Made by a program: the position numbers and the translations under genes | Origin: an uncultured Gammaproteobacteria bacterium | GTDB lineage: Bacteria; Patescibacteriota; Patescibacteriia; Magasanikbacterales; UBA922 | Length of the DNA stretch: 64,000 nt | Direction of reading: 5' to 3' | Assembly (NCBI GenBank): GCA_964447765.1 | Contig: CAYUTO010000002.1 | Location: 148,316-212,315, forward strand | Notes under the pieces: generated by a model | Seen by the model: the letters and a program-made list of their open reading frames with translations, nothing else | Database searches by the model: none | What the model was told of the DNA's origin: nothing | In this document: positions 1 to 64,000 of the stretch, piece after piece | How the letters are laid out: every line of letters starts with the position of its first letter | How positions within the stretch are numbered: the stretch's first letter is position 1

Positions 1-124
1 ACGGCGTGGTCGCACGACGCGGCCCCCAATACTGGAGAATGGGCGATGTTTCGAAAGAAATATCGCCCCTCGCACAACGCATATCAGTCTCTGGTATACG
101 ATGACGAGAAAAGCAGTAGATACC

Positions 125-153
125 TTGACAAACGAGCTTATATATGCTATAAT
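125..153 (+). promoter_or_regulatory. sigma70-like promoter: TTGACA (125-130), 17-nt spacer, TATAAT (148-153). It would drive the long-leader transcript of lipoprotein gene 445-1782.
   Basis: Exact consensus hexamers with a 17-bp spacer were read directly. They lie in an AT-rich segment upstream of the first high-GC ORF. Confidence 0.6.
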
Positions 154-444
154 AAGCTGTTATAAAATAAAGAAGTGCCAGGGGAGTAGGTATAGGTACC
201 TAAGTCCACGGTAGGCCATCATAGATACTATGGTGACCCATACGAACCTTACAATTTACGCGAAAATGCAAATAGGGTAAAGAACAGGTCTAAGCTATCC
301 GTGGCGTGAAGAAAGAAGTCTTATACAAGAATTTTTTCTTAGCGTCACGAGGTAGTTCAAGGCGTGAACTCCTCGTGTAGTACGAGAGAGTATAGTTCTA
401 AAACCCCCAAAGACCGGCATCAAAAACCGGCAAAGGCAAACGTC

Positions 445-1782
445 ATGAAGAAGATCAATGTCATGCTCGACCGCATCTGCGGTGTCATCATGCTCCCGGC
501 CCTCATCGTCATCCTGTTCACGCTCACGACCGCCTACGGCGGCTGCGCGGACCACGGCGGCGCCGAAACGGTCATCCAGAAGGGAGACAAGGGCGAGCAG
601 GGTGAACCTGGTACGCCCGGCACGAACGGCACCGATGGTGTCGATGGTGAGAAGGGCGACCCCGGCGAGCCGGGACCGCAAGGTCCGCAGGGCGAAGACG
701 GCGAGGACGCGGTCCTCCCGTTCGAGGTGTGCGCCTCGGTGGCCGACTGTGTCGGTACCGAGAAGTGCACGAGTCAGGGGCTCTGCATCGAGCCCGGAGC
801 CACCGGACCGCAAGGTCCGCAGGGTAATTCGGGCGAAGATGGCGAAGATGGCGAGGACGGCGAAGACGCGGTCCTCCCGTTCGAGCGCTGCTCAAGCGAC
901 AACGACTGCGACCAGAACGAGGACTGCAATTCGCAGGGCCTCTGCCTGCCGCAGGCGACCACCGAGTGCTCGGTTGGCCAGGTGCAAACCTCGGCTTGCG
1001 GAGTGAACAATCGTGGTTCGCAGACGCGAGTTTGCGGAAGCAATGGCAGCTGGGGCTCGTGGAGTGCGTGCAACAGCACGGACGTGTGTGTCGATGGACA
1101 GATTCGTTCCGTCGAGTGCGCCTCGGGTCACGTGGGCAACTACCCCGAAGAGCGATGTGTCAATGGTCACTGGCAGATGTACGGCGCGTGCAACAACGAC
1201 GCGCAGTGCACGGTCGGCGAGACTGAATACACCGACTGCGGCCTCAACAACAATGGAAACCGAGTGCGTACTTGCACGAGCGACCGTAGCTGGAGCTCGT
1301 GGGGCGCGTGCAACGATCCGGACGTCTGCGTCGATGGCGCGGTCGAAACTCAGTCCTGCGGCACCAACAACGCCGGTACGCGTCAGCGCACCTGTGGTGG
1401 TGGTCAGTGGGGTAGCTGGGGAACGACTTGCGTTATGCCGCAGGGTGAGCTCGTGACCATCACGGTCACCTCACCTCAGGCAGCTGAGGCGCACGTCTAC
1501 TACGGCGATGGGTTCGACGACTTCGGGAACACGACCTTCACGGTCTCGGTTCCGAAGTCGGAAGCCTGTAGCTGGGGAGTCGAGGTTGACCTTCGCGTCG
1601 CGAAGTCGACCAAGGAAACGATGCCCTGGTACAACTGCACCGCACAGGACGCGAGCGTGCCGAGTTTCTCGGGCGTGAAGGTCTTCGTGAACGGTACAGA
1701 GATCGTCTGGACCATCGTCTCCCATCCGTGGGAGTGCGGGGGTAACCTGCAGGTCACCCGAGCGCAGCTCGGCTGTCTGTAA
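445..1782 (+). CDS. High-GC secreted lipoprotein (family member 1). It has a signal peptide with a lipobox-like ...TTAYGGC, then collagen-like G-X-Y tracts, four thrombospondin type-1-like Cys/Trp repeats, and the conserved C-terminal family domain.
   Basis: The ORF track gives 364-1782, but the ATG at 445 (MKKINVML...) is preceded by AAAGG and followed by a hydrophobic signal sequence. G-X-Y repeats read GEQGEPGTPGTNGTDGVDGEKGDPGEPGPQGPQGEDGED. Repeats have the form CG.NN.G.R.RTC....W.SW..CN..DVCVDG. The C-terminus ...ACSWGVEVDL...WYNC...VNG...LGCL is shared with the paralogs. GC-rich third codon positions contrast with the flanks. Confidence 0.8.
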   Translation: MKKINVMLDRICGVIMLPALIVILFTLTTAYGGCADHGGAETVIQKGDKGEQGEPGTPGTNGTDGVDGEKGDPGEPGPQGPQGEDGEDAVLPFEVCASVADCVGTEKCTSQGLCIEPGATGPQGPQGNSGEDGEDGEDGEDAVLPFERCSSDNDCDQNEDCNSQGLCLPQATTECSVGQVQTSACGVNNRGSQTRVCGSNGSWGSWSACNSTDVCVDGQIRSVECASGHVGNYPEERCVNGHWQMYGACNNDAQCTVGETEYTDCGLNNNGNRVRTCTSDRSWSSWGACNDPDVCVDGAVETQSCGTNNAGTRQRTCGGGQWGSWGTTCVMPQGELVTITVTSPQAAEAHVYYGDGFDDFGNTTFTVSVPKSEACSWGVEVDLRVAKSTKETMPWYNCTAQDASVPSFSGVKVFVNGTEIVWTIVSHPWECGGNLQVTRAQLGCL

Positions 1783-1802
1783 ACAACGCATTTCGCGTAA
1801 AG

Positions 1803-1898
1803 CTTTGAGTAAATAGCGACGTACTCAAAGTTCAATTCAACCAAGTCGCGGTAGGCAGGACTCGCTGGTGAAATACACTAGCTGGAGTCCTGCCTACC
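1803..1898 (+). other. Two strong GC-rich stem-loops directly after the gene-1 stop. One has a 9-bp stem (1803-1830) and one a perfect 14-bp stem (ggtaggcaggactc / gagtcctgcctacc, 1850-1898). Neither has a U-tract.
   Basis: The inverted repeats were read directly. They could be a 3' mRNA stabiliser or a Rho-dependent/processing site. Function is not established. Confidence 0.4.
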
Positions 1899-2049
1899 AC
1901 TCCAACATATCTTTATCAACATTCAGAACTCAGATTACAGTGAGCGACTAGTGAAAAATTGGTAAAGAGATGTGGGAATGAAAATTGCAAGTCCATCGAA
2001 AGATGGTTCGATGTTACCCTAACCGCGTGGACAGAAATGTTACGCGCGG

Positions 2050-2076
2050 AAAAAACCCGCGTATGCGGGTTTTTTG
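2050..2076. terminator. Rho-independent terminator, probably bidirectional: A-run, cccgc-gtat-gcggg, T-run.
   Basis: The sequence aaaaaacccgcgtatgcgggtttttt has a GC stem, a 4-nt loop, and flanking A and T runs. Confidence 0.6.
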
Positions 2077-2164
2077 AAAACTATCTCACACTCTTGCAAC
2101 ATGAATATGTGGTGTATCAAGAGTGGGAGAGAGAATTTTTTTTACAACACCCACGGAGAAGCTC

Positions 2165-3157
2165 ATGCCTACTTGGTTTCTTATTTTGATGGCACTGCTC
2201 CTCGGAGCATGCCAAGATGCAGTTGTCGGAGGAATCCGGCAGCTCGACGAAACCTCCAACCTCATGTTGTCAGAAGACAGTCGAGATACCTGGGTCGCGG
2301 AAGATGCCTACCCGGACACCATGATCGAGGATCCAACGATCGTGACTGATGCAACTCCCTACGACACCACTTCTGAAGTGGATACGAGGGACGTGGCAGA
2401 CACGGTCGCGGAAGTCGACGTGATCATTCCGGATTCAACTCCGGAGACGATCGAAGACATCGGACAAGAAGTCGTAGATACGACCGTGCCAGAAACCATC
2501 GGGGATACTGCGTCTGTACCTGATACGGTACTCGAGGTCGATACTGCTACGCCGGAGTGCGAAGATGACTTCGGTTGTGAAGATGACGACGACTGTACTC
2601 TCGACTCCTGCGAGAATTTCTCGTGCGTGCACGAGGAGAATACTTTGTGTGTCGCAGATACTGATGGTGATGGAATCGTTGATATCGATGACGTCTGTCC
2701 GCTGCAGCCCGAGTACTTCGATTACTTCGAAGACGACGATGGTTGTCCCGAGGCAGATCAAGATCATGATGGCTATACTCCTCTCGAAGGAGATTGCGGT
2801 GATGATCCGTCTCTCGGGAACGACCCGGCATCGTTCTGCTGGAACGAGTATGATGGCTACAATCTGCGCATACACTTCGGTGTAGGTGCAGACGAGCGGC
2901 CGTCGTGCGACTTCTACTACGACGATGGCGAGTTTGTCGAAGGAGTGTTCTTCTTCGAGACCAATGGTGCATTCCTGATCGGCCCGCACATCGCGGGGAG
3001 TGATACTCCGGGTGACGGAGTGGACCAAGATTGTGACGGGTCAGCAGACGATCCAGGAGAGTACGGACTCACGGAGCCCGACTGCATCTGGTGGCTCTTC
3101 GAAGACGACTCTAAAGAGGTCTCGTGTTGGTGGATGGAATTCGTCCCCACACCCTAG
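2165..3157 (+). CDS. High-GC, very acidic (D/E-rich) secreted lipoprotein (family member 2). It has a classic lipobox LLLGAC and a thrombospondin type-3 / calcium-binding-like DTDGDGIVDIDDVCP motif.
   Basis: The ORF track gives 2123-3157. The ATG at 2165 (MPTWFLILMALLLGAC) is preceded by GGAGA at -8. Composition and codon usage are high-GC. The C-terminal region only loosely resembles the shared family domain. Confidence 0.7.
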   Translation: MPTWFLILMALLLGACQDAVVGGIRQLDETSNLMLSEDSRDTWVAEDAYPDTMIEDPTIVTDATPYDTTSEVDTRDVADTVAEVDVIIPDSTPETIEDIGQEVVDTTVPETIGDTASVPDTVLEVDTATPECEDDFGCEDDDDCTLDSCENFSCVHEENTLCVADTDGDGIVDIDDVCPLQPEYFDYFEDDDGCPEADQDHDGYTPLEGDCGDDPSLGNDPASFCWNEYDGYNLRIHFGVGADERPSCDFYYDDGEFVEGVFFFETNGAFLIGPHIAGSDTPGDGVDQDCDGSADDPGEYGLTEPDCIWWLFEDDSKEVSCWWMEFVPTP

Positions 3158-3167
3158 ACCTGCAGCA

Positions 3168-3234
3168 CGCGGGGAGGAAAGCGCTATATACGGCTAGCCA
3201 TACGTGGCTTCCGATAGCGCCGACCTCTCCCGCG
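3168..3234 (+). other. Nested GC-rich stem-loop after the gene-2 stop. The outer arms are cgcggggagg / cctctcccgcg, the middle stem gcgctat/atagcgc, the inner stem agcca/tggct. There is no U-tract.
   Basis: The inverted repeats were read directly. Confidence 0.4.
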
Positions 3235-3251
3235 TACACTTACTCTATCGT

Positions 3252-3285
3252 TTGACAGTTCCTAGTTTTTATGCTAGGTTATAAT
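3252..3285 (+). promoter_or_regulatory. Promoter region for lipoprotein gene 3. It is homologous to the gene-4 promoter (TTGACA, 17 nt, TAGGTT, then an overlapping TATAAT).
   Basis: It aligns base-for-base with the gene-4 promoter around ...gctag[ga]tta...tgtattttgaa. The -10 is weaker than consensus. Confidence 0.4.
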
Positions 3286-3612
3286 GTATTTTGAACTTCG
3301 CATTTCGGCTGTCTGTACTATAAAAATAGTACAGGTGTACGGTATGCGGCACTTGAAAAATATTCGAGTGCTGGATCTTTGAAAAAATAGAAACGCACAG
3401 TCCAGATAGGAACTATTCGTCTGCCACAGTGGCAAGGACGTATGTACTATCGAGAGACTGTAAAGGAGGTATAGACAGCAAAGGTTTTGCTGTCTAGAAA
3501 TGTGGGTATCCTTAGAGTACAAGTCCGGATAAACAGTCGTCACAAGTCGTGGCGAGCATGTGAAATCTGGATGAACTGCCACACACCAAACACACGTGGC
3601 AAGGGGAATATC

Positions 3613-5442
3613 ATGAAGTTCAATACCAAGCCCATCATCCTGATGGGCTCCGCTCTGCTCGCACTCGCGAGTCTGAGCAGTGGGTGCGCTGATCACACGC
3701 CGGATGAGCTGGTCGTGGTCCAAGCGCCGGTCGTCGACATCGACAACGACGGAGTTCTCGACAATCTCGACAACTGCGACGATGTGCCGAACGAAGACCA
3801 AGCTGATACCGACAACAACGGTGTCGGTGATGCCTGTCAGGCAGACGACGACAGCGACGGTCACCTCGATGGTGCCGACAACTGCCCGCTCGTTTCGAAC
3901 AGTGACCAGCACAACCACGACGGCCCGGGCAACCTCAACTCGATCGTGACGACCGACACCATGGGTGACGCGTGCGATCCCGACGACGACAACGACGGGA
4001 TCTGCGATCAGGATGTGCCGGAAGGTACGGTTGGATGCGTCTACTACGACGATCATCCGGACAACTGCGAGGGTACGCCCAATCCGTTGCAGGAAGACCT
4101 CGACAACGACTACTTCGGCGACGCCTGCGACAACGACTGGGATGGTGACAACGTCCACAATGACGATGACACCTGCCCGTTCCTGCGCAACCAGGGTGAA
4201 GGACCGCAGAAGGACTCGGACAGCGACGGCGACGGCGACCTGTGCGACGATGATGACGATGGCGACGGTATCCCCGACGTCAGCGACAATTGTCCTCTGC
4301 ACTGCAACCCCGAGCAGGTCAACATGGACACCAGCGACGGTAACACCGATACCGAGGGAGATATCTTCGGCGACGAGTGCGACACCGATCCTGATGGCGA
4401 CGGCGTCATGAACTTCCACATGTGGCAGATGCCGCCGTGGTCGTGCGATGACGACGACAACTGCACGGTCGATCTCGACTGCGGTGACGACGACAACTGC
4501 ACCGACGACTGGTGCTACATGCCAGAAGATGGCAACGTCACCGCGAACTACTGGACCTGCCAGAACACCATCGACCTCGAGAACGAGGGTTGTATGGAGC
4601 CGCAGTGCTCCACCAACACCGACTGCCCGAGCGATGGTAACCCGTGCACCGACGAATGGTGCGACATGGGTGTCTGTGCGGTCTTGAACAACACGGCATC
4701 TTGTGCCGACTCCGACCTCTGCGATGGGGCCGAAGTCTGCGCCGGTGGTGTGTGTACGGACCAGGCGGATCTGGTCTGCAACGACAACAACTCCTGCACC
4801 GACGACACTTGTGTCCCGGCTACGGGTTGTTCCTACATGAGCGACGACACGAACGTGTGCGTCGACGCCAACCTCTGTAACGGCACTGAGACTTGCGTCT
4901 CGGGCGTCTGTACCGATCAGGCGGATCTGAGCTGCAACGACGAGGATGGCACTACGGCCGACTCGTGCGATCCCTCCACGGGATGCGTGCATACTCCGAT
5001 CGGAGGAGCGTGCACGGTCAATGCGAACTGCAACGACGGTGATCCGTTGACCTACGACACGTGCGTCTCGCTCGTCTGCCAGTATGCGCCGGGCATTCGC
5101 GTGCAGGTCTCGTCGACCGATGTGTCGGAGGCTTGGCAGGTCAACTTCTACTACAACGGCACGACGATCTCCGGCAACCTGCCCTTCGACGGCACCTTGC
5201 CGAAGACTCAGTCCTGTGACTGGGGTGTCGATCTCGCGGTCAATCGTCCCAGTACCAACCTGTACTGGGATTGCAACCCGGGGTTCCCCTCGAAGTCGAC
5301 CTTGACCGTCATGGTCAACGGCGTCACGAAGACGAACCAGTTCATGCAGCGCGCTTCGGCATGCGGCAATGCTGCACCGGGCAACCTGTACCTGTCGGAC
5401 GAGACGGGGGACAACGACCTCGGCTGCCCGGCCGCTCCTTAG
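3613..5442 (+). CDS. High-GC secreted lipoprotein (family member 3). It has a signal peptide with lipobox LSSGC, a long array of thrombospondin type-3-like calcium-binding repeats (D.D.DG..D..DNCP...N.DQ.D), Cys-rich CxDxNxC repeats, and the conserved C-terminal family domain.
   Basis: The ORF track gives 3487-5442. The ATG at 3613 (MKFNTKPIILMGSALLALASLSSGC) is preceded by AAGGGG. Repeats include DNDGVLDNLDNCDDVPNEDQADTDNNGVGDAC. The C-terminus reads ...SCDWGVDLAV...WDCNPG...VNG...NLYL...LGCP. Confidence 0.8.
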   Translation: MKFNTKPIILMGSALLALASLSSGCADHTPDELVVVQAPVVDIDNDGVLDNLDNCDDVPNEDQADTDNNGVGDACQADDDSDGHLDGADNCPLVSNSDQHNHDGPGNLNSIVTTDTMGDACDPDDDNDGICDQDVPEGTVGCVYYDDHPDNCEGTPNPLQEDLDNDYFGDACDNDWDGDNVHNDDDTCPFLRNQGEGPQKDSDSDGDGDLCDDDDDGDGIPDVSDNCPLHCNPEQVNMDTSDGNTDTEGDIFGDECDTDPDGDGVMNFHMWQMPPWSCDDDDNCTVDLDCGDDDNCTDDWCYMPEDGNVTANYWTCQNTIDLENEGCMEPQCSTNTDCPSDGNPCTDEWCDMGVCAVLNNTASCADSDLCDGAEVCAGGVCTDQADLVCNDNNSCTDDTCVPATGCSYMSDDTNVCVDANLCNGTETCVSGVCTDQADLSCNDEDGTTADSCDPSTGCVHTPIGGACTVNANCNDGDPLTYDTCVSLVCQYAPGIRVQVSSTDVSEAWQVNFYYNGTTISGNLPFDGTLPKTQSCDWGVDLAVNRPSTNLYWDCNPGFPSKSTLTVMVNGVTKTNQFMQRASACGNAAPGNLYLSDETGDNDLGCPAAP

Positions 5443-5443
5443 A

Positions 5444-5646
5444 ACCTCTCCTGCCTCGGCAGGAGACACCACGAAGCGATGTATGATTCGCTTCTGTAGG
5501 TGACGTTCGACGACGATCATACAACAACCCGGGGAAGTGCGCGTGCTACGGCACCCGCTTCCCCCTCTCTACTCTGAATTCAAGTACGATCTTGAAGATA
5601 GAGTAAAGAATAACAAAAAACTCCTGAGAATATTCAGGAGTTTTTT
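5444..5646 (+). repeat. Copy A of a ~200-bp conserved structured 3' element. It has five hairpins and ends in a terminator. The second copy is at 8229-8428.
   Basis: It is near-identical (a handful of substitutions) to 8229-8428. Hairpins include ctcctgcc-tc-ggcaggag and gaagcga-tgtatgat-tcgcttc. Further hairpins are the nested ggggaag...[gtgc-tacg-gcac]...cttcccc and ttcaag-tacgat-cttgaa. The last is ctcctga-loop-tcaggag followed by T6. Confidence 0.7.
5615..5646. terminator. Bidirectional Rho-independent terminator: A6, ctcctga-gaatat-tcaggag, T6. It forms the 3' end of repeat copy A.
   Basis: The stem-loop is flanked by A-run and T-run. Confidence 0.7.
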
Positions 5647-5671
5647 GTATGGTAAAGGTGGGTATTTTGTC

Positions 5672-5700
5672 TTGACTTATTTCTTTTTGTGTGCTAGATT
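5672..5700 (+). promoter_or_regulatory. sigma70-like promoter: TTGACT (5672-5677), 17 nt, TAGATT (5695-5700). It serves lipoprotein gene 4.
   Basis: Hexamers and spacing were read directly. It is homologous to the gene-3 promoter. Confidence 0.65.
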
Positions 5701-5934
5701 ATCCTGTATTTTGAAAATCCCTGTAGCGTGTGTATTTTTTGTGTGCTAAGTACGTATGCTATGTCGCTCGAAGTATATTCGAGCGATTAGATGTTCTTTA
5801 CAGAATAGTTAGTTATTTTCACAGTCAGAGGATGGGTGTACGTATAGAGAAATACGTGTGTATATCCACCCTCTGACTGCGGAAGTTCCACAAGTTAGAG
5901 TTCGTGAGGCTAGTGTTCAAAGGAAGTCTTTAGA

Positions 5935-8205
5935 ATGTACAGCAATCGCAACTCCATCGTCGCGCTCGTCGCGACGACCCTACTCATGGGGCTCATGAGC
6001 ATCTCGGCGTGCGAAAAGCACGACGACGGCAGTACCACCATCGTCAACAAGGAGGACCTCGGCCCGCAAACCGAGGCAGGTGCGCTCGATCTCGGGTTCT
6101 GCTCGATCAACTGGGACCAGACGCACACGTGCGTCGAGCTCGACTGTCCGGCATTCGGCGTCGAGTTCGAGCTCTGCAACGGTGCACCGGGACAGGGCTG
6201 TACGCTCGGTGCCAAGGTCGGTACCTGTGCTCCGCTCACGTGCGGCTCGCAGACCGTCCAGGTCTGCGACGGACCTCCGGGTCCGCAGGGCGAAGTCGGA
6301 CCACAAGGTCCGGCGGGTGATGCTGGTGCAACCGGTGAAGTCGGTCCGCAAGGGGAAACAGGTCCCCAGGGTCCGGCAGGCGACGCAGGTGCTACGGGTG
6401 AGGTGGGTCCAGAGGGGCCACAGGGTGACACGGGTCCGCAAGGTCCGTCGGGTCACAACAGCCTCATCCGTCAGTCGCCCGCGGGCGCGAACTGCCCCTA
6501 CGGAGGCACGCTCATCGAGAGCGGTGTCGACGATGGGTATCCGAGTGGAACGGCGGACAACGGTGTCCTTGAGGCAGACGAGGTCGATCACTTCTCCTAC
6601 GTCTGCAACGGTGCGCCAGGCCAGAATGGCTTGAGCTACTCGTGCTCGATCGGCGAGCTCATCGGTGAGTGCCGCACGTTCTCGTGCGGTCCGACGACTG
6701 CAGATCGGATTCAGCAAGTGAGGTTCCAAGTCTGCAACGGTGAGACGGGTCCACAAGGTTCTCAGGGGCAGCAGGGTCAGGCTGGTGAAGACGGTACGAG
6801 CTACTCGTGCTGGTTCGGTGGCTATGACGGTCAGTGCCGCACGTTCTCGTGCGGTCCGGACATCGACATGGATTCGATGGATCAGGTGATCGACAACTCG
6901 ATCGAGATCTGCGACGGCGAAGATGGACAGGACGGCGACAGCTGCTCCGTCTCCAAAGAAGATGGCTGCGCGACGATCTCGTGCGGTCCGGAAGGTGAGA
7001 TGTCGCTTTCGTGGGAATCAGAAACGATTTGCGACGGCGATTCGTGCTACTTCGGTAGCGAAGATGTCAAAGTCATGACCCTGGTCGGGGGCACCGAGTG
7101 TGTGTCGCTCTGCTGCGGCGTGGGTAATGGCGCGCATTGCGTCGACATCTGCGACGGCGAGAACTGTTCGGTCAGTCCCAAGGAGGACGGCTGTGCAGAG
7201 GTCTGCTGCAGTGGCGACTGCGTCGACATCTGCGACGGCGCGCCCGGCGGCTGTCTGAACGACGGCGAGTGTGCGAACGAAACCTTGTGCGACGGTGTCG
7301 AAGTGTGTGATCAGGGCATCTGCAGGCCGGGTACGCCCGTCACCTGCAACAACAACAATGTATGCGATGGTACTGAGACCTGCAATCCGGGAACCGGAAC
7401 CTGCAGCTCGGGCACCTCGCTCACATGCACTCCCGATGACAACCCGTGCACCGATACGGTGTGCGACGCGGTCCTCGGGTGCACGCACGTGAACGACAAT
7501 ACAAACACGTGCCTCGATGGCAACGTCTGCAACGGTGCAGAGGTATGTATCGCGGGTGTGTGTACAGACCAGGCGGATCTGGTCTGTGTCGACGCCGATC
7601 TCTGCGACGGTACCGAGACTTGCAACCCTTCGACGGGATGCAGCGCCTCGGGAACGCCGCTCAATTGCGACGACAACGACATGTGCACCACGGACAGCTG
7701 TGTCTCCGCAACGGGATGCGCTCACGCTCCGGTGGTGTGCGACGACATCGATCCGAACACGACGGACTCGTGCAATCCTTCAACGGGATGCGTGCACACT
7801 CCGATCGCTGGGCCAGAGATGCTCACGATCAAGGTGACCATTCCCGCGCGCGGAAGCCCCTCGGCAACGCCGGCGGGTGATGTGCGCTTCATCTGGGGTT
7901 CGACCTTCAACGACGGGGCACATCCGGCAAATGCCGGGAACGCCTACACGGTGACCCGGTCGATCGAGAAGTCGCAGGCCTGCCTCTGGGGCGTCGACAT
8001 CACGGTCGCCAATCCCGGCACCTCGCTCTTCTGGGACTGCCCCCTCAACGGCAATCCCGGTACGAAGTTCGATCCGAATCGTCTCCAGACGTGGGTCAAC
8101 AACGTCGAGAAGGTGGGTGTCCCGAAGCAGGACGGCAGCCAGTGCAGCGGCCAGGGTCCAGGTAATCTGTACCTCTCGCCCGCACAGCTCGGCTGTACGC
8201 CCTGA
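5935..8205 (+). CDS. High-GC secreted lipoprotein (family member 4). It has lipobox MSISAC, collagen-like G-X-Y tracts ([31 protein letters not shown]...), ICDG[EDA] Cys repeats, the same CxDxNxC Cys-rich repeats as gene 3, and the conserved C-terminal family domain.
   Basis: The ATG at 5935 is preceded by AAGGAAG at -8. The C-terminus reads ...[10 protein letters not shown]...WDCPLNG...VNN...NLYL...LGCTP. Several 20-40-nt stretches are near-identical to gene 3. Confidence 0.8.
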
Positions 8206-8228
8206 GCTAGCTCGGTAGTTCTTTCAGG

Positions 8229-8428
8229 ACCTCTCCTGCCCCGGCAGGAGACACCACGAAGCGATGTATGATTCGCTTCAGTAGGTGACGTTCGACGACG
8301 ATCATACAACAACCCGGGGAAGTGCGCGTGCTACGGCACCCGCTTCCCCCTCTCTACTCTGAATTCAAATACTTTTGAAGATAGAGTAAAGAATAACAAA
8401 AAACTCCTGATTATTTCAGGAGTTTTTT
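8229..8428 (+). repeat. Copy B of the ~200-bp structured 3' element. It starts 23 nt after the gene-4 stop.
   Basis: It is near-identical to 5444-5646. The terminator loop differs (ttattt versus gaatat) but the stem is preserved. Confidence 0.7.
8398..8428. terminator. Bidirectional Rho-independent terminator: A6, ctcctga-loop-tcaggag, T6. It forms the end of repeat copy B.
   Basis: The stem-loop is flanked by A and T runs. Confidence 0.7.
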
Positions 8429-8489
8429 GTTTTATGAAGATTAATACTGTTTCAAAATATTCTGTTTAGAACAAGCCTATGATATACTT

Positions 8490-9578
8490 ATGTGGAATTT
8501 TATGAAGAAAATACATGTCGTGCATATCATTCCCAAGCTTGGTTTCGGTGGAGCCGAGCGTTTTGTGGTTGAACTTGCGAAGCATGTGTCATCCAAAAAT
8601 ATTCGTCAGTCAATTATTACGCTGTGGGACGATCGTCCGTTGATGGGGGAATTACCTGATTCAGTTTCGTGTACCGTATTTCCTTTTGACCGTATCGGAT
8701 ATGCACATCGAATTCCGAAGCTCGCGACAGTACTTCGAGAAATGCAGGCTGATGTCGTACATACACATCTTTTTAGTGCAGATCTGTGGGGAAGGCTTGC
8801 AGCGAAGTCACTGGAGATTCCCGTAGTTACCACCGAACATAATATCAATGTGGGAGAATCGTGGCTCTGGGGAAGAATCAAGCGTGCAATGAAAAAATAT
8901 TCTCGCGTGTACACAGCGCCGTCAAGTGCTGTCCGAGAATATATGAATTCGACATATGGTATTGCAGTTGAAAATACTCGAGTGATTATGCATGGCATCG
9001 AATTAGAACATTTTATCAAAATAAAACCTGCAACTTTTGCTTCACCATACAAGCTACTCATGATGGGAAGAGTCGTAGAGCAAAAAGGGCATTCAATTGC
9101 GCTTGAGGCATTACAAAAAATTACAGACATTCCGTGTACACTTACGATGGTGGGCGATGGAGAAAAAAAAGAATCGCTCATGCGCTATGCGAAAGAATTG
9201 GGAGTGAGTGATCGAGTGATATGGAAACCAGCCATCGAGAATGTTGCTGCCGAATATGCGGCGGCAGACATCGTGCTTGTTCCTTCACGATGGGAAGGGT
9301 TGGGAATCGTCGTGCTTGAAGCGCTCGCAAGTGAAAGACTAGTGATCGCGTCTGAGGTCGGAGGAATTCCTGAAATTATTACTGATCGCGAAAACGGCCG
9401 ATTGATTCCTGTGGAAAATAGCGAGGCACTTGCAGGTGCAATTCGTGCAAGTGTGGAAAATCAATTAGCTACAAAAAAAATTGCAAAGCAAGGTCGTGCT
9501 TGGGTAAAAGAACGAGGAAGTGTAGTGCGTATGGCTGAAGCATATGAAGCCTTGTATCAAGAAGTAGTGAAAAAATAA
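8490..9578 (+). CDS. Glycosyltransferase family 4 (GT-B fold).
   Basis: N-terminus HVVHIIPKLGFGGAERFVVELAKH. C-terminal EGLGIVVLEALASERLVIASEVGGIPEII matches the GT4 E-x7-E nucleotide-sugar-binding motif. Confidence 0.75.
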   Translation: MWNFMKKIHVVHIIPKLGFGGAERFVVELAKHVSSKNIRQSIITLWDDRPLMGELPDSVSCTVFPFDRIGYAHRIPKLATVLREMQADVVHTHLFSADLWGRLAAKSLEIPVVTTEHNINVGESWLWGRIKRAMKKYSRVYTAPSSAVREYMNSTYGIAVENTRVIMHGIELEHFIKIKPATFASPYKLLMMGRVVEQKGHSIALEALQKITDIPCTLTMVGDGEKKESLMRYAKELGVSDRVIWKPAIENVAAEYAAADIVLVPSRWEGLGIVVLEALASERLVIASEVGGIPEIITDRENGRLIPVENSEALAGAIRASVENQLATKKIAKQGRAWVKERGSVVRMAEAYEALYQEVVKK

Positions 9579-9585
9579 TCTACGT

Positions 9586-11061
9586 ATGGCAGAAGCGCAA
9601 ACTTCAAAACTTACTTGGTTTCTCGGTGTATCAGCATTCATGGGCGCGCTTATTTTTGCGATCATGTTGAAGGGAAATATGATGGTTGCGGCTATACTTG
9701 GATTTTTGATCATTTTATTTTTTTCCTATCATTTGGAAATTGGTTTGTACATATTACTCATTCTCTATCCACTTATCGGATGGGAATTTCATGCGAATAT
9801 TTTTCGGGGGCTACTCGGATCGAGCTCTACGGTGCTTGAATTTTATGCGCCCATGGTCGATGTGTGGGCACTGCTTATGGTCGGCGCATATGTCTTCTAT
9901 TTGATTCGCAAATGGCTGTATGGAGAGAAGCATCGGATTTACCTCCCCGAATTTGGATGGTATGCATTATTTATTTTATCAGCATTGCTGTCTCTCACAA
10001 ATGTTGCAGGGTGGGAATTACAAACAAGTGTTTCCTATATTGTCCGGTTCCTATTATTTGTTTATTTAGTATATGTAGTACTCGGCGCAAATATCATACG
10101 TACCAAAAAAATATTGCATCGGGCATTTGAAGTGGTCGTATGGATTAGTGTGCTTGGTGCAGTATTAGGACTTCTCTCATTTGCGATTGGTCCGGGGCGT
10201 GGAGTGATGCGTGCAGTTCCAATTTCCGTATTTGGGTGGCAACCATTCAATTATGATACCGCGAGTGGACATATTCTTCTGGCTGAAGTCTTGGTGGTGG
10301 CATTTCCGATTGCGATATATCTCGCATTGAGGGCGCAGACTGATGCACGAAAAATTGCATATACGATCGCGAGTGTGATTTGTGGAGTAACTGCATTTCT
10401 TACTTTTTCTCGGGCAAGCTGGCTCGCGCTCATAGTGCAGGGAATGTTGGCACTCTATATATTTCGTTCGCAGATCAAATGGAAAAAAATCAGAGGATAT
10501 TTTTTCACGTCGCTGTTATTCTTGATTCCAGCAGGAGCGTACATGGTGTTGCTTTTGCAGAGTGCAGTCGTTTCATCTTCTAATAGTACACGTATTACTC
10601 TCACTGAAGTTGCATGGAGTTTTTTTCTCGAACATCCATTCGTGGGACAGGGGGTCGGAACATTTGTAGAGAGACTGCGTGAGGTTCATTATTTTACCTA
10701 TGAATTTGGTGATCCGATTGATGCACATAGTATCCTTATGAAAATTCTTGCCGAGCAAGGAATACTCGGAGTTGCTACCTTTGGATTGTTTATTGGATTG
10801 TTATTATTTTCAATATATAAGCGAACAGTCGCCAAGGAATATAGTGCCGAAGCTCGTGGAGTGGCACGGCTGTGTTTGTTTTTAATTATGGTGCCATTAT
10901 TTTTTCAAATGTTTAATACACAATATTATTCGGCGCGTATGTGGGTACCGTTTATGCTTGCGATTGCGGCACATCTCCTGTATCGCCATGAACATGAGGG
11001 TGATGCATTCTACACACATTTCCGTCCGAATAAATACAAGATTGATACTGACGTTACCTAA
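9586..11061 (+). CDS. O-antigen ligase / Wzy_C-domain polytopic membrane protein.
   Basis: It has about 12 predicted TM helices. A periplasmic-loop motif FSRASWLALIVQG is typical of O-antigen ligase/polymerase-family proteins. Confidence 0.6.
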   Translation: MAEAQTSKLTWFLGVSAFMGALIFAIMLKGNMMVAAILGFLIILFFSYHLEIGLYILLILYPLIGWEFHANIFRGLLGSSSTVLEFYAPMVDVWALLMVGAYVFYLIRKWLYGEKHRIYLPEFGWYALFILSALLSLTNVAGWELQTSVSYIVRFLLFVYLVYVVLGANIIRTKKILHRAFEVVVWISVLGAVLGLLSFAIGPGRGVMRAVPISVFGWQPFNYDTASGHILLAEVLVVAFPIAIYLALRAQTDARKIAYTIASVICGVTAFLTFSRASWLALIVQGMLALYIFRSQIKWKKIRGYFFTSLLFLIPAGAYMVLLLQSAVVSSSNSTRITLTEVAWSFFLEHPFVGQGVGTFVERLREVHYFTYEFGDPIDAHSILMKILAEQGILGVATFGLFIGLLLFSIYKRTVAKEYSAEARGVARLCLFLIMVPLFFQMFNTQYYSARMWVPFMLAIAAHLLYRHEHEGDAFYTHFRPNKYKIDTDVT

Positions 11062-11066
11062 ACTAT

Positions 11067-12143
11067 ATGATGACTATCGTACAGATTATTCCTCGATTAT
11101 ATCCTGGTGGTGCCGAGCGCCTAGTCTTGCAATACGCAGAAGAATTCAGCTCGCGCGATTGTTCGGTTCATGTGATGAGTAGTGTGGGTGATGGCGCACT
11201 TCGTCCGTTGTTTGAGAGTACAGAAGCAGAACTCATTGTAGGTAGTCGTGAGGAGTATGGGGGACGATGGGGTGTGTGGAAATTTTTAAAAAAAGAATTG
11301 CAGCGAATTCAGCCAGATATCGTACATACTCATCTGATGGGTGGAGACATGATTGGATATCTATGGAAACGTATATCGCCTCAAACTATCTGGATTTCGA
11401 CTGCGCATAATGTAGAATTTCATACGCCTTGGATCAAACGAATTGCGTGGAAAATATTTTTGAAAAAAGTAGATGTGGTGATTGCAGTGTCTGACGCAGT
11501 AGCATCGTACTCTCATGAAGAGTTTGGTGTTCCAAAAGAAAAGATCCAGACCATTTATAATGGTGTAGAAGTAGGGAAGTGGAAAAAAATTCCGGCAAAA
11601 AAATTTGACCCTAGCACACCTTCATTCGCAACCATTGGAAGATTGGAAGAACAAAAAGGACATATATTCGCGCTTCGTGCACTTGCAGAATTACAATCGT
11701 TGCCATGGACCTATCATGTATATGGAGATGGAAGTTTGCTTAGTATGTTACAATACACTGCTCAGGCATTGGGTATTGCCAATCGTATTGTCTGGCACGG
11801 GAATCAGAGTGATATGGTAAGTGCTTTGAAAGATATTGATGTAGTGGTACAGCCGTCCTTGTGGGAAGGAATGAGTCTCGTGGTACTCGAATCAATGGCG
11901 GCAGGACGCACCGTGATTGCAAGTACTGCAGCAGGGGGAGGAATTATTGAACATGGGCATACGGGATTTTTATTTGAAACAGCTAATACGAAAGAATTAG
12001 TACGTACATTCCGAGGTTTATTGGAAAATCCAACAGATGTTGCTCAGGTTGCAAAGCAAGCACGTGCTTATGCAGAAAAAAATTTTGATATGAAAGATCA
12101 TTATCGTGCGGTAAAAAATCTTTATTCATCGCTTGTGTCATAA
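11067..12143 (+). CDS. Glycosyltransferase family 4.
   Basis: EGMSLVVLESMAAGRTVIAS...IEHGHTGFLF matches the GT4 C-terminal motif. Size is 358 aa. Confidence 0.75.
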   Translation: MMTIVQIIPRLYPGGAERLVLQYAEEFSSRDCSVHVMSSVGDGALRPLFESTEAELIVGSREEYGGRWGVWKFLKKELQRIQPDIVHTHLMGGDMIGYLWKRISPQTIWISTAHNVEFHTPWIKRIAWKIFLKKVDVVIAVSDAVASYSHEEFGVPKEKIQTIYNGVEVGKWKKIPAKKFDPSTPSFATIGRLEEQKGHIFALRALAELQSLPWTYHVYGDGSLLSMLQYTAQALGIANRIVWHGNQSDMVSALKDIDVVVQPSLWEGMSLVVLESMAAGRTVIASTAAGGGIIEHGHTGFLFETANTKELVRTFRGLLENPTDVAQVAKQARAYAEKNFDMKDHYRAVKNLYSSLVS

Positions 12144-12146
12144 GGT

Positions 12147-14156
12147 ATGGTGCCTGTTCGTCGGCTACAATGCATGGTGTATACACTACTAGTGGTTTTT
12201 TGCACTACCTTTTTTCAGATACCGGTACACGCAAATACTGCTCCCAAAAAAGCGAATTATTTTTTGAAATGGAGTATTACTGATTTTGAAATGCAAGAAC
12301 TTGCAAAATGGGATTTGCTTGTTCTTGATATGGAAAATCAAATAACCAATCCATCGAAATTAAAAAAAATCAGAGAATTAAATCCAGATATTATTATACT
12401 TGCGTATATCACGTCGCAAGAAATTCGCGTAGATGCACGCGGGGGTCCAGGTGTGATGCGCGATCGTCTCGCACGGGGAATTCCTGAACAATGGCATCTT
12501 ACTAATAGTAAAAATGTACCCTTTAGCTTTTGGCCGGGCACACATATGCTTAATGTGACCAATTACGCGCCCGTCGTTGAAGGAAGACGGTTCAATGAAT
12601 ATTTGGCTGACTTTGTGGCTTCAGAAGTGATTTCAAGCGGTTTGTGGGACGGAGTGTTTTATGACAACGCATGGAAAGATGTATCATGGTTTACGGGTAC
12701 TGATGTGGATTATGATCGAAGCAACTCTCCTGATGGAAGTGTGGATGCAAAATGGTATGAAGGAATGATCTCGTTGTATGGATATACTCGAGCAAAGGTA
12801 GCGAGTAATATTATTATTGTGGGAAATGGACACACCGAAGGATATGTTGAAGCACTCAATGGGAAGATGATAGAAAATTTTGAGGAACATCGGTGGAAGG
12901 ATGTGATGCGGACGTATGCCTTGAATCAGAGTGCAAAACATCGACCTACCGTGAATATTATCAATTCAAACACGGGAAATGTGGAGAATTCCTACAACTA
13001 TCGGGCAATGCGTTTTGGGCTCACGAGCGCTCTATTAGAAGATGGATATTATTCATTTGATTATGGTGACGAGGATCATGCACGCACCTGGTATTATGAT
13101 GAATATGATGTGTCTTTGGGTAATGCACTCGGTAAATCAAGTTCGCGAAGTGGTGCGACTGAATATACTGAAGATGTGTGGTCGCGGAATTTTGAAAATG
13201 GGATCGCTGTCGTGAATAGCACCAATGAAGTGAGAACTGTCTCACTGAATGGCGAGTATGAAAAAATTCATGGACTACAAGATTCAAAAGTAAATGATGG
13301 ATCAATTGTATCTGAAGTAACACTTGCTCCAAAAGATGGTTTGGTACTTCTAAAAACGTTTGAAACATTGAAGAAAGTAGTATTTACCAATGGTTTTTTT
13401 GCTCGTTTTTTCAAGCCTACCGGAGAGCGCGCGAGAAATGGTATGTTTGTGTTCGAAGAAGGTCAGGAGGGTGGTTCGCAAATTGCACATCTTGATCTTG
13501 ATTTTAATAACAAAGAAGAATTAATTATTGTAGATAATAATAAGATTTTTGCCTGGAGAGATGATGATCAGCCCTTATTCAAAATATATCCGTATGGCGC
13601 GAATTACACAGGCTCACTGCAGGTGGCGGTAGGTGATCTGAATAATGATGGTTTTTACGAGATCTATGTAGCGCCAAGTGCTGGATTCAAAGAACCAATT
13701 CGTGCGTACAATCGTCATGGTGATGTAGTAGTACCTGAATTTTTTCCGTTTGGAAAAAATTATACGGGCGGGTATCGTGTGGCACTTACTAAAGCGGGAG
13801 AAAAAACACCGTCACGTTTGATTATTGGATCAGGTACGGGAGTCGCCCCAACGATTACATTGTTTGAATACGGATTCAAAAAAATACGAAGTTTTGCAGC
13901 ATTTGAATCAGGATTCCGTGGTGGAGTGAGTGTGGCTGCAGGAGATGTTGATGGAGATGGAGTACAAGAAATTATTGCAGGAAAAGGGGCTGGTGGCACC
14001 CCAACCGTTCGTATATTTTCACTGGATGGAAAAGAAAAATACAAATCATTCAATGCGTATACCACGCTCTTCAAACCAGGGGTAGATGTCCGAACACTTG
14101 ATATTGATTTTGACGGAGTGGATGAAATTATGACGTTGTCGGAGAGTGCTTTGTAA
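12147..14156 (+). CDS. Secreted protein with an N-terminal TIM-barrel-like putative glycoside-hydrolase-like domain and C-terminal FG-GAP / integrin-alpha-type propeller repeats.
   Basis: It has a signal-peptide-like N-terminus. Repeats include DLNNDGFYEIYVAPSAG, GDVDGDGVQEIIAGKGAGG and IDFDGVDEI. The hydrolase assignment (WDGVFYDNAW region) is weak. The start could be the ATG at 12174. Confidence 0.5.
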   Translation: MVPVRRLQCMVYTLLVVFCTTFFQIPVHANTAPKKANYFLKWSITDFEMQELAKWDLLVLDMENQITNPSKLKKIRELNPDIIILAYITSQEIRVDARGGPGVMRDRLARGIPEQWHLTNSKNVPFSFWPGTHMLNVTNYAPVVEGRRFNEYLADFVASEVISSGLWDGVFYDNAWKDVSWFTGTDVDYDRSNSPDGSVDAKWYEGMISLYGYTRAKVASNIIIVGNGHTEGYVEALNGKMIENFEEHRWKDVMRTYALNQSAKHRPTVNIINSNTGNVENSYNYRAMRFGLTSALLEDGYYSFDYGDEDHARTWYYDEYDVSLGNALGKSSSRSGATEYTEDVWSRNFENGIAVVNSTNEVRTVSLNGEYEKIHGLQDSKVNDGSIVSEVTLAPKDGLVLLKTFETLKKVVFTNGFFARFFKPTGERARNGMFVFEEGQEGGSQIAHLDLDFNNKEELIIVDNNKIFAWRDDDQPLFKIYPYGANYTGSLQVAVGDLNNDGFYEIYVAPSAGFKEPIRAYNRHGDVVVPEFFPFGKNYTGGYRVALTKAGEKTPSRLIIGSGTGVAPTITLFEYGFKKIRSFAAFESGFRGGVSVAAGDVDGDGVQEIIAGKGAGGTPTVRIFSLDGKEKYKSFNAYTTLFKPGVDVRTLDIDFDGVDEIMTLSESAL

Positions 14157-14214
14157 AGTAAAAGCTTAAAACGCAAAAGTAAAAAGATTAATTCAAATAC
14201 AATTCATTATTCCT

Positions 14215-14583
14215 ATGGAGGGAAGTATAAAAATAGTTTCAGTTAAGGAGCGGGCATATTTTTTCTGCCTTAAGCTTATTAAATTTGTTGATTCATTGAA
14301 TTCAAGAGATATGATGACTCAAATTATCGTGAAACAGGTATTAAGAAGTGGAACTAGTATTGGAGCAAATATTGTTGAAGCGCAGGCAGGAAGTTCAAAA
14401 AAAGATTTTGCCAATTTTTATGCCCATGCACTTAAGTCTGCAAATGAAACAAAATTCTGGATTGGATTACTCAGAGATTCGCATAAATCAGATAGAGAAG
14501 TTGCAAATAATTTATTGAATGAAACAAGAGAGATTGCCAATATTCTAGGTTCAAGTATACTAACACTCAAAAGGAAGAAATGA
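14215..14583 (+). CDS. Four-helix-bundle protein (the family found in 23S rRNA intervening sequences).
   Basis: QVLRSGTSIGANIVEAQAGSSKKDFANFYAHALKSANETKFWIGLL matches the hallmark ..RSATSIGANIAEG... / FI.FL.IA.GS..E core of this family. Confidence 0.75.
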   Translation: MEGSIKIVSVKERAYFFCLKLIKFVDSLNSRDMMTQIIVKQVLRSGTSIGANIVEAQAGSSKKDFANFYAHALKSANETKFWIGLLRDSHKSDREVANNLLNETREIANILGSSILTLKRKK

Positions 14584-14622
14584 TCTTTCTTTTGCCTTTT
14601 GCGCTTTTACTTTTGACTCTAT

Positions 14623-16473
14623 ATGAAATACGTGCAAGAACATTTGAATACACACCACTTGTTACGCGCTCCGCACAAATGGTTCTTTGCGTTTTTGGCA
14701 TCCCCAATTCATTTTGCTGAGATGCATTACAAGAATCGATATCATCTGCAATTTTCCCATGCGAGAAAACTGTTCTTGTTCGACATGTCTCTTGTTGCGA
14801 CACTACTCGTAGTTGCAGCAGCGTTTCTCGGGTGGAGTATGTACAATCCTACGGTGACTGATCTCGTTTATGTATCAATAGATCCTTCAAAAGATAGAAT
14901 ATTAAGTGGTGAATACGTGAGCTATACTATTGGGTATATCAATGAAAGTACGGTTCGACTTACTGATGCGGTATTGTCCGTTGAATTACCCGAAGGCTAT
15001 ATGGTAGATGCTTCAACGCCAGAAGGAGTGTACGATATTGAATCCAGTGAATTTAATCTTGGAAGTATTTCATCAGGTGAAGGTGGGTCAGTGTCAGTAG
15101 GAGGCTGGTTTTATGGTACACCGAATGTCGAAGATCATATCCATGCGAAAATTACGTATCGCCAAGATGGAAAAACACGCATCGAAGAAAAGACTAGTCC
15201 ACATATTATCTTTTTACGCGGATCACTCCTCACCTCAGTGGTCGAGCTTCAGGATCAGGTGGTCGAGGGCTCACGAGTGCCGGTGAAAATTAAGCTTACT
15301 AATACGGGTGATGAGCCACTTCAGAATATTTCATTTTCTTTTGATCCACTAAAAGCGATTGGTGTGGTAGAAAATGTATCCGCAACTATTGGATCTGCAA
15401 CCGAACATATCTGGTCTGTTTCTGAGCTTGCTCCTGGTCAGTCAGGAGAATTTACAGGAACCATACATGTTTCAGATACACTTGGGGAATCAGCGTATCC
15501 GCTCGAACTTGCTCCAGCATTGATGGTGCGTGGCAAAACCATTGCACAAACAATCGTAAAAAAGGATATACGTATAGCACAGCCAAAAGTACAAGTCGGG
15601 GCAGAGTGGGATGGAGGAGCCGGAACTCTTAAGCCTGGAGAAACAGCGAGACTCATGGTTTCTATTAGAAATACAGGAAATGTTGAAATAATTGATGGAA
15701 CAATAGAAATTCCATTGCCGCGAGGTGTCGTGAATGTGTCAGAAGCTGCGCGAGCAAATGCAGGATCGATTGCTCAGAGTACACTCGTATTAACTTCAGG
15801 AAAACATAGTACGTTGCGATCAATACAGCCAGGAGAATCGCGTGTGATCGCGGTCCTGCTTCCGGTTATTTCGACCTCAGATGCGGGTACCAATCTAGTG
15901 CTCCAGCCAACCGTTCGATTCAAGGGTACGGTAGCAGTTGCGACAGAGGTTATAGTCGAGGATGTGTCTACCGCAGGGTCTCTGAAAGTAGGAACTGATC
16001 TTCAGTTGGTTGGTGAGGTAAGATATTACACAGCCGAAGGTGATCAGCTGGGTCGAGGTCCGCTTCCGCCTGAGGTGGGAAAAGAGACCAAATATGCAGC
16101 ATTGTTCACCATCAGGAATACTACTAGTAATGTGACTGGAGGAGTCTTTACTGCACGTCTTGCTCCAGGTGTAGTGTGGACAGGGAAGACAAGTGTTACA
16201 CAAGGGTCTGCTCCTACATATAATCCCTCCACGCGCACGGTCCGCTGGAGTCTGGGGACTATTCCCGCTCACGCCAATGCAGGGTTATTTTTTGAGCTTA
16301 GTTTGACCCCCGCAGAGTCAGATAGGGGCACAACACCTGCTATGGTTATAAGTGCAGAAATCACCGGATCAGACTCATATGGAGGGTATTCAATGGTTAG
16401 AACCACTGGTGTTTTGGACAGTTCTTTGAAAACAGACACGAAGGGTAGTCTAAAAGGTAGTATTGTCCAGTAG
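14623..16473 (+). CDS. Membrane-anchored surface protein with repeated Ig-like (DUF11/CARDB-type) domains.
   Basis: It has an N-terminal TM helix (MSLVATLLVVAAAFLGW). Repeated motifs include KIKLTNTGDEPL and VSIRNTGNVEI. The true start is probably downstream, near 14722. Confidence 0.5.
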   Translation: MKYVQEHLNTHHLLRAPHKWFFAFLASPIHFAEMHYKNRYHLQFSHARKLFLFDMSLVATLLVVAAAFLGWSMYNPTVTDLVYVSIDPSKDRILSGEYVSYTIGYINESTVRLTDAVLSVELPEGYMVDASTPEGVYDIESSEFNLGSISSGEGGSVSVGGWFYGTPNVEDHIHAKITYRQDGKTRIEEKTSPHIIFLRGSLLTSVVELQDQVVEGSRVPVKIKLTNTGDEPLQNISFSFDPLKAIGVVENVSATIGSATEHIWSVSELAPGQSGEFTGTIHVSDTLGESAYPLELAPALMVRGKTIAQTIVKKDIRIAQPKVQVGAEWDGGAGTLKPGETARLMVSIRNTGNVEIIDGTIEIPLPRGVVNVSEAARANAGSIAQSTLVLTSGKHSTLRSIQPGESRVIAVLLPVISTSDAGTNLVLQPTVRFKGTVAVATEVIVEDVSTAGSLKVGTDLQLVGEVRYYTAEGDQLGRGPLPPEVGKETKYAALFTIRNTTSNVTGGVFTARLAPGVVWTGKTSVTQGSAPTYNPSTRTVRWSLGTIPAHANAGLFFELSLTPAESDRGTTPAMVISAEITGSDSYGGYSMVRTTGVLDSSLKTDTKGSLKGSIVQ

Positions 16474-16494
16474 AAACGCAGTCCTTGACAGAAC

Positions 16495-16523
16495 AAAAAA
16501 ACGCTAAAATAAGCGTTTTTTTG
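16495..16523 (+). terminator. Rho-independent terminator: aaaaaacgct-loop-agcgttttttt.
   Basis: Hairpin plus T7 run immediately after the 14623-16473 stop. Confidence 0.65.
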
Positions 16524-16547
16524 TTTGAAATTACGTTGACTGAACAC

Positions 16548-16576
16548 TTGACAAAAGTCTGTAGATGTGGTATAGT
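16548..16576 (+). promoter_or_regulatory. sigma70-like promoter: TTGACA, 17 nt, TATAGT.
   Basis: Read directly. It lies 43 nt upstream of the ATG at 16619. Confidence 0.65.
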
Positions 16577-16618
16577 ACGTTGTTGCTAAGAGCAGCATTA
16601 AACACTCTAACCAATAGT

Positions 16619-17794
16619 ATGCGTATAGCCATGATTGGGCAAAAAGGTATCCCTGCGATCTATGGTGGCGTCGAAAGACATGTCCATGATCTTTCGGTAC
16701 GCCTGGTTGAGCGTGGTCACCGTGTGACGGTGTATGCCAGAAAATGGTATACAGCCGAGCATGGTATGGGCCAGGTAGAGGGTGTTACTCGTGTACATAC
16801 TCCTACGATCAAAACCAAACATCTTGATACTATTGTACATGTTTTTACGTCAACTATTCATGCGATTTTTTCGTCTTATGACGTGATCCATTATCATGGG
16901 GTAGGTCCAGCACTTCTTGCGTGGATTCCTCGGGTATTCCGACCACGAGTGCGGGTTATCGTTACCCTCCATTCACTGGATCGATTTCATCAAAAATGGA
17001 ATGGATTTGCAAAATGCATGCTCAAGCTTGGTGAAAAAGCTGCGAATACGTTTGCGCATGATACGATTACGGTGTCAAAAAGTCTTCAGAAATATGTTAA
17101 TGCTGAATATAAAGCAAGGACAACATACATACCAAATGGTGTTGAGATTCCTTCAGCTGTAACTTCAGTATCACATATCACACCGTTCGGTCTTACTGCT
17201 GATAATTATATTGTAATGATTTCACGACTCGTGCCTCACAAAGGAGCACATGTATTGATTGAAGCGTTTAAAAAATTAAAAGAAAGAAATGCTGATAACA
17301 CTTCTGTTCAATCATTGAAACTTGCAATTGTAGGTGGTGCTGCGTACACGGATGAATATGTACGGAGTCTCCATGTGTCAGCAGCTTCGATGAATGACGT
17401 AGTGTTTACTGATTTTCAGTCAGGATCTTCATTGAATGAATTGTATAGCCATGCTCGTGTGCTCGTGCATCCTTCGATTAACGAGGGGTTGCCGATTACG
17501 GTACTTCAGGCAATGAGTTATGGAATTCCGGTATTACTTTCTGCAATTCCTGAGCATGAAGAAATCCTCTCGGATGCGAGTATGTTCTTCAAAGAAAATG
17601 ATGTTGAATCTCTGGTATCTCGACTTGAATCATTTATGAAATTAAGCAAACAGGATCGAGTACACATCGGTAAACAAAACAAAGCAATCATTCATGAAAA
17701 GTATGAATGGGAACATATCGTATCTCAAATTGAGAGGGTATATCAGGGGGTTCAATTACAGCCCCATGAAGTACTCTCGACAGTGAAAGCGTAA
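16619..17794 (+). CDS. Glycosyltransferase family 4.
   Basis: The ORF track starts at 16565. The ATG at 16619 gives MRIAMIGQKGIPAIYGGVERHVHDLS, a typical GT4 N-terminus. C-terminal NEGLPITVLQAMSYGIPVLLSAIPEHEEIL matches the family motif. Confidence 0.75.
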   Translation: MRIAMIGQKGIPAIYGGVERHVHDLSVRLVERGHRVTVYARKWYTAEHGMGQVEGVTRVHTPTIKTKHLDTIVHVFTSTIHAIFSSYDVIHYHGVGPALLAWIPRVFRPRVRVIVTLHSLDRFHQKWNGFAKCMLKLGEKAANTFAHDTITVSKSLQKYVNAEYKARTTYIPNGVEIPSAVTSVSHITPFGLTADNYIVMISRLVPHKGAHVLIEAFKKLKERNADNTSVQSLKLAIVGGAAYTDEYVRSLHVSAASMNDVVFTDFQSGSSLNELYSHARVLVHPSINEGLPITVLQAMSYGIPVLLSAIPEHEEILSDASMFFKENDVESLVSRLESFMKLSKQDRVHIGKQNKAIIHEKYEWEHIVSQIERVYQGVQLQPHEVLSTVKA

Positions 17795-17811
17795 GTAATC
17801 AAACACATAAA

Positions 17812-17843
17812 ATCCTGCACTAGAATAGTGTAGGATTTTTTTG
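17812..17843 (+). terminator. Rho-independent terminator for the + strand gene: atcctgcac-loop-gtgtaggat, then T7.
   Basis: Hairpin with one mismatch, followed by a T run. Confidence 0.55.
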
Positions 17844-17848
17844 TGTAT

Positions 17849-17873
17849 AAAAAAACCGCTGGTGAGTAAGCGG
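17849..17873 (-). terminator. Rho-independent terminator for the minus-strand lipoprotein gene (on minus: ccgcttactcaccagcgg, then T7).
   Basis: Hairpin plus U-run on the minus strand. It is convergent with the + strand terminator. Confidence 0.55.
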
Positions 17874-17936
17874 ATCAGAGAGAGCGGGAGAGTGAAGTGC
17901 ATAATGCAAGTCACTCTCCCGCGCGTCGCAGGCCCC

Positions 17937-19091
17937 TCAGAGGCCGAGTGGGCAGTTTAGGTCTCCTCTTGAGATGAGGAGAGATTTGCCGCAGGGAGCC
18001 TCCGGATCGTCCACGATGGTGTACCGGCTGGCTTGAGGAACTTCCTCGTGGAGTGGATCACCGTCAATCATGATCGATTCAATCGTATCCGCGATCAGCG
18101 GGTTTCCGGGGCATTCGTACCACCCAGATTCGGGTATGTTATCGCTCTCGAGTTCGAAGTCGAGTCGAATTCCCTCACTGCATGCCTCGAGAACCGGGAT
18201 GTACATGATGTACGGTGCTCGTCCCAGCCACGTTAAGTTGTCGAACCTGAGCCACACTATATCTTGGTTATGAGGTACTTTTAAGGTGACCTCAAGGAAG
18301 ATGTAGGTGCTGAAGATGCATCCAGTGAAGGGGTCGCACCGGTCCTTCGTACCTGGATTGAAATCGGCGCATATGATGTGTTCATTCTCGCATACGCTAC
18401 TTTTGCACGTCGCGTACGTACATGCATTGAAGTCGTCGCATTCGTTGGCATCAGAACATGCACTCCCGTCTGCGACGGTGCATACACCGCCGATGGCGTC
18501 AACGCATTCTTCATTGGAGAGACAGTCTGCATTGTTGCTACACTCACGTGCTGGCGGTGCTGGAAGTGCACAACCTCCGATCGTGTCGCAGGTGGAATTG
18601 CCAGGACACTCGAGTGGTTCTCCCCATATACAGTATCCAATCTTACCATGCTCCGAACATCTCTCTTCACCATCGCACGCATTGTGGTTATTGCAGTGCC
18701 AGTCCTGCGTACATTCCAGGTATTCGACGCAGGAGCCCTCGACACAGATGAAGGCGTTAGAACCGAGTTTCGTGCAGTCAGCGCTGGTGTTACATGATAT
18801 GTCGAGCGCATCTCGTCCGTCCTGAGACGTAAGAACGTCAGAGGGGCCGAGTGAGTCCAGGGTAGACGAACTCGAGTCGGTGATATCAGTCACCGTGTTG
18901 CTGTCAGAGGGTGAACTGGTGGCGTCAGGTTCTCCGGTGGTGGTGTCAGGAACCCAGATCGTGGTGGGGGAAGTATCACGCGTGGAAGTGTTACCACTCA
19001 CGACGCTCCCGATCTTCGGGTCGATGTCGCAGCCAACGAAGGCTGTGACCATCATCATGACTGAAGTAAGAACTGAGAAGATGTATCGCAT
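17937..19091 (-). CDS. Intermediate-GC secreted lipoprotein (family member 5). It has lipobox AFVGC, a Ser/Thr/Asp-rich linker, Cys-rich CxDxNxC repeats, and the conserved C-terminal family domain.
   Basis: MRYIFSVLTSVMMMVTAFVGCD. AAGGAG sits 7 nt upstream on the minus strand. Repeats (CDDFNACTYATC, CDPFTGCIFS) resemble genes 3 and 4. The C-terminus reads ...ACSEGIRLDF...WYECPGNP...IDG...LNCPLGL. Confidence 0.75.
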   Translation of the reverse strand: MRYIFSVLTSVMMMVTAFVGCDIDPKIGSVVSGNTSTRDTSPTTIWVPDTTTGEPDATSSPSDSNTVTDITDSSSSTLDSLGPSDVLTSQDGRDALDISCNTSADCTKLGSNAFICVEGSCVEYLECTQDWHCNNHNACDGEERCSEHGKIGYCIWGEPLECPGNSTCDTIGGCALPAPPARECSNNADCLSNEECVDAIGGVCTVADGSACSDANECDDFNACTYATCKSSVCENEHIICADFNPGTKDRCDPFTGCIFSTYIFLEVTLKVPHNQDIVWLRFDNLTWLGRAPYIMYIPVLEACSEGIRLDFELESDNIPESGWYECPGNPLIADTIESIMIDGDPLHEEVPQASRYTIVDDPEAPCGKSLLISRGDLNCPLGL

Positions 19092-19141
19092 GAAAGACTC
19101 CTTTGGAGGAAGAAAACACTGTTTTGGTCAAAGAGCGAGCA

Positions 19142-19195
19142 CTAGGAATCCTTTCCTAGTACTTAGTTAATTCGCAAGCTTTCGAACTAACTAAG
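19142..19195. promoter_or_regulatory. Two adjacent palindromes in the promoter region of the minus-strand lipoprotein gene. They are ctaggaa-tcct-ttcctag (19142-19159) and cttagttaattcg-caagct-ttcgaactaactaag (19162-19195). These are candidate operators.
   Basis: The inverted repeats were read directly. Their position is between the HTH-regulator gene and the lipoprotein gene. Confidence 0.35.
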
Positions 19196-19224
19196 GTCTA
19201 AGAAAAAAAATAGACATGCGGTGA

Positions 19225-19641
19225 CTAACCTATGTCTACATTATTTGGTGTAAATGAATTTGTGTCAATTGATGAAATATCCTTCTCTCGTTTCGAGATA
19301 GTATCTTCTGTAGTATTTTTTTTGAGAATTTTGGTACTAGGAGAATAGAGTGTATTTGAAATCTTCCATTTATCGACAAACTGCCCAATACCACGTTTTT
19401 CTGTTTTATTTTTCACCGTAGTTTTTCTCTGAGACCATTTCACGAGACTTTCAAAATTGATCTTGTATCTACCAGCGACCACCACATACGTAATCTCCTG
19501 ATCACGAATAGCCCTTCGTATAGTCTGTGGATTAACTCCAAAAAGGCGTGCGGCCTCGGAAATCGAGACTCTAATTATCTCTTTTTGGTCAGGGGGTGGA
19601 ATAAGGGGGTTTGTTACCATAGTATACATTTGTATACACAA
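19225..19641 (-). CDS. Small DNA-binding protein with an excisionase/MerR-type helix-turn-helix (HTH).
   Basis: ISEAARLFGVNPQTIRRAIRDQEITYVVVAGRYKI matches the excisionase-family HTH domain. The remainder is a Lys/Thr-rich tail. Confidence 0.6.
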   Translation of the reverse strand: MCIQMYTMVTNPLIPPPDQKEIIRVSISEAARLFGVNPQTIRRAIRDQEITYVVVAGRYKINFESLVKWSQRKTTVKNKTEKRGIGQFVDKWKISNTLYSPSTKILKKNTTEDTISKREKDISSIDTNSFTPNNVDIG

Positions 19642-19770
19642 ATACTACCAATTATACGGTTTTTGTCAAGGCCTAGGCCTCTTGTGTCCACTCTAGAGAA
19701 AAGTATCGTTCATGTGTCATAGTATACTCAAAAATACAAAATTTGTATACACTAATCTATACAAATTTGT
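19627..19770. promoter_or_regulatory. Operator-like repeats of tttgtataca in the divergent HTH-gene / sigma-gene intergenic region. An inverted pair aaatttgtata...tatacaaattt lies at 19742-19769, and a third copy at 19630-19640.
   Basis: The repeats were read directly. Their location between divergent regulator genes suggests autoregulatory binding sites. Confidence 0.35.
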
Positions 19771-19942
19771 GAATAAGAGGGGATTGTGTGCTCTAAATCA
19801 CAGCTGTTACTAGAGTGAGGTTTATACGTATCTATGTGTACAGTAAGCCTTTATTTATTGGCCTTTTTATGCTATAGTCTACGGTATCTCTAAGTTGAAT
19901 GCTCTAGGCAACTGTAACACTTTTATAATCCTATCGTCTTCT

Positions 19943-20539
19943 ATGGTGAAGGCACAGAATAAGTTTAATGAAAAAAAGCTCGTCTATCGAGTTCGGGTGC
20001 ACAAAGACACCGAAGCGTTTGGCGAACTCTATGACCGGTATGTCTCCAAAATATACCGATTTATATATCTCAAGGTGTCTCACAAAGAAGAGGCTGAAGA
20101 TATTGCAAGTGAGGTATTTTTGAAGACCTGGAATTATCTGACTGATGTACAAAGAGAGGCTGATAAAGAAATAGAGAGTTTCAGTGGACTTATCTATACG
20201 ATCGCACGCACTTCCCTCATAGATTTTTTTAGAAGCCGTGCGAGACGAAAAGAATGTACCATTGAAGTCTTGGAAGCAGTAGCTCATGATTCAAATATTG
20301 AAGAATCAACTACGCGCGAACAAGAAGTGGAAGTGGTGCTCAAAAATTTAAAAATGATGAAACGTGAGTATCAGGAAATTATCGTACTCAAATATATCGA
20401 GGAATTGTCTACTACTGAAATTTCTCACATATTAGACAAGAGTACCGTGTCAATTCGGGTGACGTTGCATCGAGCCTTGAAGATTTTAAAGAAAATGATC
20501 GAAGAAAAAAAGTCTGCCTCTCGTGGAAAGAAAAAATAA
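19943..20539 (+). CDS. RNA polymerase sigma-70 family factor (ECF-like: region 2 plus region 4).
   Basis: FGELYDRYVSKIYRFIYLKVSHKEEAEDIASEVFLKTW resembles region 2. EIIVLKYIEELSTTEISHILDKSTVSIRVTLHRALKILKK resembles a region-4 HTH. The ORF track starts at 19895. The ATG at 19943 is preferred. Confidence 0.75.
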   Translation: MVKAQNKFNEKKLVYRVRVHKDTEAFGELYDRYVSKIYRFIYLKVSHKEEAEDIASEVFLKTWNYLTDVQREADKEIESFSGLIYTIARTSLIDFFRSRARRKECTIEVLEAVAHDSNIEESTTREQEVEVVLKNLKMMKREYQEIIVLKYIEELSTTEISHILDKSTVSIRVTLHRALKILKKMIEEKKSASRGKKK

Positions 20540-20569
20540 TGGCAGAAACGGTAATTAAAACCGAGGTAT

Positions 20570-21754
20570 ATGAAAGAGTTGAAATCACAACTGAAAAGAA
20601 TGAAAGACCTCGAAACTCGGATCAATCCAGATCGCGAGTGGATTTTGCGTAATCGCACACGGATGATGGCTCAGATCGAACACACCTCGCTTCAGTCGGT
20701 CGCTCATCCTGTGGAAGGAGCAAAGGTGGCACATACGGTGAGTACCTGGGCCAAAATTTTTGTACCTCAGACATTGGTCCGTTCATTGAAACCAATTGCC
20801 TCGGTCGCTTTTGCACTCATGATTACAACGGTAGGATGGATCGCAAGTGCGTATGCAGAACCAGGAGATGTACTCTGGGGAGCAAAAAGTGCGTTTAATT
20901 CCGTAGTTGAAAATGGTCGTCTCGCTCTTGCTCCAGAATCAGAACAAGCCTCGCTCAAACTTTCGTATGCTTCAAAGCAGGCACATGTACTGAAGCAGGT
21001 GGTTGAAACCACTAATGTGGAAGGTGAGAAAAAAACAAAATTAGTAGAAAAGACAGCGGATAGTCTGCAGAAAAAATTGAATTCTGCTCAGGAGAGTATC
21101 AAAGTAGTACCTCTCGTCGATTCTCTCGATTTGGTAAAAAAAGTATCACTCTCAACACAAGACATCTCGCAGACACTGAAAGAAACGTTGGAAAATGCAG
21201 AGGTGGGTGGAATTTCCGAAAAAATTGAAAAAACTGCAGTCGAGACTACGAAACAAAGTTTGGAAATGGTAGGTGATGCATTTCAGAAAAAGGCTGATGC
21301 AAATATCGAAATCTCCAATGAAGAAAAAGAAATTGTGAAAGATCATATTGATCAGGCAGTAGAATCAATCATTGCCGAAGTTTCGAAAGCTCAGATCAAA
21401 TTAAACGAACAATCTGCTTCAAGTACATTATTGTTGACTACCTCAACCATTGCGACAAATCTGTTAACCTCGTCAACTCCTCTTGCACTCACCACTTCTA
21501 CAGGTTCGACCAGTATCATGGATGCAATTGCAACAGTAAAAACAATTGATGAACAAAAAAAGACTGTTAATTCGCTCAAAGAAACCAATCTGGTAGAAGC
21601 CTTGAACACGACCAAAGCATTGGCCGAGCGAGTGACAACGGTGATTGAGCAAATAACGACACAGGGGACGATCGTGAATACACCGACTACCACTTCGATT
21701 CAAACAACTACCCCTTCTGCAAGTACTACGACAAAGCCGGTAAGTTCTACCTAA
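20570..21754 (+). CDS. Single-pass membrane protein, a putative anti-sigma factor. It has a cytoplasmic N-terminus, one TM helix, an extracytoplasmic coiled-coil, and a Thr/Ser-rich tail.
   Basis: It lies immediately downstream of, and is probably co-transcribed with, the ECF-like sigma gene. The TM segment is IASVAFALMITTVGWIA. The functional assignment rests on context only. Confidence 0.4.
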   Translation: MKELKSQLKRMKDLETRINPDREWILRNRTRMMAQIEHTSLQSVAHPVEGAKVAHTVSTWAKIFVPQTLVRSLKPIASVAFALMITTVGWIASAYAEPGDVLWGAKSAFNSVVENGRLALAPESEQASLKLSYASKQAHVLKQVVETTNVEGEKKTKLVEKTADSLQKKLNSAQESIKVVPLVDSLDLVKKVSLSTQDISQTLKETLENAEVGGISEKIEKTAVETTKQSLEMVGDAFQKKADANIEISNEEKEIVKDHIDQAVESIIAEVSKAQIKLNEQSASSTLLLTTSTIATNLLTSSTPLALTTSTGSTSIMDAIATVKTIDEQKKTVNSLKETNLVEALNTTKALAERVTTVIEQITTQGTIVNTPTTTSIQTTTPSASTTTKPVSST

Positions 21755-22140
21755 TACTATTTGGGACAAAGTGGAAGGGAAGGTATCGTAATTTCTCTTT
21801 CACTTTGCCTCGAATATATAAAAGTAGAAGCAAAGCACGCACGTTTTTTTACACTGTAATGTTCCGCCTAAGTCTCTAAGAACTGTAGGGCAATTGTGGA
21901 GGGTGAGAGTATATGCTCTCGGCTACATAATTGCCATACAGTGCCATGGATGAAAGTCTGTGGTTTAGGGGCAAAAAAACGCTCGGGTTTGGCCCTCGAG
22001 CATATCGCACCACTCATAGAAAAGTCGACCCACCGTTACAGGTGTCGGATGTAGTGGATTAATTAAAAAACGCCTATCACAGTGACATCTCGATTATATC
22101 GGGGTCGCGCACAGTTATAGGTAAAAGGTTAAAAATAGTT

Positions 22141-25100
22141 ATGAATGATGTAATTAAATTCGGTAAGAAGCTCTTTTCAGCTTCTGTAGTTGGAGTAACA
22201 ATCGCTTGGAGCATGGGCCTTGCAGCCTTCGTTCCAGTAGCTGCTCAAGCTGCAACCTGTCCAGAACTCGAAGCCGGAGATTTGTTTAAAGCGACCGGTG
22301 CCTCAGCTGTATATTATCTTACCGCTAGCATGGAACGCGCATACTTCCCACATGTGGACGTATTCAACAGTTGGAACCTTAGTTTCAACGACGTAGTAAC
22401 CGTATCTGGTGAATGTCTTTTTGCTTACCCAGCAGCAACAGTTGCAGGTATCAATTACCGACCTGGATCACGCTTGGTGAAGCTCTCAGACGCATCACCT
22501 GTATTCGCTGTTACCCCTGGTAACAAGCTTGTACAAGTTACTGGAGAATCAGCTGCAGCTCTCTATGGAACAAACTGGACATCAGTTTTACGTGATGTTA
22601 GTCCATTCCACTGGGCAAGTTACACTGACACTCGAACAACATGGGGTGAATCAAAACCTCATGATGGTCAGTTTGTAAAAAAGACTGGCGAAACAACTGT
22701 ATACTGGGTAAAAGATGGTATGCTTCATCAAGTTGATGGATCAAATGTACCTGACGTTCGCACAGTATCAGCTGCAACATTTGCAACTCTTTCAGTTGCA
22801 AGTGGATCAGTAACGGTAAGCTCTGCATACGCTAACCCAACTCAGGTTGACGGAAGCGCACCAGCAGCTAGTACTGGAGCACTCACTGTAAGTGTTGCTT
22901 CAAATACTTCAGCTTCAAAAGTTGTTCCAGGTGGAGCACAAGGAGTTGAATTTCTCGCATTTGCTGTTCGCGCAGGAAGTGAAGCTTCAACTTTGGAGCA
23001 GGTCACTTTGAAGCGCGCTGGCATCGGAAACCGAACTGACATTGAAAAGGTTTACCTTTATCACAATGGTATTCGTCTCGACAATGGACGAACAATTAAC
23101 AGTGATGATGAAGTTACTTTCAATGTTAACAAAACTATCTCAGCAAACTCAACTGAAACATTTTGGGTTAAAGCTGACATGAACACTGTTGCTGGTTCTG
23201 CAACTGCAGGATCACAAAACTACTTTGAAATTACCACTGCTTCTGAAGTAGATGGTTCTGGAACAGTAGGGGGTTCATTCCCAGTTCGTGGTAATGCAAT
23301 TACTCTTGGTGCACAAGACATCAGTAGTATTACATTGCTTGGACAGGGTAGTAATACCACTGCAAAAATCGGTGAAAATGGTGTAGTAGTAAGTGAATTT
23401 GACGCTTCTGCTGCATCTACTGATGATGTAGAATTGACTTCTGTCACTTTGAAGCAAAAAGGAACTGCTCCAGCATCTCTTCTCACCAATGTGAAATTGA
23501 TGCAGGGTGGAACTACAGTTGCAATGGGTGTAGTAAGTGGAGACTGGGTGAAATTTGATTTTACTCAGAAAGTTACGATCGAAGCTGGCGACACCAAGAG
23601 ATTCAAGGTGTATGCTGACCTCGGAATTGCTGATACCAACGATACTGTTGAACTCGTACTTGACGAGGAAGCAGACGTAATGGCATACAGTCTAGATTTC
23701 CCAGGAAGTCTTGCTGGTGTAACAAACACTTATACCACATCACAGTCACTTGCAGTGACTGTAGAAGGTGGAAAAATCAATGTTGATCTTGAAGGAACCA
23801 ACGAAGATGTACGCGTAGACCAGGACAACGTGGTATTCGGTACATTCTCTATCCTTGCAACTGCTGAAGATATTGATGTAGATACAATGGAATTCGAACT
23901 TGTTAAAACAGGTATCACAAATCCATTGGAAGATCTACGTTTGCGCGAAAAGAACGGCAAAGGTAGTTACGCACTTGAAGACACTGACACTTGTGTAATC
24001 GGAAGTACTTCATGTACTTTCACAGCAGAAAACATGATTCTCAGTAAAGGTACTACCTATGAATTCGAAATTCTAGCAGACGTACCAGCTACTGTGACTT
24101 CAGGACAAACCTACTACTTCACATGGGCAGCTGCTCAGGTGAGTGCAGAAGGTGTTTCTTCTGACAACACAGTTTCAGCAAATGATTTCTCATCAGCGTC
24201 CCTTACCGGTCCTACGATGACAGTAAATCCTTCAAAACTAACTATTCGTCAGAGTGCTCTTAGTAACGAGACTGTAGTAAACGGAACCAAGAATGTATTG
24301 GTATACCGTGGTACACTCGAAGCTGGATCAACTTCTGATGTTACTGTTACTTCTCTTACCGTTGGCGCTACCTCTACCGACCAAGCTTGGGATGGTGTAG
24401 TTGATGGTTTGAAACTCTTCATCGGTGGTGTACAGGTGTCAAATGACAACACTGTAACAAGTGAAGAAGCTGTATTCACAGGATTTAGTAATGTTATTCC
24501 TGCAGGATCAGCAAACAAAGTAACCTTCGAAGTGTACGCTGACTTGACCGACGGTTCTACTGTCGAGATGGTACAGGTACAAGTAGAAGACGCTGATGCT
24601 ACTGACGAGGATGATGACACTGTTAACGCAGTTAACGCATCTAACGTTACTGTTTCTAGCGGAAGTCCAGTTGTAGGAAGTCGTATCCTTACCATCTCTG
24701 GTACTGGTACTCTTACTGCAGTATTGGATTCAAACTACACAGGTCTTCGCAATGACTTCTACGCAGTTGCAGGCACACAGAAACAGCTTGCAGGACGCGT
24801 ACAGCTCAAAGCACTCTATGAAGATGTAGAGCTTGAAGATCTTGTAGTATATGTAAGTTCAACATGGTCAAGTGCTTCAGTTGTTGAAGCTACCTTTGAC
24901 TCATTGAACGTTTATGCTGACGCTGCAATGACCGAACTTCTCGGCACTGCTGACGTAACTAGTGGAGCTGTGACGATCGAAAACGTAGACTTCGTTGTAC
25001 CTGCTGACAGTACCAAGTATATTTACCTTGGTCTCAACTTGAACAGCGTAGGAACCGGTGACAATGGAACCGCTACTGCAAGTACTTCGATCTTCTTGGC

Positions 25101-25758
25101 ACTCCAGGACAGTGGAACTACAGCTAACGGTGTATCATCAAATGATGATATCGACCCAACTGTAACCGCTACTACTGGTAACGATATTATCGTTGCTGGT
25201 TCGACTGTATCGAATCTTGCTACCAGTTTTGCAGGTGGAAACCTTGCAGGTGGTGAACAGGTATTCTTTACCTTCGCTGTAACTGCTAACTCTGGTTCAA
25301 ACACTGACAACAGTGGAGACAACCTTGATCTCTACTTGACTCAGTTGAAACTATCACTCTCAAGTGATGTTGATAGTGTAACGAGTACTAAGCTTTGTCG
25401 TGTAAGTACTGGTAACTGTCTAAACATTTACCAGACTACTCCAGTCAGTTCAACTGTTAATAACACAACATTCTACACTCCAGGTGCATCAGGATACGTT
25501 GACGTAACCGGATTTACCAACAGTGATGATGAACGTGTTGACAATGGACAGACTGCACTCTACGAACTCCGTGGTACATTCTCAGGAGTTACAGATGCAT
25601 ACGCACAAGGAAGTATTCAGGATGTTGAAACTGGTGGTATCGTATGGGGTTATGACCTCAATGACAATGGTACACTTGACTACATCCATGCTAGCTTGTT
25701 GCAGATGGAACCTCGATCATCTGGATACCCAGATATCACAGGTGCAGCATTGAACTAA
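22141..25758 (+). CDS. Giant (1205 aa) secreted acidic surface protein rich in Thr/Ser/Val/Ala. It is S-layer-like or adhesin-like.
   Basis: Signal peptide (FSASVVGVTIAWSMGLAAFVPVAAQA). It has very few Lys/Arg/Cys and a long beta-rich repetitive composition. It is the largest ORF, has a strong terminator, and lies beside the glycosylation island. The S-layer identity is inference. Confidence 0.65.
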   Translation: MNDVIKFGKKLFSASVVGVTIAWSMGLAAFVPVAAQAATCPELEAGDLFKATGASAVYYLTASMERAYFPHVDVFNSWNLSFNDVVTVSGECLFAYPAATVAGINYRPGSRLVKLSDASPVFAVTPGNKLVQVTGESAAALYGTNWTSVLRDVSPFHWASYTDTRTTWGESKPHDGQFVKKTGETTVYWVKDGMLHQVDGSNVPDVRTVSAATFATLSVASGSVTVSSAYANPTQVDGSAPAASTGALTVSVASNTSASKVVPGGAQGVEFLAFAVRAGSEASTLEQVTLKRAGIGNRTDIEKVYLYHNGIRLDNGRTINSDDEVTFNVNKTISANSTETFWVKADMNTVAGSATAGSQNYFEITTASEVDGSGTVGGSFPVRGNAITLGAQDISSITLLGQGSNTTAKIGENGVVVSEFDASAASTDDVELTSVTLKQKGTAPASLLTNVKLMQGGTTVAMGVVSGDWVKFDFTQKVTIEAGDTKRFKVYADLGIADTNDTVELVLDEEADVMAYSLDFPGSLAGVTNTYTTSQSLAVTVEGGKINVDLEGTNEDVRVDQDNVVFGTFSILATAEDIDVDTMEFELVKTGITNPLEDLRLREKNGKGSYALEDTDTCVIGSTSCTFTAENMILSKGTTYEFEILADVPATVTSGQTYYFTWAAAQVSAEGVSSDNTVSANDFSSASLTGPTMTVNPSKLTIRQSALSNETVVNGTKNVLVYRGTLEAGSTSDVTVTSLTVGATSTDQAWDGVVDGLKLFIGGVQVSNDNTVTSEEAVFTGFSNVIPAGSANKVTFEVYADLTDGSTVEMVQVQVEDADATDEDDDTVNAVNASNVTVSSGSPVVGSRILTISGTGTLTAVLDSNYTGLRNDFYAVAGTQKQLAGRVQLKALYEDVELEDLVVYVSSTWSSASVVEATFDSLNVYADAAMTELLGTADVTSGAVTIENVDFVVPADSTKYIYLGLNLNSVGTGDNGTATASTSIFLALQDSGTTANGVSSNDDIDPTVTATTGNDIIVAGSTVSNLATSFAGGNLAGGEQVFFTFAVTANSGSNTDNSGDNLDLYLTQLKLSLSSDVDSVTSTKLCRVSTGNCLNIYQTTPVSSTVNNTTFYTPGASGYVDVTGFTNSDDERVDNGQTALYELRGTFSGVTDAYAQGSIQDVETGGIVWGYDLNDNGTLDYIHASLLQMEPRSSGYPDITGAALN

Positions 25759-25795
25759 TGTTAGTTCAATCGATCCATACTCTGTAGTAATACAG

Positions 25796-25837
25796 AAAAA
25801 ACACCCCGCCCTTCTCGAAGGGCGGGGTTGTTTTTTT
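25796..25837 (+). terminator. Strong Rho-independent terminator: ccccgccc-ttctcgaa-gggcgggg, then T-run.
   Basis: A perfect 8-bp GC stem followed by ttgttttttt. Confidence 0.8.
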
Positions 25838-25939
25838 GTTCATCATAGCTATATAGAAGACTCTCGTCTATAGGTTGCATATTACAAGTGTTTAGGCTAT
25901 GATACGTTTGCTTTTTCTATAATTTTATTAAGTTCTTCT

Positions 25940-28039
25940 ATGGTTACGAAAATCAGAAAGTTAGTCCCATACCTTATAGCAGCAACTTTTATAGCACCTC
26001 TGATTCTCCTCAATAACTATATTTTTCCTTTTATTGTTCCTAAAATAGTCTTTTTTAGATCACTCGTTCTTATTATTGCAGGCTGTTATGCGCTTTTGTT
26101 GGTTTCAAATTTTTCAAAATATAGACCACGTTTTTCATTCCTCACTACAAGTATTTTATTATTTTGGCTGAGTTTTGCTATCTCCACTTTTACCGGTGTA
26201 GATTGGTATCGTAGTTTTTGGGATAATCACGAGCGAATGCTTGGGTTGTTTACCATTACACACTACACCATACTATATCTGATTGCGTCTTCAGTTCTCG
26301 AATTTGATCGTGAGTGGAATACAGTGTTTCGCTCAGCGCTTATCCTTGGATCTCTCGTGATGCTTATCGGCGTATGGCAGAAGTTTGTGAATCCACAGGC
26401 CCTCCTCAATAACGGTTCATGGCGTGTATCTGCAACATTAGGTAATTCTATTTATTATAGTGGATACGGGCTCTTTTTGATGTTTTTGGGTGGGCTACAA
26501 TTTTTCAGGGAACAAAGTAAGAATTGGAAATATGTTGCTCTCAGTGTAGGGTTGTTAGGTTTTTTGGGTATATTTTTTGGAGGAACGAGAGGTACGATTC
26601 TTGGAATGCTTGCAGGTTTTATTACGCTGGCGTTTTGTTATATTGTATTAGAGAAAGAAAAAACCAAAACTCGAACTGTAATTACATACCTTGCTGCAGT
26701 AGGAGTTGTAGTTTTTTCCCTATTATTCGTATTTAGACAAACAGCGTTTGTCTCGGGAATTCCTGGATTGGGACGGCTTTTGAACACGTCATTTTCACTC
26801 AATTCGACTGAGAGTACTCGTCCAATGGCGTGGAGCACTGCGGTTGATGCATGGAAGGAAAAACCACTATTTGGGTGGGGACCTAATAATTTCTACTATG
26901 CGTTCAATGAGCACTACAACCCTCAATTTTTGAAATTTGGGTGGAATGAAACTTGGTTCGATAACGCGCATAGTGTTATTTTTAACACACTCACGGTCCA
27001 GGGAATTGTAGGTATTGCGACGTATCTACTCATCTATATCGCTGCCTGTACGCTTATTTTAGTAGGTGTGCGAAGGGGTATAATCAGGAGTCAGGTGGGG
27101 TATATTTCTGCATCATTTTTAGTGGCACATTTTGTAGGATTGGTGACGGTATTTGAAAATCCAACGTCCTATCTGTACTTTTTTGTCTTTGTAGCTTTTG
27201 TAGCTTTTTCTACCCGCGGTGTCGCATTGCGTAAAAAAAAGGATGTTGAAGAAAAAGAAGAAGTTGTGGTAGTGAAAAAAAATAGTATCACCGAACATGG
27301 TGCGAAAGTTTCCGCGGGTCTCGTGGTGACCGTCGGTGTTGTAGTTTTTTTGTTGGTGTATATTACTGATATTGCTCCTGCGCGAGCAAACAAGGCTACT
27401 ATTGCTGCGATACAAAAAATTTATGCAGGGGTTGCAGACGAGAGGTTGTATGATGATGCATTGGAATTTTCAAGTCCTCATATCGATGATATTAGAAACG
27501 ATATTTCGCGTACGGTCATAGGTGTGCTTCCTCAGTTGGTGCAACAAGGAAAAGGTGAAGAGGCGTTAGTACTATTCAATGAGACGATTGAGGAATTGAA
27601 AAAAAATCAATTACTCCATCCGCTCGATGTGCGGGTGTATTTTGTGCTTTCTCAGTTGTATGAATTTGGCTATCAAGCTACACAGAATACGGAATTTTTA
27701 AGTCAAAGTGAGGCTGCTCTTCGTCAGGCGGTATATTTTTCTCCCAAGCGACAGCAATTTCTCTATGCTCTTTCTCAAAATCTGATTCAACAGGGTAAGC
27801 TGCCTGAAGCAGAAGAAATACTCAAGCGGTCAATCAATGATTTCGAAAATATTGGCGAAGGATGGGTACGACTTGCGGTGATTTATGCTGCACAAAACAA
27901 AACAACAGAGGCGGTTGAAATTGCAAATAAGGTATTAGGGTGGTTCGATAATCCAACTTCTTCAATGTATCAATTGAACCTAGAATGGAAACCAGTATTG
28001 GAACAAATACGAGGGGCAGCAACGTCTACGAGCGAGTAA
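25940..28039 (+). CDS. Wzy_C / O-antigen-ligase-family polytopic membrane protein fused to a C-terminal TPR-repeat domain. It is a candidate O-oligosaccharyltransferase or polymerase.
   Basis: About 12 TM helices. RPMAWSTAVDAWKEKPLFGWGPNNFYYAF is typical of Wzy_C-family periplasmic loops. The C-terminal 250 aa have TPR-like helical repeats (LSQLYEFGYQATQNTEF..., LAVIYAAQNKTTEAVEIA). Confidence 0.6.
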   Translation: MVTKIRKLVPYLIAATFIAPLILLNNYIFPFIVPKIVFFRSLVLIIAGCYALLLVSNFSKYRPRFSFLTTSILLFWLSFAISTFTGVDWYRSFWDNHERMLGLFTITHYTILYLIASSVLEFDREWNTVFRSALILGSLVMLIGVWQKFVNPQALLNNGSWRVSATLGNSIYYSGYGLFLMFLGGLQFFREQSKNWKYVALSVGLLGFLGIFFGGTRGTILGMLAGFITLAFCYIVLEKEKTKTRTVITYLAAVGVVVFSLLFVFRQTAFVSGIPGLGRLLNTSFSLNSTESTRPMAWSTAVDAWKEKPLFGWGPNNFYYAFNEHYNPQFLKFGWNETWFDNAHSVIFNTLTVQGIVGIATYLLIYIAACTLILVGVRRGIIRSQVGYISASFLVAHFVGLVTVFENPTSYLYFFVFVAFVAFSTRGVALRKKKDVEEKEEVVVVKKNSITEHGAKVSAGLVVTVGVVVFLLVYITDIAPARANKATIAAIQKIYAGVADERLYDDALEFSSPHIDDIRNDISRTVIGVLPQLVQQGKGEEALVLFNETIEELKKNQLLHPLDVRVYFVLSQLYEFGYQATQNTEFLSQSEAALRQAVYFSPKRQQFLYALSQNLIQQGKLPEAEEILKRSINDFENIGEGWVRLAVIYAAQNKTTEAVEIANKVLGWFDNPTSSMYQLNLEWKPVLEQIRGAATSTSE

Positions 28040-28061
28040 TTTTATTTTAAATAGTAGTGCT

Positions 28062-28850
28062 ATGAAAACAGTAATTTTGTGTGGCGGAACAGGAACGCGC
28101 ATGAAAGAAGAAACAGAGTTTAAGCCTAAACCACTCGTATTGGTGGGGGGTAAGCCAATTCTCTGGCATATCATGAAAATTTACGCGCATTACGGGCATA
28201 ATGAATTTATTCTTGCATTGGGGTATAAGGGTGACATGATCAAGCAGTACTTTCTTAATTGGAGAAGCTTGCTCAATGATTTTACACTTGATACCAAAAA
28301 TCATGAATTCACCTTCCATAATAATGAATGTGACGACTTTAAAATTACCTTTGCAGAGACTGGTCCAGAAAGTTTGACTGGTGAGCGTGTACGTCGTGTT
28401 CGAAAGTATATCGGGGACGATACAGAGTTTATGGTGACGTACGGTGACGGTGTTGCAAATATCAATATTGCTGAACTGATCGATTTCCATAAAAAACAAA
28501 ATACGGCGGTAACTATTACAGGTGTTCGTCCAACACATCGATTTGGACTCCTTGATATTGATCATACGTCAGAAAAAATTAAAGGTTTTTATCAAAAACA
28601 TGTGACCAATGATACTGATAAAATTTCGAGTGATTATATTAATGGTGGATTTATGGTCTTGAACTCATCTGTTCTTGATCAGATCGAAGAAAATTCAATG
28701 ATTGAATCAATTTTTGAGCCACTTGCAAACAAAGATCAGTTGTCAGTATATAGACATAAGGGTATGTGGAAATGTATGGATACCTACAAAGAAGTTGAAG
28801 AATTAAATAAACAGTGGCACATTGATCCTTTTTGGAAAGTGTGGGCGTAA
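28062..28850 (+). CDS. rfbF: Glucose-1-phosphate cytidylyltransferase (the CDP-glucose pyrophosphorylase RfbF/DdhA).
   Basis: MKTVILCGGTGTRMKEETEFKPKPLVLVGGKPILWHIMKIYAHYGHNEFILALGYKGDMIKQYF is a near-signature for RfbF. Length is 262 aa. Confidence 0.85.
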   Translation: MKTVILCGGTGTRMKEETEFKPKPLVLVGGKPILWHIMKIYAHYGHNEFILALGYKGDMIKQYFLNWRSLLNDFTLDTKNHEFTFHNNECDDFKITFAETGPESLTGERVRRVRKYIGDDTEFMVTYGDGVANINIAELIDFHKKQNTAVTITGVRPTHRFGLLDIDHTSEKIKGFYQKHVTNDTDKISSDYINGGFMVLNSSVLDQIEENSMIESIFEPLANKDQLSVYRHKGMWKCMDTYKEVEELNKQWHIDPFWKVWA

Positions 28851-28865
28851 GTAGGTCTAAAAAAT

Positions 28866-29840
28866 ATGGGTAGTCTAATAAATCAAAATATATTGGTAAC
28901 AGGTGGTGAGGGACTGGTTGGTTCGCACCTGGTGGAGGCTCTACTTCTGAAAAAACCAGGAAAATTAGTAGTACTTTCTCGCGATCGGGATCCTCAATCA
29001 TATTTTGTAGGAACAGAGCTTGAAAACAAAGTCATACGTGCATATGGAGATTTGAAAGATAAAGAGCGGATATTCGATATCGTGACTGCGTATGAAATTA
29101 ACTATATTTTTCATATTGGTGCCCAAGCAATTGTACGTACTGCATTGGTAAATCCCTATGAAACACTTGCAAGTAATATCATGGGTACGATCCATGTGCT
29201 TGAAGCTGCGCGTCTATCCCCGCAGGTAAAAGGTGTAGTAGTTGCATCAAGTGATAAGGCGTATGGAAAAGACTGTGTGGATGCAATAGAGGATCATGAA
29301 TTACGGGGTGATCACCCATACGATGTATCAAAATCATGTACCGATCTGATTGCGCAGACGTATGCTTCGACCTATGGAGTACCAGTCACGATCAGTAGGT
29401 GTGGAAATATTTTTGGTCCAGGAGATTTGCATTTCAACCGGATTGTTCCAGGCTCCATGAAGGCGCTTATTGAGAATGAAACGTTGCAGATACGAAGTAA
29501 TGGTGAATTTGTGCGCGATTATGTGTATGTAAAAGATGTAGTGACTGGGTATGTGCTCTTAGCTGAGCAGATTGAACGTATCAAAGGCGAAGCGTTTAAT
29601 TTTAGTACGGGAAATAATTATAGTGTAATCAATCTGATAAAAAAAATATCAGAAGTTCTCGGATCTGAAATCAAATATACCATTGTAAACAATCAAAAAA
29701 ATGAAATTCCAGAACAGAGTCTAAATTATGAAAAAGTCGTAAAGATACTTGGGTGGAAGCCGGTGGTATCACTTGAGACCGCGCTACAAGAAACATATGA
29801 ATGGTATAAAAATTATTTCAGGAAACAGGAGGGGTTGTAG
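28866..29840 (+). CDS. rfbG: SDR-family NAD-dependent sugar-nucleotide 4,6-dehydratase. It is probably the CDP-glucose 4,6-dehydratase RfbG/DdhB.
   Basis: Gly-rich NAD motif VTGGEGLVGSHL. The SSDKAYG and YDVSK catalytic motifs are of 4,6-dehydratase type. It lies directly downstream of rfbF. Confidence 0.6.
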   Translation: MGSLINQNILVTGGEGLVGSHLVEALLLKKPGKLVVLSRDRDPQSYFVGTELENKVIRAYGDLKDKERIFDIVTAYEINYIFHIGAQAIVRTALVNPYETLASNIMGTIHVLEAARLSPQVKGVVVASSDKAYGKDCVDAIEDHELRGDHPYDVSKSCTDLIAQTYASTYGVPVTISRCGNIFGPGDLHFNRIVPGSMKALIENETLQIRSNGEFVRDYVYVKDVVTGYVLLAEQIERIKGEAFNFSTGNNYSVINLIKKISEVLGSEIKYTIVNNQKNEIPEQSLNYEKVVKILGWKPVVSLETALQETYEWYKNYFRKQEGL

Positions 29841-29849
29841 TAATTATCT

Positions 29850-30743
29850 ATGAGGAATGATAAGGTGAAAGTCGCAATTATTGGGACAGGTAATATCGGA
29901 AGCGATCTGCTCTACAAAGTTCAGAGATCGCCTTTTTTGCGATGTGGCTTATTCACGGGGCGCAATCAGGATTCAGAAGGTATCAGGCGCGCTAAGCGGA
30001 TGGATGTAACAGTGTCCTGTGATTCGATACGTGCAATTGAAGAAAATCCTGACTGTTGTGAAGTGGTGTTCGATACTACGAATGCGGAGTCTCATTTGAT
30101 TCATGCTCCGATATTACAGAAACTGAAAAAATTTACGATAGATCTCACTCCTTCACGTGTAGGAACCTTGTGTGTTCCGTCTATTAATATTGTTGAGGCA
30201 CTAGCAGCTGATAATGTGAATTTGATTACCTGTGGCGGACAGTCGCTTATTCCAATTGCAAAAGCAATATTGGATGTTCATCCGGAAACAGAATATGTAG
30301 AGGCTGTAGGGAGTATCGCTTCAAAATCTGCTGGTCCTGGAACTCGTGCGAATATTGAAGAATATTTACAGACAACGGCGCGCGCGATAGAGAGTTTTTC
30401 GGGTGTGCCTCGCGCAAAAGCAATTCTCATTCTCAATCCTGCAGAGCCGCCTGTATTGATGAGAAATACTCTGTATGCCAAAATTTCCAATCCTAATATT
30501 CCAGAATTGGTTAGAAAAATTACGGAGACTGTTGGTGCTATACAAGCATATGTGCCGGGATACCGCCTTGCTGCAGGACCTATTATTGAGAAAGATAGTG
30601 TGATGGTGATGGTTGAAGTGGTGGGACAGGGAGATTTTTTACCCACCTATGCTGGGAATTTAGACATTATCACCTGTGCAGCTGTTCGTGTTGCTGAAGA
30701 GTATGTAAAACATAAGTCTCAAATGGTTTCCTCTATTGTATGA
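29850..30743 (+). CDS. Acetaldehyde dehydrogenase (acetylating), DmpF/MhpF family.
   Basis: KVAIIGTGNIGSDLLYKV at the N-terminus. The catalytic-Cys region ITCGGQSLIPIAKAI is characteristic of acylating acetaldehyde dehydrogenases. Confidence 0.8.
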   Translation: MRNDKVKVAIIGTGNIGSDLLYKVQRSPFLRCGLFTGRNQDSEGIRRAKRMDVTVSCDSIRAIEENPDCCEVVFDTTNAESHLIHAPILQKLKKFTIDLTPSRVGTLCVPSINIVEALAADNVNLITCGGQSLIPIAKAILDVHPETEYVEAVGSIASKSAGPGTRANIEEYLQTTARAIESFSGVPRAKAILILNPAEPPVLMRNTLYAKISNPNIPELVRKITETVGAIQAYVPGYRLAAGPIIEKDSVMVMVEVVGQGDFLPTYAGNLDIITCAAVRVAEEYVKHKSQMVSSIV

Positions 30744-31756
30744 AAAAACCTATTTTTTTTGACTCAACTTTACGCGATGGTTCGCACGCGATTCAACATC
30801 AGCTTACTTCGGATAATGTGAGGGAATATTGTAAAATGGTGGATAATGCGGGACTCTATACCGTGATTGTCGGTCATGGAAATGGTCTCGGTGCCTCATC
30901 AGTACAGGTGGGTCTGTCACGTACATCTGATCAAGAATTACTTGCTGCAGCTCGATCTGAGTTGAAGGTTACAAAGCTGGGCGTTTTTATATTGCCGGGA
31001 TTTGGAACAATTGAAAATGATTTAGTTCCAGCACTCGAATTAGGAGTTGATCTCGTCTGTGTTGCGTCTCACTGCACAGAAGCTGATGTGACGAAACAAT
31101 ATATTAGTCGGGTAGCAAAGGAGCAAAAAGAGGTATATGGTATTCTCATGATGTATCATATGACTACAAAAGAGCGTCTCCTCGCAGAGGCAGAAAAAAT
31201 GGTAAGCTATGGGGCTATCGGTATCATCATCATGGATTCAGCAGGATCTTCAACACCAGGATTAGTTCGGGAAACCATCTCGTATCTGGTTGAACACCTG
31301 CAGGTACCTGTGGGATTTCATGCGCATAATAATCTGGGAATGGCGATTGGAAATACATTGATAGCACTTGAATCAGGTGCGACCATTGTTGATGGTACGG
31401 TACGTGGATTTGGTGCTGGTGCAGGAAATTGTCAGATTGATGTGATGGTGGCATTGCTTGAAAAAATGGGACATACTACGGGAATTAATGTATATGATTT
31501 GATGGACGCAGCTGATAAGGTGGTGAAAAAAATTATGACCCAACCACAAGAGATTGATTCAGTAAGTATTGCGAGTGGTATGGCAGGTGTATTTTCAGGA
31601 TTTGCGCCACATGTGAAGCGAGCTGCGGAAAAATTTGGGGTTGATGCGCGAGATATTTTTGTTGAACTCGGCAAAAGAAGAGTTGTTGGCGGACAAGAAG
31701 ATATGGTGATTGAGGTGGCGATTGAATTATCAAAAAAGAAAAATGTATTATCATAA
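30740..31756 (+). CDS. 4-hydroxy-2-oxovalerate aldolase-like (DmpG/MhpE family, DRE-TIM metallolyase).
   Basis: PIFFDSTLRDGSHAIQHQLT matches the DmpG active-site region (D.TLRDG.HA..HQ). It overlaps the upstream DmpF-like gene by 4 nt, as in dmpFG operons. Confidence 0.8.
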   Translation: MKKPIFFDSTLRDGSHAIQHQLTSDNVREYCKMVDNAGLYTVIVGHGNGLGASSVQVGLSRTSDQELLAAARSELKVTKLGVFILPGFGTIENDLVPALELGVDLVCVASHCTEADVTKQYISRVAKEQKEVYGILMMYHMTTKERLLAEAEKMVSYGAIGIIIMDSAGSSTPGLVRETISYLVEHLQVPVGFHAHNNLGMAIGNTLIALESGATIVDGTVRGFGAGAGNCQIDVMVALLEKMGHTTGINVYDLMDAADKVVKKIMTQPQEIDSVSIASGMAGVFSGFAPHVKRAAEKFGVDARDIFVELGKRRVVGGQEDMVIEVAIELSKKKNVLS

Positions 31757-31759
31757 TGT

Positions 31760-33556
31760 ATGAATGTCGCTGATTTTATTTTCAAATACTTTGGTGAACG
31801 TGGTGTAAATCACGTCTTTACGATTACCGGAGGGCACGCGATGTTTTTAAACGATGCGGTTGCTAAAAACAAAAATTTTACATACACCTGCCCTCATCAT
31901 GAGCAAAGCGCAGCTATGGCTGCTGAGGCATATAGTCGTGTGGCAAATAAGCCAGGAATTGTAATGGTTACTGCAGGTCCTGGAGCAGTGAATGCGCTCA
32001 CAGGGGTCGTAGGTGCTTGGGTAGATTCTTCACCAATGATTGTTATTTCCGGCCAATCAAATTTACCTATCGTGCAGTACGCAGAAAAAACAGATATTCG
32101 ACAATTTGGTGTGCAGGGGATTAGTATTAGAAAAATAGTGACCCCAATTACCAAGTATTTTGTAACAGTGGATGATCCAGCTCGGATCGGAGAATATGTG
32201 GCTGAAGCATGGAAACAGGTAACGACAGGCAGGCCTGGTCCTGTGTGGATTGAGGTGCCAGTCGATATGCAACGCTCAGAAGTACCACAATCAGTAATCG
32301 ATGCTTATGGGTCGCCAGAAGACATATTAATTAAACCTGAGGAAGCATCGAAGGAGTTGTTAGAAAAAGTCGCTGCAGTATATGAGCGCATTCAAAAAGC
32401 AGAGCGACCACTGTTTATTTTTGGACAAGGTGTTCGATTGTCCGGAGGAATTTCAGCTTTTGAAGCAGTGATTAAAAAAATAAAAATTCCACTTCTAACA
32501 TCACGATTGGGTTTGGATATTATTACGAGTGATCATCCACTGTATGCGGGTCGTCCAGGAACCTATGGAGAGCGTTCAGCAAATTTTGCTGTGCAAAATG
32601 CTGATTTGATTATTGCAATTGGATCTCGTCTCACCGTTTCTCTGACCGGGTATAATGTAGCCGATTTTGGTCGTAATGCAGAAAAAATTATTGTCGATAT
32701 TGATCAAAAAGAATTAGAAAAACCAGATTTAAATATTGTATTACCCGTATTAGCTGACGCAAAAGTGTTTTTAACTGAATTAGCGGCATATGCTGAAGAT
32801 AAGTCGAGTATTGAAAGACCTGAATGGGCGGAGATTTGTCAGAATTGGCGAAAAAAATATCCTGTAGTATTACCTTCGTATAAAGATGAAAAACCAGTGA
32901 ATTCGTATTACTTCACCGGTCGTTTAACTGAGCTCACTCCACCGGGTGCAAACATTCTCGTTGATACGGGATCTTGTTTTCATGTCGCAGCACAAACATG
33001 GGTAATAAAAGAAGGGCAGAGATTTTTGACTACCGGAGGAATTTCTACTATGGGGTATTGGGTGGCAGGTATCGGATCATGTATTGCCGCAGGAAATAAG
33101 CCCACTATAGTGATTACTGGAGATGGTAGTTTGCAAATGAATTTACAGGAGTTAGCAACTGTCAAAATAAATAATTTGCCTCTGAAGATTTTTATTTTTA
33201 ATAACAATGGTTATTTATTGATGCGCCATACGCAACGTAATTTTTTTGAAGGTCGTATGATTGGGGAGAGTCCGGCGTCCGGCGTCTGGTGCCCTGATTC
33301 TCTAAAAATTGCAGAAGTGTATGGTATCAAAGGAGTTCGTATTTCCTCAGTGGATGAGGTAGATCAGAAAATTAAAGAGGTACTAGACCATGACGGACCT
33401 GTAATTTGTGATGTGATGACTCCTGAATGGCAATTTCTCATGCCTCGGGTGACATCGGAAAAAGGTCCTGATGGAAAAATGTTTTCGAATCCTTATGAAA
33501 ATATGTTTCCATTTTTGAGTAAAGAAGAGCTTGATGAAAATATGATTGTAACCTAA
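31760..33556 (+). CDS. Thiamine-pyrophosphate (TPP)-dependent enzyme of the acetolactate-synthase large-subunit family (YerE-like candidate).
   Basis: Canonical ALS/TPP N-terminal domain: GVNHVFTITGGHAMFLNDAVA...CPHHEQSAAMAAEAYSRVANKPGIVMVTAGPGAVNALTGVVGAWVDSSPMIVISGQ. It is 598 aa and has a GDGS TPP-binding region. Confidence 0.75.
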   Translation: MNVADFIFKYFGERGVNHVFTITGGHAMFLNDAVAKNKNFTYTCPHHEQSAAMAAEAYSRVANKPGIVMVTAGPGAVNALTGVVGAWVDSSPMIVISGQSNLPIVQYAEKTDIRQFGVQGISIRKIVTPITKYFVTVDDPARIGEYVAEAWKQVTTGRPGPVWIEVPVDMQRSEVPQSVIDAYGSPEDILIKPEEASKELLEKVAAVYERIQKAERPLFIFGQGVRLSGGISAFEAVIKKIKIPLLTSRLGLDIITSDHPLYAGRPGTYGERSANFAVQNADLIIAIGSRLTVSLTGYNVADFGRNAEKIIVDIDQKELEKPDLNIVLPVLADAKVFLTELAAYAEDKSSIERPEWAEICQNWRKKYPVVLPSYKDEKPVNSYYFTGRLTELTPPGANILVDTGSCFHVAAQTWVIKEGQRFLTTGGISTMGYWVAGIGSCIAAGNKPTIVITGDGSLQMNLQELATVKINNLPLKIFIFNNNGYLLMRHTQRNFFEGRMIGESPASGVWCPDSLKIAEVYGIKGVRISSVDEVDQKIKEVLDHDGPVICDVMTPEWQFLMPRVTSEKGPDGKMFSNPYENMFPFLSKEELDENMIVT

Positions 33557-33557
33557 C

Positions 33558-34439
33558 ATGCAAACAATACTTCTTACAGGCGGTAGTGGTTTTATTGGTC
33601 GAAATATTATCGAACAATTGGGGGCTACATATACTATTCTCGCTCCAAGCCATCATGAGCTTGAGCTTACTGACACCAAAGCAGTCGAATCATATCTGAA
33701 ACAGCATGCAGTTGATCTGGTCATTCATAGTGCAAATAGGGGAGGATCACGTGCGGATGCCACACAAGCTGGGGTCGCAGCATCGAACCTTCGAATTTTT
33801 TATAACATCATTCAGGCAAAACAATATTACAAACGCTTGATTGTGCTTGGATCTGGAGCTGAATATGATAAGTGTTTACCTTTGAAACAGATTTCTGAAA
33901 TTTTTTTTGGTACGTCTATTCCTGCTGATGAATATGGGTTATACAAATATGTATGCGCCAGATATGCAGAGCAGGTTGACTACATCACACATCTTCGATT
34001 ATTTGCTGTATTTGGAAAATATGAAGATTATCGGATTCGATTTATTTCAAATGCTATTTGCAAAGCATTACTTGATTTACCAATTACGATTAAGCAAAAT
34101 GTAGTGTTTGATTACGTGTATGTTGATGATGTGGTTTCACTGCTTGATTTGATAATTGCTAACCCAACAAGTGAAAAGATTATTAATGTCGGGTCAGGAA
34201 TGCCTGTGGATCTAAAAACGATTGCAGAAAAAATTTTAACTATACTAGATAAAAAATTGCCTATTGTAGTTGGAAAATCTGGGCTTGGCAATGAATACTC
34301 GGCAGATATCGGACTCTTGAAAAAAACATATCCTAATGCTAAGGTTACCTCGCTTGATGTGGCGCTTCAAAGTTTAATCGATTATTATCGGCCTATTGCC
34401 GAAACGTTGGATACAGAAGCATTTCTCGCAGATATATAA
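33558..34439 (+). CDS. NAD(P)-dependent SDR-family sugar-nucleotide reductase/epimerase (RmlD-like in size).
   Basis: LLTGGSGFIGRNIIEQL Rossmann motif. It is 293 aa and lies in a sugar context. Confidence 0.6.
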   Translation: MQTILLTGGSGFIGRNIIEQLGATYTILAPSHHELELTDTKAVESYLKQHAVDLVIHSANRGGSRADATQAGVAASNLRIFYNIIQAKQYYKRLIVLGSGAEYDKCLPLKQISEIFFGTSIPADEYGLYKYVCARYAEQVDYITHLRLFAVFGKYEDYRIRFISNAICKALLDLPITIKQNVVFDYVYVDDVVSLLDLIIANPTSEKIINVGSGMPVDLKTIAEKILTILDKKLPIVVGKSGLGNEYSADIGLLKKTYPNAKVTSLDVALQSLIDYYRPIAETLDTEAFLADI

Positions 34440-34443
34440 ATAT

Positions 34444-35397
34444 ATGGAAATAAACAGAAAAAAATTAATTAGTATTGTCACTCCATGCTACAACGAAGAG
34501 TTGAATGTAGAAGAGTTGTATACTGAAGTAAAAAAAGTAATGACTGAATTGTCGCAGTATGACTATGAGCATATTTTTATTGATAATGCATCAGCTGATA
34601 AAACAGTCGACATATTGAAGCGTCTTGCTGCAGTAGATCATAAGGTAAAAATTATTGTAAATGTACGAAACTTTGGGCATATTCGCTCACCATATTATGG
34701 TGTGCAACAGGCACACGGAGACGCTATTATCCTTATGGCTTCAGACTTGCAAGATCCGCCGCATCTAATCAAAGAGCTAACACGAAAATGGGAAGAGGGG
34801 AATGATATCGTGGTTGCAGTAAAAAATAAAAGTGAGGAAAATAAATTATTATTTGCAGTTCGAAAAGTGTATTATACACTGATAAAAAAATTGTCTGAGG
34901 TGGAACAGATAAAGAATTTTACCGGATTCGGGCTTTATGACCAGAAATTTATCAAAGTACTTCGCACCTTTGATGAGCCATACCCGTATTTCCGCGGACT
35001 AATTACTGAAATTGGTTTTAAACGCGCTGAGATTACGTATGTCCAGCCTACACGCAAGCGTGGAAAAACCAGTAATAATTTCTATTCGCTCTACGACCTT
35101 GCAATGGTAGGATTTGTAAATCATTCTAAATTTCCGATTCGTCTCGCAAGCCTCATTGGTTTTGGTATGTCCATTGTAAGCTTGTTAGTCGCTGTGGTGT
35201 ATTTGATATACAAATTATTGTATTGGGATCGATTTGAGGCAGGGTTTGCGCCAGTAACGATTGGATTATTTTTCTTTGGGTCAATACAATTATTTTTTAT
35301 TGGTATTATCGGAGAATATGTAGGGGCAATTCATACGCAAGTAAAAAATCGTCCACTCGTTATTGAAAAAGAACGTGTTAACTTTGATTCAAAATAG
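34444..35397 (+). CDS. GT2 polyprenyl-phosphate glycosyltransferase (DPM1/GtrB/ArnC-like) with a C-terminal two-helix membrane anchor.
   Basis: ISIVTPCYNEELNVEEL...IFIDNASADKT and DLQDPP form the GT-A DXD region. The C-terminal TM helices are typical of GtrB/ArnC. The ORF track starts at 34396. The ATG at 34444 avoids overlap. Confidence 0.7.
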   Translation: MEINRKKLISIVTPCYNEELNVEELYTEVKKVMTELSQYDYEHIFIDNASADKTVDILKRLAAVDHKVKIIVNVRNFGHIRSPYYGVQQAHGDAIILMASDLQDPPHLIKELTRKWEEGNDIVVAVKNKSEENKLLFAVRKVYYTLIKKLSEVEQIKNFTGFGLYDQKFIKVLRTFDEPYPYFRGLITEIGFKRAEITYVQPTRKRGKTSNNFYSLYDLAMVGFVNHSKFPIRLASLIGFGMSIVSLLVAVVYLIYKLLYWDRFEAGFAPVTIGLFFFGSIQLFFIGIIGEYVGAIHTQVKNRPLVIEKERVNFDSK

Positions 35398-35415
35398 CAC
35401 ACGTAAGTAAGAAAT

Positions 35416-35445
35416 AAAAAATCAGGCCTCGAGCCTGGTTTTTTG
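35416..35445 (+). terminator. Rho-independent terminator: caggc-ctcga-gcctg, then T7.
   Basis: Hairpin plus T run after the GT2 gene stop. Confidence 0.5.
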
Positions 35446-35471
35446 AATATAAGTAATAGCGAGGTCAAATA

Positions 35472-35500
35472 TTGACCTTTTTGGTAGTTTGTGATAGATT
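35472..35500 (+). promoter_or_regulatory. sigma70-like promoter: TTGACC, 17 nt, TAGATT. The -35 lies within a small palindrome, ggtcaaatattgacc.
   Basis: Read directly. It is the same -10 hexamer as the gene-4 promoter. AAGGAGG lies 9 nt before the ATG at 35552. Confidence 0.6.
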
Positions 35501-35551
35501 CTTCTATCTTCTAGATCCACAGTGGGTCAGAAGTTTAAGGAGGATAGGATA

Positions 35552-36109
35552 ATGAGTCTTCAGGATGATATGGACGCGCTGTTGGGTGGAGTCGACCCAG
35601 CGAGCCCTGAGTACAAGGCCGTGGTGGCCCGCCTCATGAACAAGATCGACCCCATGATGCCGCTCGGTACGCCGCTTCATAGCGCCTGCGTTCGTCTGAA
35701 CGGAGGAATCGCCTTCGAGGCTGCCTGCATACGCCTGAGCCGCGATAATGGTAAGATCGAGGTGTACCTCAGGCGGCGTGGTGACAACGAAGATGCTCAT
35801 CCGGGGCAGTGGCATCTGCCAGGAAGCTTCGTGCGTCAAGGAGAGCAGATCGAGATCACTGCATGGCGGTTGGGCAAGGGAGAATTCAAGTCCCTGGTCA
35901 CTGACTTCCGGCACGTCGGCGACTTCAAGACTCCGGACGATCGAGGGGAGATCGAATCCAAGCTGTTCCGCGTCTGGCTCGACACTGGGCCGCAGATCGA
36001 CGAGCGCCATCAATGGTTCCCGTACGATCAACTGCCGGACAAGATGGTCGACTTCCACGCAGAGACACTGATTCCTGCTGCCGTGGAGTTCGTTCGTCAG
36101 GGACGCTAG
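35552..36109 (+). CDS. High-GC NUDIX-fold protein with a degenerate Nudix box (paralog A).
   Basis: HPGQWHLPGSFVRQGEQIEITAWRLGKGEF aligns with the Nudix G.W..PGG.VE.GE... segment, but the REUxEE catalytic residues are not conserved. GC-rich third codon positions contrast with the surrounding AT-rich genes. Confidence 0.6.
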   Translation: MSLQDDMDALLGGVDPASPEYKAVVARLMNKIDPMMPLGTPLHSACVRLNGGIAFEAACIRLSRDNGKIEVYLRRRGDNEDAHPGQWHLPGSFVRQGEQIEITAWRLGKGEFKSLVTDFRHVGDFKTPDDRGEIESKLFRVWLDTGPQIDERHQWFPYDQLPDKMVDFHAETLIPAAVEFVRQGR

Positions 36110-36187
36110 TCTCAGGCCTAGGAATCTACAACATAGGTTCCGTCCATCACCTCACAAGGGTGGTGGACGGGGCTCATAAATTAACTA

Positions 36188-36210
36188 GGCAACAGAATTG
36201 CCTTTTTTTG
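36188..36210 (+). terminator. Rho-independent terminator: ggcaa-cagaa-ttgcc, then T7. It is preceded by a 12-bp GC-rich stem-loop at 36139-36169.
   Basis: Read directly. Confidence 0.6.
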
Positions 36211-36224
36211 TTTGAAATGATAGG

Positions 36225-36848
36225 ATGAGAGCATATTTTAGCCAAATTGTTATGCCAAGAACGTCCTCAAAAAAGGTAAAGATGCGGAGCACTATTTCAG
36301 AGAAATTAGAACATTTTGGTATTACACCTCATGAGGTTATTGAGCTCTTTGAGAGTCTTGTGGAAAATACATGGAAAGATAAAGATAAGGAGCTCATACA
36401 TAGTGATAATTCTCTCGATAAAAGGTTATTCGAAGCAATTGCAAAACTTGGTATTTCAGTTGCACTCGAAGCTGTGCTATTGCGTACCAAAGGAGGGAAT
36501 ACTGAGGTCTTTATGACAAAGCGAGGGAAGTATGAAAGTTTTCCAGGGCAGTGGCATTGTCCAGGTAGTGTATTCCGTCCAGGCGAGTTTCCTCGTAATG
36601 TAGTCGACCGACTTGCAGACAAAGAATTCAAAGCAAAAATCACCCTTGAAAGTGATTGTGTGACTGATCTATTTATCAAAGAAATGCGCGGATGGTTTTT
36701 GTCACGAGTGTATCTGGTGAGTGTAGTAGGAAAGCCGACTTCAAAAGGAAAATGGTTTTCAGTTACCAAATTGCCAAAAAATACCGTTGCACATCATCAA
36801 AACTTTGTGATTCCAAAAGCAGTGAAGCAGTATAAAAAATTGAAATAA
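36225..36848 (+). CDS. Low-GC NUDIX-fold protein with a degenerate Nudix box (paralog B of 35552-36109).
   Basis: FPGQWHCPGSVFRPGEFPRNVVDRLADKEF is homologous to HPGQWHLPGSFVRQGE... in the upstream gene, at roughly 30-35% identity over about 140 aa. Codon usage is native AT-rich. The true start may be downstream, near 36282. Confidence 0.6.
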   Translation: MRAYFSQIVMPRTSSKKVKMRSTISEKLEHFGITPHEVIELFESLVENTWKDKDKELIHSDNSLDKRLFEAIAKLGISVALEAVLLRTKGGNTEVFMTKRGKYESFPGQWHCPGSVFRPGEFPRNVVDRLADKEFKAKITLESDCVTDLFIKEMRGWFLSRVYLVSVVGKPTSKGKWFSVTKLPKNTVAHHQNFVIPKAVKQYKKLK

Positions 36849-36851
36849 GCT

Positions 36852-38162
36852 ATGGACGACAAATTGAAACAACTATTGATTGAAGATTATAATGCTCGAT
36901 TTGCGGTAAAACCATTTGTTCCTGGTGTTTCAGTAGTTCCTGTATCTGGAAAAGTATTTGATACTGAGGAAATTATCAATGCGACCGAAGCAGTACTTGA
37001 AGGCTGGTGGACTGATGGCAAATATACTGCTATGTTTGAACATCGCATGGCACAGTGGCTTGGTGTAAAGTATGGTTGTTTTGTGAATTCAGGTTCGTCT
37101 GCAAATCTTATCGCCGTGACCGCTCTTACCTCAATGAAATTGCAAGAAAAAAGACTGAAACCCGGAGACGAAGTAATTACGGTCGCAGCAGGATTCCCAA
37201 GTACGGTAAATCCGATTGTGCAGAATGGATTGGTTCCTGTATTTGTCGATGTTGATCTAGGAACTTATAATGCGAACATTGAAGCTATCAAGCAAGCAGT
37301 GTCTCCGAAGACCCGGGCAATTATGATTGCTCATACTCTGGGTAATCCATTTGATCTAGGAGCAATCAAAGAATTATGTGACAAGCATGATTTCTGGCTT
37401 ATTGAAGACAATTGTGATGCCTTGGGAGCGACATTTAATGGTAAAAAGACAGGTACATTTGGGCATATTGCAACTTGTAGTTTTTATCCAGCGCACCACA
37501 TTACTACCGCAGAAGGTGGAATGGTATTTACGAATAACTCGAGACTGTACAAGATTATTGAATCAATCAGAGATTGGGGGCGTGATTGTTGGTGCGAAAC
37601 AGGTAAAGATAATACCTGTCAAAAGCGTTTTTGTTGGCAATTGGGAGAATTGCCTTACGGGTATGATCATAAATATATTTATTCAGAAATGGGTTATAAC
37701 CTGAAAGCTACTGATATTCAGGCAGCACTTGGGCTTGCACAATTTGCAAAACTGGATTCTTTTATTGAAAAAAGAAGAGAGAACTTTAACATCTTGTACG
37801 AAGGATTAAAAAAATTCGAAGAATATTTTATATTGCCATCGTGGCAAAAGGAAGTTAATCCAAGTTGGTTTGGGTTTCTGATTACGCTCAAAGACACTGC
37901 TCCATTCACACGCGATGAACTTGTACAATACTTGCAAGATAAAAAAATTGGAACCAGATTTTTGTTTGCAGGCAATATTTTGAGGCAGCCTTATTTTGTT
38001 GATCGAGAAATTGAGTATCGTGTGGTAGGGGAGTTAAAAAATGCTGACACCATTGTAAAAAACACGTTCTGGATCGGTGTATATCCGGGGCTTACCCACG
38101 AAATGCTTGAATACATTATTACGATTTTTGAAGAGTTTGTGAGCAAACGCTCTACCTTATGA
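36852..38162 (+). CDS. rfbH: CDP-6-deoxy-D-xylo-4-hexulose-3-dehydrase (E1; DdhC/RfbH/AscC-like). It is a PMP-dependent [2Fe-2S] 3-deoxygenation enzyme.
   Basis: DegT/DnrJ/EryC1 fold (VNSGSSANL...). FYPAHHITTAEGG has His-His where aminotransferases have the PLP lysine. The exact Cys spacing C-X57-C-X1-C-X7-C (EDNC...RDCWCETGKDNTC) is the E1 iron-sulfur signature. It is 436 aa. Confidence 0.8.
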   Translation: MDDKLKQLLIEDYNARFAVKPFVPGVSVVPVSGKVFDTEEIINATEAVLEGWWTDGKYTAMFEHRMAQWLGVKYGCFVNSGSSANLIAVTALTSMKLQEKRLKPGDEVITVAAGFPSTVNPIVQNGLVPVFVDVDLGTYNANIEAIKQAVSPKTRAIMIAHTLGNPFDLGAIKELCDKHDFWLIEDNCDALGATFNGKKTGTFGHIATCSFYPAHHITTAEGGMVFTNNSRLYKIIESIRDWGRDCWCETGKDNTCQKRFCWQLGELPYGYDHKYIYSEMGYNLKATDIQAALGLAQFAKLDSFIEKRRENFNILYEGLKKFEEYFILPSWQKEVNPSWFGFLITLKDTAPFTRDELVQYLQDKKIGTRFLFAGNILRQPYFVDREIEYRVVGELKNADTIVKNTFWIGVYPGLTHEMLEYIITIFEEFVSKRSTL

Positions 38163-40426
38163 TCGCAACCATACTGTACATAGTAGCTTGGATGGTTCTC
38201 GGTGGGTTTTCAATCATCGCGTATTCATCAATTTTTGCAAAGAATTGTTTTTTTCAATCAAGCACATTGCTATGTCCGGCAACGCTGACGCTTGGACAAA
38301 AAATTCTCAGCTTCTCTATAGTGGTATTCATGATTATCGCTTTTCTTTTTTTTGGGCGAATCGTATGGAAATGGTTTAAAGAACAGATGGTTCCTTCAAA
38401 ATGGAAAAATAGTGTAGGGATTGCAGTTATAGCTGCTGCACTATTAGTAGTGCCATTTGGATCAAGTGACATGAGCTATTATTTTGCAGCTGGCAGGGCA
38501 CAAGATGAAGGGCTGAATATCTATACCGAAGTCTGGCAAATGGAAAAAGATTTCGTATATCCCGTGCCCCACGATACGATCATTGGATTTTCCTATGGAC
38601 CCATTATCGCGCATATATTCAGAGTTTTGTATCAGATGTCTGGAGGAGAGATTGTATGGTTCATGCTGTACTGGAAAGTATTCATGCTCGGCTGTATTTT
38701 TGCAGCCGTATTTTTAATAAAAAAATTGTTACAGGTACTTGGTGCATCGATAGATAAAAAGGTGCTATATGCAGTGCTCGTGTTACAGCCATTGCTCTTG
38801 TTCGAAGTCCTGGTTAATGGTCATTTTGATATAGCATGGTTACTTGCGGTGTTGGCAGCAATTATCTATGCGCATAACAAAAGGTGGTCGTTGGTTATCC
38901 CACTCCTGATTCTCGGTGTATGGATAAAATTTATCCCAGCCCTCATTGCACCTTTTTTTCTTCTATGGTGGTGGCAATCATTCACCAAAGAAAATTGGAG
39001 AGTACAGGTACGTGAAACGATAGGGGGTATACTTCTTGGTGGTTTAGTAAGTGTTGCTGCATGGTATTCTTATTGGGAGGGCTTCACAGTCTTTAAATCA
39101 GTCCTCATACAATCAAAGTGGGCAGTGATGAGTCTCTTTGCTTCATTATACTTTTCGTTAAAGCCCTTATTTGCTAGTTTGTTTCAAGATGGGGCACATC
39201 AAGTACTTACTCTCCTGGTGCATGGAGTAGTCTTTGCACTATTCGTCTATTTCCTGTGGCCATATGTGACGAAAGTGATAGGAATCGTACGTAAGAAAAT
39301 AATCTGGAGTACGAGTGAATATATCACCGCGATGTTTGTATTTTTGCTGGTGTACTTGCTCGTGTGGCAAAAGTCATTTTTGCCGTGGTATGGTCTATGG
39401 TTTCTGCCGTTTGGTTTGATATTGTATAGCATTCATAAGAATGTTTTTGTTCTCCGAATCACTCACTGGCTCACGATTACTCCGTTTGTGTACTATGTGT
39501 TATGGCTCATTGATTGGTATCTCACAAGAACTGACGCAGGGAATGAAGTATGGTTTTATTGGTCAATAGTCGTTATTGTTTTTCTATATCCGCTTCATAC
39601 ACTACTCGTGTGGAGAAAAAATTCATTTGAAATTAAAGAGTCTAGCACAGAACATCAGTCCGTTAAGGGTGACAGTCTAATCAGTTTTGTATTTCGCCAA
39701 ATATATAAAATAGTTTTTGCGTATCCATTCAGCGCAATCGTTACAGGTATTTTTCTTTTCAAGAAATTACCAAAAGATGAAAAAAAGACATGTACACATT
39801 GTTTTATTATAACCTCAGTGATTTATCCAAAAAATATTGCATTAAGTTACGCATCCACTCGTTCAGTGTATTCTCCAGAGCAAAGATATGAGCAGACTCT
39901 TGCAACCATTGATTCAATACGGGGGAGTGTACCTGCGGCACATATCGTATGTGTCGAAGCTGGACTTCGATCTGAGCCATTTGATTTGAAGCATAAAGTG
40001 GATACCTATATATATGCTGGCGATAGTAGGCTCGTGCGGAATGCGTGTGACAGTAGCCTCAAAAGTCTGGGAGAAGTTACGATGCTGGTGCATGCATATA
40101 AGAAGCTCCCTCAAGCACAGAGATATTTCAAAATTAGTGGAAGATATTGCTTGAACAATGACTTTAGTCTGCATGAATGGGAGAAAGGTGAGATAGTATA
40201 TCACTACATTCGACCTGATTTTATCTCGACCAGACTGTATAGTTTTACTTTTGCCACGAAGCATGAATGGTACAAGGCATTGATTGTGGGAATTCCATAT
40301 CTATTTCTTGATTATCCGATCGAGCATACGCTAGCACGCTTTACCAAGAAAGAGCCTATTTCAAAAATTGAAACAGTGGGTATCATGGGCGCTGATGCTA
40401 CTAATGGAAAAGAAGTAAAAGAGTAA
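38159..40426 (+). CDS. Large polytopic membrane protein of unknown function. It has about 14 TM helices (GT-C-like) plus a ~250-aa C-terminal soluble domain.
   Basis: Hydrophobic periodicity through residue ~500. The C-terminal domain (CTHCFIITSVIYPKN...) has no motif I recognise. It is embedded in the glycosylation operon and overlaps the E1 stop by 4 nt. Confidence 0.45.
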   Translation: MIATILYIVAWMVLGGFSIIAYSSIFAKNCFFQSSTLLCPATLTLGQKILSFSIVVFMIIAFLFFGRIVWKWFKEQMVPSKWKNSVGIAVIAAALLVVPFGSSDMSYYFAAGRAQDEGLNIYTEVWQMEKDFVYPVPHDTIIGFSYGPIIAHIFRVLYQMSGGEIVWFMLYWKVFMLGCIFAAVFLIKKLLQVLGASIDKKVLYAVLVLQPLLLFEVLVNGHFDIAWLLAVLAAIIYAHNKRWSLVIPLLILGVWIKFIPALIAPFFLLWWWQSFTKENWRVQVRETIGGILLGGLVSVAAWYSYWEGFTVFKSVLIQSKWAVMSLFASLYFSLKPLFASLFQDGAHQVLTLLVHGVVFALFVYFLWPYVTKVIGIVRKKIIWSTSEYITAMFVFLLVYLLVWQKSFLPWYGLWFLPFGLILYSIHKNVFVLRITHWLTITPFVYYVLWLIDWYLTRTDAGNEVWFYWSIVVIVFLYPLHTLLVWRKNSFEIKESSTEHQSVKGDSLISFVFRQIYKIVFAYPFSAIVTGIFLFKKLPKDEKKTCTHCFIITSVIYPKNIALSYASTRSVYSPEQRYEQTLATIDSIRGSVPAAHIVCVEAGLRSEPFDLKHKVDTYIYAGDSRLVRNACDSSLKSLGEVTMLVHAYKKLPQAQRYFKISGRYCLNNDFSLHEWEKGEIVYHYIRPDFISTRLYSFTFATKHEWYKALIVGIPYLFLDYPIEHTLARFTKKEPISKIETVGIMGADATNGKEVKE

Positions 40427-40427
40427 T

Positions 40428-41729
40428 ATGAAAATAATTACATTCATCAAGGAACTCAAGGATAAAAAATTTGTACGTGATACGACGTATTTATATGTGA
40501 GTGCTGTTCTGAATGGTTTGTCATTATTTTTGGTGAGTGTATTGCTTGGTCGTAATTTCGAAAAAGAATGGTTTGCCATTTTTTCTCTTTCAATTCTTGC
40601 GCTGAGTACTGTCGCAGAAATGTCTGATCTGGGGCTCAATGGGGGACTGCTTCGATTCGCTCCATTCTATATCGCTCATCAAGAGTTTGATAAATTAAAA
40701 CAATTAGTGAAGACAATTGCAAAGTGGAGAGTAATTATGGCAACCGTTGTTACTGTAGCAGGCATACTGTTGTCATATCCGATAGCTCATTTTATCTTGA
40801 AGCAAGAAGAGATGGTTGGGTATCTTGCGTTCTCATTTATGGGGATTGGTGGCATCATATTTTTAGGATTTATTTCAACCTATCTCCAGGCAGCACAAAG
40901 ATTTTTCTATCATGCAGGATTACAGACACTCAAAGGTGTGGTGCGGCTTGGTCTTATCTCATTACTGATAATGCTCGGTGTTACTAATATCTACTACTAT
41001 CTCGGAGTATATATCTGTGTGCCATGGGTATTATGTATCATCAATTTTCATGTATTGCCACGTGGATTTGCACAGGTAAAAATTGATGATGAGGTCCGAA
41101 AAAAAATGCATTCGCAATTGGCAAAGTTTAGTGCATGGCTTACGATCTGGTCACTATTTTCAATTATTGCGAGCCGAATTGATCAGGTGATTATTAGTCG
41201 CTATCTTGGTCTCGAAGAGGTTGCAATCTATGCGGTTGCGTACCAACTGATACAATTCTATCCTTATATTGCACAATCTATAACCGCAGTCCTCGCCCCA
41301 AAAATAAATGGACTACATTCTGTAGAAGAAATACAAGCTTTTTTAAAACGTTCGTTGAAATGGATTGTGTTGGTAATACTGAGTGTAGGTATTGTGGTAT
41401 ATCCTTCACAATATTTGATTACCTTATTATTCGGCAATGACTACGTGCGGGCATTACCCGTGTATCTAATATTGGCGTATAGTCTGGTATTGAATTTACT
41501 GAGTGTGCCATTTTCGCTTGTGATTACTGTGTACAATCGAACCTATTTGATGGCTTTTTCAGGGGTCGTGCAGTTGGTCATTAATATTATTGGCACCATT
41601 CTCCTTATTCCCCGTTTTGGTATTATGGGTGCAGGCTACACTTTTTTCCTTGGTATTGTGGTATCTGTGGTATATAATATGGTGTGCTCATATTATCTAC
41701 TTAAGTATAAAAAAATTATTGTTCAATAA
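40428..41729 (+). CDS. Wzx-like oligosaccharide flippase (MOP/polysaccharide-biosynthesis-protein family).
   Basis: 433 aa with about 12-14 TM helices. It has the LLGRNFEKEW... architecture typical of PST-family flippases. It lies in the glycan island. Confidence 0.55.
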   Translation: MKIITFIKELKDKKFVRDTTYLYVSAVLNGLSLFLVSVLLGRNFEKEWFAIFSLSILALSTVAEMSDLGLNGGLLRFAPFYIAHQEFDKLKQLVKTIAKWRVIMATVVTVAGILLSYPIAHFILKQEEMVGYLAFSFMGIGGIIFLGFISTYLQAAQRFFYHAGLQTLKGVVRLGLISLLIMLGVTNIYYYLGVYICVPWVLCIINFHVLPRGFAQVKIDDEVRKKMHSQLAKFSAWLTIWSLFSIIASRIDQVIISRYLGLEEVAIYAVAYQLIQFYPYIAQSITAVLAPKINGLHSVEEIQAFLKRSLKWIVLVILSVGIVVYPSQYLITLLFGNDYVRALPVYLILAYSLVLNLLSVPFSLVITVYNRTYLMAFSGVVQLVINIIGTILLIPRFGIMGAGYTFFLGIVVSVVYNMVCSYYLLKYKKIIVQ

Positions 41730-41730
41730 T

Positions 41731-42516
41731 ATGGGCCTTACGGTACACTGCATGGTAAAAAATGAAGAAAAGTATATCGGGTATGCACTGAGATCGGTGG
41801 TTGATTTTGCGGATACGATACTGGTATTTGATACAGGATCGACCGACAGCACTGTCTCGATTATTACAGAACTTCAGAAGATTTATTCCAATATTTATTT
41901 TGAACAAAAAGGGGAAGTGGATCAAAAAAGACATACTGAATTGCGACAGGAAATGATTGAGAAGACTACTACTGATTGGTTTATGATTCTTGATGGTGAT
42001 GAAATTTGGACGAAGAGGGCTATGGACGAAGCATCTACAGCAATGAAATCAGAAAGCTTTCAGTGTCTCATTGCACCGTTCTATCTGTGTGTCGGTGACC
42101 TCTATCACTCGTCAAAAAAAGGTATGTATACCTTGAATGGTGTTGTGGCTCATGCGACGCCACGGTTTTTCAAAAATATGCCTGGCCTCTCATGGAAGGG
42201 GAAGTATAATGAAGACGCAGTATATACTAAAGAAGAAAAAAAAGTATTTGAAGAATCAGGTACACGTGTGCTTAAAGAAAAATTTTGGCATGTAACACAC
42301 TTGAAGCGTTCGGAAAGAGATGATGATGAGTATAGTTCAGGTTCAAATAGAAAGCTCAAAAGACGCTTAACTTATACGTATATTGGTGTAGAAATACCCG
42401 AGAGTATACCAGAAGTTTTTCTGCTTCAGCCTAGTGAGGTGACCAAAAAAATGAGCCACATGCAATCAGTGAAAAATTTTATTCAATTACTGTATTTTAA
42501 ATTGAGACATTCGTAA
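41731..42516 (+). CDS. GT2-family glycosyltransferase (GT-A fold).
   Basis: MVKNEEKYIGYALRSVVDFADTILVFDTGSTDSTV and MILDGDE (DXD). The ORF track start at 41590 is an upstream extension overlapping the flippase. The ATG at 41731 follows the flippase stop. Confidence 0.65.
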   Translation: MGLTVHCMVKNEEKYIGYALRSVVDFADTILVFDTGSTDSTVSIITELQKIYSNIYFEQKGEVDQKRHTELRQEMIEKTTTDWFMILDGDEIWTKRAMDEASTAMKSESFQCLIAPFYLCVGDLYHSSKKGMYTLNGVVAHATPRFFKNMPGLSWKGKYNEDAVYTKEEKKVFEESGTRVLKEKFWHVTHLKRSERDDDEYSSGSNRKLKRRLTYTYIGVEIPESIPEVFLLQPSEVTKKMSHMQSVKNFIQLLYFKLRHS

Positions 42517-42517
42517 T

Positions 42518-43183
42518 ATGAAAAGAAATTATAGATTTGACCCAAATCCAGTCAATACACACATGCTTTTGTTAAATGAAATAGCTCCGAATACTCGAGT
42601 TCTTGAGGTGGGTACTGCGAGCGGTTACCTCGGTGAATATCTGATACACGAGAAGAAATGTGAAGTGTGGGGGATAGAGCCAGTGCGAGAATTATATGTG
42701 GACGCAGAAAGTGTTGGATATACCAAACTTGTCAATAAAACAGTTGAAGAATGTATTCAAGATAATGACCTGAAGGATCAAAAATTTGACTATATACTAT
42801 TGGGAGATGTACTTGAGCATATGACCAATCCTCATGCGGTAATGAAAAGTCTGCGTGAGTACTTGAAACCAGAAGGTAAATGCGTTATTTCACTTCCAAA
42901 TGTTGCTCATTATTCGATACGTTGGGCATTACTTCGTGGGAAATGGGACATGACTGATTCAGGTATTATGGATCGGACTCATTTTGTATTTTTTACCAGG
43001 AAGACAATTCGTGAAATGATCGAGCAAAGCGGATATAAAATCGTACTCGATCGTCCTTCAGGGGGGTATATGGAAAGATGGGGGCAGCGTCGAGTGTTTG
43101 GTATTGGTAGAAAAATATTATTTACTTTTCCTAATTTATTTTCTCAACAATTTATTGTTGTTGCTGGAATAGATAAAAAGTAA
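42518..43183 (+). CDS. Class I SAM-dependent methyltransferase.
   Basis: Motif I VLEVGTASGYLGEYL. Motif II/III region ILLGDVLEHMTNP. Confidence 0.75.
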   Translation: MKRNYRFDPNPVNTHMLLLNEIAPNTRVLEVGTASGYLGEYLIHEKKCEVWGIEPVRELYVDAESVGYTKLVNKTVEECIQDNDLKDQKFDYILLGDVLEHMTNPHAVMKSLREYLKPEGKCVISLPNVAHYSIRWALLRGKWDMTDSGIMDRTHFVFFTRKTIREMIEQSGYKIVLDRPSGGYMERWGQRRVFGIGRKILFTFPNLFSQQFIVVAGIDKK

Positions 43184-43245
43184 CATTCAAATTTATAGTG
43201 AACCTATATAGTTGAGGTTTTGAGAGGCTTTATAACTTGTCTAGT

Positions 43246-45126
43246 ATGTGTGGAATTGTTGGGATAGTGTATAAAACAAAGCAGATTGATAAAATGCTAT
43301 TTTTGAGCATGCTCGAGGCGGTAAAGCATCGAGGTCCAGAAAATCAGGGTTTTTGGTTTTCTTCAGATCATAAAGTTGCTTTAGGTCATCAGAGACTGGC
43401 AATTATTGATGTTTCATCGGCTGGAAATCAGCCAATGCAGACAAAAGATGGGCGCTATAGTGTGACGTTTAATGGTGAAATTTATAATTATCTAGAATTG
43501 AAAAGTGAGCTTGAAAAGCAAGGGGTAGTTTTTCATACCATGACTGATACTGAGGTGTTATTGCAAGCGTACGTGGTGTGGGGTAAGAAATGTGTAGAGA
43601 AATTGAATGGAATGTTTTCATTTGGAATTTGGGATGAATTTGAAAAAGTATTATTTATAGCAAGGGACCATATAGGAGAAAAACCATTGAAATATTATCA
43701 TGAAGGGGATACGTTTATTTTTGCATCAGAAGTTAAGGCGATTCTCAAGGAACCTTCGGTTGCGCGAGAAATTGATTGGGATGCGATTGATGTAGCTCTT
43801 AGTTTCAGGTATGTTCCAGCTCCACATACAGGTTTTAGGGGAGTTAAAAAATTACCTGCTGGACACTACCTAGTATGGAAACAAGGGAAAATTGAAGTCG
43901 AACAATATTGGTTTCCAGAACAAGTAACAATAAATAACAAAAAAACTGAAGATGAGTGGAAGGTTGAATTATGGGATTTGTTTGTTGATTCGGTGCGAAA
44001 GAGATTGATGAGTGATGTTCCTCTGGGAGCTCTTTTGAGCGGAGGACTTGACTCAACATCAGTTGTTGCTGCTGTTCGTGAGATAACTGATAAAAAAATA
44101 GACACGTTTGTCATTAGTATCGGTGGTGTGAGCAAAGATGAGGAGTATGCACAGAAAGCTGCTGACTATTTTCAGACTAATCATCATCGCCTGAGTCTGT
44201 CTGATATTGATTTTACTTCACAAATTTCTCGTTTGGCTAGTCAATATGATGAACCATTTTTTGATCAGGCCGCCCTTCCTACGTTGATCATTAGCGAGGT
44301 GATGAAAAAAAAAGTTACCGTAGTGTTGAGTGGTGATGGAGGGGATGAATTATTTGGTGGATACGACGCATATACAAAAGTTCCTCTGTTCAGGCTGTTG
44401 AGTAGTATTCCAGGTCCTATCCGTTATGGTGCTGCACGATTGGCACGCATGAAGAATAATCTTGCGTATAAGGCTGAAATTGCTGCTCAGTCTTTTGAAA
44501 AAATGTACACGGAATACTACAGCATGTGGAAGACCTCTTTACCCGTGAGTCATCGGTATATAACCAAAACAGATTTGTATCTTCCTGAATTGAAAAAAAA
44601 TATTTTAGATGAAAACGCTTTAGAATATATGAAAAAATGGTTCAAAAGCGCTAGCTCGGATTTGGTGAATAATGCTATGTTAGCAGATATTAAAGGGCGT
44701 CTGGCAGATGGGTATCTTGCAAAGGTTGATTTTAGTTCTATGGCACATGCGATTGAAATTAGAGCGCCATTTCTTGATCCCCGACTGGTGCAGTCGTCTT
44801 TATCTATGCCAAGTAAATTGAAAATTAAGAATGGTCAAGGAAAATATATATGGAAAGAAATAGTAAAAGGAAAAATTCCAGAAAGTATTATGTTGCGACC
44901 AAAGGCTGGATTTGGGATACCTCTCCACGCGTTAATGATAAAAGAAATGAAAGGTCTTATTGAAGACGTGCTGCTGAGTAATACGTCTGAAGTACAGAAA
45001 TATTTTTCTAGAACAGTGATGATTCAGATGTGGAATCAGCATATTGCTGGAGCTGCTGATTATAGTAATCATCTATGGTCATTACTTATGCTTGAACTAT
45101 GGCTGAAGAAATATTACACAAAATAA
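43246..45126 (+). CDS. Asparagine synthase (glutamine-hydrolysing) family amidotransferase (AsnB-like). It is probably a sugar/uronate amidotransferase in this context.
   Basis: MCGIVGIV has the N-terminal nucleophile Cys directly after the initiator Met (start moved to ATG 43246). SGGLDSTSVVA is the PP-loop. It is 626 aa. Confidence 0.85.
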   Translation: MCGIVGIVYKTKQIDKMLFLSMLEAVKHRGPENQGFWFSSDHKVALGHQRLAIIDVSSAGNQPMQTKDGRYSVTFNGEIYNYLELKSELEKQGVVFHTMTDTEVLLQAYVVWGKKCVEKLNGMFSFGIWDEFEKVLFIARDHIGEKPLKYYHEGDTFIFASEVKAILKEPSVAREIDWDAIDVALSFRYVPAPHTGFRGVKKLPAGHYLVWKQGKIEVEQYWFPEQVTINNKKTEDEWKVELWDLFVDSVRKRLMSDVPLGALLSGGLDSTSVVAAVREITDKKIDTFVISIGGVSKDEEYAQKAADYFQTNHHRLSLSDIDFTSQISRLASQYDEPFFDQAALPTLIISEVMKKKVTVVLSGDGGDELFGGYDAYTKVPLFRLLSSIPGPIRYGAARLARMKNNLAYKAEIAAQSFEKMYTEYYSMWKTSLPVSHRYITKTDLYLPELKKNILDENALEYMKKWFKSASSDLVNNAMLADIKGRLADGYLAKVDFSSMAHAIEIRAPFLDPRLVQSSLSMPSKLKIKNGQGKYIWKEIVKGKIPESIMLRPKAGFGIPLHALMIKEMKGLIEDVLLSNTSEVQKYFSRTVMIQMWNQHIAGAADYSNHLWSLLMLELWLKKYYTK

Positions 45127-46454
45127 ACGTGCTTGAGGTCTGTTCAGACTTACGGTATGGTGGTGGGCAACGTAATATGGTTACGTTTGCAAAATATCTG
45201 CGTAAAGATATTTTTTCAGTATCAATTTGTGCTTATGCTGAGGGGGGACCACTCGAATTATTAATTCAATCTCATAATATTCCATTTTTAGTTGCACATA
45301 ATGAAGTGGTAAAAGTATTGGATTTTATTCGAGATAGAAAAATAGATATTATACATATTCACCGATCAGGCGGATATGTGTCGATTGAGACCGAGATTAT
45401 AAAGGGTGCTAAAAAAATGAATCCTAATATAATTATTATAGAAAAAAATGTATTTGGAAAGTATGATCCAAGTACTAAAGGGTTCATTGATTGCTCGCTG
45501 TTTCAAAGTATGATGCATGTGAATGAACGATATCTACCTAGTTCAAAGGAGGTTTTTGATTTTTCGAGACATAAAGTTTTCTATAATTTGGTCGACTACA
45601 AAGAGTTTACTAAGTACCGTGCAAATCCTGAAGAAATTATTGCGTATAAAAGAAAATTAGGAATTAAGCATGGGGATTTTGTAGTGGGAAAGATTGGTCG
45701 CCATGCACTTGAAAAGTGGAGTGATTTGATTATCGACATGGCACCTCATTTGGTAAAAAAGATTCCAGCTGTAAAGATAGTGATCATTGGATGTCCACCT
45801 TCACGAATAAAAAAAATTAAGCATAGTCGCTATAGAGATTTTTTTATTTTTTTGTCGGAGACTAGTACACAAAAGGAAGTCCATATGTTTTATCAAAGTA
45901 TCGATGTTTTGGCGCACTGTTCAAAAATTGGTGAATGTAACGGTAATACTATTAATGAGGCGATGTATTGGAATAAGCCTGTTGTAGTGAACTCTACACC
46001 GCGTAAAGATAATGGGCAACTGGAACAAGTGATTCATTTGCTCAATGGTATTATAGCGAATAATCCAATAACTTTTGCGCGAGCATTAATATACTTAGCA
46101 AAAAATCAAGCTGAACGAAAAAAAATGGGGAGCATGGGTTTTGAACAAGTAAGTATTGTGAACAATCCAGAGTATCTCACAAAACAACTTGAAAAAGTTT
46201 TTATAGAAAAATTAGGTAGAAAAAAAGATTTAATCGTTTTGTCATTAGTTCGGGAGTATGATAAGGTTGATTATTATATAAATGGTCCTGCAATAATCCA
46301 GTATAAACAAAAATATAACACACGTCTATATTGGGAATTTGGGGATCTTAGTTTTGGTGAAAGGTTGTACCTGTATTCGACTGTATTTAAGCGTTACTAC
46401 TTGAAATTAAAAGATTTTATTCAACATAAATGGCAGACTTATGATAAGAGATGA
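45099..46454 (+). CDS. Glycosyltransferase, GT-B fold (GT4-like).
   Basis: LEVCSDLRYGGGQRNMVTFAKYL N-terminal motif. C-terminal GNTINEAMYWNKPVVV. The assignment is weaker than for the other GT4 genes. Confidence 0.55.
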   Translation: MAEEILHKINVLEVCSDLRYGGGQRNMVTFAKYLRKDIFSVSICAYAEGGPLELLIQSHNIPFLVAHNEVVKVLDFIRDRKIDIIHIHRSGGYVSIETEIIKGAKKMNPNIIIIEKNVFGKYDPSTKGFIDCSLFQSMMHVNERYLPSSKEVFDFSRHKVFYNLVDYKEFTKYRANPEEIIAYKRKLGIKHGDFVVGKIGRHALEKWSDLIIDMAPHLVKKIPAVKIVIIGCPPSRIKKIKHSRYRDFFIFLSETSTQKEVHMFYQSIDVLAHCSKIGECNGNTINEAMYWNKPVVVNSTPRKDNGQLEQVIHLLNGIIANNPITFARALIYLAKNQAERKKMGSMGFEQVSIVNNPEYLTKQLEKVFIEKLGRKKDLIVLSLVREYDKVDYYINGPAIIQYKQKYNTRLYWEFGDLSFGERLYLYSTVFKRYYLKLKDFIQHKWQTYDKR

Positions 46455-47271
46455 TTTTAAAATTTCCGCCTGCCTCGTTGTGTACCATGAAGAAGAGGTT
46501 ATCGAGCGTTGTCTGCAAAGTATCACTGGTCTGGTTGACGAAATTGTTGTAGTACACGATGGTCCATGCAATGACAGAACACTTGAAATTGCAGAGCGTT
46601 ATACTGATAAAATTTTTATACAAAATCATGTGGGTATCGCTGAGCCACATCGTGTATTTGCTTTATCAAAAACTTCTGGAACATGGATTTTGCAGATGGA
46701 CGCTGATGAATTTCTCGATATGGGTGATCATGAAAAAATACGATCGTTTATTAGGTCAGCGCCTTCATCAGTGGACGCTTTTATTTTTAAATGGGAAATG
46801 TGGAGCGGTAAATCTGCAGTGTATTTTCCAGGATTGCAAAAAATGTGTCTTTTTAAAAAGAAAGAATTTTTCTTTTGTGGAGTACCTCAAGAAATTGGTG
46901 ATGTGCGTGGAGAGAAAAAATTATTGGACATTGTGTTACATCATAAGCCTACCTATAGTAATATTAGTTGGAAAGAGTTTATGAGAAAAAGTAAGAAGTG
47001 GACCATTGTACATGCGAGTTATTTTTTCCCTGAAGATGTTGCTATAGTGTGTTTTAATACCAGTCCAGACCAGTGGATTGCGTACACTAAAAAAGTGCGC
47101 AGTAGAATATGGTATCACCTTCTTGTGGAGCCTCTCAGAATGTCTCTAGGACAACTAAAAAACGGCCTATGGAGAAATAGGTATGGTTGGCAGGTAGTAT
47201 TGGAGCGAGCAGTCTATTATGGTATGCTGTACTGGCAAATTAAGAGGCGAATGAGTTCAAGAAAAACCTAA
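46441..47271 (+). CDS. GT2-family glycosyltransferase.
   Basis: ISACLVVYHEEEVIERCLQSI...VVVHDGPCNDRTLEIA and QMDADEF (DXD). Confidence 0.65.
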   Translation: MIRDDFKISACLVVYHEEEVIERCLQSITGLVDEIVVVHDGPCNDRTLEIAERYTDKIFIQNHVGIAEPHRVFALSKTSGTWILQMDADEFLDMGDHEKIRSFIRSAPSSVDAFIFKWEMWSGKSAVYFPGLQKMCLFKKKEFFFCGVPQEIGDVRGEKKLLDIVLHHKPTYSNISWKEFMRKSKKWTIVHASYFFPEDVAIVCFNTSPDQWIAYTKKVRSRIWYHLLVEPLRMSLGQLKNGLWRNRYGWQVVLERAVYYGMLYWQIKRRMSSRKT

Positions 47272-47274
47272 TAT

Positions 47275-48441
47275 ATGGATAAAAATAACACTAGAATAGC
47301 CCTTATTAGGGGAAATGGCATGAATTCGTGGGAAGGAAGAATGTGGAATGATTTTGATGAAAAATTTAGAATTATAGGTTTTTGTGCGCAAAAAAATTTA
47401 TTTCCGATTAATGATCTTAAATTTCCTGTAACACATCTAAGAACTACTTCAGATTTTCGTCTATACAATAGAATGTCAATTCTTCTTTCGGGTGTTTTTC
47501 AAAAGATGTATGGACTTGAAAAAGAATTAAAAGATTTTTCAATTGCACACACAGTTGAGCTGTACAATCACTATACCTATCAGGCCGTTCAGGCGAAAAA
47601 GATGTATGTAAACCTCAAAGTTGTAACCACTGTATGGGATAATAGTTTTGGGCGTTTTGAGTATGAGTATGCTCGATCTGTGCATCCGCCAAAATTTTGG
47701 AGAGAAAAGATTAAGAAGATTATTAATACAAATGTCAAAAATGTTGATAGATTTATTGCAGTTAGTGAATATAGTAGACAATTACTCGAAGATTACGGCG
47801 TACCTGAAGAAAAAATAAGAGTAGTAATTCCTGGCCTCGTAGATGTGTCTGTGCAAAAAAAATTGTTAATCGAAAAATACGATTTGATCAATTCATCATT
47901 TTTTCTCATGGTGAATAGACTAAAAAAAGAAAAAGGTGTGTATGATGTGCTCTACGCATGGAAAATGTATGTGAAGAAAACGAGTCAAGAAAATCCACTT
48001 CTCGTAATAGTTGGTGATGGTCCCGAGCGAGAAAATATGCTCCGACTAATAAAAGAGTGGGGAATCGAGAAAACCATACTCTGTATTAGGCAATTACCGA
48101 ATCAAGAAATTCGAAGTCTTTATTATGATGCGCGTGCATTGATTTTAGCAAGTATTCCGACCCCATTGTGGCAGGAGCAGTTTGGGTATGTACTCGCTGA
48201 AGCATTGACTTGCGGTTGTCCTGTAATATCTACTATGTCTGGCTCAATTCCTGAAGTGGTGGGTGATGCAGGAATTTTGTGTCCTCCCGGTAGTCCAGGA
48301 GCTTTGGTAGAGGCAATGAAAAAATTTGATAATGCTTCTGTTTTGGATCACTACCGACGTAAGGCCATTGAATCGAAGGAGCGATTCTCACAAAGTCGTT
48401 TTCAAAAAGAAATGAGTGAAATTTATTCTGAATTACTATGA
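47275..48441 (+). CDS. Glycosyltransferase family 4.
   Basis: [35 protein letters not shown] matches the GT4 E-x7-E motif. Confidence 0.75.
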
Positions 48442-49130
48442 AAGTTTCGATTGTAATCCCTGTATATAACGAAAAAAAAACGATTGAGGAACTTTTGAGA
48501 AAAGTGTCGACTGTTGTGGTACCTGGGTGGGAAAAGGAAATAATTGTAGTAGAAGATTGTTCGCTCGACGGTACTGATGAGATTTTGAAAAAAATGGACA
48601 GTCAGTATCGAATTATTTTCCACACAGAAAATCAAGGTAAAGGAGGTGCATTACACACAGGGTTTGCTGCGGCTACTGGAGATTACATTTTGGTGCAAGA
48701 TGCAGACCTCGAATATGACCCAGAAGAATATCAAAAATTATTGGAGCCAGTTACAAAGTACGATGCTGATGTGGTATATGGATCACGATTTATGGGGGGA
48801 GGAGCACATCGTGTAGTTTATTTTTGGCATTATGTAGGTAATAGATTTTTGACGTTGTTGTCGAATATGTTTACGAATTTGAATCTGACAGACATGGAAA
48901 CATGTTATAAGTTGTTCAGGAGAGAGATTCTGCAAAAAACAAAGCTTGAGCAAAAACGTTTCGGGTTTGACCCTGAAGTAACTGCAAAAGTAGCTCGAAT
49001 GAAGCCGATTAAAATATTTGAAGTAGGGATATCTTATAATGGTAGAACCTATGCTGAAGGAAAAAAAATTACCTGGAAAGACGGTTTTAGAGTGATTTAT
49101 TGCATAATCAAATATGGGTTATTTAAGTAA
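48438..49130 (+). CDS. GT2 polyprenyl-phosphate sugar synthase (DPM1-like dolichyl/undecaprenyl-phosphate glycosyltransferase).
   Basis: [19 protein letters not shown]...[10 protein letters not shown]...QDADLEYDP. It is 230 aa and soluble-type, like Dpm1/Agl-type enzymes. Confidence 0.8.
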
Positions 49131-50313
49131 TTTTTTTAAAAATTCCAATAAAGTAGTAATAGCCTTGTTTTTTTTGGGAGTTTTAAATTTGGTTGTATTT
49201 AGTTTTATATTTGGTTTTCATGCAACGAGTGACACTGATAGCTTTGTCCTTGCCATTGATTTTTTCAAGGGAAACAGTGACATTATTTACCCAAATCGGT
49301 ATCTCAATCCTCTGTACCCTGTGGTGGCCTCCACATTGCTGCCTTTTTTGTCTGCAGCTCAGAGTATTGTGGTCATAAACATAGTTTTTTATGTGGGAAT
49401 TATATTTCTGACGTACGGACTAGTGCGCAGGATTTTCAAAAATAATATGACGGGGTTTATTGCAGCTCTGTTAATTATGACTGCGTATCCGATACTACGA
49501 TATGGGTTACTGCAGGTACAGGACGTGGGTGGTTATTTCTGGTTTCTCGCAACTATCTATACCTCGTGGAGGTGGTATGAAAACAAAGATTGGAGATGGC
49601 TTGCTCTCGGCAGTGTTTCTGTTGCATTTGGGGTTTTAACCAAGGAAAGTGGATGCATGGGGGCGCTATTTACAGGTCTTTTGATTTTGAGTATTCGGAG
49701 CCTTTCATGGAAAAAGAAGATAATGCTCATCTTAGGTTTTGCCTTACTTCCTCTTATTACTATTATAATTAATGCGGTGAGAGGGGCTGAAGTTGGGTAT
49801 AGTTCAGCACAGTGGTTTATCGATAATTGGTATGTATATGCTCCGGGTAACTATACGATTGTAAAATGGCTAGGAGTTAACCTTACTACGTATAATGTAC
49901 TATGGATCTTTATTGTGTGGGGTTTGTATTTGTTAATAAAGAATCGAAAAATACTTGATCCATGTATTGTTACATACTTTTTATTAGTGATTCCCTCGAG
50001 TGCATCATACTTTGCATGGCCCATGTTTATTGGAAGAACAGTCCTTATCTCAGCATGGTTTTTTGTTCCTATTGCAGCTTTTGCACTGTCCCACCTCATA
50101 AGCCGTGGAGGGAAGTACCAATGGGTGGGTATTGTATCTGTAATGATATGTGTCCTTACGCCGTATATTTTACAGTATATAATAGCCTACGCACCGTTAT
50201 TTTCTATTTTAGAAATTTGTCACTACAATCCAGTTTGCAGTATTCAGTATTTTGTGGAACATTGGCATGAATTTAGTCGGACGGGTGTTTATTCAGCTCC
50301 TTTGGTGAATTAA
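49114..50313 (+). CDS. Polytopic membrane protein, a putative GT-C-fold glycosyltransferase (ArnT/PMT-like). It is paired with the upstream Dpm1-like GT2.
   Basis: About 11 TM helices with an early extracytoplasmic loop. There are no catalytic motifs I can assign with certainty. Context only. Confidence 0.45.
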
Positions 50314-51011
50314 TGTATATGCTACACGTATCACTTATCATTCCTACATACAATGAAGTAAAAAATGTACCATTATTGGTAAAAGAAATTTTTGATGTTG
50401 TAGATCATACACAGGTTGATTTAGAGCTTATTATTGTTGATGATAATTCTCCTGATGGTACCGGAGCTGTTGCTGAAGAGTTGGGTAAGACTTATCCTGT
50501 AAAGACGGTGCACCGGTCAGGAAAATTAGGTCTCGGTAGCGCTGTTCGGGCTGGATTTGATGAGTCGAAGCGTGACTATTTGGGAGTTATGGATGCGGAT
50601 TTGAGTCATGATCCAAGTGTGCTCAATTCTATGATAATGTCTTTAGTTGAGTATGATATTGTGCTCGGAAGCAGGTTTGAAAAGGGAAGTATTGTTGAAA
50701 AATGGAAGTGGTGGCGAGCATTAATTTCAAAAGTGGGTGTTGCTATCACCTATGTGCTAACAGGAGTTCGGGATCCTCTGAGTGGCTATTTCTTTTTACG
50801 TCGAGACGTAATTAAGGATGTTTCGCTTGATACTACGGGGTACAAGATATTGCTTGAAATTCTTATCAAGGGATCGTATAAGAAGGTTAATGAAATTCCC
50901 TTTAGATTTCGAATCAGAAAGTTTAGTACGTCAAAGCTTGATGGTAAAGAACATATCCTATTTTTAAAACAAGTTATCACGTATACTTGGTATAAGTTAT
51001 TTAAGAAATAA
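50313..51011 (+). CDS. GT2 polyprenyl-phosphate sugar synthase (DPM1-like), second copy.
   Basis: LIIPTYNEVKNVPLLVKEI...IVDDNSPDGTGAVAEEL...MDADLSHDP. It is 232 aa. Confidence 0.8.
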   Translation: MYMLHVSLIIPTYNEVKNVPLLVKEIFDVVDHTQVDLELIIVDDNSPDGTGAVAEELGKTYPVKTVHRSGKLGLGSAVRAGFDESKRDYLGVMDADLSHDPSVLNSMIMSLVEYDIVLGSRFEKGSIVEKWKWWRALISKVGVAITYVLTGVRDPLSGYFFLRRDVIKDVSLDTTGYKILLEILIKGSYKKVNEIPFRFRIRKFSTSKLDGKEHILFLKQVITYTWYKLFKK

Positions 51012-51012
51012 C

Positions 51013-52566
51013 ATGTTTGTACGCATTAAAAATTGGATTAGCACTAATGTACCACTAGTTCTCATACTGAGTGTGTCTGTCTTTTTATTAGTATTTAGGA
51101 TAAATTATCGAACGTTCTGGATGGATGAGACGATGATCTTAAATTATTTTCATCACGGAATTTTCGATTTTATCCTGGACTATGTAAAATTTCCAGACAA
51201 TCACCCTCCTTTGTACTATTTTTTTGCATTACTCGTGAGTAAGTTATTGCCCGGGTCAGAATTGACCGTTAGGCTTATTTCAATTCTGTCTGGTCTAGGA
51301 ATTGTTCTACTTGTATATCGGTTTACGTACCGTGTTACGAATACCAAAAAGATAGCATTGCTCACTGCTTTTTTTACTGCGTTCTCGTCATATTTTATTT
51401 TGATTTCACAAATGGCCCGGTATCATAGTTTTGCTGGATTGAGCGCTCTATTGGTAATGTATTATTTTTATCGTCTGTATACCGAGGGATTTGAAAAAAG
51501 ACTGTGGTTATATTATTTGGGGTCTCTTGTATTGACTGGGTATGTCGATTATCCACATTTTATTTATGCTGTCGTGATTACTAATATCTTTTTGCTGTAT
51601 CGTGTGATCCATAAACAGCCGATGGTTACATTTAAAAATTGGTTTGTAGGGAATCTGCTTGTTGCGTTAGTATGTCTTCCTCTCGCATGGATGCTATATC
51701 ATCGGATTTTTATTCAAGGAGATGGTGGGTGGGAGAATGTAAATTTATTGGGAAATTCAATAGTAAATATTTTTGCCGGTATCTTGTTCCATGTGTATGT
51801 ATTTTTATTTGGAGAAAATCTTTTTCCATGGAATTATGTTATTTTTATTATGGGTTGTGTGGTGCTTGGTGGAATTCTGGTTGGGTTAGTTAAATTAATT
51901 CAACAAAGAAGAAATAGTAGTGCACAGATTTTGGTCGTACTAATGTTTACTCTGGCTATTATAGTAAACACACTATTTATAAACGTTGCTAATCCAAGGT
52001 ACAATTTTACCGTATATCCAAAATTTGGTTTTGTGGCTTATGCCCTAGGTATCATGGCTTTTGTGTTTTGTATCACAATTTTTAAATCGCAAAAAATACA
52101 AAACAGTCTCCTTATATTGTGGTTTTTAGTTGCTTCTGTTGGTCTGTATCATTTTTATACAGCAAGTAATTACCTCAATCCAAGTTATTTTCGTACGTTC
52201 GAGTCATTTGAATATGTACGTGGCCATTCGGATCAGGGAGATTACCTTGCGATTACACCTGATGCGAGCGAAGGGTTTTACTATTTTTATGAGGATACAT
52301 ATTTTAAAAATCTTAAGCCTTTAAGTATCGATGATTTTAAATTAGGAAATATTCAGGTGTCAGAAAGAGTCTGGTTTTTTTCAACTGGAGAAGATGGCCC
52401 TGAAGAGAGCGTAACTACAGAAAAAAAGATTCCCGAGGGGTTTAGAATTATAAGTAGATTTGATAGTGTGCCACTTGATCCAAGATTTAAGACATACAAG
52501 GAAAAATTTCTTAATAGACCGAGTTATACATATAAATATACGGTATTTTTACTTGAAAAAATATGA
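51013..52566 (+). CDS. Polytopic membrane protein, a putative GT-C-fold glycosyltransferase. It is paired with the upstream Dpm1-like GT2.
   Basis: About 12 TM helices. A PDNHPPLYYF loop is reminiscent of ArnT/PMT-family first-loop motifs. A C-terminal soluble domain of ~120 aa is present. Confidence 0.5.
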   Translation: MFVRIKNWISTNVPLVLILSVSVFLLVFRINYRTFWMDETMILNYFHHGIFDFILDYVKFPDNHPPLYYFFALLVSKLLPGSELTVRLISILSGLGIVLLVYRFTYRVTNTKKIALLTAFFTAFSSYFILISQMARYHSFAGLSALLVMYYFYRLYTEGFEKRLWLYYLGSLVLTGYVDYPHFIYAVVITNIFLLYRVIHKQPMVTFKNWFVGNLLVALVCLPLAWMLYHRIFIQGDGGWENVNLLGNSIVNIFAGILFHVYVFLFGENLFPWNYVIFIMGCVVLGGILVGLVKLIQQRRNSSAQILVVLMFTLAIIVNTLFINVANPRYNFTVYPKFGFVAYALGIMAFVFCITIFKSQKIQNSLLILWFLVASVGLYHFYTASNYLNPSYFRTFESFEYVRGHSDQGDYLAITPDASEGFYYFYEDTYFKNLKPLSIDDFKLGNIQVSERVWFFSTGEDGPEESVTTEKKIPEGFRIISRFDSVPLDPRFKTYKEKFLNRPSYTYKYTVFLLEKI

Positions 52567-53420
52567 ACTGCATCAATTGTAAAAAACAGATGACATATTA
52601 CTTTACCAAAAAAGATTTTAAAATTTTGAAGTGCACTCACTGTAAATTACTTGCCGTTGAAAATGTGCCTGAGGATTTAGCTCCTTTTTATTCGGAAGGG
52701 TATTTTACTGGAGATGTGACGCTTGATGGATACATGGACTATGAACTGGATAAAGAGGTTACGAAAAGCACATACGTATACTATCTAGATAAAATTCAGG
52801 AGCAATTACGAGGCAAAGTGAATCCAAAGCTTTTTGAAGTGGGGTGCGCAACGGGATTTTTTTTACAACTTGCAAAAGATCGGGGATGGGAAGTGAGCGG
52901 GATAGATGTGTCAGAGTACGCAATCAAAAAAGGTCGAGAAAAAGGACTTGAGGTGTCTGTTGCAGCTATTGAAGATATTGCGAGCGACGTAAAAAGTGAT
53001 GTAGTTGCAATGTATGATCTAATTGAGCACGTTAAAGATCCGCTGGATGTATTACAAAGAACAAGAGAAATGCTGGTGCCTGGTGGATTGATCGTGTTGA
53101 CTACGCCTGATGCGGGTAGTCTGTGGGCACGTGTGTGGGGTAGTAAATGGCATGCATTTGTTCCACCACAGCATTTATTTTATTTTTCAGACAAAAATTT
53201 GTGCCAGATCTTGGTCTCAAATGGGTTTGAAATAGTAGTGGTTGCACATCACGGAAAGCGCTTCGCAGTCCCGTACATTATCCGGTTATTGTATAGTTGG
53301 ACTGGATTAAGATTATTTTCAAAACTTGCAGAATGGTCCTCTCATTCATTTTTGAAAAATGTCGCTATTCCGATTAATCTAAGGGATACGGTATTTATTA
53401 TTGCCCGAAAGAAAAGCTAG
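52563..53420 (+). CDS. Class I SAM-dependent methyltransferase with an N-terminal Cys4 zinc-ribbon.
   Basis: CINCKKQ...CTHCKL zinc-ribbon. Motif I LFEVGCATGFFLQLA. Confidence 0.75.
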   Translation: MNCINCKKQMTYYFTKKDFKILKCTHCKLLAVENVPEDLAPFYSEGYFTGDVTLDGYMDYELDKEVTKSTYVYYLDKIQEQLRGKVNPKLFEVGCATGFFLQLAKDRGWEVSGIDVSEYAIKKGREKGLEVSVAAIEDIASDVKSDVVAMYDLIEHVKDPLDVLQRTREMLVPGGLIVLTTPDAGSLWARVWGSKWHAFVPPQHLFYFSDKNLCQILVSNGFEIVVVAHHGKRFAVPYIIRLLYSWTGLRLFSKLAEWSSHSFLKNVAIPINLRDTVFIIARKKS

Positions 53421-53421
53421 T

Positions 53422-54384
53422 ATGGTTTCAGTGATTATTACGGTAAAAAATGAAAGTACAAATATTAGAGACTGGTTTCAGAGTCTCAAACTTCAGACGA
53501 GGTTTCCTGATGAAATTGTGATTGTTGATGGCGGGTCAACTGACGGAACCTGGGAATATCTTCAAAGTATTACTTCTAATACTGTTCGTGTATTTCAAGA
53601 AAAAGGCAATATTGCTCATGGGCGAAATTATGCGATTAGTCGTGCCACGGGAGATATAATTGTCGCGACTGACGCAGGGTGTGTATACGCTCCTCATTGG
53701 CTCGAAGGTATTCTTGCGCCATTGGAAGCGGGGGAAGCACAAGGTGCTGCGACAGCCTTTAAACCATGGTTAAAAACTGATGATAGTCTGACAGTGGTAA
53801 TGATTGCTTCAGCAACAACTCCAATACAAAGAGAATTTACTAAGAAATGGTTTCCTTCAAGTAGATCGTGTGCATTTTTGAAAAGTGTATGGAGTGACGT
53901 AGATGGATATCCTGAGTGGATCCCTTATTGTGAGGATATAATTTTCGATATACAAATAGAAAAGACGGGGAATACGATCAAATTAATCAATGATCCGTTA
54001 GTAGCATGGAGACCTCGATTGACGGTGAGTGAGTATTGTCGACAATTATATAATTACACGCGAAGTGACGCTCATGGGAAATTATTTTATGGAAGACAAT
54101 TTGTACGGTTTGTGGTATATGCTGGTTTAATTGTTTTGATAGGTTTCACCATTATGTATTCGCTGTGGTTCGCTTTGGTAATTATGTTGTGCGGGTCAAT
54201 GTACATGAAAAAGTTTTGGAATCGTTTTGTTGAGTTTTCAAAAACAAAAAAAATACCTAGTCGGATACTAGGATTTTTGTTATTACCTTTTATTATTTTG
54301 ATTGGAGATGGTGCAAAGATGTACGGCTGGATGGTAGGATTGATCGAGCGATGGAGTGGGAGAATAAGATACAGGCCTTATTGA
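53422..54384 (+). CDS. GT2-family glycosyltransferase with a C-terminal membrane segment.
   Basis: MVSVIITVKNESTNIRDWFQSL...IVIVDGGSTDGT and TDAG (DXD-like). The C-terminal TM helices are FVVYAGLIVLIGF.... The ORF track starts at 53401. The ATG at 53422 avoids overlap. Confidence 0.7.
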   Translation: MVSVIITVKNESTNIRDWFQSLKLQTRFPDEIVIVDGGSTDGTWEYLQSITSNTVRVFQEKGNIAHGRNYAISRATGDIIVATDAGCVYAPHWLEGILAPLEAGEAQGAATAFKPWLKTDDSLTVVMIASATTPIQREFTKKWFPSSRSCAFLKSVWSDVDGYPEWIPYCEDIIFDIQIEKTGNTIKLINDPLVAWRPRLTVSEYCRQLYNYTRSDAHGKLFYGRQFVRFVVYAGLIVLIGFTIMYSLWFALVIMLCGSMYMKKFWNRFVEFSKTKKIPSRILGFLLLPFIILIGDGAKMYGWMVGLIERWSGRIRYRPY

Positions 54385-55538
54385 GCTAAAGTTTTCTCAA
54401 TAGATTCCCATAGTTTTTTTGCAGTACTTTCCCACGAAAAGTGCAGTCGTTGTTTCTTACCATTCTCAATTAGTTGTTTTCTAAGTTTAGTGTCAGAATA
54501 AATAGTCTGCATAGCATTTTTTATTTCTTCTACACTAAATGGATCAAAATAAAGTGCGGCATTTCCTGCAATTTCTGGCAATGAAGTGACGTGTGAAGAG
54601 ATGATAGGAACCTCTGAATTCATCGCTTCAATCAAGGGGACACCAAATCCTTCGAAGTAAGGTGGGTATGTAAGACAAAAAGCAGATCCGAGCAAGACAT
54701 GTAGTTCATGATCGTCTACGCGACCGGTAAAAATAACGTCGTTCTTATGAGTAAGTGATTGCAAGATTTTTTGAATTTTTGATTTACCCCAAAACATTCG
54801 TCCAGAAATAACTAACTTCATATCACTACCGCTCTCTTTTTTAAACAAATCAAAGGCTTGAAGTAGTCTGCTAATATTTTTTCTTGGATGCACAGATCCG
54901 ATAAATATAAAATACTCTTTTTCGTTAGTGTATTTTTTGCGTGTTGCTATCTTTGACTCTTCAACAAGTGTTTTGAAGTTTAGATCAGCGCCGTTGTATA
55001 CGACATCGATCTTAGAGGGGTTTAGATCATACTGTTTTACCAAATCAGCTTTGCTGTAATCGGAAACGGTAGCAATTCTCGTAGCTTCACGAGCATATCG
55101 TGGAAAAAAGAGGTTATAGAATGTTGATGTTAAAAATTTTAGGTCTTTTGGGTAATGTACAAAGTTGATATCATGGATGACTGATAATATTTTTGTATTG
55201 CAGCCAAGAGGTATAATTCCATCAGGGGAGATAAATAAGTCAGGGCTGATTTTTTTGATGGTAGATTTGAGTCGTACGTGATACCAGAGATAGGTGAATA
55301 GGGGGTTTTTGGTAGCAGGGGACAAAACAATTGGAGTAATGTTTGTCGAAAAAATAAAAGATGGATCGTATGGGCGATCGAATATAAAAAAGAATTGCAC
55401 TTCAGGGTGTGTGGTAGTGATTTTTTGAAGAGTATGGTACGCAAAATAACCGATACCATCAAGATGATTCTTCTGGAGCATTCGCGTATGTATGGCGATG
55501 GTAATCTGCTTCATAGAGTGGTAGTGCTTAGGATACAT
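54378..55538 (-). CDS. Glycosyltransferase family 4 (minus strand).
   Basis: EGFGVPLIEAMNSEVPIISSHVTSLPEIAGNAALYFDP is the GT4 motif. Its 3' end overlaps the convergent GT2 gene by 7 nt. Confidence 0.8.
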   Translation of the reverse strand: MYPKHYHSMKQITIAIHTRMLQKNHLDGIGYFAYHTLQKITTTHPEVQFFFIFDRPYDPSFIFSTNITPIVLSPATKNPLFTYLWYHVRLKSTIKKISPDLFISPDGIIPLGCNTKILSVIHDINFVHYPKDLKFLTSTFYNLFFPRYAREATRIATVSDYSKADLVKQYDLNPSKIDVVYNGADLNFKTLVEESKIATRKKYTNEKEYFIFIGSVHPRKNISRLLQAFDLFKKESGSDMKLVISGRMFWGKSKIQKILQSLTHKNDVIFTGRVDDHELHVLLGSAFCLTYPPYFEGFGVPLIEAMNSEVPIISSHVTSLPEIAGNAALYFDPFSVEEIKNAMQTIYSDTKLRKQLIENGKKQRLHFSWESTAKKLWESIEKTLAQ

Positions 55539-55576
55539 GACTATAGTATCGTATATGGCGTATTTCTTCCAGTAGC

Positions 55577-55605
55577 TTGCAAATTGGTGTATTTTACGAT
55601 ATTAT
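55577..55605 (+). promoter_or_regulatory. sigma70-like promoter: TTGCAA, 17 nt, TATTAT. It ends 9 nt before the ATG at 55615, giving a near-leaderless transcript.
   Basis: Read directly. No Shine-Dalgarno sequence lies between the -10 and the start codon. Confidence 0.5.
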
Positions 55606-55614
55606 CTAGCAAGT

Positions 55615-56166
55615 ATGGAAACAAAAAAATTGAATCTAGGGTGTGGAACTACGATACAAAAAGGTTGGGTAAATCTTGATATTTCACCGTTGCCAGGAGT
55701 GGATGTGGTTCATGATATTGAGAAGCTTCCGCTTCCGTTTAATGAAAATGAGTTTAATGAAATTCTCTGCCAGGATATTCTTGAGCATGTTGAGTATATC
55801 CCCATTTTAAAAGAACTTCATCGAATACTGGTGTCTGGTGGTGTAGTTTCAATACGAGTACCTCATTTTAGTTCCAAACATAATTTTATTGATCCGACAC
55901 ATAAAAAAATGTTTTCAATCAACACGTTTGATTTTTTTGTAAAAAACTCTTTTCAGCAGCACGGACGAGGATACTATTTTGATTTCGCTTTTAGTTCATG
56001 TTCAAGTGCAAAAATAACGTTTGAACGAGGCTCAGTACTCTTCTTCTTACATCCGCTTATCGAGCGATGGATTAATATGAGTCCTCGTATGCAGAAAATT
56101 TATGAGTCTACATTTCTCTCTCGCTTATTTCCAGCAGCTAATATCCTCGTTTCGCTTGTGAAGTAA
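55615..56166 (+). CDS. Class I SAM-dependent methyltransferase (Methyltransf_11-like).
   Basis: LNLGCGTTIQKGWVNLDI...ILCQDILEHV are the motif I and post-I regions. Confidence 0.75.
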   Translation: METKKLNLGCGTTIQKGWVNLDISPLPGVDVVHDIEKLPLPFNENEFNEILCQDILEHVEYIPILKELHRILVSGGVVSIRVPHFSSKHNFIDPTHKKMFSINTFDFFVKNSFQQHGRGYYFDFAFSSCSSAKITFERGSVLFFLHPLIERWINMSPRMQKIYESTFLSRLFPAANILVSLVK

Positions 56167-57038
56167 TGGTCTTAATTGGTGATATGAAACTTTCAATTAT
56201 TGTGGTGAACTGGAATACGTGTGACCTTACGAAACAAGCGCTCACTACTATTTTTGCTGAGACCCGTGGATTTGAATATGAAGTAATAGTAATTGATAAT
56301 AATTCATCTGATGCAAGTGTGCAAATGATTGCCGATGAATTTCCTCAAGTGGTATTAATTAAAAATACAGAAAATCTTGGTTTTGGAAAAGCAAATAATC
56401 AGGGAATGAACATTGCGCAAGGTGAATATATTTTTTTATTGAATAGCGATACAGTCGTGCTTGATCGTGCGGTTAATGTGCTCGTTGAATATTTGGAAGA
56501 ACATTCAGATGTGGGATGTGTAGGTCCTAAGCTACTTAATGGCGATATGACCTTCCAGCATGCGTGTCGGAGAAATCTTCCAAATCCAAAAAATGCTTTT
56601 TTTCATCTTTTTGGTTTCATTAAAATCTTCAAGCGTAGTTCGTCTGTTAATTCATACAAGCGACTAAACGACACTCCTGACATAACCGAAGAGGTTGAGG
56701 CAATCTCTGGTGCAGCTATGATGTTCCGACGGGTAGTGTTTGAAACAATCGGAGGATTTGATGAGAAATTCTTTTTTTATGGGGAGGATTTGGATCTCTG
56801 TAAAAGAATGCATGATAACAATTGGAAAATCATGTATGTACATAACGCCCGTATTATCCATTTTGGAGGGAGTAGTAGTAGTAAACGAAAACGAAGTGCA
56901 TTGATTAATTTTTACGACTCAATGTGGATATATTATAAGAAACATTTTACGTATAATTTTTTGTTTGATTTTGTTGTTTTTACTGGTATAAAAATTAAAA
57001 TGCTTATAGTGTTGGCTGTTAATTTTTTTAAAAAATGA
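56166..57038 (+). CDS. GT2-family glycosyltransferase.
   Basis: LSIIVVNWNTCDLTKQALTTI...IVIDNNSSDAS...LLNSDTVV, with an SxD/DXD arrangement. Confidence 0.75.
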   Translation: MVLIGDMKLSIIVVNWNTCDLTKQALTTIFAETRGFEYEVIVIDNNSSDASVQMIADEFPQVVLIKNTENLGFGKANNQGMNIAQGEYIFLLNSDTVVLDRAVNVLVEYLEEHSDVGCVGPKLLNGDMTFQHACRRNLPNPKNAFFHLFGFIKIFKRSSSVNSYKRLNDTPDITEEVEAISGAAMMFRRVVFETIGGFDEKFFFYGEDLDLCKRMHDNNWKIMYVHNARIIHFGGSSSSKRKRSALINFYDSMWIYYKKHFTYNFLFDFVVFTGIKIKMLIVLAVNFFKK

Positions 57039-57042
57039 AAGT

Positions 57043-57981
57043 ATGAAAACAATATTGGTCACTGGTGCCGCAGGTTTCATCGGTTCACATTTGGTGGAGA
57101 GATTATTGAAAGAGGGAAATCGAGTAATTGGGCTCGATAATTTATTTACGGGCTCAAAGAAAAATTTAGAAAGTGCGCTCAAGCATAAGAATTTTAAATT
57201 CATCGAACATGACATTGTTGAACCATTTTTTATTAAAGGAAAAGTAGATCAGGTATATAATCTTGCATGTCCAGCCTCCCCAATTCATTATCAGTCAAAT
57301 CAGGTTCACACAACCAAGGCGTGTACTATTGGTGTTATCAATGTGCTTGGCTTTGCACGAAAACACAGAGCTCGAGTACTCCAAGCGTCAACGTCAGAAG
57401 TGTATGGAGATCCAGAGCAGCATCCGCAGTCCGAAGAATATCGAGGAAATGTAAATCCAATCGGTCCGAGATCGTGTTATGACGAGGGGAAACGAGCTGC
57501 AGAGACTCTTTTCTTTGACTATTACCGCATGCATGGGATGGAGATAAAAATTGCGAGAATTTTCAATACCTACGGCCCGCGCATGTCAAAAGAAGATGGA
57601 AGAGTAGTTTCAAATTTTATTGTTCAGGCACTCCAGAAAAAACCGATCACGTTGTATGGTAAAGGTACACAGACACGTAGCTTTTGCTATGTGAGTGATC
57701 TGGTGGATGGTCTCATAAAACTCATGAATTCAGGAAAAAAAATACAAGGACCTATTAATCTGGGTAACCCAAAAGAACAGACGGTAAAAGATTTGGCAAT
57801 CATGGTACAGGCAATGACTGATTCTAAAAGTAAGATAGCCTACAAAAAGCTTCCTATTGATGATCCGCGACGACGATGTCCGGATATTACCAAGGCACAC
57901 AAGCTCTTGCGTTGGTCGCCAAAAATTGATATAAACAAAGGATTGCAAGAAACCATTGAATATTTTAGAACAGTGCTATGA
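57043..57981 (+). CDS. uxs: UDP-glucuronate decarboxylase (UDP-xylose synthase).
   Basis: ILVTGAAGFIGSHLVERLL. The YDEGKR catalytic YxxxK, and PIGPRSCYDEGKRAAE, are characteristic of UXS/ArnA-decarboxylase enzymes. It is 312 aa. Confidence 0.85.
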   Translation: MKTILVTGAAGFIGSHLVERLLKEGNRVIGLDNLFTGSKKNLESALKHKNFKFIEHDIVEPFFIKGKVDQVYNLACPASPIHYQSNQVHTTKACTIGVINVLGFARKHRARVLQASTSEVYGDPEQHPQSEEYRGNVNPIGPRSCYDEGKRAAETLFFDYYRMHGMEIKIARIFNTYGPRMSKEDGRVVSNFIVQALQKKPITLYGKGTQTRSFCYVSDLVDGLIKLMNSGKKIQGPINLGNPKEQTVKDLAIMVQAMTDSKSKIAYKKLPIDDPRRRCPDITKAHKLLRWSPKIDINKGLQETIEYFRTVL

Positions 57982-59381
57982 ACATTTTGTATATCGGTGC
58001 GGGATTTGTAGGTGCGTGCTCGGCAGCAGTATCAGCTGATTCAGGACATACAACGCTCGTCTATGATATTGATTCTGCAAGAATAGAAAAACTCTCAAGT
58101 AATGATCGGGATACGATTCAGTCATGTCTTCATGAGGAGGGTCTACCTGAGCTTTTGATTAGAAATAAAAATCGCATCACGTTTACTGATGCACATTCAG
58201 TGGTAGAAAAATATATAGATGAGGTCGATGTAGTATTTATGTGTCTTCCGACACCTGAAAAGCAAGGTGCAGCAGGAGAGACTGATCTTTCGTTTTATGA
58301 ACAATCAGTCAGGGAATTAGGTCCATTATTATCAAAAAGAAATGGAGGAACGCAGAAAAAACGATTGGTGATCGTGAATAAGAGCACGGTTCCTATAAAA
58401 ATGATTGACTATACTGAAAAATTATTTACCGAACAAGGTGTGCAAAATTTTGGCATTGTTTCGAATCCAGAATTCCTTGTTGAAGGGAAGGCAATCAAAG
58501 ATTCGATACACCCTGATCGCGTGGTGGTAGGTGCTCATACTTCGGAAGATTTTCAGATCATGCGCGAACTCTACCAGCGTTTTTATGACTCGAGTACTGT
58601 TGCGTATATTGAGGTAAATCCATACGAAGCAGCGTGTGGTAAATTAATTGCGAATTTTTTGCTGTTTAATAAAGTAGTTACTGCATATGACGTAGTAGGT
58701 AGAACATGTGAATATTTTGATAATGTAAATTATGAATCAGTAAGGAAAATTTTGATTGCCGATCCTCGTATTGGATCATGGGGGCTCTATAATAGTTTGT
58801 ATGCAGGCGGGAGCTGTTTTATCAAAGATGCCGCATCTCTCGCAAACCAGCTTGAGCAAGCAGGGTCTCATGCACATCTTATTCGAGAGTCTCTCGAAGC
58901 GAACACGTTTCAATGTAATCATTTTTTTAGTCGAGCAGAGACTGATGCATCTATGGAATGGTCCCATAAACGAGTAGGTGTACTCGGTCTTGCATTCAAA
59001 CAATCAACAAATGACATTAGAAATTCAGGTGCGATTAATATTATCCATGAATTGCTTGGTGCTGGGGTCGGGGAAATAAAAGTATATGATCCTGCAGCCC
59101 TTGCGGAAGCCAAGAAGTATTTTAATCCTGAAAAGAATGAGTTGTACCAGAAGATCGTGTATGTTAATAATGAAAGCGATGTATTAGAGGGTATTGATGT
59201 GTGTATTATTGCTACTGATTGGCCTCAGTTTAGGGGAGTTGGGGATCAATTGCTCGCTCTGAAAAATCGTCCACTCATTATGGATGGTCGACGAATCCTC
59301 CAGCATCAATATAAAGATCTGGTGGCCGCAGGTTTTTCCGTAATTGCGGTAGGGTCTCCATTTCTCTCTCAGTCTAACTAA
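57978..59381 (+). CDS. ugd: UDP-glucose 6-dehydrogenase.
   Basis: MNILYIGAGFVGACSAAV NAD-binding motif. GGSCFIKDAASL holds the catalytic Cys. It is 467 aa. Confidence 0.85.
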   Translation: MNILYIGAGFVGACSAAVSADSGHTTLVYDIDSARIEKLSSNDRDTIQSCLHEEGLPELLIRNKNRITFTDAHSVVEKYIDEVDVVFMCLPTPEKQGAAGETDLSFYEQSVRELGPLLSKRNGGTQKKRLVIVNKSTVPIKMIDYTEKLFTEQGVQNFGIVSNPEFLVEGKAIKDSIHPDRVVVGAHTSEDFQIMRELYQRFYDSSTVAYIEVNPYEAACGKLIANFLLFNKVVTAYDVVGRTCEYFDNVNYESVRKILIADPRIGSWGLYNSLYAGGSCFIKDAASLANQLEQAGSHAHLIRESLEANTFQCNHFFSRAETDASMEWSHKRVGVLGLAFKQSTNDIRNSGAINIIHELLGAGVGEIKVYDPAALAEAKKYFNPEKNELYQKIVYVNNESDVLEGIDVCIIATDWPQFRGVGDQLLALKNRPLIMDGRRILQHQYKDLVAAGFSVIAVGSPFLSQSN

Positions 59382-59401
59382 ATAACATTAATCCTAAAAA
59401 T

Positions 59402-60322
59402 ATGGCGAATTATCTGGTGACTGGTGGTGCAGGATTTATCGGAACCAATTTGGTGATTGAACTAAAAAAAGCTGGACACTCAGTCAAAGTAATTGATAAT
59501 TTTTCAGGTGGACGAAAAGAAAATCGAATCCAAAAGGATGTTGCCTATATAGAGGGTGATATACGTGATTTGGATCTATTAGTACGCGAAATGAAGGGTA
59601 TGGATGGTGTATTCCATCTTGCCGCTCTCCCTCGGGTAATTTATTCGGTTGAGCATCCTCAAGAAACACATGATGTAAATGTAAATGGGACACTTAATGT
59701 GCTTCTTGCAGCCAGAGATGCGGGGGTTAAACGTGTAGTATTCTCGTCATCTTCTTCTGCATATGGGGATCAACCACGGGAGGTATTTCCTCTAAAAGAA
59801 GATGAAATAATCAAAAAACCAATTGCGCCCTACGCACTGCATAAGTTCATTGGAGAAGAATATTGCAGACTTTTTGCAGAACTCTACAAGGTAGAAACTG
59901 TTTCGTTGGTATACTACAATGTATATGGTTCATTTTCTGATCCAGAAGGTGCCTATGCATTAGTAATTGGTAAATTTTTAAAGCTTCGAAAAGAAGGAAA
60001 ACCGCTTACTATACGTGGTGATGGTGAGTATTATCGAGATTATACACATGTGAGAGATGTTGTTAGTGCAAATATACTAGCAATGACCAAAGATACTGTA
60101 GGAAAGGGAGAAGTGATTAATGTTGGAAACAACAATCCGTATTCGGTGAATCAGCTTGCAGAGCTTATTGGTGGGGAAACAACCTTGGTAGAATCATTCC
60201 CTGGCGAAATGCGCTACACCAATGCAGACATTACTAAAGCAAAGAAGATGCTTGGCTGGGCCCCAACTATTACTCTTGAAGAAGGAATTACTGAACTCAA
60301 AAAAGAGTGGGGAATCGAATAA
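59402..60322 (+). CDS. NAD-dependent sugar-nucleotide 4-epimerase (SDR, GalE/WbpP-like).
   Basis: LVTGGAGFIGTNLV. YALHK is the catalytic YxxxK. SSSSAYG is an S-x-x-AYG-type motif. Confidence 0.7.
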   Translation: MANYLVTGGAGFIGTNLVIELKKAGHSVKVIDNFSGGRKENRIQKDVAYIEGDIRDLDLLVREMKGMDGVFHLAALPRVIYSVEHPQETHDVNVNGTLNVLLAARDAGVKRVVFSSSSSAYGDQPREVFPLKEDEIIKKPIAPYALHKFIGEEYCRLFAELYKVETVSLVYYNVYGSFSDPEGAYALVIGKFLKLRKEGKPLTIRGDGEYYRDYTHVRDVVSANILAMTKDTVGKGEVINVGNNNPYSVNQLAELIGGETTLVESFPGEMRYTNADITKAKKMLGWAPTITLEEGITELKKEWGIE

Positions 60323-60351
60323 AGTTAAAATTCAAAACGAAAAAGGTAAAA

Positions 60352-60385
60352 GAAAATACACGAGAGATGATCGTGTATTTTTTTA
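60352..60385. terminator. Bidirectional Rho-independent terminator (A-run, atacacga-gagatga-tcgtgtat, T7) between convergent genes.
   Basis: Read directly. Confidence 0.65.
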
Positions 60386-60438
60386 GTTATATATTTTGAA
60401 TTCTTCTTTTTACTTTTTTGTTTTAACTTTTAAGATTT

Positions 60439-61863
60439 CTATTGCCCCATTCCTCGGAGCACTACATTGATAGTACGAAGTATGATTGAGAGGTCGAGAA
60501 GGGCTGATTTATTTTTGATGTAGTATAGATCGTATTGTAATTTTTTGAGAGAAGATTCCAGGTCTTCGGTATAGTGTTGTTGGATTGCAGCCCAGCCTGT
60601 GATACCAGGCTTGATAATATGACGAAGCGGATAGTACGGCATGAGTTCTGTAAGTTTTTCTACAATCTCAGGTCGCTCAGGTCGAGGTCCTACTAGGGTC
60701 ACATCTCCTTTGATGAGATTAAATGCTTGAGGAAGTTCATCGAGTCTAGTTTTCCTCAAAAATTTGCCTACTGACGTAATTCGATTATCATTTTTTTTGG
60801 CGAATTCATATCCGTGAGTTTCAGCACTTCCATCTTCTGCGAGTACATACATCGTGCGTAATTTATACATCCAGAATATTTTCCCCCCTTCACCAACCAT
60901 CCGATTAGTTTCTTTTTCACCTCGCTGTTGTTTGAAAAAAATGGGTCCAGGCGAAGATAATTTGATCGCAATCGCAAGAAAGGGAAAAAGCACTATGAAA
61001 GTAAGTCCAAATAGAAAACCAAACATAATGTCGGTACCACGTTTTGCCTTGGCATAGACTGGGTGTTCAGCGGTTTGTAAGTTACTGAGGAACCAGCTTT
61101 CAGAAAAAGTACTCGGTGGGATTCGACCAGTCACTGTTTCGTAAAACGAAGTCATGTCAAGAATTTGTACTTGCCAGAAAAGTAGTTCATACAATTCCCT
61201 TCGTACCTCTTCTCTGTCGCTCATGCCTGGAGCTACGACAACAGTATGAATGTGCTGGGTATCGATAGCAGGACGTAGGGTGTTTAGTGTGTAGTACACC
61301 TCTACTTCATCCTGTGGAGGTTTTTGAAAATGAGTATCAGGGTCGATGACAGTTGAAACGTGATATCCAAGATTTGGTTGGTTCGCAATAATCGAAATAA
61401 GCTCTTTTACTTCGTCGGTTACTCCAAGGAATAAAATGCGTGTTTTAAGTTTGTGAGTCCCAATGTAGGTAAGGTAGAGAGTTCGGAAAAGAGTGGCTAT
61501 GCCAAAACCAATAACGGTAGTAAGAAGAAGTATGGTTTTTGGGCTAATATCATCAGACGGTATAAGGTAGAAAAAAATCATTCCAACTATAAATGCGACT
61601 ACAGCAGATTCGATGGTTCTGCGTGTATTGCTATTCAGTGTCATGAGTCGAAGATCATATAAACCAGTGATATAGTTTGCGATGATCCAAAGACAAAAAA
61701 CCACTGTAAAGGGGCTGAGGTGGCGGACAATTTGCTCGATGGTGGGTATCGTTAGTGTACGAAGTCCTAAAGCAAGAATAAACCCTGCATAATAGGAGGT
61801 AAAATCGCCGAGAAGAAGCAAAATTTGTCTCATTCGGTAACTAAAAGTGATGTTTGCGAACAC
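60439..61863 (-). CDS. Polyprenyl-phosphate glycosyl-1-phosphate transferase (bacterial sugar transferase, WbaP/PglC-type initiating enzyme).
   Basis: The C-terminal catalytic domain ...LRKTRLDELPQAFNLIKGDVTLVGPRPERPE is the hallmark of this family. It also has N-terminal TM helices and a central nucleotide-binding-like domain. Confidence 0.85.
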   Translation of the reverse strand: MFANITFSYRMRQILLLLGDFTSYYAGFILALGLRTLTIPTIEQIVRHLSPFTVVFCLWIIANYITGLYDLRLMTLNSNTRRTIESAVVAFIVGMIFFYLIPSDDISPKTILLLTTVIGFGIATLFRTLYLTYIGTHKLKTRILFLGVTDEVKELISIIANQPNLGYHVSTVIDPDTHFQKPPQDEVEVYYTLNTLRPAIDTQHIHTVVVAPGMSDREEVRRELYELLFWQVQILDMTSFYETVTGRIPPSTFSESWFLSNLQTAEHPVYAKAKRGTDIMFGFLFGLTFIVLFPFLAIAIKLSSPGPIFFKQQRGEKETNRMVGEGGKIFWMYKLRTMYVLAEDGSAETHGYEFAKKNDNRITSVGKFLRKTRLDELPQAFNLIKGDVTLVGPRPERPEIVEKLTELMPYYPLRHIIKPGITGWAAIQQHYTEDLESSLKKLQYDLYYIKNKSALLDLSIILRTINVVLRGMGQ

Positions 61864-61933
61864 AGGTTTGGTGTGTTATACTTATAAAGATAATTTAGCA
61901 GAGTTTTGAAAAAAAAACAAGTGGTTTTAGAGT

Positions 61934-63931
61934 ATGCTTAACTTCAAAAATACAGTCCTCTATTTAGCTATTATATTGGTTTTTACACCTGTTGCAACCG
62001 ACCAGGTGTATGCTGAGTTTCCTAATGACCCGAATGCGCGTCAGTGGTCCTATGCAACCGCAGACGTGTATCGTGCATGGGAACAGACCTCAGGCTCACG
62101 GCAGATAGTTGTGGCAATTATTGATAATGGTTTTGATGAAACACATCCCGACCTGGTTGAAGCGAGATGGATCAATGAAGATGAAATATCAGGTAATGGT
62201 CGTGATGATGACTCAAATGGGTATATCGATGATATTCATGGGTGGAATTTTGTGAACAACTATCAAAAAATAGAGCAGGGGTCAGATGAAGATTATAATG
62301 AAAATGAACATTCTGTAGTAAACCATGCGACGGTTGTTGCGGGAATTATTGGTGCAGTTGGGAACAATGGTAAGTATGGAGTAGGAATAGCATATGGGAT
62401 ACGACTGATGAATTTGCAAGTAGTTGATGATTATGGATTAGGTGCTCCTGAAGCATTAGTCGAGGCAATTTATTATGCAGTGAATAATGGTGCAAGTGTA
62501 ATCAATATCAGCATGGTGGGTAAAGGTTCAGTGCCAGAAGTGCGGTCCGCAATTAATTATGCATACCAGAAAGGTGTGATTATCGTAGGTGCTGCAGGAA
62601 ATGACAGGGAAAATCTCAATGAAACTCCCTGGTTTCCGATATGCAACGATATGCATGATCCGTATACTCAGGTCATCGGAGTGAGTGCTATTGATTCGTC
62701 GCGTAGATTGGCAGGTTTTTCAAACACTGGTGCGTCCTGCATCGATATGGCAGCTCCTGGGGTGGATATTGCCGGCCCTATTCGATCTTCAAATACTGAA
62801 TCTTATGTAAATGGTTGGAATGGAACCTCATTTGCTACTCCATTTGTTAGTGCTGCAGTAGCGCTAGTAAGGAGTGTTCAGCCTACGTGGCACATTGATC
62901 AGGTTGTTCGAACTCTCAAATCCACCGTGCGCCACACTCCAAGCCCTGATGAATCAGTGTATGCAGAGGCGTATGGGAAAGGCTTGGTTCAAATTGGTAC
63001 TGCAGTCGAAAGTGCAAAAATTGGAGTGGTACTTGCTCCAAAATTGTTTATTGAAGGAGAAATTGATTCATCCTTTACGGCTCCTCGAAGATTGTTGGTG
63101 AGTTCTGAGGGGCAGAGTCTGTTTGCGGACGTACTACAGGGCAATAAAATTGACGTTGCGGCAGCTCCACTAAAAGATGTAGTGGCTATGACCACCTTTC
63201 GCGAAGTGAATGGTACGCCCTTATATGCAGTAGTAAAGAAAAATGGAAAAACATCAAGTGTTCATATTTACACAACAACATGGATTGAAAAATATAGATG
63301 GTCACTTGGTAGTACACCTTCGCAAATACTGGTAGCGGATATTGAGGGTGATTCTGATAAAGAAGTGGTGATTGCTACCGAAAATGGGGGTATGAGTGTC
63401 TTTAGTCTCAACGGTACAAAACGTGGTGTAATACAAAACATCGAAGGACAAACTAAAGGATTTGGAGTAGTGCATCATAATTCTGAAACAGGAAACGATG
63501 AAATTATATATGCATCGGTAACTGCAAACTCGAATACCGTGTTTAGAAGAGTTACTTCGATGGTTGATGCTCCAGAAAAATTGTTTGAAACTGCGCTCAA
63601 GTCACTAGGAAGTATTGCCTACCTCAACGGTGTTGAAGATAGTATTGTAGTTGGGTCAGAAATTGGGACTGGATCACTGGTGACCATTTTTTCACTTAGT
63701 GGTGAGGAAAAAAATTCATTTCGCCCATATGATTTAGGTTTTCGAGGTGGGGTACAGGTCTCGGGAGTATTGTATGGTGAAGAAGGTCTCGAGCATATTG
63801 TGACAACTCCAAAACGTGGCGTAGAGTCATTGCGTATTTTTGATAGCACAGGAAATATTCTTCTTGATAAATCGGTCGATACGGTGTTGTCTCCTGAAAA
63901 AAACGTGTTCACCGCTATCGCTTCATTTTAA
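61934..63931 (+). CDS. Secreted subtilisin-like (S8) serine protease with a C-terminal FG-GAP/beta-propeller-like domain.
   Basis: Signal peptide. Asp motif VAIIDNGFDETHPDL. His region NHATVVAGIIGA. Ser motif GTSFATPFVSAAVAL. The C-terminus has VADIEGDSDKEVVIATENGG-type repeats. Confidence 0.8.
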   Translation: MLNFKNTVLYLAIILVFTPVATDQVYAEFPNDPNARQWSYATADVYRAWEQTSGSRQIVVAIIDNGFDETHPDLVEARWINEDEISGNGRDDDSNGYIDDIHGWNFVNNYQKIEQGSDEDYNENEHSVVNHATVVAGIIGAVGNNGKYGVGIAYGIRLMNLQVVDDYGLGAPEALVEAIYYAVNNGASVINISMVGKGSVPEVRSAINYAYQKGVIIVGAAGNDRENLNETPWFPICNDMHDPYTQVIGVSAIDSSRRLAGFSNTGASCIDMAAPGVDIAGPIRSSNTESYVNGWNGTSFATPFVSAAVALVRSVQPTWHIDQVVRTLKSTVRHTPSPDESVYAEAYGKGLVQIGTAVESAKIGVVLAPKLFIEGEIDSSFTAPRRLLVSSEGQSLFADVLQGNKIDVAAAPLKDVVAMTTFREVNGTPLYAVVKKNGKTSSVHIYTTTWIEKYRWSLGSTPSQILVADIEGDSDKEVVIATENGGMSVFSLNGTKRGVIQNIEGQTKGFGVVHHNSETGNDEIIYASVTANSNTVFRRVTSMVDAPEKLFETALKSLGSIAYLNGVEDSIVVGSEIGTGSLVTIFSLSGEEKNSFRPYDLGFRGGVQVSGVLYGEEGLEHIVTTPKRGVESLRIFDSTGNILLDKSVDTVLSPEKNVFTAIASF

Positions 63932-63940
63932 TAATTTTGT

Positions 63941-64000
63941 ATGATAAAAGAAACTCCCATCTTTGAAAAAAAGAATGTGCTAATAACAGGTGGCGCAGGC
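63941..64000 (+). CDS. 5' end of an SDR-family sugar-nucleotide dehydratase/epimerase (truncated by the window edge).
   Basis: MIKETPIFEKKNVLITGGAG is a Rossmann GxxGxxG start, as in CapD/PseB-type 4,6-dehydratases. Only 20 codons are visible. Confidence 0.4.
   Translation, partial: MIKETPIFEKKNVLITGGAG

Follow-up and report, generated by a model that had tools for sequence, protein, structure and literature searches.

The closest described parallel to the locus reported here is the Geobacillus S-layer locus, in which the TPR protein WsaA is encoded just upstream of WsaB, a Wzy_C O-oligosaccharyltransferase, near the S-layer gene sgsE (PMC2943079). In WsfB and PglL the TPR sits at the C-terminus, and the slg clusters include a Gal-1-P transferase along with a homologue of Asn synthase (PMC2943079).

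We analysed a stretch of 64,000 nucleotides (the window) from the genome of an uncultured, ultra-small member of Candidatus Magasanikbacteria (Patescibacteria/CPR). An ECF sigma factor, a single-pass membrane protein, a 1205-residue giant protein, a terminator, a Wzy_C-TPR protein and a glycan island follow one another. The giant/(TPR)/Wzy_C order most closely resembles sgsE-wsaA(TPR)-wsaB, Wzy_C-TPR has its C-terminal TPR on a Wzy_C-family enzyme as in WsfB and PglL, and an Asn-synthase homologue lies in the island as it does in the slg clusters. The four open reading frames named in a preliminary description of this DNA (sigma factor, membrane protein, giant and Wzy_C-TPR) were all recovered in place, including the fusion of Wzy_C to TPR repeats downstream of the giant, and the sugar-biosynthesis and transferase island does come next. 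The features are as follows.

19225..19641, minus strand: HTH_17 DNA-binding protein (PF12728, 6.2e-08), divergent from the sigma gene and left-hand neighbour of the module
19913..19938, plus strand: ECF-type promoter TGTAAC-N16-CGTC, ending 4 nt before ATG 19943
19943..20539, plus strand: ECF (group 4) sigma-70 factor (Sigma70_r2, r4_2, Sigma70_ECF); the mechanical TTG-start ORF runs from 19895
20570..21754, plus strand: single-pass membrane protein of the DUF5667 family, 394 residues, one TM segment, putative anti-sigma factor or sensor from its position after sigma
21882..21944, plus strand: long conserved RNA hairpin at the start of the giant's leader (-34.3 kcal/mol, z = -7.3)
21945..22140, plus strand: rest of the structured leader; it contains the conserved words GGGGCAAAAAAAC and AAAGGTCGA as well as more hairpins
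22141..25758, plus strand: giant secreted protein, 1205 residues, pI 4.17, Ser+Thr ~22%, 6 Cys
22141..22251, plus strand: its signal peptide, residues 1-37, hydrophobic segment 16-34, cleavage after AQA
22252..22770, plus strand: its N-terminal three-repeat alpha/beta module, residues 38-210, an uncharacterised domain and candidate cell-wall anchor
22771..22875, plus strand: its low-complexity Thr/Ser/Ala/Pro/Gly-rich linker, residues 211-245, holding the only segment with pLDDT < 50
22876..25758, plus strand: its all-beta region, residues 246-1205, and stop codon (AlphaFold2, Foldseek)
25803..25828, bidirectional: intrinsic terminator after the giant, 11-bp stem with 8 GC pairs
25940..28039, plus strand: Wzy_C-TPR membrane protein, 699 residues (PF04932, 63.6 bits against a cut-off of 31.7; C-terminal TPRs by Pfam)
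25940..27379, plus strand: its membrane domain (residues 1-480) with 13 TM helices, a cytoplasmic N-terminus and an outward catalytic loop at 265-345
27380..28039, plus strand: its extracytoplasmic TPR domain, residues 481-699 (TPR Pfam matches, placement outside the membrane)
28062..~61863, no single strand: glycan biosynthesis island, ~34 kb, with nucleotide-sugar enzymes and ~15 glycosyltransferases including many GT2/GT4
38159-40426, in the island beside Wzx: 10-TM protein without a Pfam match, polymerase candidate
40428-41729, in the island: Wzx flippase
43237-45126, in the island: Asn-synthase homologue
48438-52566, in the island: two GT2+PMT_2 (GT-C) gene pairs
60439-61863, minus strand, in the island: Bac_transf initiating transferase

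The order sigma, DUF5667 protein, giant, (TPR) and Wzy_C is kept in all nine loci found through the giant, by homologues of 26-43% identity. Of 65 species-level Magasanikbacteria loci found through Wzy_C, 51 have a giant 5' of that gene in the same orientation, in line with the pairing of Wzy_C-TPR and a large surface protein proposed in the preliminary description. The giants of syntenic loci share a mutual identity of only about 25-45%, and in other species a separate TPR gene (~230 residues) lies between giant and Wzy_C. Recurrence of one gene order in dozens of species puts the arrangement far outside what chance would produce. The region is most likely a conserved Magasanikbacteria locus for a major cell-surface (coat) protein, and a functional tie between Wzy_C-TPR and the giant is highly probable. 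Our main reading combines a wall-anchored coat protein with a regulator pair and with transfer of glycan to the giant by Wzy_C-TPR, and taken as a whole it has about an even chance of being right; the 14 of the 65 loci in which Wzy_C-TPR stands away from any giant homologue count against it.

Sigma factor, membrane protein and leader of the giant gene

A sigma/anti-sigma pair had been claimed upstream of the giant, and its first half stands: TIGR02937, the NCBIfam model of the ECF superfamily, matches with 79.4 bits (cut-off 42.9), while the top subfamily match, the BldN-like TIGR02952, stays under its cut-off (120.7 against 206 bits). The TGTAAC-N16-CGTC motif lies inside the TTG-start ORF, and therefore the real start is most likely ATG 19943; the sequence implies an autoregulated gene with a leaderless mRNA. 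In 1.5 Mb of related loci, searched on both strands, the motif occurs 41 times. It was assigned to the start of a sigma gene in 37 cases, typically ending 5-8 nt ahead of the start, and none of the 41 lies upstream of a giant or Wzy_C gene, which counts against the main reading.

The anti-sigma half found no sequence support, as no anti-sigma domain was detectable with Pfam, NCBIfam, the orthologues or a profile search of the PDB. The role is suggested by position, the gene lying directly 3' of the sigma gene in every locus compared. The protein does cross the membrane once, as described, with a single hydrophobic segment (~residues 73-94) that separates ~72 cytoplasmic residues from a helical outer domain and a Thr/Ser-rich tail. 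PF18915 (DUF5667) is matched by 25 of 41 orthologues; the window's own copy matches no Pfam or NCBIfam model, PF18915 included, and the family profile finds only coiled-coil or helical-bundle chains in the PDB. On the other side of the sigma gene, eight of the nine loci retrieved with the giant have an HTH_17 homologue at the same place, 43 of the fetched loci contain one, and TGTATACA palindromes occur at 19631 and 19744, in or beside the intergenic region near this gene.

No terminator-like site was found between the DUF5667 gene and the giant (21755-22140). The 262-nt leader of the giant (folding z = -4.5 over its full length) begins with a hairpin whose stem base (ACUGUAUGGC...GCCAUACAGU) is conserved and whose upper stem is hypervariable and always paired. 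The same shape is present in 30/30 species loci examined, with unrelated upper-stem sequences. Folding is better on the plus strand, which forms 85 G-U pairs versus 29 on the minus strand, with summed energies of -994 versus -811 kcal/mol. No Rfam family matched the hairpin. GCCATACAG lies at most 400 nt upstream of a giant gene in 33 of its 49 occurrences in the fetched loci, and AAGGTCGA is present in 26/48 upstream regions. Behind the giant, 25803-25828 is indeed the most stable terminator-like hairpin of the whole window (-25 kcal/mol against -21 for the runner-up). Codon bias is also stronger in the giant than in any other normal-GC gene of the window, with an Nc of 40.7 compared with 45-56 in the others.

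Wzy_C-TPR and the glycan island

The AlphaFold2 model of Wzy_C-TPR (pLDDT 86.7, pTM 0.85) keeps the WaaL/PglL fold, and its top fold match is WaaL (PDB entry 7TPG, TM-score 0.64). The topology is positive-inside, such that the TPR domain and the catalytic loop share the outer side of the membrane. Arg217, Arg294 and His344 are invariant in the family, and this Arg/Arg/His set aligns to both WaaL and the solved oligosaccharyltransferase. The TPR domain has invariant motifs as well (SPHIDDIRND, N556/H560/P561/D563/R565 and S601/R604/Q605/Q606). Against solved structures, the profile scores are similarly weak and marginally better for WaaL (5.4e-08) than for the oligosaccharyltransferase 9RMK (2.6e-07). 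No O-oligosaccharyltransferase-specific model in Pfam or NCBIfam matches Wzy_C-TPR, which counts against the main reading. In many genomes two Wzy_C paralogues with TPRs lie next to the giant; this also counts against it, and the TPR alone is therefore no marker of a protein transferase. Oligosaccharyltransferase, ligase and polymerase are inseparable at the sequence level, and we consider the chances evenly balanced that Wzy_C-TPR is specifically a protein O-oligosaccharyltransferase.

A role in wall-polymer synthesis is equally precedented. Wzy_C-TPR, together with its paralogue, would then polymerise a cell-wall glycopolymer or ligate it to peptidoglycan or a lipid anchor, the polymer would be the ligand of the N-terminal module of an unglycosylated giant, and the genes would be linked because anchor and ligand must match. 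The fold match and the marginal profile preference for WaaL agree with this, and Wzy_C-TPR (45-50% identity across the class) and the N-terminal module (~40-50%) are far better conserved than the beta-domain region, as a matched anchor-ligand pair predicts. In Bacillus anthracis (csaAB) and Clostridioides difficile (anionic polymer locus), too, S-layer genes adjoin those for wall polymers. However, wall polymers in monoderm bacteria are normally attached by LCP enzymes and not by Wzy_C proteins, and an outward TPR domain is the feature reported for the protein-directed WsfB and PglL and for the WsaA/WsaB pair. The glycan islands adjoining the loci found through the giant differ greatly between species, which suits a variable surface glycan more than a conserved anchor ligand, and a separate polymerase candidate is encoded beside Wzx. 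On balance a wall-polymer role is possible but rather doubtful.

The island supplies a lipid-linked glycan route, consisting of Bac_transf, Wzx and the separate polytopic polymerase candidate. Its PMT_2 (GT-C) enzymes could glycosylate proteins instead, a point that counts against the main reading.

The giant protein

The giant is acidic, Thr/Ser-rich and secreted, as had been described, with a signal peptide ending at AQA37. Its family comprises 130 homologues of ~1100-1350 residues, all from Patescibacteria and all unannotated. The AlphaFold2 model (pLDDT 91.6, pTM 0.50) consists of the three-repeat N-terminal module and a long all-beta region, confidently predicted and in agreement with the S-layer-like beta domains expected earlier. 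Foldseek returns generic matches to tandem Ig-like/macroglobulin-domain proteins, with no specific S-layer protein among them, which counts against the main reading. We take the all-beta region, from its predicted structure, to be Ig-like beta-sandwich domains strung in tandem; it is presumably the variable, exposed part of the giant. Column conservation is 0.6 at the N-terminus, where the module is the most conserved part, and drops to 0.3.

The N-terminal module has no Pfam match and no PDB sequence match. It is present in 2963 protein clusters of 195-2178 residues, mostly just past the signal peptide and sometimes at the C-terminus, with partner domains that include beta-helix, TSP1, beta-propeller, fn3 and PF07752 S-layer domains. 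A distant giant homologue, P0110 (28% identity over 683 alignment columns), carries SLH domains where the module would be, and because SLH domains substitute for it there, the module appears to act like a cell-wall anchor. The giant is probably a major wall-anchored surface or S-layer-like protein, which may form a lattice.

It is unlikely that the giant instead serves an episymbiotic bacterium as an adhesin or fibril for attaching to its host, although the top Foldseek matches include tandem Ig-like adhesins and surface filaments such as PrgB and mastigoneme proteins, the pTM of just 0.50 fits a flexible rod, the outer domains evolve fast and a host-attached life is widely inferred for Patescibacteria (PMC13293708). 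The length of the giant is tightly kept, without variation by repeat number, no hydrophobic C-terminal segment was found in it, and its codon bias, stabilising leader and strong terminator, together with the SLH domains of its homologue, argue against such a role. Adhesin and S-layer roles are mutually compatible.

The linker, whose low-pLDDT segment corresponds to mature residues 202-208, is a plausible candidate O-glycosylation site. Over 100 homologues, threonine makes up 16% of it, alanine 14%, serine 12%, glycine 11% and proline 6%. Glycosylation of the giant by the island's PMT_2 (GT-C) enzymes, using polyprenyl-phosphate monosaccharides from the partner GT2s while Wzy_C-TPR serves another glycan, has the two gene pairs and the O-mannosylation of secreted proteins by PMT-family enzymes in Actinobacteria in its favour but is improbable, as the pairs lie 23-27 kb from the giant and were not found in the flanks read of other giant-found loci, where Wzy_C is always adjacent.

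A model for coat assembly

In our main reading, the ECF sigma factor would drive its own leaderless operon from TGTAAC-N16-CGTC, while the DUF5667 protein would most likely tether it at the membrane and sense the envelope. With no terminator before the giant, read-through from the sigma operon and hairpin processing may couple expression of the giant to sigma. The ~260-nt structured leader would support high, stable expression, and its hairpin might either stabilise the 5' end or serve RNase III as a processing site. Exported via Sec, the giant would attach non-covalently to the wall through its conserved three-repeat module, with the fast-evolving all-beta (Ig-like) region facing outward as in beads-on-a-string S-layer proteins.

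An undecaprenyl-diphosphate-linked glycan would be started by Bac_transf, extended by the island glycosyltransferases, flipped by Wzx and taken by Wzy_C-TPR, whose outward TPR domain may engage the acceptor. The enzyme would then move the glycan onto Ser/Thr (or Tyr) residues of the giant, in the manner of WsaB and WsfB on Bacillales S-layer proteins. O-glycosylation of the giant by Wzy_C-TPR is a well-motivated hypothesis. The surface-layer glycosylation reading of the preliminary description is partly supported: the predicted structure and the conserved synteny both favour it, and the layout matches a documented S-layer glycosylation locus.

In function the N-terminal module would stand in for SLH or CWB2 anchors throughout the lineage, a counterpart not described before. 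The locus shares its layout with the glycosylated S-layers of Bacillus relatives, and this layout is previously undescribed for the Magasanikbacteria lineage.

The giant protein and its N-terminal module

The ORF call recovers all four open reading frames of the preliminary description (sigma factor, membrane protein, giant protein and Wzy_C-TPR protein). They are listed here with the signals and glycan genes around them.

Features of the surface-protein locus and its surroundings
9586–11061, + strand: second Wzy_C protein, 491 aa, about 10 TM segments, without TPR, between two GT4 genes
19895–20539 (mechanical ORF): ECF sigma factor, sigma-70 regions 2 and 4 (PF04542 and PF08281)
19913–19938, + strand: ECF-type promoter TGTAAC-N16-CGTC, 4 nt before the ATG at 19943
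20570–21754: DUF5667 protein, 394 aa, one hydrophobic segment at about residues 73–94
21882–21944, + strand: leader hairpin, a long stem within the 386-nt region upstream of the giant gene, about 200 nt before the gene
22141–25758: giant protein, 1205 aa, 126 kDa, pI 4.17, about 22% Ser+Thr, 6 Cys; signal peptide ends at AQA37
25803–25828: terminator after the giant gene, 11-bp stem with 8 GC
25940–28039: Wzy_C-TPR protein, 699 aa; Wzy_C (PF04932) at 63.6 bits against a cut-off of 31.7; C-terminal TPRs
28062 to about 61863: glycan island with nucleotide-sugar, GT, flippase and initiating transferase genes
40428–41729: Wzx flippase (Polysacc_synt, Pfam)
60439–61863: initiating transferase (Bac_transf, Pfam)

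The giant protein shows a set of traits expected of an S-layer protein: it is secreted, lies within 40–200 kDa, is acidic, contains few Cys residues and is multi-domain, with domains of the Ig-like kind often seen in this class. Searches of its sequence against Pfam, NCBIfam and the PDB gave nothing meaningful. Structure prediction, which had been proposed as a check for beta domains, yielded a confident all-beta model (AlphaFold2 with 100 homologues in the alignment; pLDDT 91.6, pTM 0.50). The roughly 200 N-terminal residues of the model are alpha/beta, with a secondary-structure pattern that reads as three similar units, and a long all-beta region follows. The only poorly modelled stretch lies in a low-complexity Thr/Ser/Ala/Pro/Gly linker (residues 211–245). 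Because Foldseek matches the model only to generic tandem Ig or macroglobulin-domain proteins in the PDB, the all-beta region is read as tandem Ig-like domains. Arrays of such domains are common in S-layer proteins (bioRxiv 10.1101/2024.05.28.596244). A hydropathy scan finds no hydrophobic segment past the signal peptide, so the protein is without the C-terminal membrane anchor that is a trait of membrane-anchored adhesins. Conservation peaks in the N-terminal module and declines toward the C-terminus.

No known wall-anchoring domain (SLH, CWB2 etc.) is found in the giant protein. Its N-terminal module is nevertheless comparable to SLH and CWB2 in being about 170 aa long, built of three repeats, adjacent to the signal peptide, present both in the main surface protein and in numerous other secreted ones, and swappable. 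In a full-library search it matches 2963 protein clusters, 927 of them at E ≤ 1e-10, in proteins of 195–2178 aa, where it usually sits right behind the signal peptide and sometimes at the C-terminus. Its partner domains include beta-helix, thrombospondin, beta-propeller, fn3 and archaeal-type S-layer domains. In P0110, a distant homologue with 28% identity to the giant over 683 columns of the beta-domain region, three SLH domains stand in its place. The module differs from SLH and CWB2 in that its sequence resembles no Pfam family and no PDB chain (residues 38–222, profile searches included). From the properties in common with these two domains we infer a wall-anchoring role and consider the module a candidate cell-wall anchor.

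Gene order around the giant gene

Homologues of the giant and of Wzy_C-TPR come almost only from assemblies of Candidatus Magasanikbacteria or other Patescibacteria, and every giant homologue is nameless or called 'hypothetical'. Many assemblies with a Magasanikbacteria-type locus (L008, L011–L014 and others) are titled 'uncultured Gammaproteobacteria bacterium', which is probably a mislabelling by the submitting pipeline.

Two sets of loci were compared for the synteny of the Wzy_C-TPR gene with genes for large surface proteins, as had been suggested, and in both the synteny is largely kept. The first consists of the window and eight further loci, seeded with giant homologues of only 26–43% identity. 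All nine have the same order: ECF sigma factor, a single-pass protein of 375–470 aa, giant, an optional TPR gene (about 230 aa, present in some loci) and a Wzy_C protein of 670–800 aa. A divergent HTH_17 gene lies upstream of the sigma gene in all of them except L091, where the contig ends, and the glycan genes that follow the Wzy_C gene differ from species to species. The second set comprises 80 species-level loci fetched with a Wzy_C-TPR profile, of which 65 have enough upstream sequence. A giant homologue lies upstream of the Wzy_C gene, on the same strand and within 10 kb, in 51 of these 65 loci, and directly adjoins it in about 28 of the 51; in the remaining 14 the Wzy_C-TPR gene is found away from any giant homologue. 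The ORFs of 1200–1300 aa upstream of Wzy_C in two of these 14 loci (L022 and L081) were considered as diverged giants and ruled out (hhalign probability < 1%).

Many genomes carry two TPR-bearing Wzy_C paralogues beside the giant. Among the species with both downstream of it are those of L012, L042, L068, L075 and L084, and the paired proteins measure about 680 aa and about 720–790 aa. One species has two giant paralogues in tandem (L050:255–7887).

The left flank of the window has features of its own. The first 8 kb (1–8205) contain 53–63% GC compared with about 40% elsewhere, at least partly because of the ORFs at 364–1782 and 5935–8205, which encode collagen-triple-helix repeat proteins and Cys-rich secreted proteins with Dicty_CTDC repeats. 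A related Cys-rich secreted protein is encoded at 17937–19091 on the − strand. Dicty_CTDC and DUF11/CLIPPER genes similar to those of the window adjoin the locus in other species.

Expression signals and the sigma factor pair

The giant gene has the strongest codon bias among the genes of normal GC content in the window (Nc 40.7, against 45–56 at similar GC3). The terminator behind it was described as the strongest in the window, and indeed no terminator-like hairpin in the 64 kb is more stable than that at 25803–25828. Codon bias, terminator and the structured leader are indirect proxies for the very high expression expected of an S-layer protein.

Upstream of the gene lies the leader hairpin, with equivalents at the same position in 29 other loci (for example L078:904–956 and L086:5456–5523). 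The base of its stem, ACUGUAUGGC...GCCAUACAGU, is a conserved, fixed 10-bp sequence. Both sequence and length of the upper stem are hypervariable, yet it is paired in all 30 loci examined. The total length ranges from 49 to 128 nt, folding z-scores lie between −5 and −11, and a nine-base word, GCCATACAG, is nearly specific to the hairpin position upstream of the giant. Folding is much more favourable for the sense than for the antisense strand (85 versus 29 G-U pairs), which identifies the hairpin as an RNA element on the strand of the giant; on the same grounds a DNA element, such as a recombinase inverted repeat or an operator, is rejected. A terminator of the sigma operon is likewise dismissed since the hairpin is not followed by a U-run. 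No Rfam family matches the hairpin, Rfam and tRNA scans of the whole window gave no matches, and no convincing shared −35/−10 pair was found upstream of the hairpin. S-layer mRNAs of long lifetime are known to have long structured leaders whose 5′ end is base-paired, and a perfect duplex of 20–28 bp is a substrate of RNase III. The hairpin could serve to stabilise the 5′ end, as a cleavage site for RNase III or as a binding site for a protein.

The sigma factor contains only the sigma-2 and sigma-4 domains that define the ECF type (group 4). With the curated ECF model TIGR02937 it scores 79.4 bits, above the cut-off of 42.9. The sequence TGTAAC-N16-CGTC at its start has the AAC in the −35 and the CGT in the −10 element that mark autoregulatory promoters of ECF sigma factors. 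It occurs 41 times in 1.5 Mb of related loci, with 37 of the 41 occurrences assigned to the start of a sigma gene, where it typically ends 5–8 nt before the gene; more than 35 species have the same promoter-to-start geometry as the window. This placement implies a sigma factor that is autoregulated via a leaderless mRNA; the TTG at 19895, where the mechanical ORF begins, is probably not the true start. Upstream of the giant and Wzy_C genes the motif is absent throughout the same 1.5 Mb. No terminator-like site lies between the sigma operon and the giant, so that a link is possible in which read-through from the sigma operon, followed by processing at the hairpin, would connect the sigma factor to the giant.

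In and beside the divergent intergenic region between the HTH_17 and sigma genes (19642–19900), TGTATACA palindromes are seen at 19631 and 19744. They often form part of a longer word, TTTGTATACA, recur in the window and in three related loci (L001, L003 and L006), and are likely operator sites for the HTH_17 protein.

The DUF5667 protein had been described as a single-pass membrane protein and putative anti-sigma factor. The first description holds, as there is one hydrophobic segment; the second does so in part. Its gene starts 30 nt downstream of the sigma gene, a position conserved in 48 loci, and the protein has the anti-sigma layout of a directly downstream, single-pass protein with a short cytoplasmic N-terminus. 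A recognisable anti-sigma domain (zf-HC2 or RskA type), on the other hand, was found neither in the window protein nor in its 41 orthologues, in which the only family seen is DUF5667 (25 of the 41); the window copy itself matches no family in Pfam or NCBIfam. The outer domain is helical, with only helical-bundle matches in a PDB profile search, and no mention of DUF5667 was found in the literature. Position and topology are thus the features that point to an anti-sigma role.

The arrangement resembles the sigma-BldN/RsbN pair of Streptomyces, which controls the chaplin and rodlin genes of the surface sheath. In both cases an ECF sigma gene is followed by that of a single-pass partner without a recognisable anti-sigma domain, and the pair adjoins genes for a cell-surface protein layer. 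BldN is also the best NCBIfam subfamily of the window sigma factor, although at 120.7 bits it remains below the cut-off of 206, and the window promoter motif differs in being found only before the sigma gene.

The Wzy_C-TPR enzyme and known glycosylation loci

Wzy_C-TPR is far better conserved than the giant, with 45–50% identity within its family across the class. Its AlphaFold2 model (pLDDT 86.7, pTM 0.85) is closest in fold to the WaaL ligase of Cupriavidus metallidurans (PDB entry 7TPG; TM-score 0.64 on the target). The membrane-domain profile matches WaaL (5.4e-08) and the solved 'oligosaccharyltransferase' 9RMK (2.6e-07) about equally; a literature search on the latter entry returned nothing relevant. 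Residues Arg217, Arg294 and His344 are invariant and align to the conserved Arg/Arg/His of both structures. Together with the domain score, the polytopic WaaL-like fold and the position of these residues around the large outer loop, this places the protein in the Wzy_C superfamily. The charge distribution supports an N-in topology with 13 helices, which puts the catalytic loop (265–345) and the TPR domain (481–699) both outside the membrane. The TPR domain contains polar motifs that are invariant in the family (e.g. SPHIDDIRND), suggestive of a specific binding site.

Two traits of O-oligosaccharyltransferases are present. The first is a TPR, here fused (residues 590–680) and in L001, L003, L042 and other loci also encoded by a separate gene; within the lineage it does not discriminate, because the second paralogue beside the giant in many genomes has a TPR as well. 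The second is linkage to the substrate gene, with the giant as the presumed substrate. Sequence and fold do not separate a protein transferase from a ligase or polymerase, and we judge the chances that Wzy_C-TPR acts as a protein O-oligosaccharyltransferase on the giant to be roughly balanced. S-layer genes are also found beside wall-polymer genes that make the ligand of the anchor, and the locus could instead be of this kind. The co-conservation of Wzy_C-TPR with the N-terminal module fits such an arrangement, whereas a protein transferase is favoured by a TPR that faces outward and by how much the adjacent glycan islands vary.

The sugar-biosynthesis and transferase island of the preliminary description is present downstream of Wzy_C-TPR, from 28062 to about 61863. 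It encodes an NDP-sugar pathway with a TPP enzyme and a DmpFG-like pair, DegT, UDP-glucose dehydrogenase, many GT2 and GT4 enzymes and an Asn-synthase homologue, and combines the initiating transferase, flippase, GTs and nucleotide-sugar enzymes of a Wzx/Wzy-type lipid-linked pathway. The genes at 28062–33556 (+) encode a nucleotidyltransferase, a 4,6-dehydratase-type epimerase, an acetaldehyde dehydrogenase and HMGL-type aldolase (the DmpFG-like pair) and a TPP-dependent enzyme, a set that we take to resemble the one for branched-chain deoxysugars of the yersiniose type. The gene immediately before that of the Wzx flippase, at 38159–40426 (+), has a product of 755 aa that contains at least 10 hydrophobic segments, matches no Pfam family and is a candidate repeat-unit polymerase. 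At 48438–52566 (+) lie two consecutive gene pairs, in each of which a small GT2 of the polyprenyl-phosphate sugar synthase type precedes a membrane-bound GT-C glycosyltransferase (PMT_2); these enzymes may glycosylate proteins or polymers outside the cytoplasm. The second Wzy_C protein, at 9586–11061, may polymerise or ligate a separate glycan.

WaaL has the same conserved residues as Wzy_C-TPR and 12 TM helices, and is without the extra helix and the outward-facing TPR domain. Its acceptor is lipid A-core; no lipid A biosynthesis genes are seen in the window, and the CPR genomes studied so far appear to be without them (PMC5220378).

With PglL, PilO and TfpO the enzyme has the Wzy_C domain and the Arg/His residues in common, and the C-terminal TPR reported for PglL is also present. 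The gene of PilO directly follows that of its substrate. Differences are that the similarity is remote (E of about 1e-07 to 9RMK), that the host of the window is monoderm and that the substrate would be an Ig-array protein and not a pilin.

The closest parallels in organisation are the S-layer glycosylation loci of SgsE and SpaA. In G. stearothermophilus and P. alvei, the enzymes predicted to be the O-oligosaccharyltransferases for the S-layer, WsaB and WsfB, have the Wzy_C domain as do PilO and PglL; WsfB and PglL carry a C-terminal TPR motif, while WsaB is without TPR and wsaA just upstream encodes a 168-aa TPR protein (PMC2943079). The sgsE gene lies near its slg cluster as a separate transcription unit, and slg clusters contain an Asn-synthase homologue and a Gal-1-P initiating transferase (PMC2943079). 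All of these points recur in the Magasanikbacteria locus, the fused or split TPR among them. In both, an acidic, secreted surface protein is encoded by a gene that has transcription signals of its own and is close to a glycan cluster, which contains a TPR protein or fusion, a Wzy_C transferase, an initiating transferase, nucleotide-sugar genes, GTs and an Asn-synthase homologue. The match is one of organisation and does not amount to proof of activity. The giant has no detectable sequence relationship to SgsE or SpaA and would be anchored by a new three-repeat module instead of SLH, export is by a Wzx flippase in the window and by an ABC transporter in G. stearothermophilus, and the ECF sigma/DUF5667 pair belongs to the conserved unit of the Magasanikbacteria. 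The window host is also a reduced-genome Patescibacterium, in which glycosylation of the giant is presumed.

Overall, the preliminary interpretation as a candidate surface-layer expression and glycosylation module is supported in part, by strong circumstantial evidence. In the most complete reading the giant would be the S-layer protein of Magasanikbacteria, its N-terminal module a new Patescibacteria-wide anchor analogous to SLH and CWB2 (about 3000 clusters), its expression controlled by the sigma/DUF5667 pair and a new RNA hairpin, and the protein itself O-glycosylated by Wzy_C-TPR. We put this combination forward tentatively, as rather less likely than not. The anchor-like module, the built-in sigma pair and the leader RNA are what is new compared with known S-layer glycoprotein loci.

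The structure and assembly of the Patescibacteria envelope have been described as unclear, and a glycosylated S-layer has been put forward as speculation (PMC5220378). S-layers have been observed on some Patescibacteria cells and are predicted for some lineages (bioRxiv 10.1101/2024.05.28.596244; PMC13293708); we found no literature that links Magasanikbacteria to S-layers or names their S-layer genes. Much of bacterial diversity belongs to the Patescibacteria (CPR), and the relevance of the locus is chiefly to the biology of their envelope. It provides a candidate coat protein, a candidate protein-glycosylating enzyme and a regulatory RNA and sigma circuit, as well as a candidate wall anchor common to thousands of secreted CPR proteins, which would be useful for predicting the surface proteome. 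Should Wzy_C-TPR be an O-oligosaccharyltransferase of relaxed specificity from a very distant lineage, it could interest glycoengineers. If the full reading is true, the locus would represent a complete and conserved module for building the envelope, in a phylum for which the biogenesis of this structure is described as unclear.

Follow-up and report, generated by a model that had tools for sequence, protein, structure and literature searches.

From our analysis of gene content, conserved residues and synteny, we conclude that region 28062-38162 of the window (the whole 64,000-nucleotide stretch of DNA analysed here) is likely to be an erwiniose-type acyl-branched deoxysugar module within a large surface-glycan locus. 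The gene set for a CDP-linked 3,6-dideoxy sugar bearing a four-carbon side branch is complete and tightly packed. The pathway is known from the published erwiniose route, and the present locus is a new example of it. The gene identities, motifs, synteny and aldolase signature described below were established in this analysis. All reported open reading frames were found on the plus strand at the following coordinates, and both coordinates and family profiles bear out the gene identifications of the initial annotation.

25940..28039, plus strand: Wzy_C (O-antigen ligase/polymerase-like) membrane protein with C-terminal TPR repeats (Pfam)
28062..28850, plus strand: RfbF-like glucose-1-phosphate cytidylyltransferase (TIGR02623, Pfam NTP_transferase)
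28866..29840, plus strand: RfbG-like extended SDR, a divergent CDP-glucose 4,6-dehydratase (TIGR02622, S-D-K motif)
29850..30743, plus strand: ErwJ/BphJ/DmpF-like acylating acetaldehyde dehydrogenase (TIGR03215, PDB matches)
30740..31756, plus strand: ErwI/BphI/DmpG-like class II pyruvate aldolase (TIGR03217, HMGL-like and DmpG_comm)
31760..33556, plus strand: ErwE/YerE-like ThDP-dependent carboligase (three TPP domains, JanthE and PpYerE matches)
33558..34439, plus strand: ErwF/YerF-like NAD(P)H-dependent SDR (Pfam Epimerase, RmlD_sub_bind)
34444..35397, plus strand: GT2 of the polyprenyl-phosphate type, PgfS/ArnC/GtrB-like (NF047588, Pfam Glycos_transf_2)
35522..36109, plus strand: NUDIX-fold protein 1 with a degenerate Nudix box (Pfam NUDIX, 32.8 bits)
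36225..36848, plus strand: NUDIX-fold protein 2 with a degenerate Nudix box (Pfam NUDIX, weak, 14.9 bits)
36852..38162, plus strand: E1 (RfbH/DdhC/AscC), CDP-4-keto-6-deoxy-D-glucose 3-dehydrase (NF011936, 3BCX, motifs)
38159..40426, plus strand: polytopic membrane protein with a GT-C-type N-terminal part and a C-terminal domain (L082 homologues)

Intergenic gaps are −4 to +22 nt across 25940-35397, and likewise across 36225-43183. Because the genes are co-directional and tightly spaced, this is a real gene cluster, and chance juxtaposition is dismissed. A strong bidirectional terminator at 25803-25828 precedes the Wzy_C gene, which is the first gene past it, lies 22 nt upstream of rfbF and probably shares a transcription unit with rfbF. 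The gene is arranged likewise in the related locus L082. Its product (Pfam Wzy_C 63.6 bits, plus TPR) may be a ligase, a polymerase or an O-oligosaccharyltransferase-like enzyme.

The genes for the sugar acceptor begin with the RfbF-like protein, which matches TIGR02623 over its full length with 279.9 bits, slightly below the cut-off of 300.25 (runner-up family, 84 bits), and has CDP-D-glucose as its predicted product. Among NCBIfam models, the dehydratase best matches TIGR02622 (CDP-glucose 4,6-dehydratase), with a score of 189.6 bits that does not reach the cut-off. Both solved CDP-glucose 4,6-dehydratases, 1RKX and 1WVG, have TSDK where this protein has S-D-K, and its YxxxK motif aligns with theirs as well, whereas the dTDP enzyme 6BI4 has TDE in place of S-D-K. 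The dehydratase of the window is predicted to form CDP-4-keto-6-deoxy-D-glucose. The E1 scores 701 bits against NF011936 (cut-off 423) and 570 bits against the solved Yersinia E1 (3BCX), versus 213 bits for ColD. The HH pair and the exact C-X57-C-X1-C-X7-C spacing described in the initial annotation were both found, the former at 215-216, with His215 aligned to Yersinia His220, and the latter as Cys188-X57-Cys246-X1-Cys248-X7-Cys256, aligned to Yersinia Cys193/251/253/261. Judged from these residues, the enzyme is predicted to be PMP- and [2Fe-2S]-dependent and to yield the CDP-4-keto-3,6-dideoxy-D-glucose acceptor.

As noted earlier, no E3-type gene (Fer2 plus FNR-like domains) accompanies E1: none was found in the window by Pfam scans of 49 large ORFs, by a motif scan validated on NahAa, or by tblastn with NahAa or the small E3-like protein of related loci, and E3 is absent from 81 of 85 related loci. 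The electrons for E1 probably come from a housekeeping ferredoxin or flavodoxin system encoded outside the window. The same absence could be read as a sign that the E1 homologue is a 4-aminotransferase leading to a 4-amino sugar, just as SpnQ shows transaminase activity without its reductase (PMC8987622). We consider this very improbable, as His stands in place of the catalytic Lys, the four cysteines of the iron-sulfur cluster are all retained, and the ThDP carboligase requires a 4-keto acceptor. Moreover, conditions under which SpnQ acts as a transaminase revealed no such activity in E1 proper (PMC8987622). The initial annotation had considered an aminotransferase lacking iron-sulfur binding; the protein instead retains all dehydrase determinants. 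A small FNR-like gene lies beside the cluster in four related loci, directly after E1 in both loci whose contig includes E1, and because of this placement we take the reductive route to be the one in use.

The dehydrogenase/aldolase pair is tightly joined to its neighbours: the dehydrogenase stop and the aldolase start overlap by 4 nt, and a gap of 3 nt separates the aldolase from the ThDP gene. The dehydrogenase scores 367.6 bits against TIGR03215 (cut-off 282), 313 bits against PDB 7Z3S and 237 bits against DmpF (1NVM_B), and has its catalytic Cys128 within TCGGQ. By analogy with its homologues, it is predicted to act in the biosynthetic direction, from acetyl-CoA and NADH to acetaldehyde. 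The aldolase (TIGR03217, 4-hydroxy-2-oxovalerate aldolase family; 386 bits against a cut-off of 286) keeps the DmpG catalytic residues Arg17, Asp18, His21, His200 and His202, and would likewise form 4-hydroxy-2-oxopentanoate from pyruvate and acetaldehyde. It differs from DmpG in having Phe for Leu88 and Phe for Tyr291, so that Phe83 occupies the BphI Leu87 position and Phe285 the BphI Tyr290 position. All 77 linked aldolases carry Phe at the Tyr290 position, and the 75 whose sequence reaches the Leu87 position have Phe, Tyr or His there. The Leu/Tyr pair is kept in all five catabolic controls (DmpG, NahM, MhpE, a Geobacillus bph-linked enzyme and a Ralstonia enzyme). In a neighbour-joining tree, these five, DmpG included, form a clade apart from the linked aldolases. 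In BphI, the Y290F substitution abolished 4S control, and the L87W/Y290F and L87N/Y290F variants were 4R-specific (PMC3962088). From these mutant data on a single enzyme, the product of the window aldolase is predicted to be the 4R form.

The ThDP enzyme has Glu48 and the GDG-X24-NNN motif. Its best solved relatives are YerE-like (JanthE 8RPH, 386 bits; PpYerE 5AHK, 255 bits), and acetohydroxyacid synthases reach at most 233 bits, in agreement with its initial description as YerE-like. By analogy, it is predicted to decarboxylate a 2-oxo acid and to add the acyl-anion equivalent to C4 of the CDP-4-keto-3,6-dideoxyhexose; that this hexose is formed and then C-branched by the ThDP enzyme, as proposed earlier, is supported by the gene set. 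The adjacent SDR, with the motifs GGSGFIG and YGLYK, would act on the newly added side chain and reduce its ketone. In loci L081, L084, L085 and P0095, the ThDP gene is likewise followed by a gene for an SDR of about 295 aa; L082 has one unrelated gene between the two.

Synteny was assessed in 80 loci from GTDB species genomes with a ThDP enzyme 54-89% identical to that of the window. Wherever at least 2.1 kb of upstream sequence is available (69 loci), the dehydrogenase and aldolase genes lie upstream of the ThDP gene on the same strand, directly adjacent in 67 and with one inserted gene in the other two. The pair is therefore not the unusual addition it had been taken for. Of the 41 loci flanked by 9 kb on each side, 36 contain E1 and 33 contain RfbF. 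The related loci span about ten phyla, and the carriers include Patescibacteria, Bacillota, Elusimicrobiota, Omnitrophota, Lentisphaerota, Planctomycetota, Desulfobacterota and Gastranaerophilales; among the Bacillota are the isolates Lachnotalea glycerini, Clostridium gasigenes and Pseudobutyrivibrio. The L085 locus contains extra methyltransferases and radical SAM enzymes.

This distribution bears on the idea that chance brought a remnant of catabolic meta-cleavage (the pair), or a housekeeping acetolactate synthase (the ThDP enzyme), into a set of sugar genes. The two enzymes of the pair do exceed the NCBI equivalog cut-offs for catabolic enzymes, and the top NCBIfam family of the ThDP enzyme is still the acetolactate synthase large subunit. 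However, the ThDP enzyme does not reach the equivalog cut-off of any acetolactate synthase family, and its identity to true, plasmid-borne acetolactate synthases is only 30-34%, compared with at least 54% inside the sugar-linked clade. No hydratase, dioxygenase, hydrolase or acetolactate synthase small subunit was found among the 49 ORFs scanned, the 4-nt overlap and the 3-nt gap noted above tie the pair to its neighbours, and the aldolase lacks the catabolic Leu/Tyr pair and belongs to a distinct clade. Because the synteny holds across phyla, we regard this explanation, both parts of which the initial annotation had entertained, as effectively refuted.

Downstream genes are consistent with transfer of the sugar to a surface acceptor. 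The ORF of the GT2 opens with TTG at 34396, and its likely start is the ATG at 34444. The scores of the GT2 against PgfS (NF047588, 197 bits) and ArnC (113 bits) do not reach the respective cut-offs, and the 317-aa product has two C-terminal transmembrane segments (about 230-262 and 266-291, computed on a construct beginning 5 residues later). A GT2 follows the SDR in relatives as well, and the predicted role of the enzyme is to attach the completed sugar to a lipid phosphate carrier. The start of the GT-C gene overlaps the E1 stop by 4 nt. Its product, with about 11-12 hydrophobic segments, has no direct Pfam match; over residues 8-506 it shares 42% identity with the product of an L082 gene that has Pfam PF26314, and over residues 486-755 it shares 48% with that of the next L082 gene. 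By transfer from the homologue, the N-terminal part of about 500 aa is a putative MptA_B family glycosyltransferase, to which a C-terminal domain of about 250 aa is fused. The protein is a candidate for moving the lipid-linked sugar to the final acceptor. Two NUDIX-like genes within the module were given no part in the proposed pathway. Their products are paralogues (34% identical, BLASTP 2e-19). Gene 1 has about 60% GC in surroundings of 40% GC, a motif check found no strict Nudix box in its product, and it is kept in the closest relatives L001-L005 and, weakly and partially at a contig end, in L024; its membership of the pathway is uncertain. Gene 2 ends 3 nt upstream of E1.

In the pathway that we propose, RfbF would form CDP-glucose, the S-D-K-type SDR would convert it to CDP-4-keto-6-deoxyglucose, and E1, with PMP and [2Fe-2S], would remove the 3-OH to give CDP-4-keto-3,6-dideoxy-D-glucose, using electrons from a reductase encoded elsewhere. 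In parallel, the DmpF/BphJ-like dehydrogenase would reduce acetyl-CoA to acetaldehyde and pass it to the DmpG/BphI-like aldolase, which would condense it with pyruvate to 4-hydroxy-2-oxopentanoate, predicted to be the 4R enantiomer. The YerE/ErwE-like ThDP enzyme would decarboxylate this keto acid and place the 3-hydroxybutanoyl unit on C4, creating a tertiary alcohol. Reduction of the side-chain ketone by the adjacent SDR would then yield a CDP-erwiniose-like sugar, in erwiniose nomenclature a 3,6,8-trideoxy-4-C-(1-hydroxyethyl)-octose. Finally, the GT2 with its two C-terminal transmembrane helices probably transfers the sugar to polyprenyl phosphate, from which the GT-C protein, whose gene is coupled to that of E1, would probably pass it on to a surface acceptor. 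The direction of the aldolase/dehydrogenase reactions, the donor specificity and the C4 branch are taken from the published biochemistry of homologues; the stereochemistry, electron donor, lipid-linked route and acceptor are what we infer.

The closest known system is the erwiniose cluster of Pectobacterium atrosepticum, which has been described and partly reconstituted (Steitz et al. 2022, PMC9306805; reviewed in PMC12247030). It encodes the ThDP enzyme ErwE, the reductase ErwF, the BphI-like aldolase ErwI and the BphJ-like dehydrogenase ErwJ, together with genes for CDP-4-keto-3,6-dideoxyglucose (PMC9306805). ErwI and ErwJ form (R)-4-hydroxy-2-oxopentanoate from pyruvate and acetyl-CoA; ErwE converts 4-hydroxy-2-oxopentanoate with a ketone acceptor, selecting the R enantiomer from the racemate and rejecting pyruvate, and attaches the C4 branch (PMC9306805). 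The gene set of the window is of the erwiniose type, and the DmpF/DmpG-like pair is therefore a known supplier of the branch donor. The earlier suggestion of donor supply thus pointed in the right direction, and that of a new branching chemistry is set aside in view of the published precedent.

A different branch is unlikely, in which another acyl-CoA and aldehyde (e.g. propionyl-CoA and propionaldehyde) or another stereochemistry would lead to a C5-branched or epimeric sugar not yet described. With ErwE, 4-hydroxy-2-oxohexanoate reaches a higher conversion than the pentanoate (76% versus 49%; PMC9306805), relatives such as L085 carry the additional enzymes mentioned above, and the position of BphI Leu89, which restricts aldehyde length (PMC3962088), is Leu in the window aldolase and Ile in most relatives. 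Nevertheless, a bulky residue is retained there, favouring short aldehydes, and acetyl-CoA is the simplest and the published substrate.

The initial annotation had favoured a yersiniose-type product, in which the ThDP enzyme adds a two-carbon acetyl branch from pyruvate and the pair only supplies or recycles pyruvate and acetaldehyde. YerE, the founding member of the enzyme subclass, uses pyruvate as donor (PMC9306805, PMC12247030); JanthE, the closest solved relative, accepts 4-hydroxy-2-oxovalerate and also pyruvate (PMC12188165), and the window sequence is compatible with a C2 branch. The two sugars also share one set of acceptor-forming genes. We nevertheless find a yersiniose-type branch quite unlikely: in the sole tested cluster of such composition, the ThDP enzyme required the aldolase product, the invariable position of the pair just upstream of the ThDP gene is hard to square with mere pyruvate supply, and the clade-wide swap of the aldolase stereocontrol residues fits the R configuration used by ErwE. 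Because ErwE takes the aldolase product and not pyruvate for its C4 branch, the predicted product of the window is erwiniose-like and not yersiniose. The window has the same enzyme set as the P. atrosepticum cluster, with ErwE and ErwI compared by description only, but the gene order appears to differ, being J-I-E-F in the window and apparently E-F-J-I in Pectobacterium, as judged by consecutive accession numbers.

The gene assignments in the sugar module are based on an ORF map of the window and on its Pfam and NCBIfam scans. Every gene that had been named from the sequence alone in the initial annotation was recovered in its place, all on the forward strand, and the module reads as follows.

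28062-28850, + strand: RfbF-like cytidylyltransferase (TIGR02623, 279.9 bits, slightly below the cut-off of 300.25)
28866-29840, + strand: extended SDR, with CDP-glucose 4,6-dehydratase as the top family
29850-30743, + strand: acylating acetaldehyde dehydrogenase (TIGR03215, 367.6 bits, above the equivalog cut-off)
30740-31756, + strand: 4-hydroxy-2-oxovalerate aldolase with DmpG communication domain (DmpG_comm; TIGR03217, 386 bits, above the cut-off)
31760-33556, + strand: ThDP enzyme with three domains
33558-34439, + strand: SDR with GGSGFIG and YGLYK motifs, 1 nt 3' of the ThDP gene
34444-35397, + strand: GT2 glycosyltransferase
35522-36109, + strand: NUDIX-like gene 1
36225-36848, + strand: NUDIX-like gene 2
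36852-38162, + strand: RfbH/E1 (NF011936, 701.1 bits, cut-off 423)

Intergenic spacing ranges from -4 to +22 nt across 25940-35397 and 36225-43183. A strong bidirectional terminator at 25803-25828 lies directly upstream of the sugar operon, and was the sole convincing transcription signal from the promoter and terminator scans. The promoter scan of the window gave no excess over chance (41 found, 45.6 expected), and Rfam and tRNA scans of the window gave no matches.

The E1 carries His-His at residues 215-216 (PAHHIT), with the PLP-binding lysine replaced by histidine, and the exact [2Fe-2S] motif Cys188-X57-Cys246-X-Cys248-X7-Cys256. Both the HH substitution and the C-X57-C-X1-C-X7-C spacing had been noticed before, and both held in the alignment with the Yersinia E1, where His215 corresponds to His220 and the cluster cysteines to Cys193/251/253/261, residue for residue. 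The protein scored 570 bits against the solved Yersinia E1 (3BCX) and 213 bits against the cluster-free ColD. The alternative that this protein acts as an aminotransferase is contradicted by the retained His and Cys determinants, and by the need of the pathway for a 4-keto acceptor. The extended SDR at 28866-29840 has the S-D-K motif of two solved CDP-glucose 4,6-dehydratases, whereas the dTDP-glucose enzyme has T-D-E. Three of the four genes for CDP-4-keto-3,6-dideoxy-D-glucose (cytidylyltransferase, 4,6-dehydratase and E1) are present in the window, the fourth being that of the E1 reductase, E3.

The ThDP enzyme gave its top PDB matches with two YerE-like structures, JanthE (8RPH, 386 bits) and PpYerE (5AHK, 255 bits), and acetohydroxyacid synthase structures reached at most 233 bits. 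It retains the catalytic Glu48 and the canonical GDG-X24-NNN ThDP motif. Identity as an acetolactate synthase was rejected, as the enzyme scored 359.7 bits in TIGR00118 against a cut-off of 538 and fell below every acetolactate synthase equivalog cut-off. In Pfam scans, the window showed neither an acetolactate synthase small-subunit gene nor an ACT gene. When plasmids were searched with the ThDP enzyme, the matches were acetolactate synthases only, at 30-34% identity, and none was YerE-like.

The dehydrogenase and aldolase genes lie directly 5' of the ThDP gene, the junctions being a 4-nt overlap and a 3-nt gap. In comparison with DmpG (1NVM), the aldolase keeps the metal-binding and catalytic residues Arg17, Asp18, His21, His200 and His202, and the dehydrogenase keeps its catalytic cysteine in the sequence TCGGQ. 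The aldolase differs in having Phe83 at the position of DmpG Leu88 and BphI Leu87, and Phe285 at that of DmpG Tyr291 and BphI Tyr290. This signature recurs throughout the ThDP-linked aldolases: phenylalanine occupies the BphI Tyr290 position in 77 of 77, and phenylalanine, tyrosine or histidine the Leu87 position in all 75 that cover it. Five catabolic controls keep Leu/Tyr, namely DmpG, NahM of NAH7, E. coli MhpE, a Geobacillus bph-linked enzyme and a Ralstonia enzyme. In a neighbour-joining tree, these five, all from a meta-cleavage context, formed a clade of their own, apart from the sugar-linked aldolases. A hydratase gene adjoins the aldolase and dehydrogenase genes in the four catabolic controls inspected (4/4). 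A catabolic DmpFG operon was rejected for the window, given Phe83/Phe285 and the lack of meta-cleavage genes (2-keto-4-pentenoate hydratase and the like) among its 49 ORFs in Pfam scans. Genomic context, scores and phylogeny all speak against reading the pair as catabolic or the ThDP enzyme as an acetolactate synthase, and we consider both readings refuted.

The two replaced positions are those known to govern stereocontrol in BphI. The wild-type enzyme is strictly 4S-specific, the Y290F variant loses stereocontrol, and the L87W/Y290F and L87N/Y290F variants are 4R-specific (review, PMC3962088). Because phenylalanine or another aromatic residue is found throughout at these positions, the sugar-linked aldolases look from their sequences like natural counterparts of the engineered 4R BphI variants. 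We also observed DmpG-family aldolases with a dehydrogenase and phenylalanine in place of Tyr290 on Rhizobium lusitanum p_1 (L086) and on the Kitasatospora aureofaciens plasmid NZ_CP020568.1 (129991-131882; L087), both lacking ThDP or E1 neighbours. The neighbours in Kitasatospora encode NUDIX, FAH-family, phosphopantetheine-binding, HpcH-type aldolase, MaoC dehydratase and GNAT proteins. These two loci suggest further biosynthetic roles for 4R-type aldolases.

The combination of aldolase, dehydrogenase and YerE-like enzyme has been described for the erwiniose cluster of Pectobacterium atrosepticum. This cluster (Steitz et al., Angew. Chem. 2022, PMC9306805) encodes ErwE (a YerE-like ThDP enzyme), ErwF (a reductase), ErwI (a BphI-like aldolase) and ErwJ (a BphJ-like dehydrogenase), together with the enzymes that make CDP-4-keto-3,6-dideoxy-D-glucose. 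ErwE joined 4-hydroxy-2-oxopentanoate to a ketone analogue of the sugar; of the racemic donor it took the R enantiomer, and pyruvate was not a substrate (PMC9306805). Steitz et al. concluded that ErwJ converts acetyl-CoA to acetaldehyde, that ErwI combines this with pyruvate, and that ErwE installs a C4 branch which ErwF reduces (PMC9306805). The 4R specificity predicted from the window aldolase sequence fits the preference of ErwE for (R)-4-hydroxy-2-oxopentanoate. Following the erwiniose logic, the aldolase product would be the donor for the window ThDP enzyme and would become a C4 branch on the sugar. By this analogy, we predict that the window sugar is erwiniose-like, with a C4 branch, and not yersiniose with its C2 branch. 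A yersiniose-type C2 branch, as the initial annotation had it, draws some support from JanthE, which uses 4-hydroxy-2-oxovalerate and also pyruvate (PMC12188165), but it fits poorly with the invariant dehydrogenase-aldolase-ThDP cassette and with the behaviour of ErwE. Use of another aldehyde, giving for instance a C5 branch, or another configuration is possible. The chemistry class proposed earlier, a branched 3,6-dideoxy sugar, stands, while the branch length of two carbons is probably wrong. As the window has the erwiniose enzyme set apart from an E3, with its SDR as the putative counterpart of ErwF, the DmpF/DmpG-like pair already has a published explanation.

Our comparison with other genomes shows that the pair, once regarded as an unusual addition to a sugar pathway, is a regular part of it. 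A database search for ThDP homologues gave thousands of matches, the closest named ones being Patescibacteria (Harrisonbacteria, Falkowbacteria and Magasanikbacteria). We profiled the relatives in GTDB species genomes, listing the best 80 loci (ThDP enzyme 54-89% identical), and scored their cluster content by tblastn with ten window proteins. In 69 of the 69 listed loci with at least 2.1 kb of upstream DNA, the dehydrogenase and aldolase genes precede the ThDP gene on its own strand and in an unchanged order; they are directly adjacent in 67 and separated by one inserted gene in two. Among the 41 listed loci with 9 kb on both sides, E1 was found in 36, RfbF in 33 and the RfbG-like SDR in 40. 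In five Pfam-annotated loci, the recurring core consists of a nucleotidyltransferase, an SDR dehydratase and E1 (4/5), then dehydrogenase, aldolase, ThDP enzyme and SDR, usually followed by a GT2 and often a GtrA-like protein. The position of the SDR 3' of the ThDP gene is conserved in the relatives. As this core recurs across the listed loci, the dehydrogenase-aldolase-ThDP cassette is a conserved unit and no peculiarity of the window.

The listed loci span Patescibacteria, Lachnospiraceae and other Clostridia, Elusimicrobiota, Omnitrophota, Lentisphaerae, Phycisphaerae, Desulfobacterota, Gastranaerophilales and others. They include the Clostridia isolates Lachnotalea glycerini DSM 28816, Clostridium gasigenes DSM 12272 and Pseudobutyrivibrio sp. 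JW11; Pectobacterium is not among the 80 closest loci listed. Seven loci (L001, L002, L048 and L003-L006) have ThDP enzymes 73-89% identical to that of the window and the same gene order. Their MAG records carry the names Parcubacteria, 'Candidatus Udaeobacter' and 'uncultured Gammaproteobacteria', some of which are probably misassigned, so that they give no safe guide to the taxonomy of the window. In a Magasanikbacteria locus (L085, 12694-20053), three radical SAM/SPASM enzymes and several methyltransferases follow the ThDP and SDR genes, so the branched sugar may be modified further in some lineages.

The lack of a visible E3 in the window, remarked on in the initial annotation, was confirmed by Pfam scans, a motif scan and tblastn. 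No ORF of the 64-kb window combines Fer2 and FNR-like domains in Pfam scans, and an E3 motif scan that detects the control NahAa found none in the window or in the 80 listed loci. A tblastn search with NahAa yielded an FNR-like gene of 227-235 aa in four loci, one of them from Wirthbacteria (L030). Their products have NAD_binding_1 and FAD_binding_8 domains but no [2Fe-2S] ferredoxin (Fer2) domain. The small FNR-like genes are the following.

L030, 5493-6176: directly 3' of E1
L075, 6249-6956: directly 3' of E1
L049, 579-1286: just 5' of the dehydrogenase gene, E1 off the contig
L055, 3-455: just 5' of the dehydrogenase gene, E1 off the contig

When these small proteins served as queries in turn, no further loci came up, and the window gave no match. 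Apart from these four, no E3-type gene lies nearby in the window or in the other 81 of 85 related loci. From these searches, none of the surveyed loci of the clade has a classical E3. The small reductase is a possible minimal E3 substitute in L030, L075, L049 and L055. The loci without it, including the window, presumably rely on general ferredoxin/flavodoxin systems, by analogy with the E1 homologue SpnQ, which works with general ferredoxin/flavodoxin reductases (PMC8987622). SpnQ with its general reductase pairs thus offers a precedent for the E3-less arrangement in the window. A 4Fe-4S ferredoxin motif scan of the small window ORFs found none, and two plant-type-ferredoxin-like Cys patterns in short window ORFs looked like chance.

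With regard to sugar delivery, the product of the GT2 gene 3' of the SDR is similar to PgfS and ArnC, two polyprenyl-phosphate glycosyltransferases, though with scores below their cut-offs, and has two C-terminal transmembrane segments. The gene at 38159-40426 shares its first 4 nt with the end of E1 and encodes a 755-aa membrane protein with no direct Pfam match. Its first ~500 residues are 42% identical to an MptA_B-family GT-C protein of a neighbour locus and its last ~250 residues are 48% identical to the product of the next gene there; as the halves match two consecutive genes of a relative, we regard it as a fusion. The counterparts are separate in L002 and L082, as an MptA_B-family GT-C protein and a ~270-aa protein. 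These features of the GT2 and the GT-C fusion suggest a lipid-linked route, in which the CDP-sugar would be converted to a lipid-phosphate-sugar by the GT2 and passed to an extracytoplasmic acceptor by the fused GT-C enzyme.

The module is situated within a ~54-kb island (8.5-62 kb) that encodes GT4 and GT2 transferases, two Wzy_C proteins, a Wzx-type flippase, two PMT_2 GT-C enzymes, methyltransferases, an AsnB-like amidotransferase, a UDP-glucose dehydrogenase, epimerases and an initiating phosphoglycosyltransferase. The Wzy_C-domain proteins are encoded at 9586-11061 and 25940-28039. The latter, directly 5' of rfbF and fused to TPR repeats in an arrangement that recurs in L082, could be a ligase, a polymerase or a PglL-like O-oligosaccharyltransferase. 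A 1205-aa protein (22141-25758) with a signal peptide, rich in Ser, Thr, Ala and Val and without a Pfam domain, is a candidate S-layer or surface glycoprotein substrate; its gene runs up to the terminator (25803-25828) that precedes the sugar operon. At 14215-14583, among glycosyltransferase genes, lies one for a '23S rRNA intervening sequence protein' (PF05635 four-helix bundle).

The two NUDIX-fold genes between GT2 and E1 (35522-36109 and 36225-36848) are paralogues with 34% identity and degenerate Nudix boxes. The first is a ~60% GC island in 40% GC surroundings, flanked by gaps of 154 nt and 115 nt. Both are kept in the closest relatives (L001-L005), match weakly in L024, where they are incomplete at the contig end, and are absent from the more distant related loci. 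They have no place in the erwiniose scheme. A reading of the two as a split EvaA-type 2,3-dehydratase was set aside, since they gave no Hexose_dehydrat Pfam match, only weak generic NUDIX matches and a degenerate box. The GC content of the window itself changes within 250 bp near position 8250, from 53-63% in 1-8250 to ~35-46% in 8250-64000. Cys-rich proteins with collagen-type GXY repeats and Dictyostelium-CTDC-like repeats are encoded in the high-GC part, one of them (5935-8205) with a lipoprotein-like signal, and both strands have long ORFs that overlap. This block could be a chimeric assembly join or horizontally acquired.

We tentatively place the window in a widespread branched-sugar clade of at least 10 phyla, in which a natural 4R-specific class II pyruvate aldolase (Phe at BphI Tyr290) would feed a ThDP carboligase and E1 would function without a classical E3, an erwiniose-like or undescribed sugar being passed to a surface protein or glycan via a polyprenyl-phosphate GT2 and a fused GT-C enzyme; this composite proposal we hold with limited confidence. 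If true, it would be the first predicted acyl-branched octose glycoconjugate beyond Gram-negative LPS and mycobacterial lipooligosaccharides. To our knowledge, sugars of the erwiniose type have so far been described only in a small number of Gram-negative LPS structures. Since the cassette also occurs in Clostridia, Patescibacteria, Elusimicrobiota, Omnitrophota and others, many cell surfaces that have yet to be characterised are predicted to carry such sugars. For annotation, DmpF/DmpG-like and 'acetolactate synthase' genes in this setting should not be taken as a sign of aromatic catabolism or of branched-chain amino acid synthesis; with RfbF, RfbG and RfbH beside them, they predict a C4-branched 3,6-dideoxy sugar. 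With regard to biocatalysis, aldolases bearing the Phe(Tyr290)/aromatic(Leu87) signature are candidates for natural 4R-selective BphI-type enzymes, and the clade is a source of many ketone-accepting ThDP carboligases. The module is a further example of a known pathway and does not overturn current understanding. Modest interest attaches to its wide spread among phyla, to the aldolase signature, to the lack of an E3 and to the probable delivery of the sugar via a lipid carrier.

Among known systems, the DmpFG, BphIJ, MhpEF and HsaFG complexes share fold and domains (HMGL-like, DmpG_comm and AcetDehyd-dimer), the metal-binding and catalytic residues and the dehydrogenase catalytic cysteine with the window pair. 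The window genes are likewise adjacent and overlapping, which suggests a channelling complex of the DmpFG/BphIJ type. In contrast to the DmpFG/BphIJ complexes of aromatic and steroid catabolism, the window complex is predicted to be biosynthetic. Its aldolase has Phe83/Phe285 where BphI has Leu87/Tyr290, belongs to a separate clade, and has no hydratase or ring-cleavage neighbours. JanthE and PpYerE, the nearest solved structures to the window ThDP enzyme, are ketone-accepting YerE-like carboligases; the ThDP motif of JanthE is CDG, whereas that of the window enzyme is the canonical GDG. SpnQ, the spinosyn TDP-sugar 3-dehydrase, is an E1-type dehydrase with PMP and a [2Fe-2S] cluster and without a dedicated E3, but it belongs to secondary metabolism and its substrate is of the TDP-2,6-dideoxy type, whereas the window protein is an RfbH equivalog by score.

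The yersiniose A pathway of Yersinia pseudotuberculosis (DdhA-D, YerE and YerF) has the same acceptor as that predicted for the window, CDP-4-keto-3,6-dideoxy-D-glucose, a strongly similar E1 (570 bits to 3BCX), and a ThDP enzyme of the same YerE-like subclass with a reductase next to it. YerE takes pyruvate and needs no aldolase or dehydrogenase, which gives a C2 branch where a C4 branch is predicted for the window, and Yersinia has a dedicated E3 (DdhD/AscD), of which no counterpart is visible in the window. An in silico survey by Krug et al. (2024) reportedly covers more than 200 YerE-like clusters. The erwiniose cluster of P. atrosepticum SCRI1043 has the same enzyme set as the window, E3 aside, as matched by the published gene description, with the window SDR as the putative counterpart of ErwF, and both have a glycosyltransferase nearby. 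The gene order is apparently E-F-J-I (WP_011093010-13) in the former and J-I-E-F in the window, which is also without a visible E3 and has the two NUDIX-like genes inserted. Whereas P. atrosepticum is an enterobacterium with LPS, the window host is uncultured and probably Patescibacteria-like, and delivery of its sugar is apparently via the polyprenyl-phosphate GT2 and the GT-C enzyme.

Follow-up and report, generated by a model that had tools for sequence, protein, structure and literature searches.

The 64,000-nucleotide stretch of DNA analysed here (the window) contains glycan genes only and no tRNA genes. Two adjacent genes, designated n1 and n2, lie between a polyprenyl-phosphate-type glycosyltransferase (GT2) and the RfbH/E1 gene, as an earlier note made from the sequence had proposed (Table 1).

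Two Nudix genes in a CDP-deoxyhexose cluster

The GT2 protein scored 197 bits against PgfS and 112 bits against ArnC in NCBIfam, both below the cut-offs. Together with RfbH and this PgfS-like GT2, the window encodes a G1P cytidylyltransferase and a CDP-glucose dehydratase-like protein; n1 and n2 thus sit inside a CDP-deoxyhexose cluster. The stop codon of n2 is located 3 nt upstream of the E1 start, which places n2 in the operon. For n1, a GTG at 35522 is an alternative start that would extend the protein to 195 aa. The start of n2 is uncertain, with candidates at 36225, 36252 and 36282. The public annotation of the protein begins at 36282 (188 aa), where the relative L004 has no ATG; translation probably begins at 36252 or 36282.

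Table 1 Features of the n1/n2 region, in window coordinates.
Feature	Position	Strand	Basis and remarks
GT2, polyprenyl-phosphate glycosyltransferase (PgfS/ArnC-like)	34396..35397	+	Pfam Glycos_transf_2, 1.3e-25; GC 0.36
GC-rich hairpin with T-runs on both sides	35423..35437	+	Terminator scan and sequence; closes the GT2 gene
Inverted repeat AGGTCAA-ATA-TTGACCT	35462..35478	.	Read from the sequence; overlaps the -35 hexamer
n1 promoter (predicted), TTGACC, 17 nt, TG-n-TAGATT	35472..35500	+	Promoter scan; 9/12 matches, TG extension
n1 leader with conserved motif ATCCACAGTGGGTCAGAAG and Shine-Dalgarno	35501..35551	+	Comparison with relatives
n1	35552..36109	+	ORF list; 185 aa from ATG
17-bp GC-rich hairpin past the n1 stop, without T-run	36136..36174	+	Fold of 36100-36290, z -3.7
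n1 intrinsic terminator (predicted), AGGCAACAGAATTGCCT then T7	36187..36210	+	Terminator scan (36187-36203 plus T-run)
n2	36225..36848	+	Longest ORF, 207 aa; Lys-rich, native GC
RfbH/E1, CDP-6-deoxy-D-xylo-4-hexulose 3-dehydrase	36852..38162	+	NCBIfam RfbH, 701 bits (cut-off 423)

The proteins of n1 and n2 were aligned by BLASTP with 34% identity across 139 aa (E = 2e-19). In Pfam, n1 matched NUDIX (PF00293; gathering threshold 21.1) with 33 bits and n2 with 14.9 bits; n2 is therefore below the threshold, yet it is tied to n1 by the BLASTP match. AlphaFold (AF2) models had pLDDT values of 85.7 for n1 and 85.8 for n2 and Nudix topology in both, and Foldseek searches with these models returned hundreds of Nudix structures (best E about 1e-8). 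These results bear out the homology of two Nudix-fold proteins that had been proposed from the sequence. In NCBIfam, the two proteins gave only weak sub-threshold matches (MutT, NudI and YfcD). The dN/dS ratio was 0.15 for n1 against L002 and 0.10-0.15 for n2, with an overall range of 0.10-0.21, indicating that both genes are under purifying selection. We consider n1 and n2 to belong to a single uncharacterised Nudix subfamily, within which they diverged long ago, as one part of the broader account given below, and with the confidence that we give to that account as a whole.

Several non-coding elements surround n1. The hairpin behind the GT2 gene closes that gene, and n1 is therefore cut off from upstream transcription. 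L004 and L005 share the n1 promoter stretch, whereas identity in the coding sequence downstream is only 36-40%. The inverted repeat is a possible operator, and is only partly conserved in L004 and L005. The leader is nearly identical in L002 and recognisable in L004, L005 and L006; its Shine-Dalgarno sequence AAGGAGG (35537-35543) is located 8 nt upstream of the ATG. Past the stop codon, L002, L004 and L005 retain the stem of the 17-bp hairpin by means of G-U pairs, and the n1 terminator is identical in the same three relatives. An Rfam search of the leader and the intergenic region gave no match near the gathering score. The promoter hexamers, Shine-Dalgarno sequence and terminator of n1 described previously were all recovered by the scans or in the sequence, and on these predictions n1 is a self-contained monocistronic unit with its own predicted promoter, ribosome-binding site and terminator. 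The relatives are metagenome-assembled genomes (MAGs) labelled, as deposited, Magasanikbacteria, Parcubacteria, Staskawiczbacteria, Saccharibacteria or "uncultured Gammaproteobacteria".

The Nudix box and possible functions

The conserved segment preceding the Nudix helix was found in both proteins as previously described, and reads GQWHLPGSFVRQGE in n1 and GQWHCPGSVFRPGE in n2. The helix itself is R-L-G-K-G-E-F-K in n1 and R-L-A-D-K-E-F-K in n2, with REUxEE replaced by R-L-x-x-x-E-F. The box as a whole reads S..GE-x7-RLGKGEFKS in n1 (S92..R95.G97-E98..R106-L107...E111-F112) and S..GE-x7-RLADKEFKA in n2. In MutT numbering, E53 is changed to Leu, E56 to Gly (n1) or Lys (n2), and E57 is kept. 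This register is backed by gap-free alignments to 2fml, which has a canonical RETKEETG, and to the GDP-mannose mannosyl hydrolase of E. coli (GDPMH), and it confirms the degeneracy of the REUxEE box in both proteins. The intact canonical box (GX5EX7REUXEEXGU) is absent from n1 and n2, and two of its three metal-binding glutamates are gone. The family shares the fold, the loop-helix-loop and the box residues E44, R52 and E57 with canonical Nudix pyrophosphohydrolases (MutT, ADP-ribose pyrophosphatases and CDP-Chase). It differs from them in that only R-L-x-x-[RK/G]-E is left of REUxEE, and n1 and n2 lack the final G-U.

The family comprises 113 clusters with E ≤ 1e-30 (750 with E ≤ 1e-10), and five natural two-domain fusions were found (for example P0034). 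Its signature, [ST]-x2-R-x-G-E-x7-R-L-x2-[RK]-E-F, is strongly conserved and reminiscent of GDPMH. Residue conservation was counted over 179 family representatives: R76 was present in 177, R106 in 175, H169 in 175 and E111 in 173. Position 107 (MutT 53) was L, I or V in 175, with Glu not among the five commonest residues listed, and position 110 (MutT 56) was mostly R or K. E56, H88 and R131-G132 (n1 numbering) are conserved in addition to R76 and H169. Across these representatives E98, R106 and E111 hardly vary, suggesting that the metal and phosphate site has been retained. The family is found in NDP-deoxysugar clusters throughout, and the neighbours of its large single-copy clade are mostly NDP-sugar dehydratases/reductases, nucleotidyltransferases and DegT proteins. 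This family-wide gene context supports the link to nucleotide-sugar metabolism that had been suggested from the position of the two genes.

Our best guess from these sequence data is that n1 and n2 are a pair that binds or hydrolyses a CDP-sugar. They would retain the ability to bind a nucleoside-diphosphate sugar, in this case the operon's own CDP-deoxyhexose product; probably acting as a pair, they would then sense this ligand or cleave it with non-canonical chemistry.

Alternatively, n1 and n2 may be non-catalytic ligand sensors that, like the Nudix effector domain of NrtR and AraR, report the level of an (NDP-)sugar to a partner protein. The top PDB profile matches were 2fml, 3gz8 and 3gz5 and the top Foldseek matches 3gz8 and 5bs6, so that NrtR (3GZ5, 3GZ8) and AraR (5BS6) are, with 2fml, among the best sequence and structure matches. 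NrtR and AraR likewise have a degenerate Nudix box, and they have an "RGW" motif in common with n2. The loss of two catalytic glutamates fits a sensor, as does the layout of the single-copy clade, in which the gene stands alone on the strand opposite its neighbours, as expected of a regulator gene. NUDT21 (RLxxEI) is a precedent for a non-catalytic Nudix protein (PMC5389931). However, the Foldseek E-values are nearly flat over all Nudix classes, so their ranking says little. It is known that NrtR consists of a Nudix-like effector domain together with a C-terminal winged-helix DNA-binding domain (PMC2330246, PMC4666351). No winged-helix domain and no Pfam DNA-binding match was found in n1 (185 aa) or n2 (188 aa), which both end with the Nudix C-terminal helix (H167-182 of 185 and H170-187 of 188, respectively). 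Shewanella NrtR keeps neither E53 nor E57, whereas the n1/n2 family keeps E57 almost without exception. The near-invariance of E98, R106 and E111 also argues against a non-catalytic sensor. We consider a sensor unlikely, though worth keeping in mind.

A considerably less probable alternative is that n1 and n2 are pyrophosphatases that split an NDP-sugar into NMP and sugar-1-phosphate, with a neighbouring HAD phosphatase finishing the reaction. A GC-rich HAD gene, YihX-like (glucose-1-phosphatase; 68 bits, below the cut-off), lies directly upstream of n1 in L004, L005 and L008, and in L049 a GC-richer 218-aa ORF lies directly upstream of the family member. However, most loci, and the window itself, lack the HAD gene, and the Nudix-box residues E53 and E56 are missing family-wide.

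A CDP-sugar-binding or -hydrolysing pair can be compared with GDPMH (E. coli NudD/WcaH, Gmm; 1RYA, 2I8T), which is also a Nudix protein of sugar-nucleotide and surface-polysaccharide clusters. The box of GDP-sugar glycosyl hydrolases is GX5EX7RLX2AEXGU, in which two Glu are replaced (PMC5389931). The same two box glutamates are replaced in n1 and n2, but the residue at the second position differs. In the gap-free alignment, R37, R65, L66 and E70 of GDPMH correspond to R76, R106, L107 and E111 of n1. Specific relatedness to GDPMH was not detected by PDB profile (E = 0.36) or by hhalign (probability 11.6% over 47 columns), and GDPMH was absent from the top 50 Foldseek matches. Unlike that of GDPMH, the family's box carries Ser, Thr or Ala in place of the first Gly, has mostly Arg/Lys instead of Ala at position 56, and differs in the terminal G-U. 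The family also has an extra N-terminal helical segment, and the nucleotide of the pathway is CDP, not GDP. A possible counterpart of the catalytic His124 of GDPMH was seen by eye, in a region outside the hhalign alignment, only in the n1 subclade of the window (DERH(149-152)QWF vs DEQH(124)DDYRWL); n2 and most relatives carry G-x-W-F at this place. The family is uncharacterised but well conserved, with a non-canonical box that is fixed, and it is integrated into deoxysugar pathways. Knowing what it does could uncover a new mechanism by which CDP-sugar pools are controlled or proofread in organisms with minimal metabolism.

GC-richness of n1 and of its family

The GC content of n1 is 0.593 (GC3 0.71) and that of n2 0.39 (GC3 0.32) over the whole genes, and GC1/2/3 of the window's background genes is 0.50/0.37/0.33. 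In 300-nt windows, GC peaks at 0.59-0.60 inside n1 and drops to 0.34-0.37 on either side, confirming the GC discordance of the pair. The codon usage of n1 is inverted relative to the genome (TTC 9/TTT 0, AAG 8/AAA 0, CTG 8, CCG 7), and its amino-acid composition is GARP-rich. Genes with atypical GC content and codon usage are routinely taken to have been transferred horizontally. The earlier note had taken n1 and n2 for one foreign and one ameliorated copy. The comparisons below do not support that reading.

We compared 74 distinct family members with their own flanks; flank GC was taken from glycan clusters, which can be GC-poorer than the whole genome. GC exceeded that of the flanks by more than 0.10 in 40 of the 74 members, and in most long loci no other 480-nt window reached the GC of the family member. 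The n1 clade is GC-rich and the n2 clade of native GC without exception, and most of the large single-copy clade is GC-rich. Within the family it is n2, not n1, that stands out in composition. The tandem n1/n2 pair occurs at the same site in relatives, with a GC-rich n1 there in L004, L005 and L008. Core-clade members are all on low-GC contigs (flank GC 0.29-0.47), many of them labelled Patescibacteria. The expectation that the high-GC copy would nest within a high-GC clade thus failed, as every close relative of n1 is on a low-GC contig. No high-GC donor clade was found in word-indexed protein, profile, exhaustive profile, genome or metagenome searches, and no family member was found in viral contigs (scan) or plasmids (tblastn).

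Between L004 and L005, n1 differs at 42% of fourfold sites and the neighbouring genes at 35-39%, and GC4 is 0.74/0.72 in n1 vs 0.29-0.33 in the neighbouring genes. Under a two-state decay hand-fitted to the neighbouring genes, an ancestral n1 GC4 of about 1.04 would be needed. Syntenic pairs of the single-copy clade show synonymous saturation with GC4 still at 0.48-0.67, vs 0.28-0.41 next door. The fourfold sites of n1 have thus turned over like those of its neighbours and are yet GC-rich, indicating that the composition is maintained and does not represent a remnant. The GC-richness would then be stationary, limited to the coding sequence and as old as the clade itself.

Amino-acid composition was rejected as the source of the GC-richness, since the excess extends to GC3 and GC4, and n2 combines the same motifs with a native GC content. 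An overlapping antisense gene (ORF 35504-36058, minus strand) was rejected as well, as only 6 of 36 GC-rich members are free of antisense stops in that frame. The n1 mRNA was no more structured than dinucleotide shuffles (z +0.32), and selection for a specific mRNA fold is therefore not supported. No 5'-to-3' GC gradient was seen along the gene, GC3 being 0.59-0.62 in each fifth of it. We found no report of this GC pattern in full-text literature searches.

Allele exchange and the origin of the GC step

The flanks of n1 are about 90% conserved around a coding sequence that is only 36-40% identical. One family member, P0026, is a recombinant, in which 38 of 40 N-terminal residues correspond to one allele class and about 86% of the remainder to the other. 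The aligned loci thus show n1 alleles that have evidently been exchanged between conserved flanks. The alleles would have been swapped by homologous recombination via these non-coding flanks.

We tentatively propose, while granting that the proposal may well be wrong, that a gene-specific process acting on the coding sequence alone keeps the members of this Nudix family 10-30 GC points richer than their host genomes (GC3 excess up to 0.6). It would persist throughout a deep radiation of bacteria with low GC, most of them from candidate phyla, and would be off once a copy is absorbed into an operon, like n2. This process would be either selection, in autonomous single-gene units, for a coding sequence that is GC-rich and devoid of A/T triplets, or GC-biased conversion of unusual strength at a hot spot of recombination; more generally, the candidate causes are GC-biased fixation tied to frequent recombination and selection on the composition of the coding sequence. 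GC-biased gene conversion was reportedly proposed for recombining bacterial genes by Lassalle et al. in 2015. As in that model, raised GC3 is accompanied in n1 by allele exchange and intragenic recombination, but the n1 effect (+0.4 in GC3, confined to a coding sequence of about 560 bp) is far larger and sharper than any bacterial case known to us. To our knowledge, effects of this kind described in bacteria are far smaller than +0.4 in GC3.

The exchange of alleles could also mean that n1-type alleles reside in a GC-rich reservoir that has escaped sampling (a mobile element, for example, or a different host) and repeatedly recombine into the same slot, each copy being young. The recombinant P0026 and the swapping between conserved flanks agree with such recurrent import, as does the unusually low L004-L005 divergence of the AcT3-HAD segment beside n1. 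However, a GC-rich context was found for none of the 74 members, viral contigs and plasmids gave no match, and in L004/L005, L010/L020 and the syntenic single-copy pairs the divergence keeps pace with that of neighbouring genes, fitting vertical descent. We consider recurrent import improbable.

A single recent import from a high-GC donor, with n1 not yet ameliorated and n2 an old ameliorated copy, is much harder to maintain and is already largely refuted. It would explain the GC difference between the two genes, codon usage typical of high-GC organisms and the GARP-rich protein. Lawrence and Ochman are said to have formulated an amelioration model for compositionally atypical, horizontally acquired genes, and n1 likewise is a gene-sized deviation in GC and codon usage. 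Unlike in that model, the deviation is clade-wide, found at a conserved site and without a donor lineage, and it does not decay with synonymous divergence, as synonymous turnover equals that of the neighbouring genes without GC loss. Except for one distant outgroup, no relative in a high-GC background occurs among the 18 genome and 43 metagenome loci. In addition, the AT-rich promoter, leader and terminator of n1 are native and conserved, so an import must have replaced the coding sequence alone. An assembly or binning chimera, for which only the sharpness of the GC step speaks, can practically be dismissed, because L001, a Logan assembly made independently, runs through the n1/n2/E1 junction with 100% identity and the same pattern recurs in dozens of unrelated contigs from different studies.

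With a deviation that is stable, heritable and tied to a family, n1 is a concrete counter-example to the reading of GC as a sign of transfer, and the n1 family is a system for separating selection on composition from biased conversion. If the gene-specific process is real, gene composition would be a trait under maintenance and would not record ancestry. Taken as a whole, the best explanation combines ancient Nudix paralogs, an NDP-sugar ligand, an autonomous n1, stationary GC-richness and allele swapping, and we judge it evenly poised between right and wrong. Within it, we infer the substrate, the chemistry, the pairing and the cause of the GC-richness. The exchange of n1 alleles takes place inside a surface-glycan locus, which points to a diversifying pressure on the n1 step.

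The tandem pair and its sugar operon

Two adjacent open reading frames, n1 and n2, were confirmed in the sequence at the coordinates given by an earlier note (see table), and the homology claimed for their products was borne out (34% identity over 139 residues, E 2e-19). Against Pfam NUDIX (cut-off 21.1 bits), n1 scored 33 bits and n2 14.9 bits. Both proteins were modelled with AlphaFold (pLDDT 85.7 and 85.8, respectively; >90 in the Nudix core); the models have the topology of the Nudix fold and resemble hundreds of solved Nudix structures. In 300-nt windows, GC content steps sharply from 0.34-0.37 on both sides to 0.59-0.60 within n1. GC at the three codon positions is 0.67/0.41/0.71 in n1 vs 0.50/0.37/0.33 in the 28 other genes of the window, and the codons TTT, AAA, TAT and TTA are never used in n1. 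A chimera was ruled out as the source of this step, because a stretch of 1275 nt spanning the junction of n1, n2 and the RfbH gene is identical in an independent Logan assembly. The promoter, Shine-Dalgarno sequence and terminator attributed to n1 were all located. The n2 stop lies 3 nt 5' of the RfbH start, and this native-GC copy belongs to the operon.

Coordinates of features in the window and in relative loci (L-numbers)
Feature	Sequence	Positions	Strand	Remarks
GT2, PgfS/ArnC-like	window	34396-35397	+	
Leader motif	window	35507-35532		TCC-R-Y-AGTGG-N3-GAARG
n1	window	35552-36109	+	GC 0.593, GC3 0.71
n1-n2 spacer, first codons of long n2 ORF	window	36110-36260		
17-bp hairpin	window	36136-36174		G-U pairs in relatives
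n2	window	36225-36848	+	GC 0.39, GC3 0.32; start 36225, 36252 or 36282
RfbH (E1)	window	36852-38162	+	701 bits
C2-branching module	window	29850-33556		
C2-branching module	L005	1685-3414		
HAD hydrolase	L004	6484-7155	-	
HAD hydrolase	L005	6450-7064	-	
GC-rich family member	L017	5161-5631		GC 0.68, GC3 0.95
GC-rich gene	window	364-1782		
GC-rich gene	window	2123-3157		
GC-rich gene	window	5935-8205		Cys-rich (Dicty_CTDC-like) repeats
GC-rich gene	window	17937-19091	-	Cys-rich (Dicty_CTDC-like) repeats

The window encodes G1P cytidylyltransferase-like, CDP-glucose dehydratase-like and DmpFG-like enzymes, a TPP enzyme, a reductase, the GT2, RfbH, an MptA/B-type membrane transferase and a flippase. 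This gene set is a CDP-3,6-dideoxy sugar pathway, probably for a branched-chain sugar. The relative loci L004 (GCA_965084955.1) and L005 (identical to L008) carry the tandem pair within the same operon, between the GT2 region and RfbH. In a large related clade with one copy per locus, the neighbours are again nucleotide-sugar genes (NDP-sugar dehydratases/reductases, nucleotidyltransferases, DegT enzymes, HMGL-like aldolases). Therefore, the nucleotide-sugar connection proposed earlier is supported and extends family-wide. The C2-branching module varies between relatives: the window and L004 have DmpFG-like enzymes and an acetolactate-synthase-like TPP enzyme, and L005 has split transketolase subunits in the same place. 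The sugar product probably differs between strains. Five family-bearing MAGs (L006, L008, L010, L016, L020) are labelled 'uncultured Gammaproteobacteria' and others bear candidate-phyla names; L010 has a run of N within the locus.

The leader motif also occurs in the leaders of L002, L004, L005 and L006, where it precedes divergent n1-clade alleles, one of them from a different lineage (L006). The region 36110-36260, which includes the hairpin and terminator, is near-identical in the window, L004 and L005, despite differences at 35-50% of synonymous sites in the flanking genes. It had no match in Rfam and may act as a regulatory element that governs entry into n2 and RfbH.

A conserved variant of the Nudix box

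The box register was set by profile alignment to 2fml (canonical RETKEETG) and by a gap-free hhalign alignment to E. coli GDP-mannose mannosyl hydrolase; both alignments agree with the earlier claim of a degenerate box in both proteins. In MutT numbering, E44, R52 and E57 are retained; E53 is replaced by Leu, E56 by Gly (n1) or Lys (n2) and the first Gly by Ser, and both boxes lack the closing G-U. Among 179 family representatives, R106 (n1 numbering) is found in 175 and E111 in 173; position 107 holds L, I or V in 175, with Glu not among the five residues commonest there, most have R or K at position 110, and E56, R76, H88, R95, R131, G132 and H169 are near-invariant. Values of dN/dS lie at 0.15-0.21 (n1) and 0.10-0.15 (n2). 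Judged from sequence conservation, the family box is a conserved alternative site, not random decay. The protein itself is a variant within the known Nudix kind.

An exhaustive profile search gave 113 clusters at E<=1e-30, or 750 with the limit relaxed to E<=1e-10, and five of them are natural fusions of two family domains (P0034, P0035, P0038, P0041, P0071; 374-413 aa). Several of these fusions have a second domain that lacks even the PG and GE motifs, much like a pseudo-dimer in which one half is degenerate. Joint action of the n1 and n2 proteins is suggested by the fusions and by the conserved order of the tandem genes.

The R-L-x3-E of n1/n2 fits the pattern of NudD and Gmm, GDP-sugar glycosyl hydrolases that have lost the same two glutamates and are encoded in polysaccharide clusters (PMC5389931). 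Profile search and hhalign alignment showed no specific relatedness to them. Tentatively, n1/n2 may carry out a non-canonical hydrolysis of the operon's CDP-sugar. A non-catalytic sensor role is somewhat less likely. Sequence and structure searches rank the NrtR and AraR effector domains, which are non-catalytic, first, but scores are near-flat across all Nudix classes and n1/n2 have no DNA-binding domain. Residual pyrophosphatase activity seems quite improbable. A GC-rich HAD hydrolase gene (glucose-1-phosphatase YihX-like; GC 0.54-0.56, GC3 0.67-0.71) directly upstream of n1 in L004 and L005, absent from the window, hints at disposal via sugar-1-phosphate. Between these two loci it differs at 15% of fourfold sites vs 35-42% in surrounding genes, suggesting recent exchange of the segment.

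Origin of the GC excess

The earlier note took n1 as compositionally foreign and n2 as ameliorated. This part of its interpretation fell, given GC-rich relatives at the same site, no donor lineage and no decay; its observation, the homology, the degenerate box and the sugar link stood. The first of the two copies in L004 and L005 has GC 0.59-0.61 and GC3 0.75-0.79 in loci of 0.38-0.39, and the second is of native composition. Pattern scans covering one genome per species yielded 18 loci, and those covering JGI metagenomes 43. Over all loci collected, 40 of 74 distinct family domains exceed their flanks by >0.10 GC (median excess +0.11), and most long loci have no other 480-nt window as GC-rich as the family member. 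In a neighbour-joining tree, n1-type genes form one clade, all GC-rich, and n2-type genes another, all native; most single-copy-clade members have an excess of +0.05 to +0.23. Nesting in a high-GC clade, as an imported copy was expected to show, was contradicted by flank GC of 0.29-0.47 on every core-clade contig. The genome and JGI metagenome loci gave no GC-rich background for the core clade, the sole GC-rich case being a distant outgroup. One host is named Parcubacteria GW2011_GWA2_37_10, which presumably encodes 37% genome GC. No family members were found in viral contigs or plasmids. The extreme member, in a Magasanikiibacteriota locus (L017, GC 0.37), sits 5' of a native-GC n2-type copy.

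Between L004 and L005, 42% of n1 fourfold sites differ (26% being S/W differences) vs 35-39% in neighbouring genes, and GC4 is 0.74/0.72 in n1 vs 0.29-0.33. Under a two-state model hand-fitted to the neighbours (S/W difference 0.28, maximum 0.42, giving 0.58 of the excess retained per lineage), neutral decay would require an ancestral n1 GC4 of ~1.04. In the single-copy clade, syntenic pairs have reached synonymous saturation (50-73% of fourfold sites differ), yet GC4 remains 0.48-0.67 in the family gene vs 0.28-0.41 in adjacent genes. Since the state is shared, with no donor lineage or mobile reservoir found and no GC4 decay, the n1 composition is stationary and gene-specific, and its GC discordance is no mark of import. 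The family as a whole has an amino-acid composition of GC-rich type, and its outlier is n2, whose GARP/FYMINK ratio (0.64) lies below the tenth percentile (family median 1.19; n1 1.44). The surprising part is this compositional behaviour, which merits further work.

Neighbouring genes of the window and L004/L005 share 85-90% DNA identity, and the n1 promoter, part of the leader, the 3' hairpin and the terminator are ~90% conserved; the n1 coding sequences are unalignable as DNA (36-40% protein identity). P0026 is a clean recombinant, matching the window-type allele at 38/40 over residues 1-40 and the L005-type allele thereafter (35/40, 44/50, 45/54). Conserved flanks around a divergent coding sequence, together with P0026, show that n1 is exchanged by homologous recombination, via the flanks and inside the gene. 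GC-rich members at other loci are likewise stand-alone units with their own terminators, and single-copy-clade members usually stand by themselves, with their neighbours on the opposite strand. In L009, L011, L012, L031, L034, L035, L038, L042 and L046 the family gene is alone on the plus strand amid minus-strand sugar genes, an excludon-like layout in which operon read-through would yield its antisense RNA.

What remains as the cause is GC-favouring fixation, via coding-sequence selection or via biased conversion at a hot spot of recombination. A specific n1 mRNA fold had no support (z +0.32) and no positional GC gradient along the gene was found. An antisense gene was excluded because the frame is kept open in only 6 of 36 members, and amino-acid demand because GC3 and GC4 are raised.

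Four further window genes are GC-rich (GC 0.54-0.63, GC3 0.59-0.76); three have a signal-peptide-like N-terminus and two have collagen repeats. Spacers among most of them have GC of 0.40-0.46, and therefore a GC excess restricted to coding sequence is not unique to n1 here.
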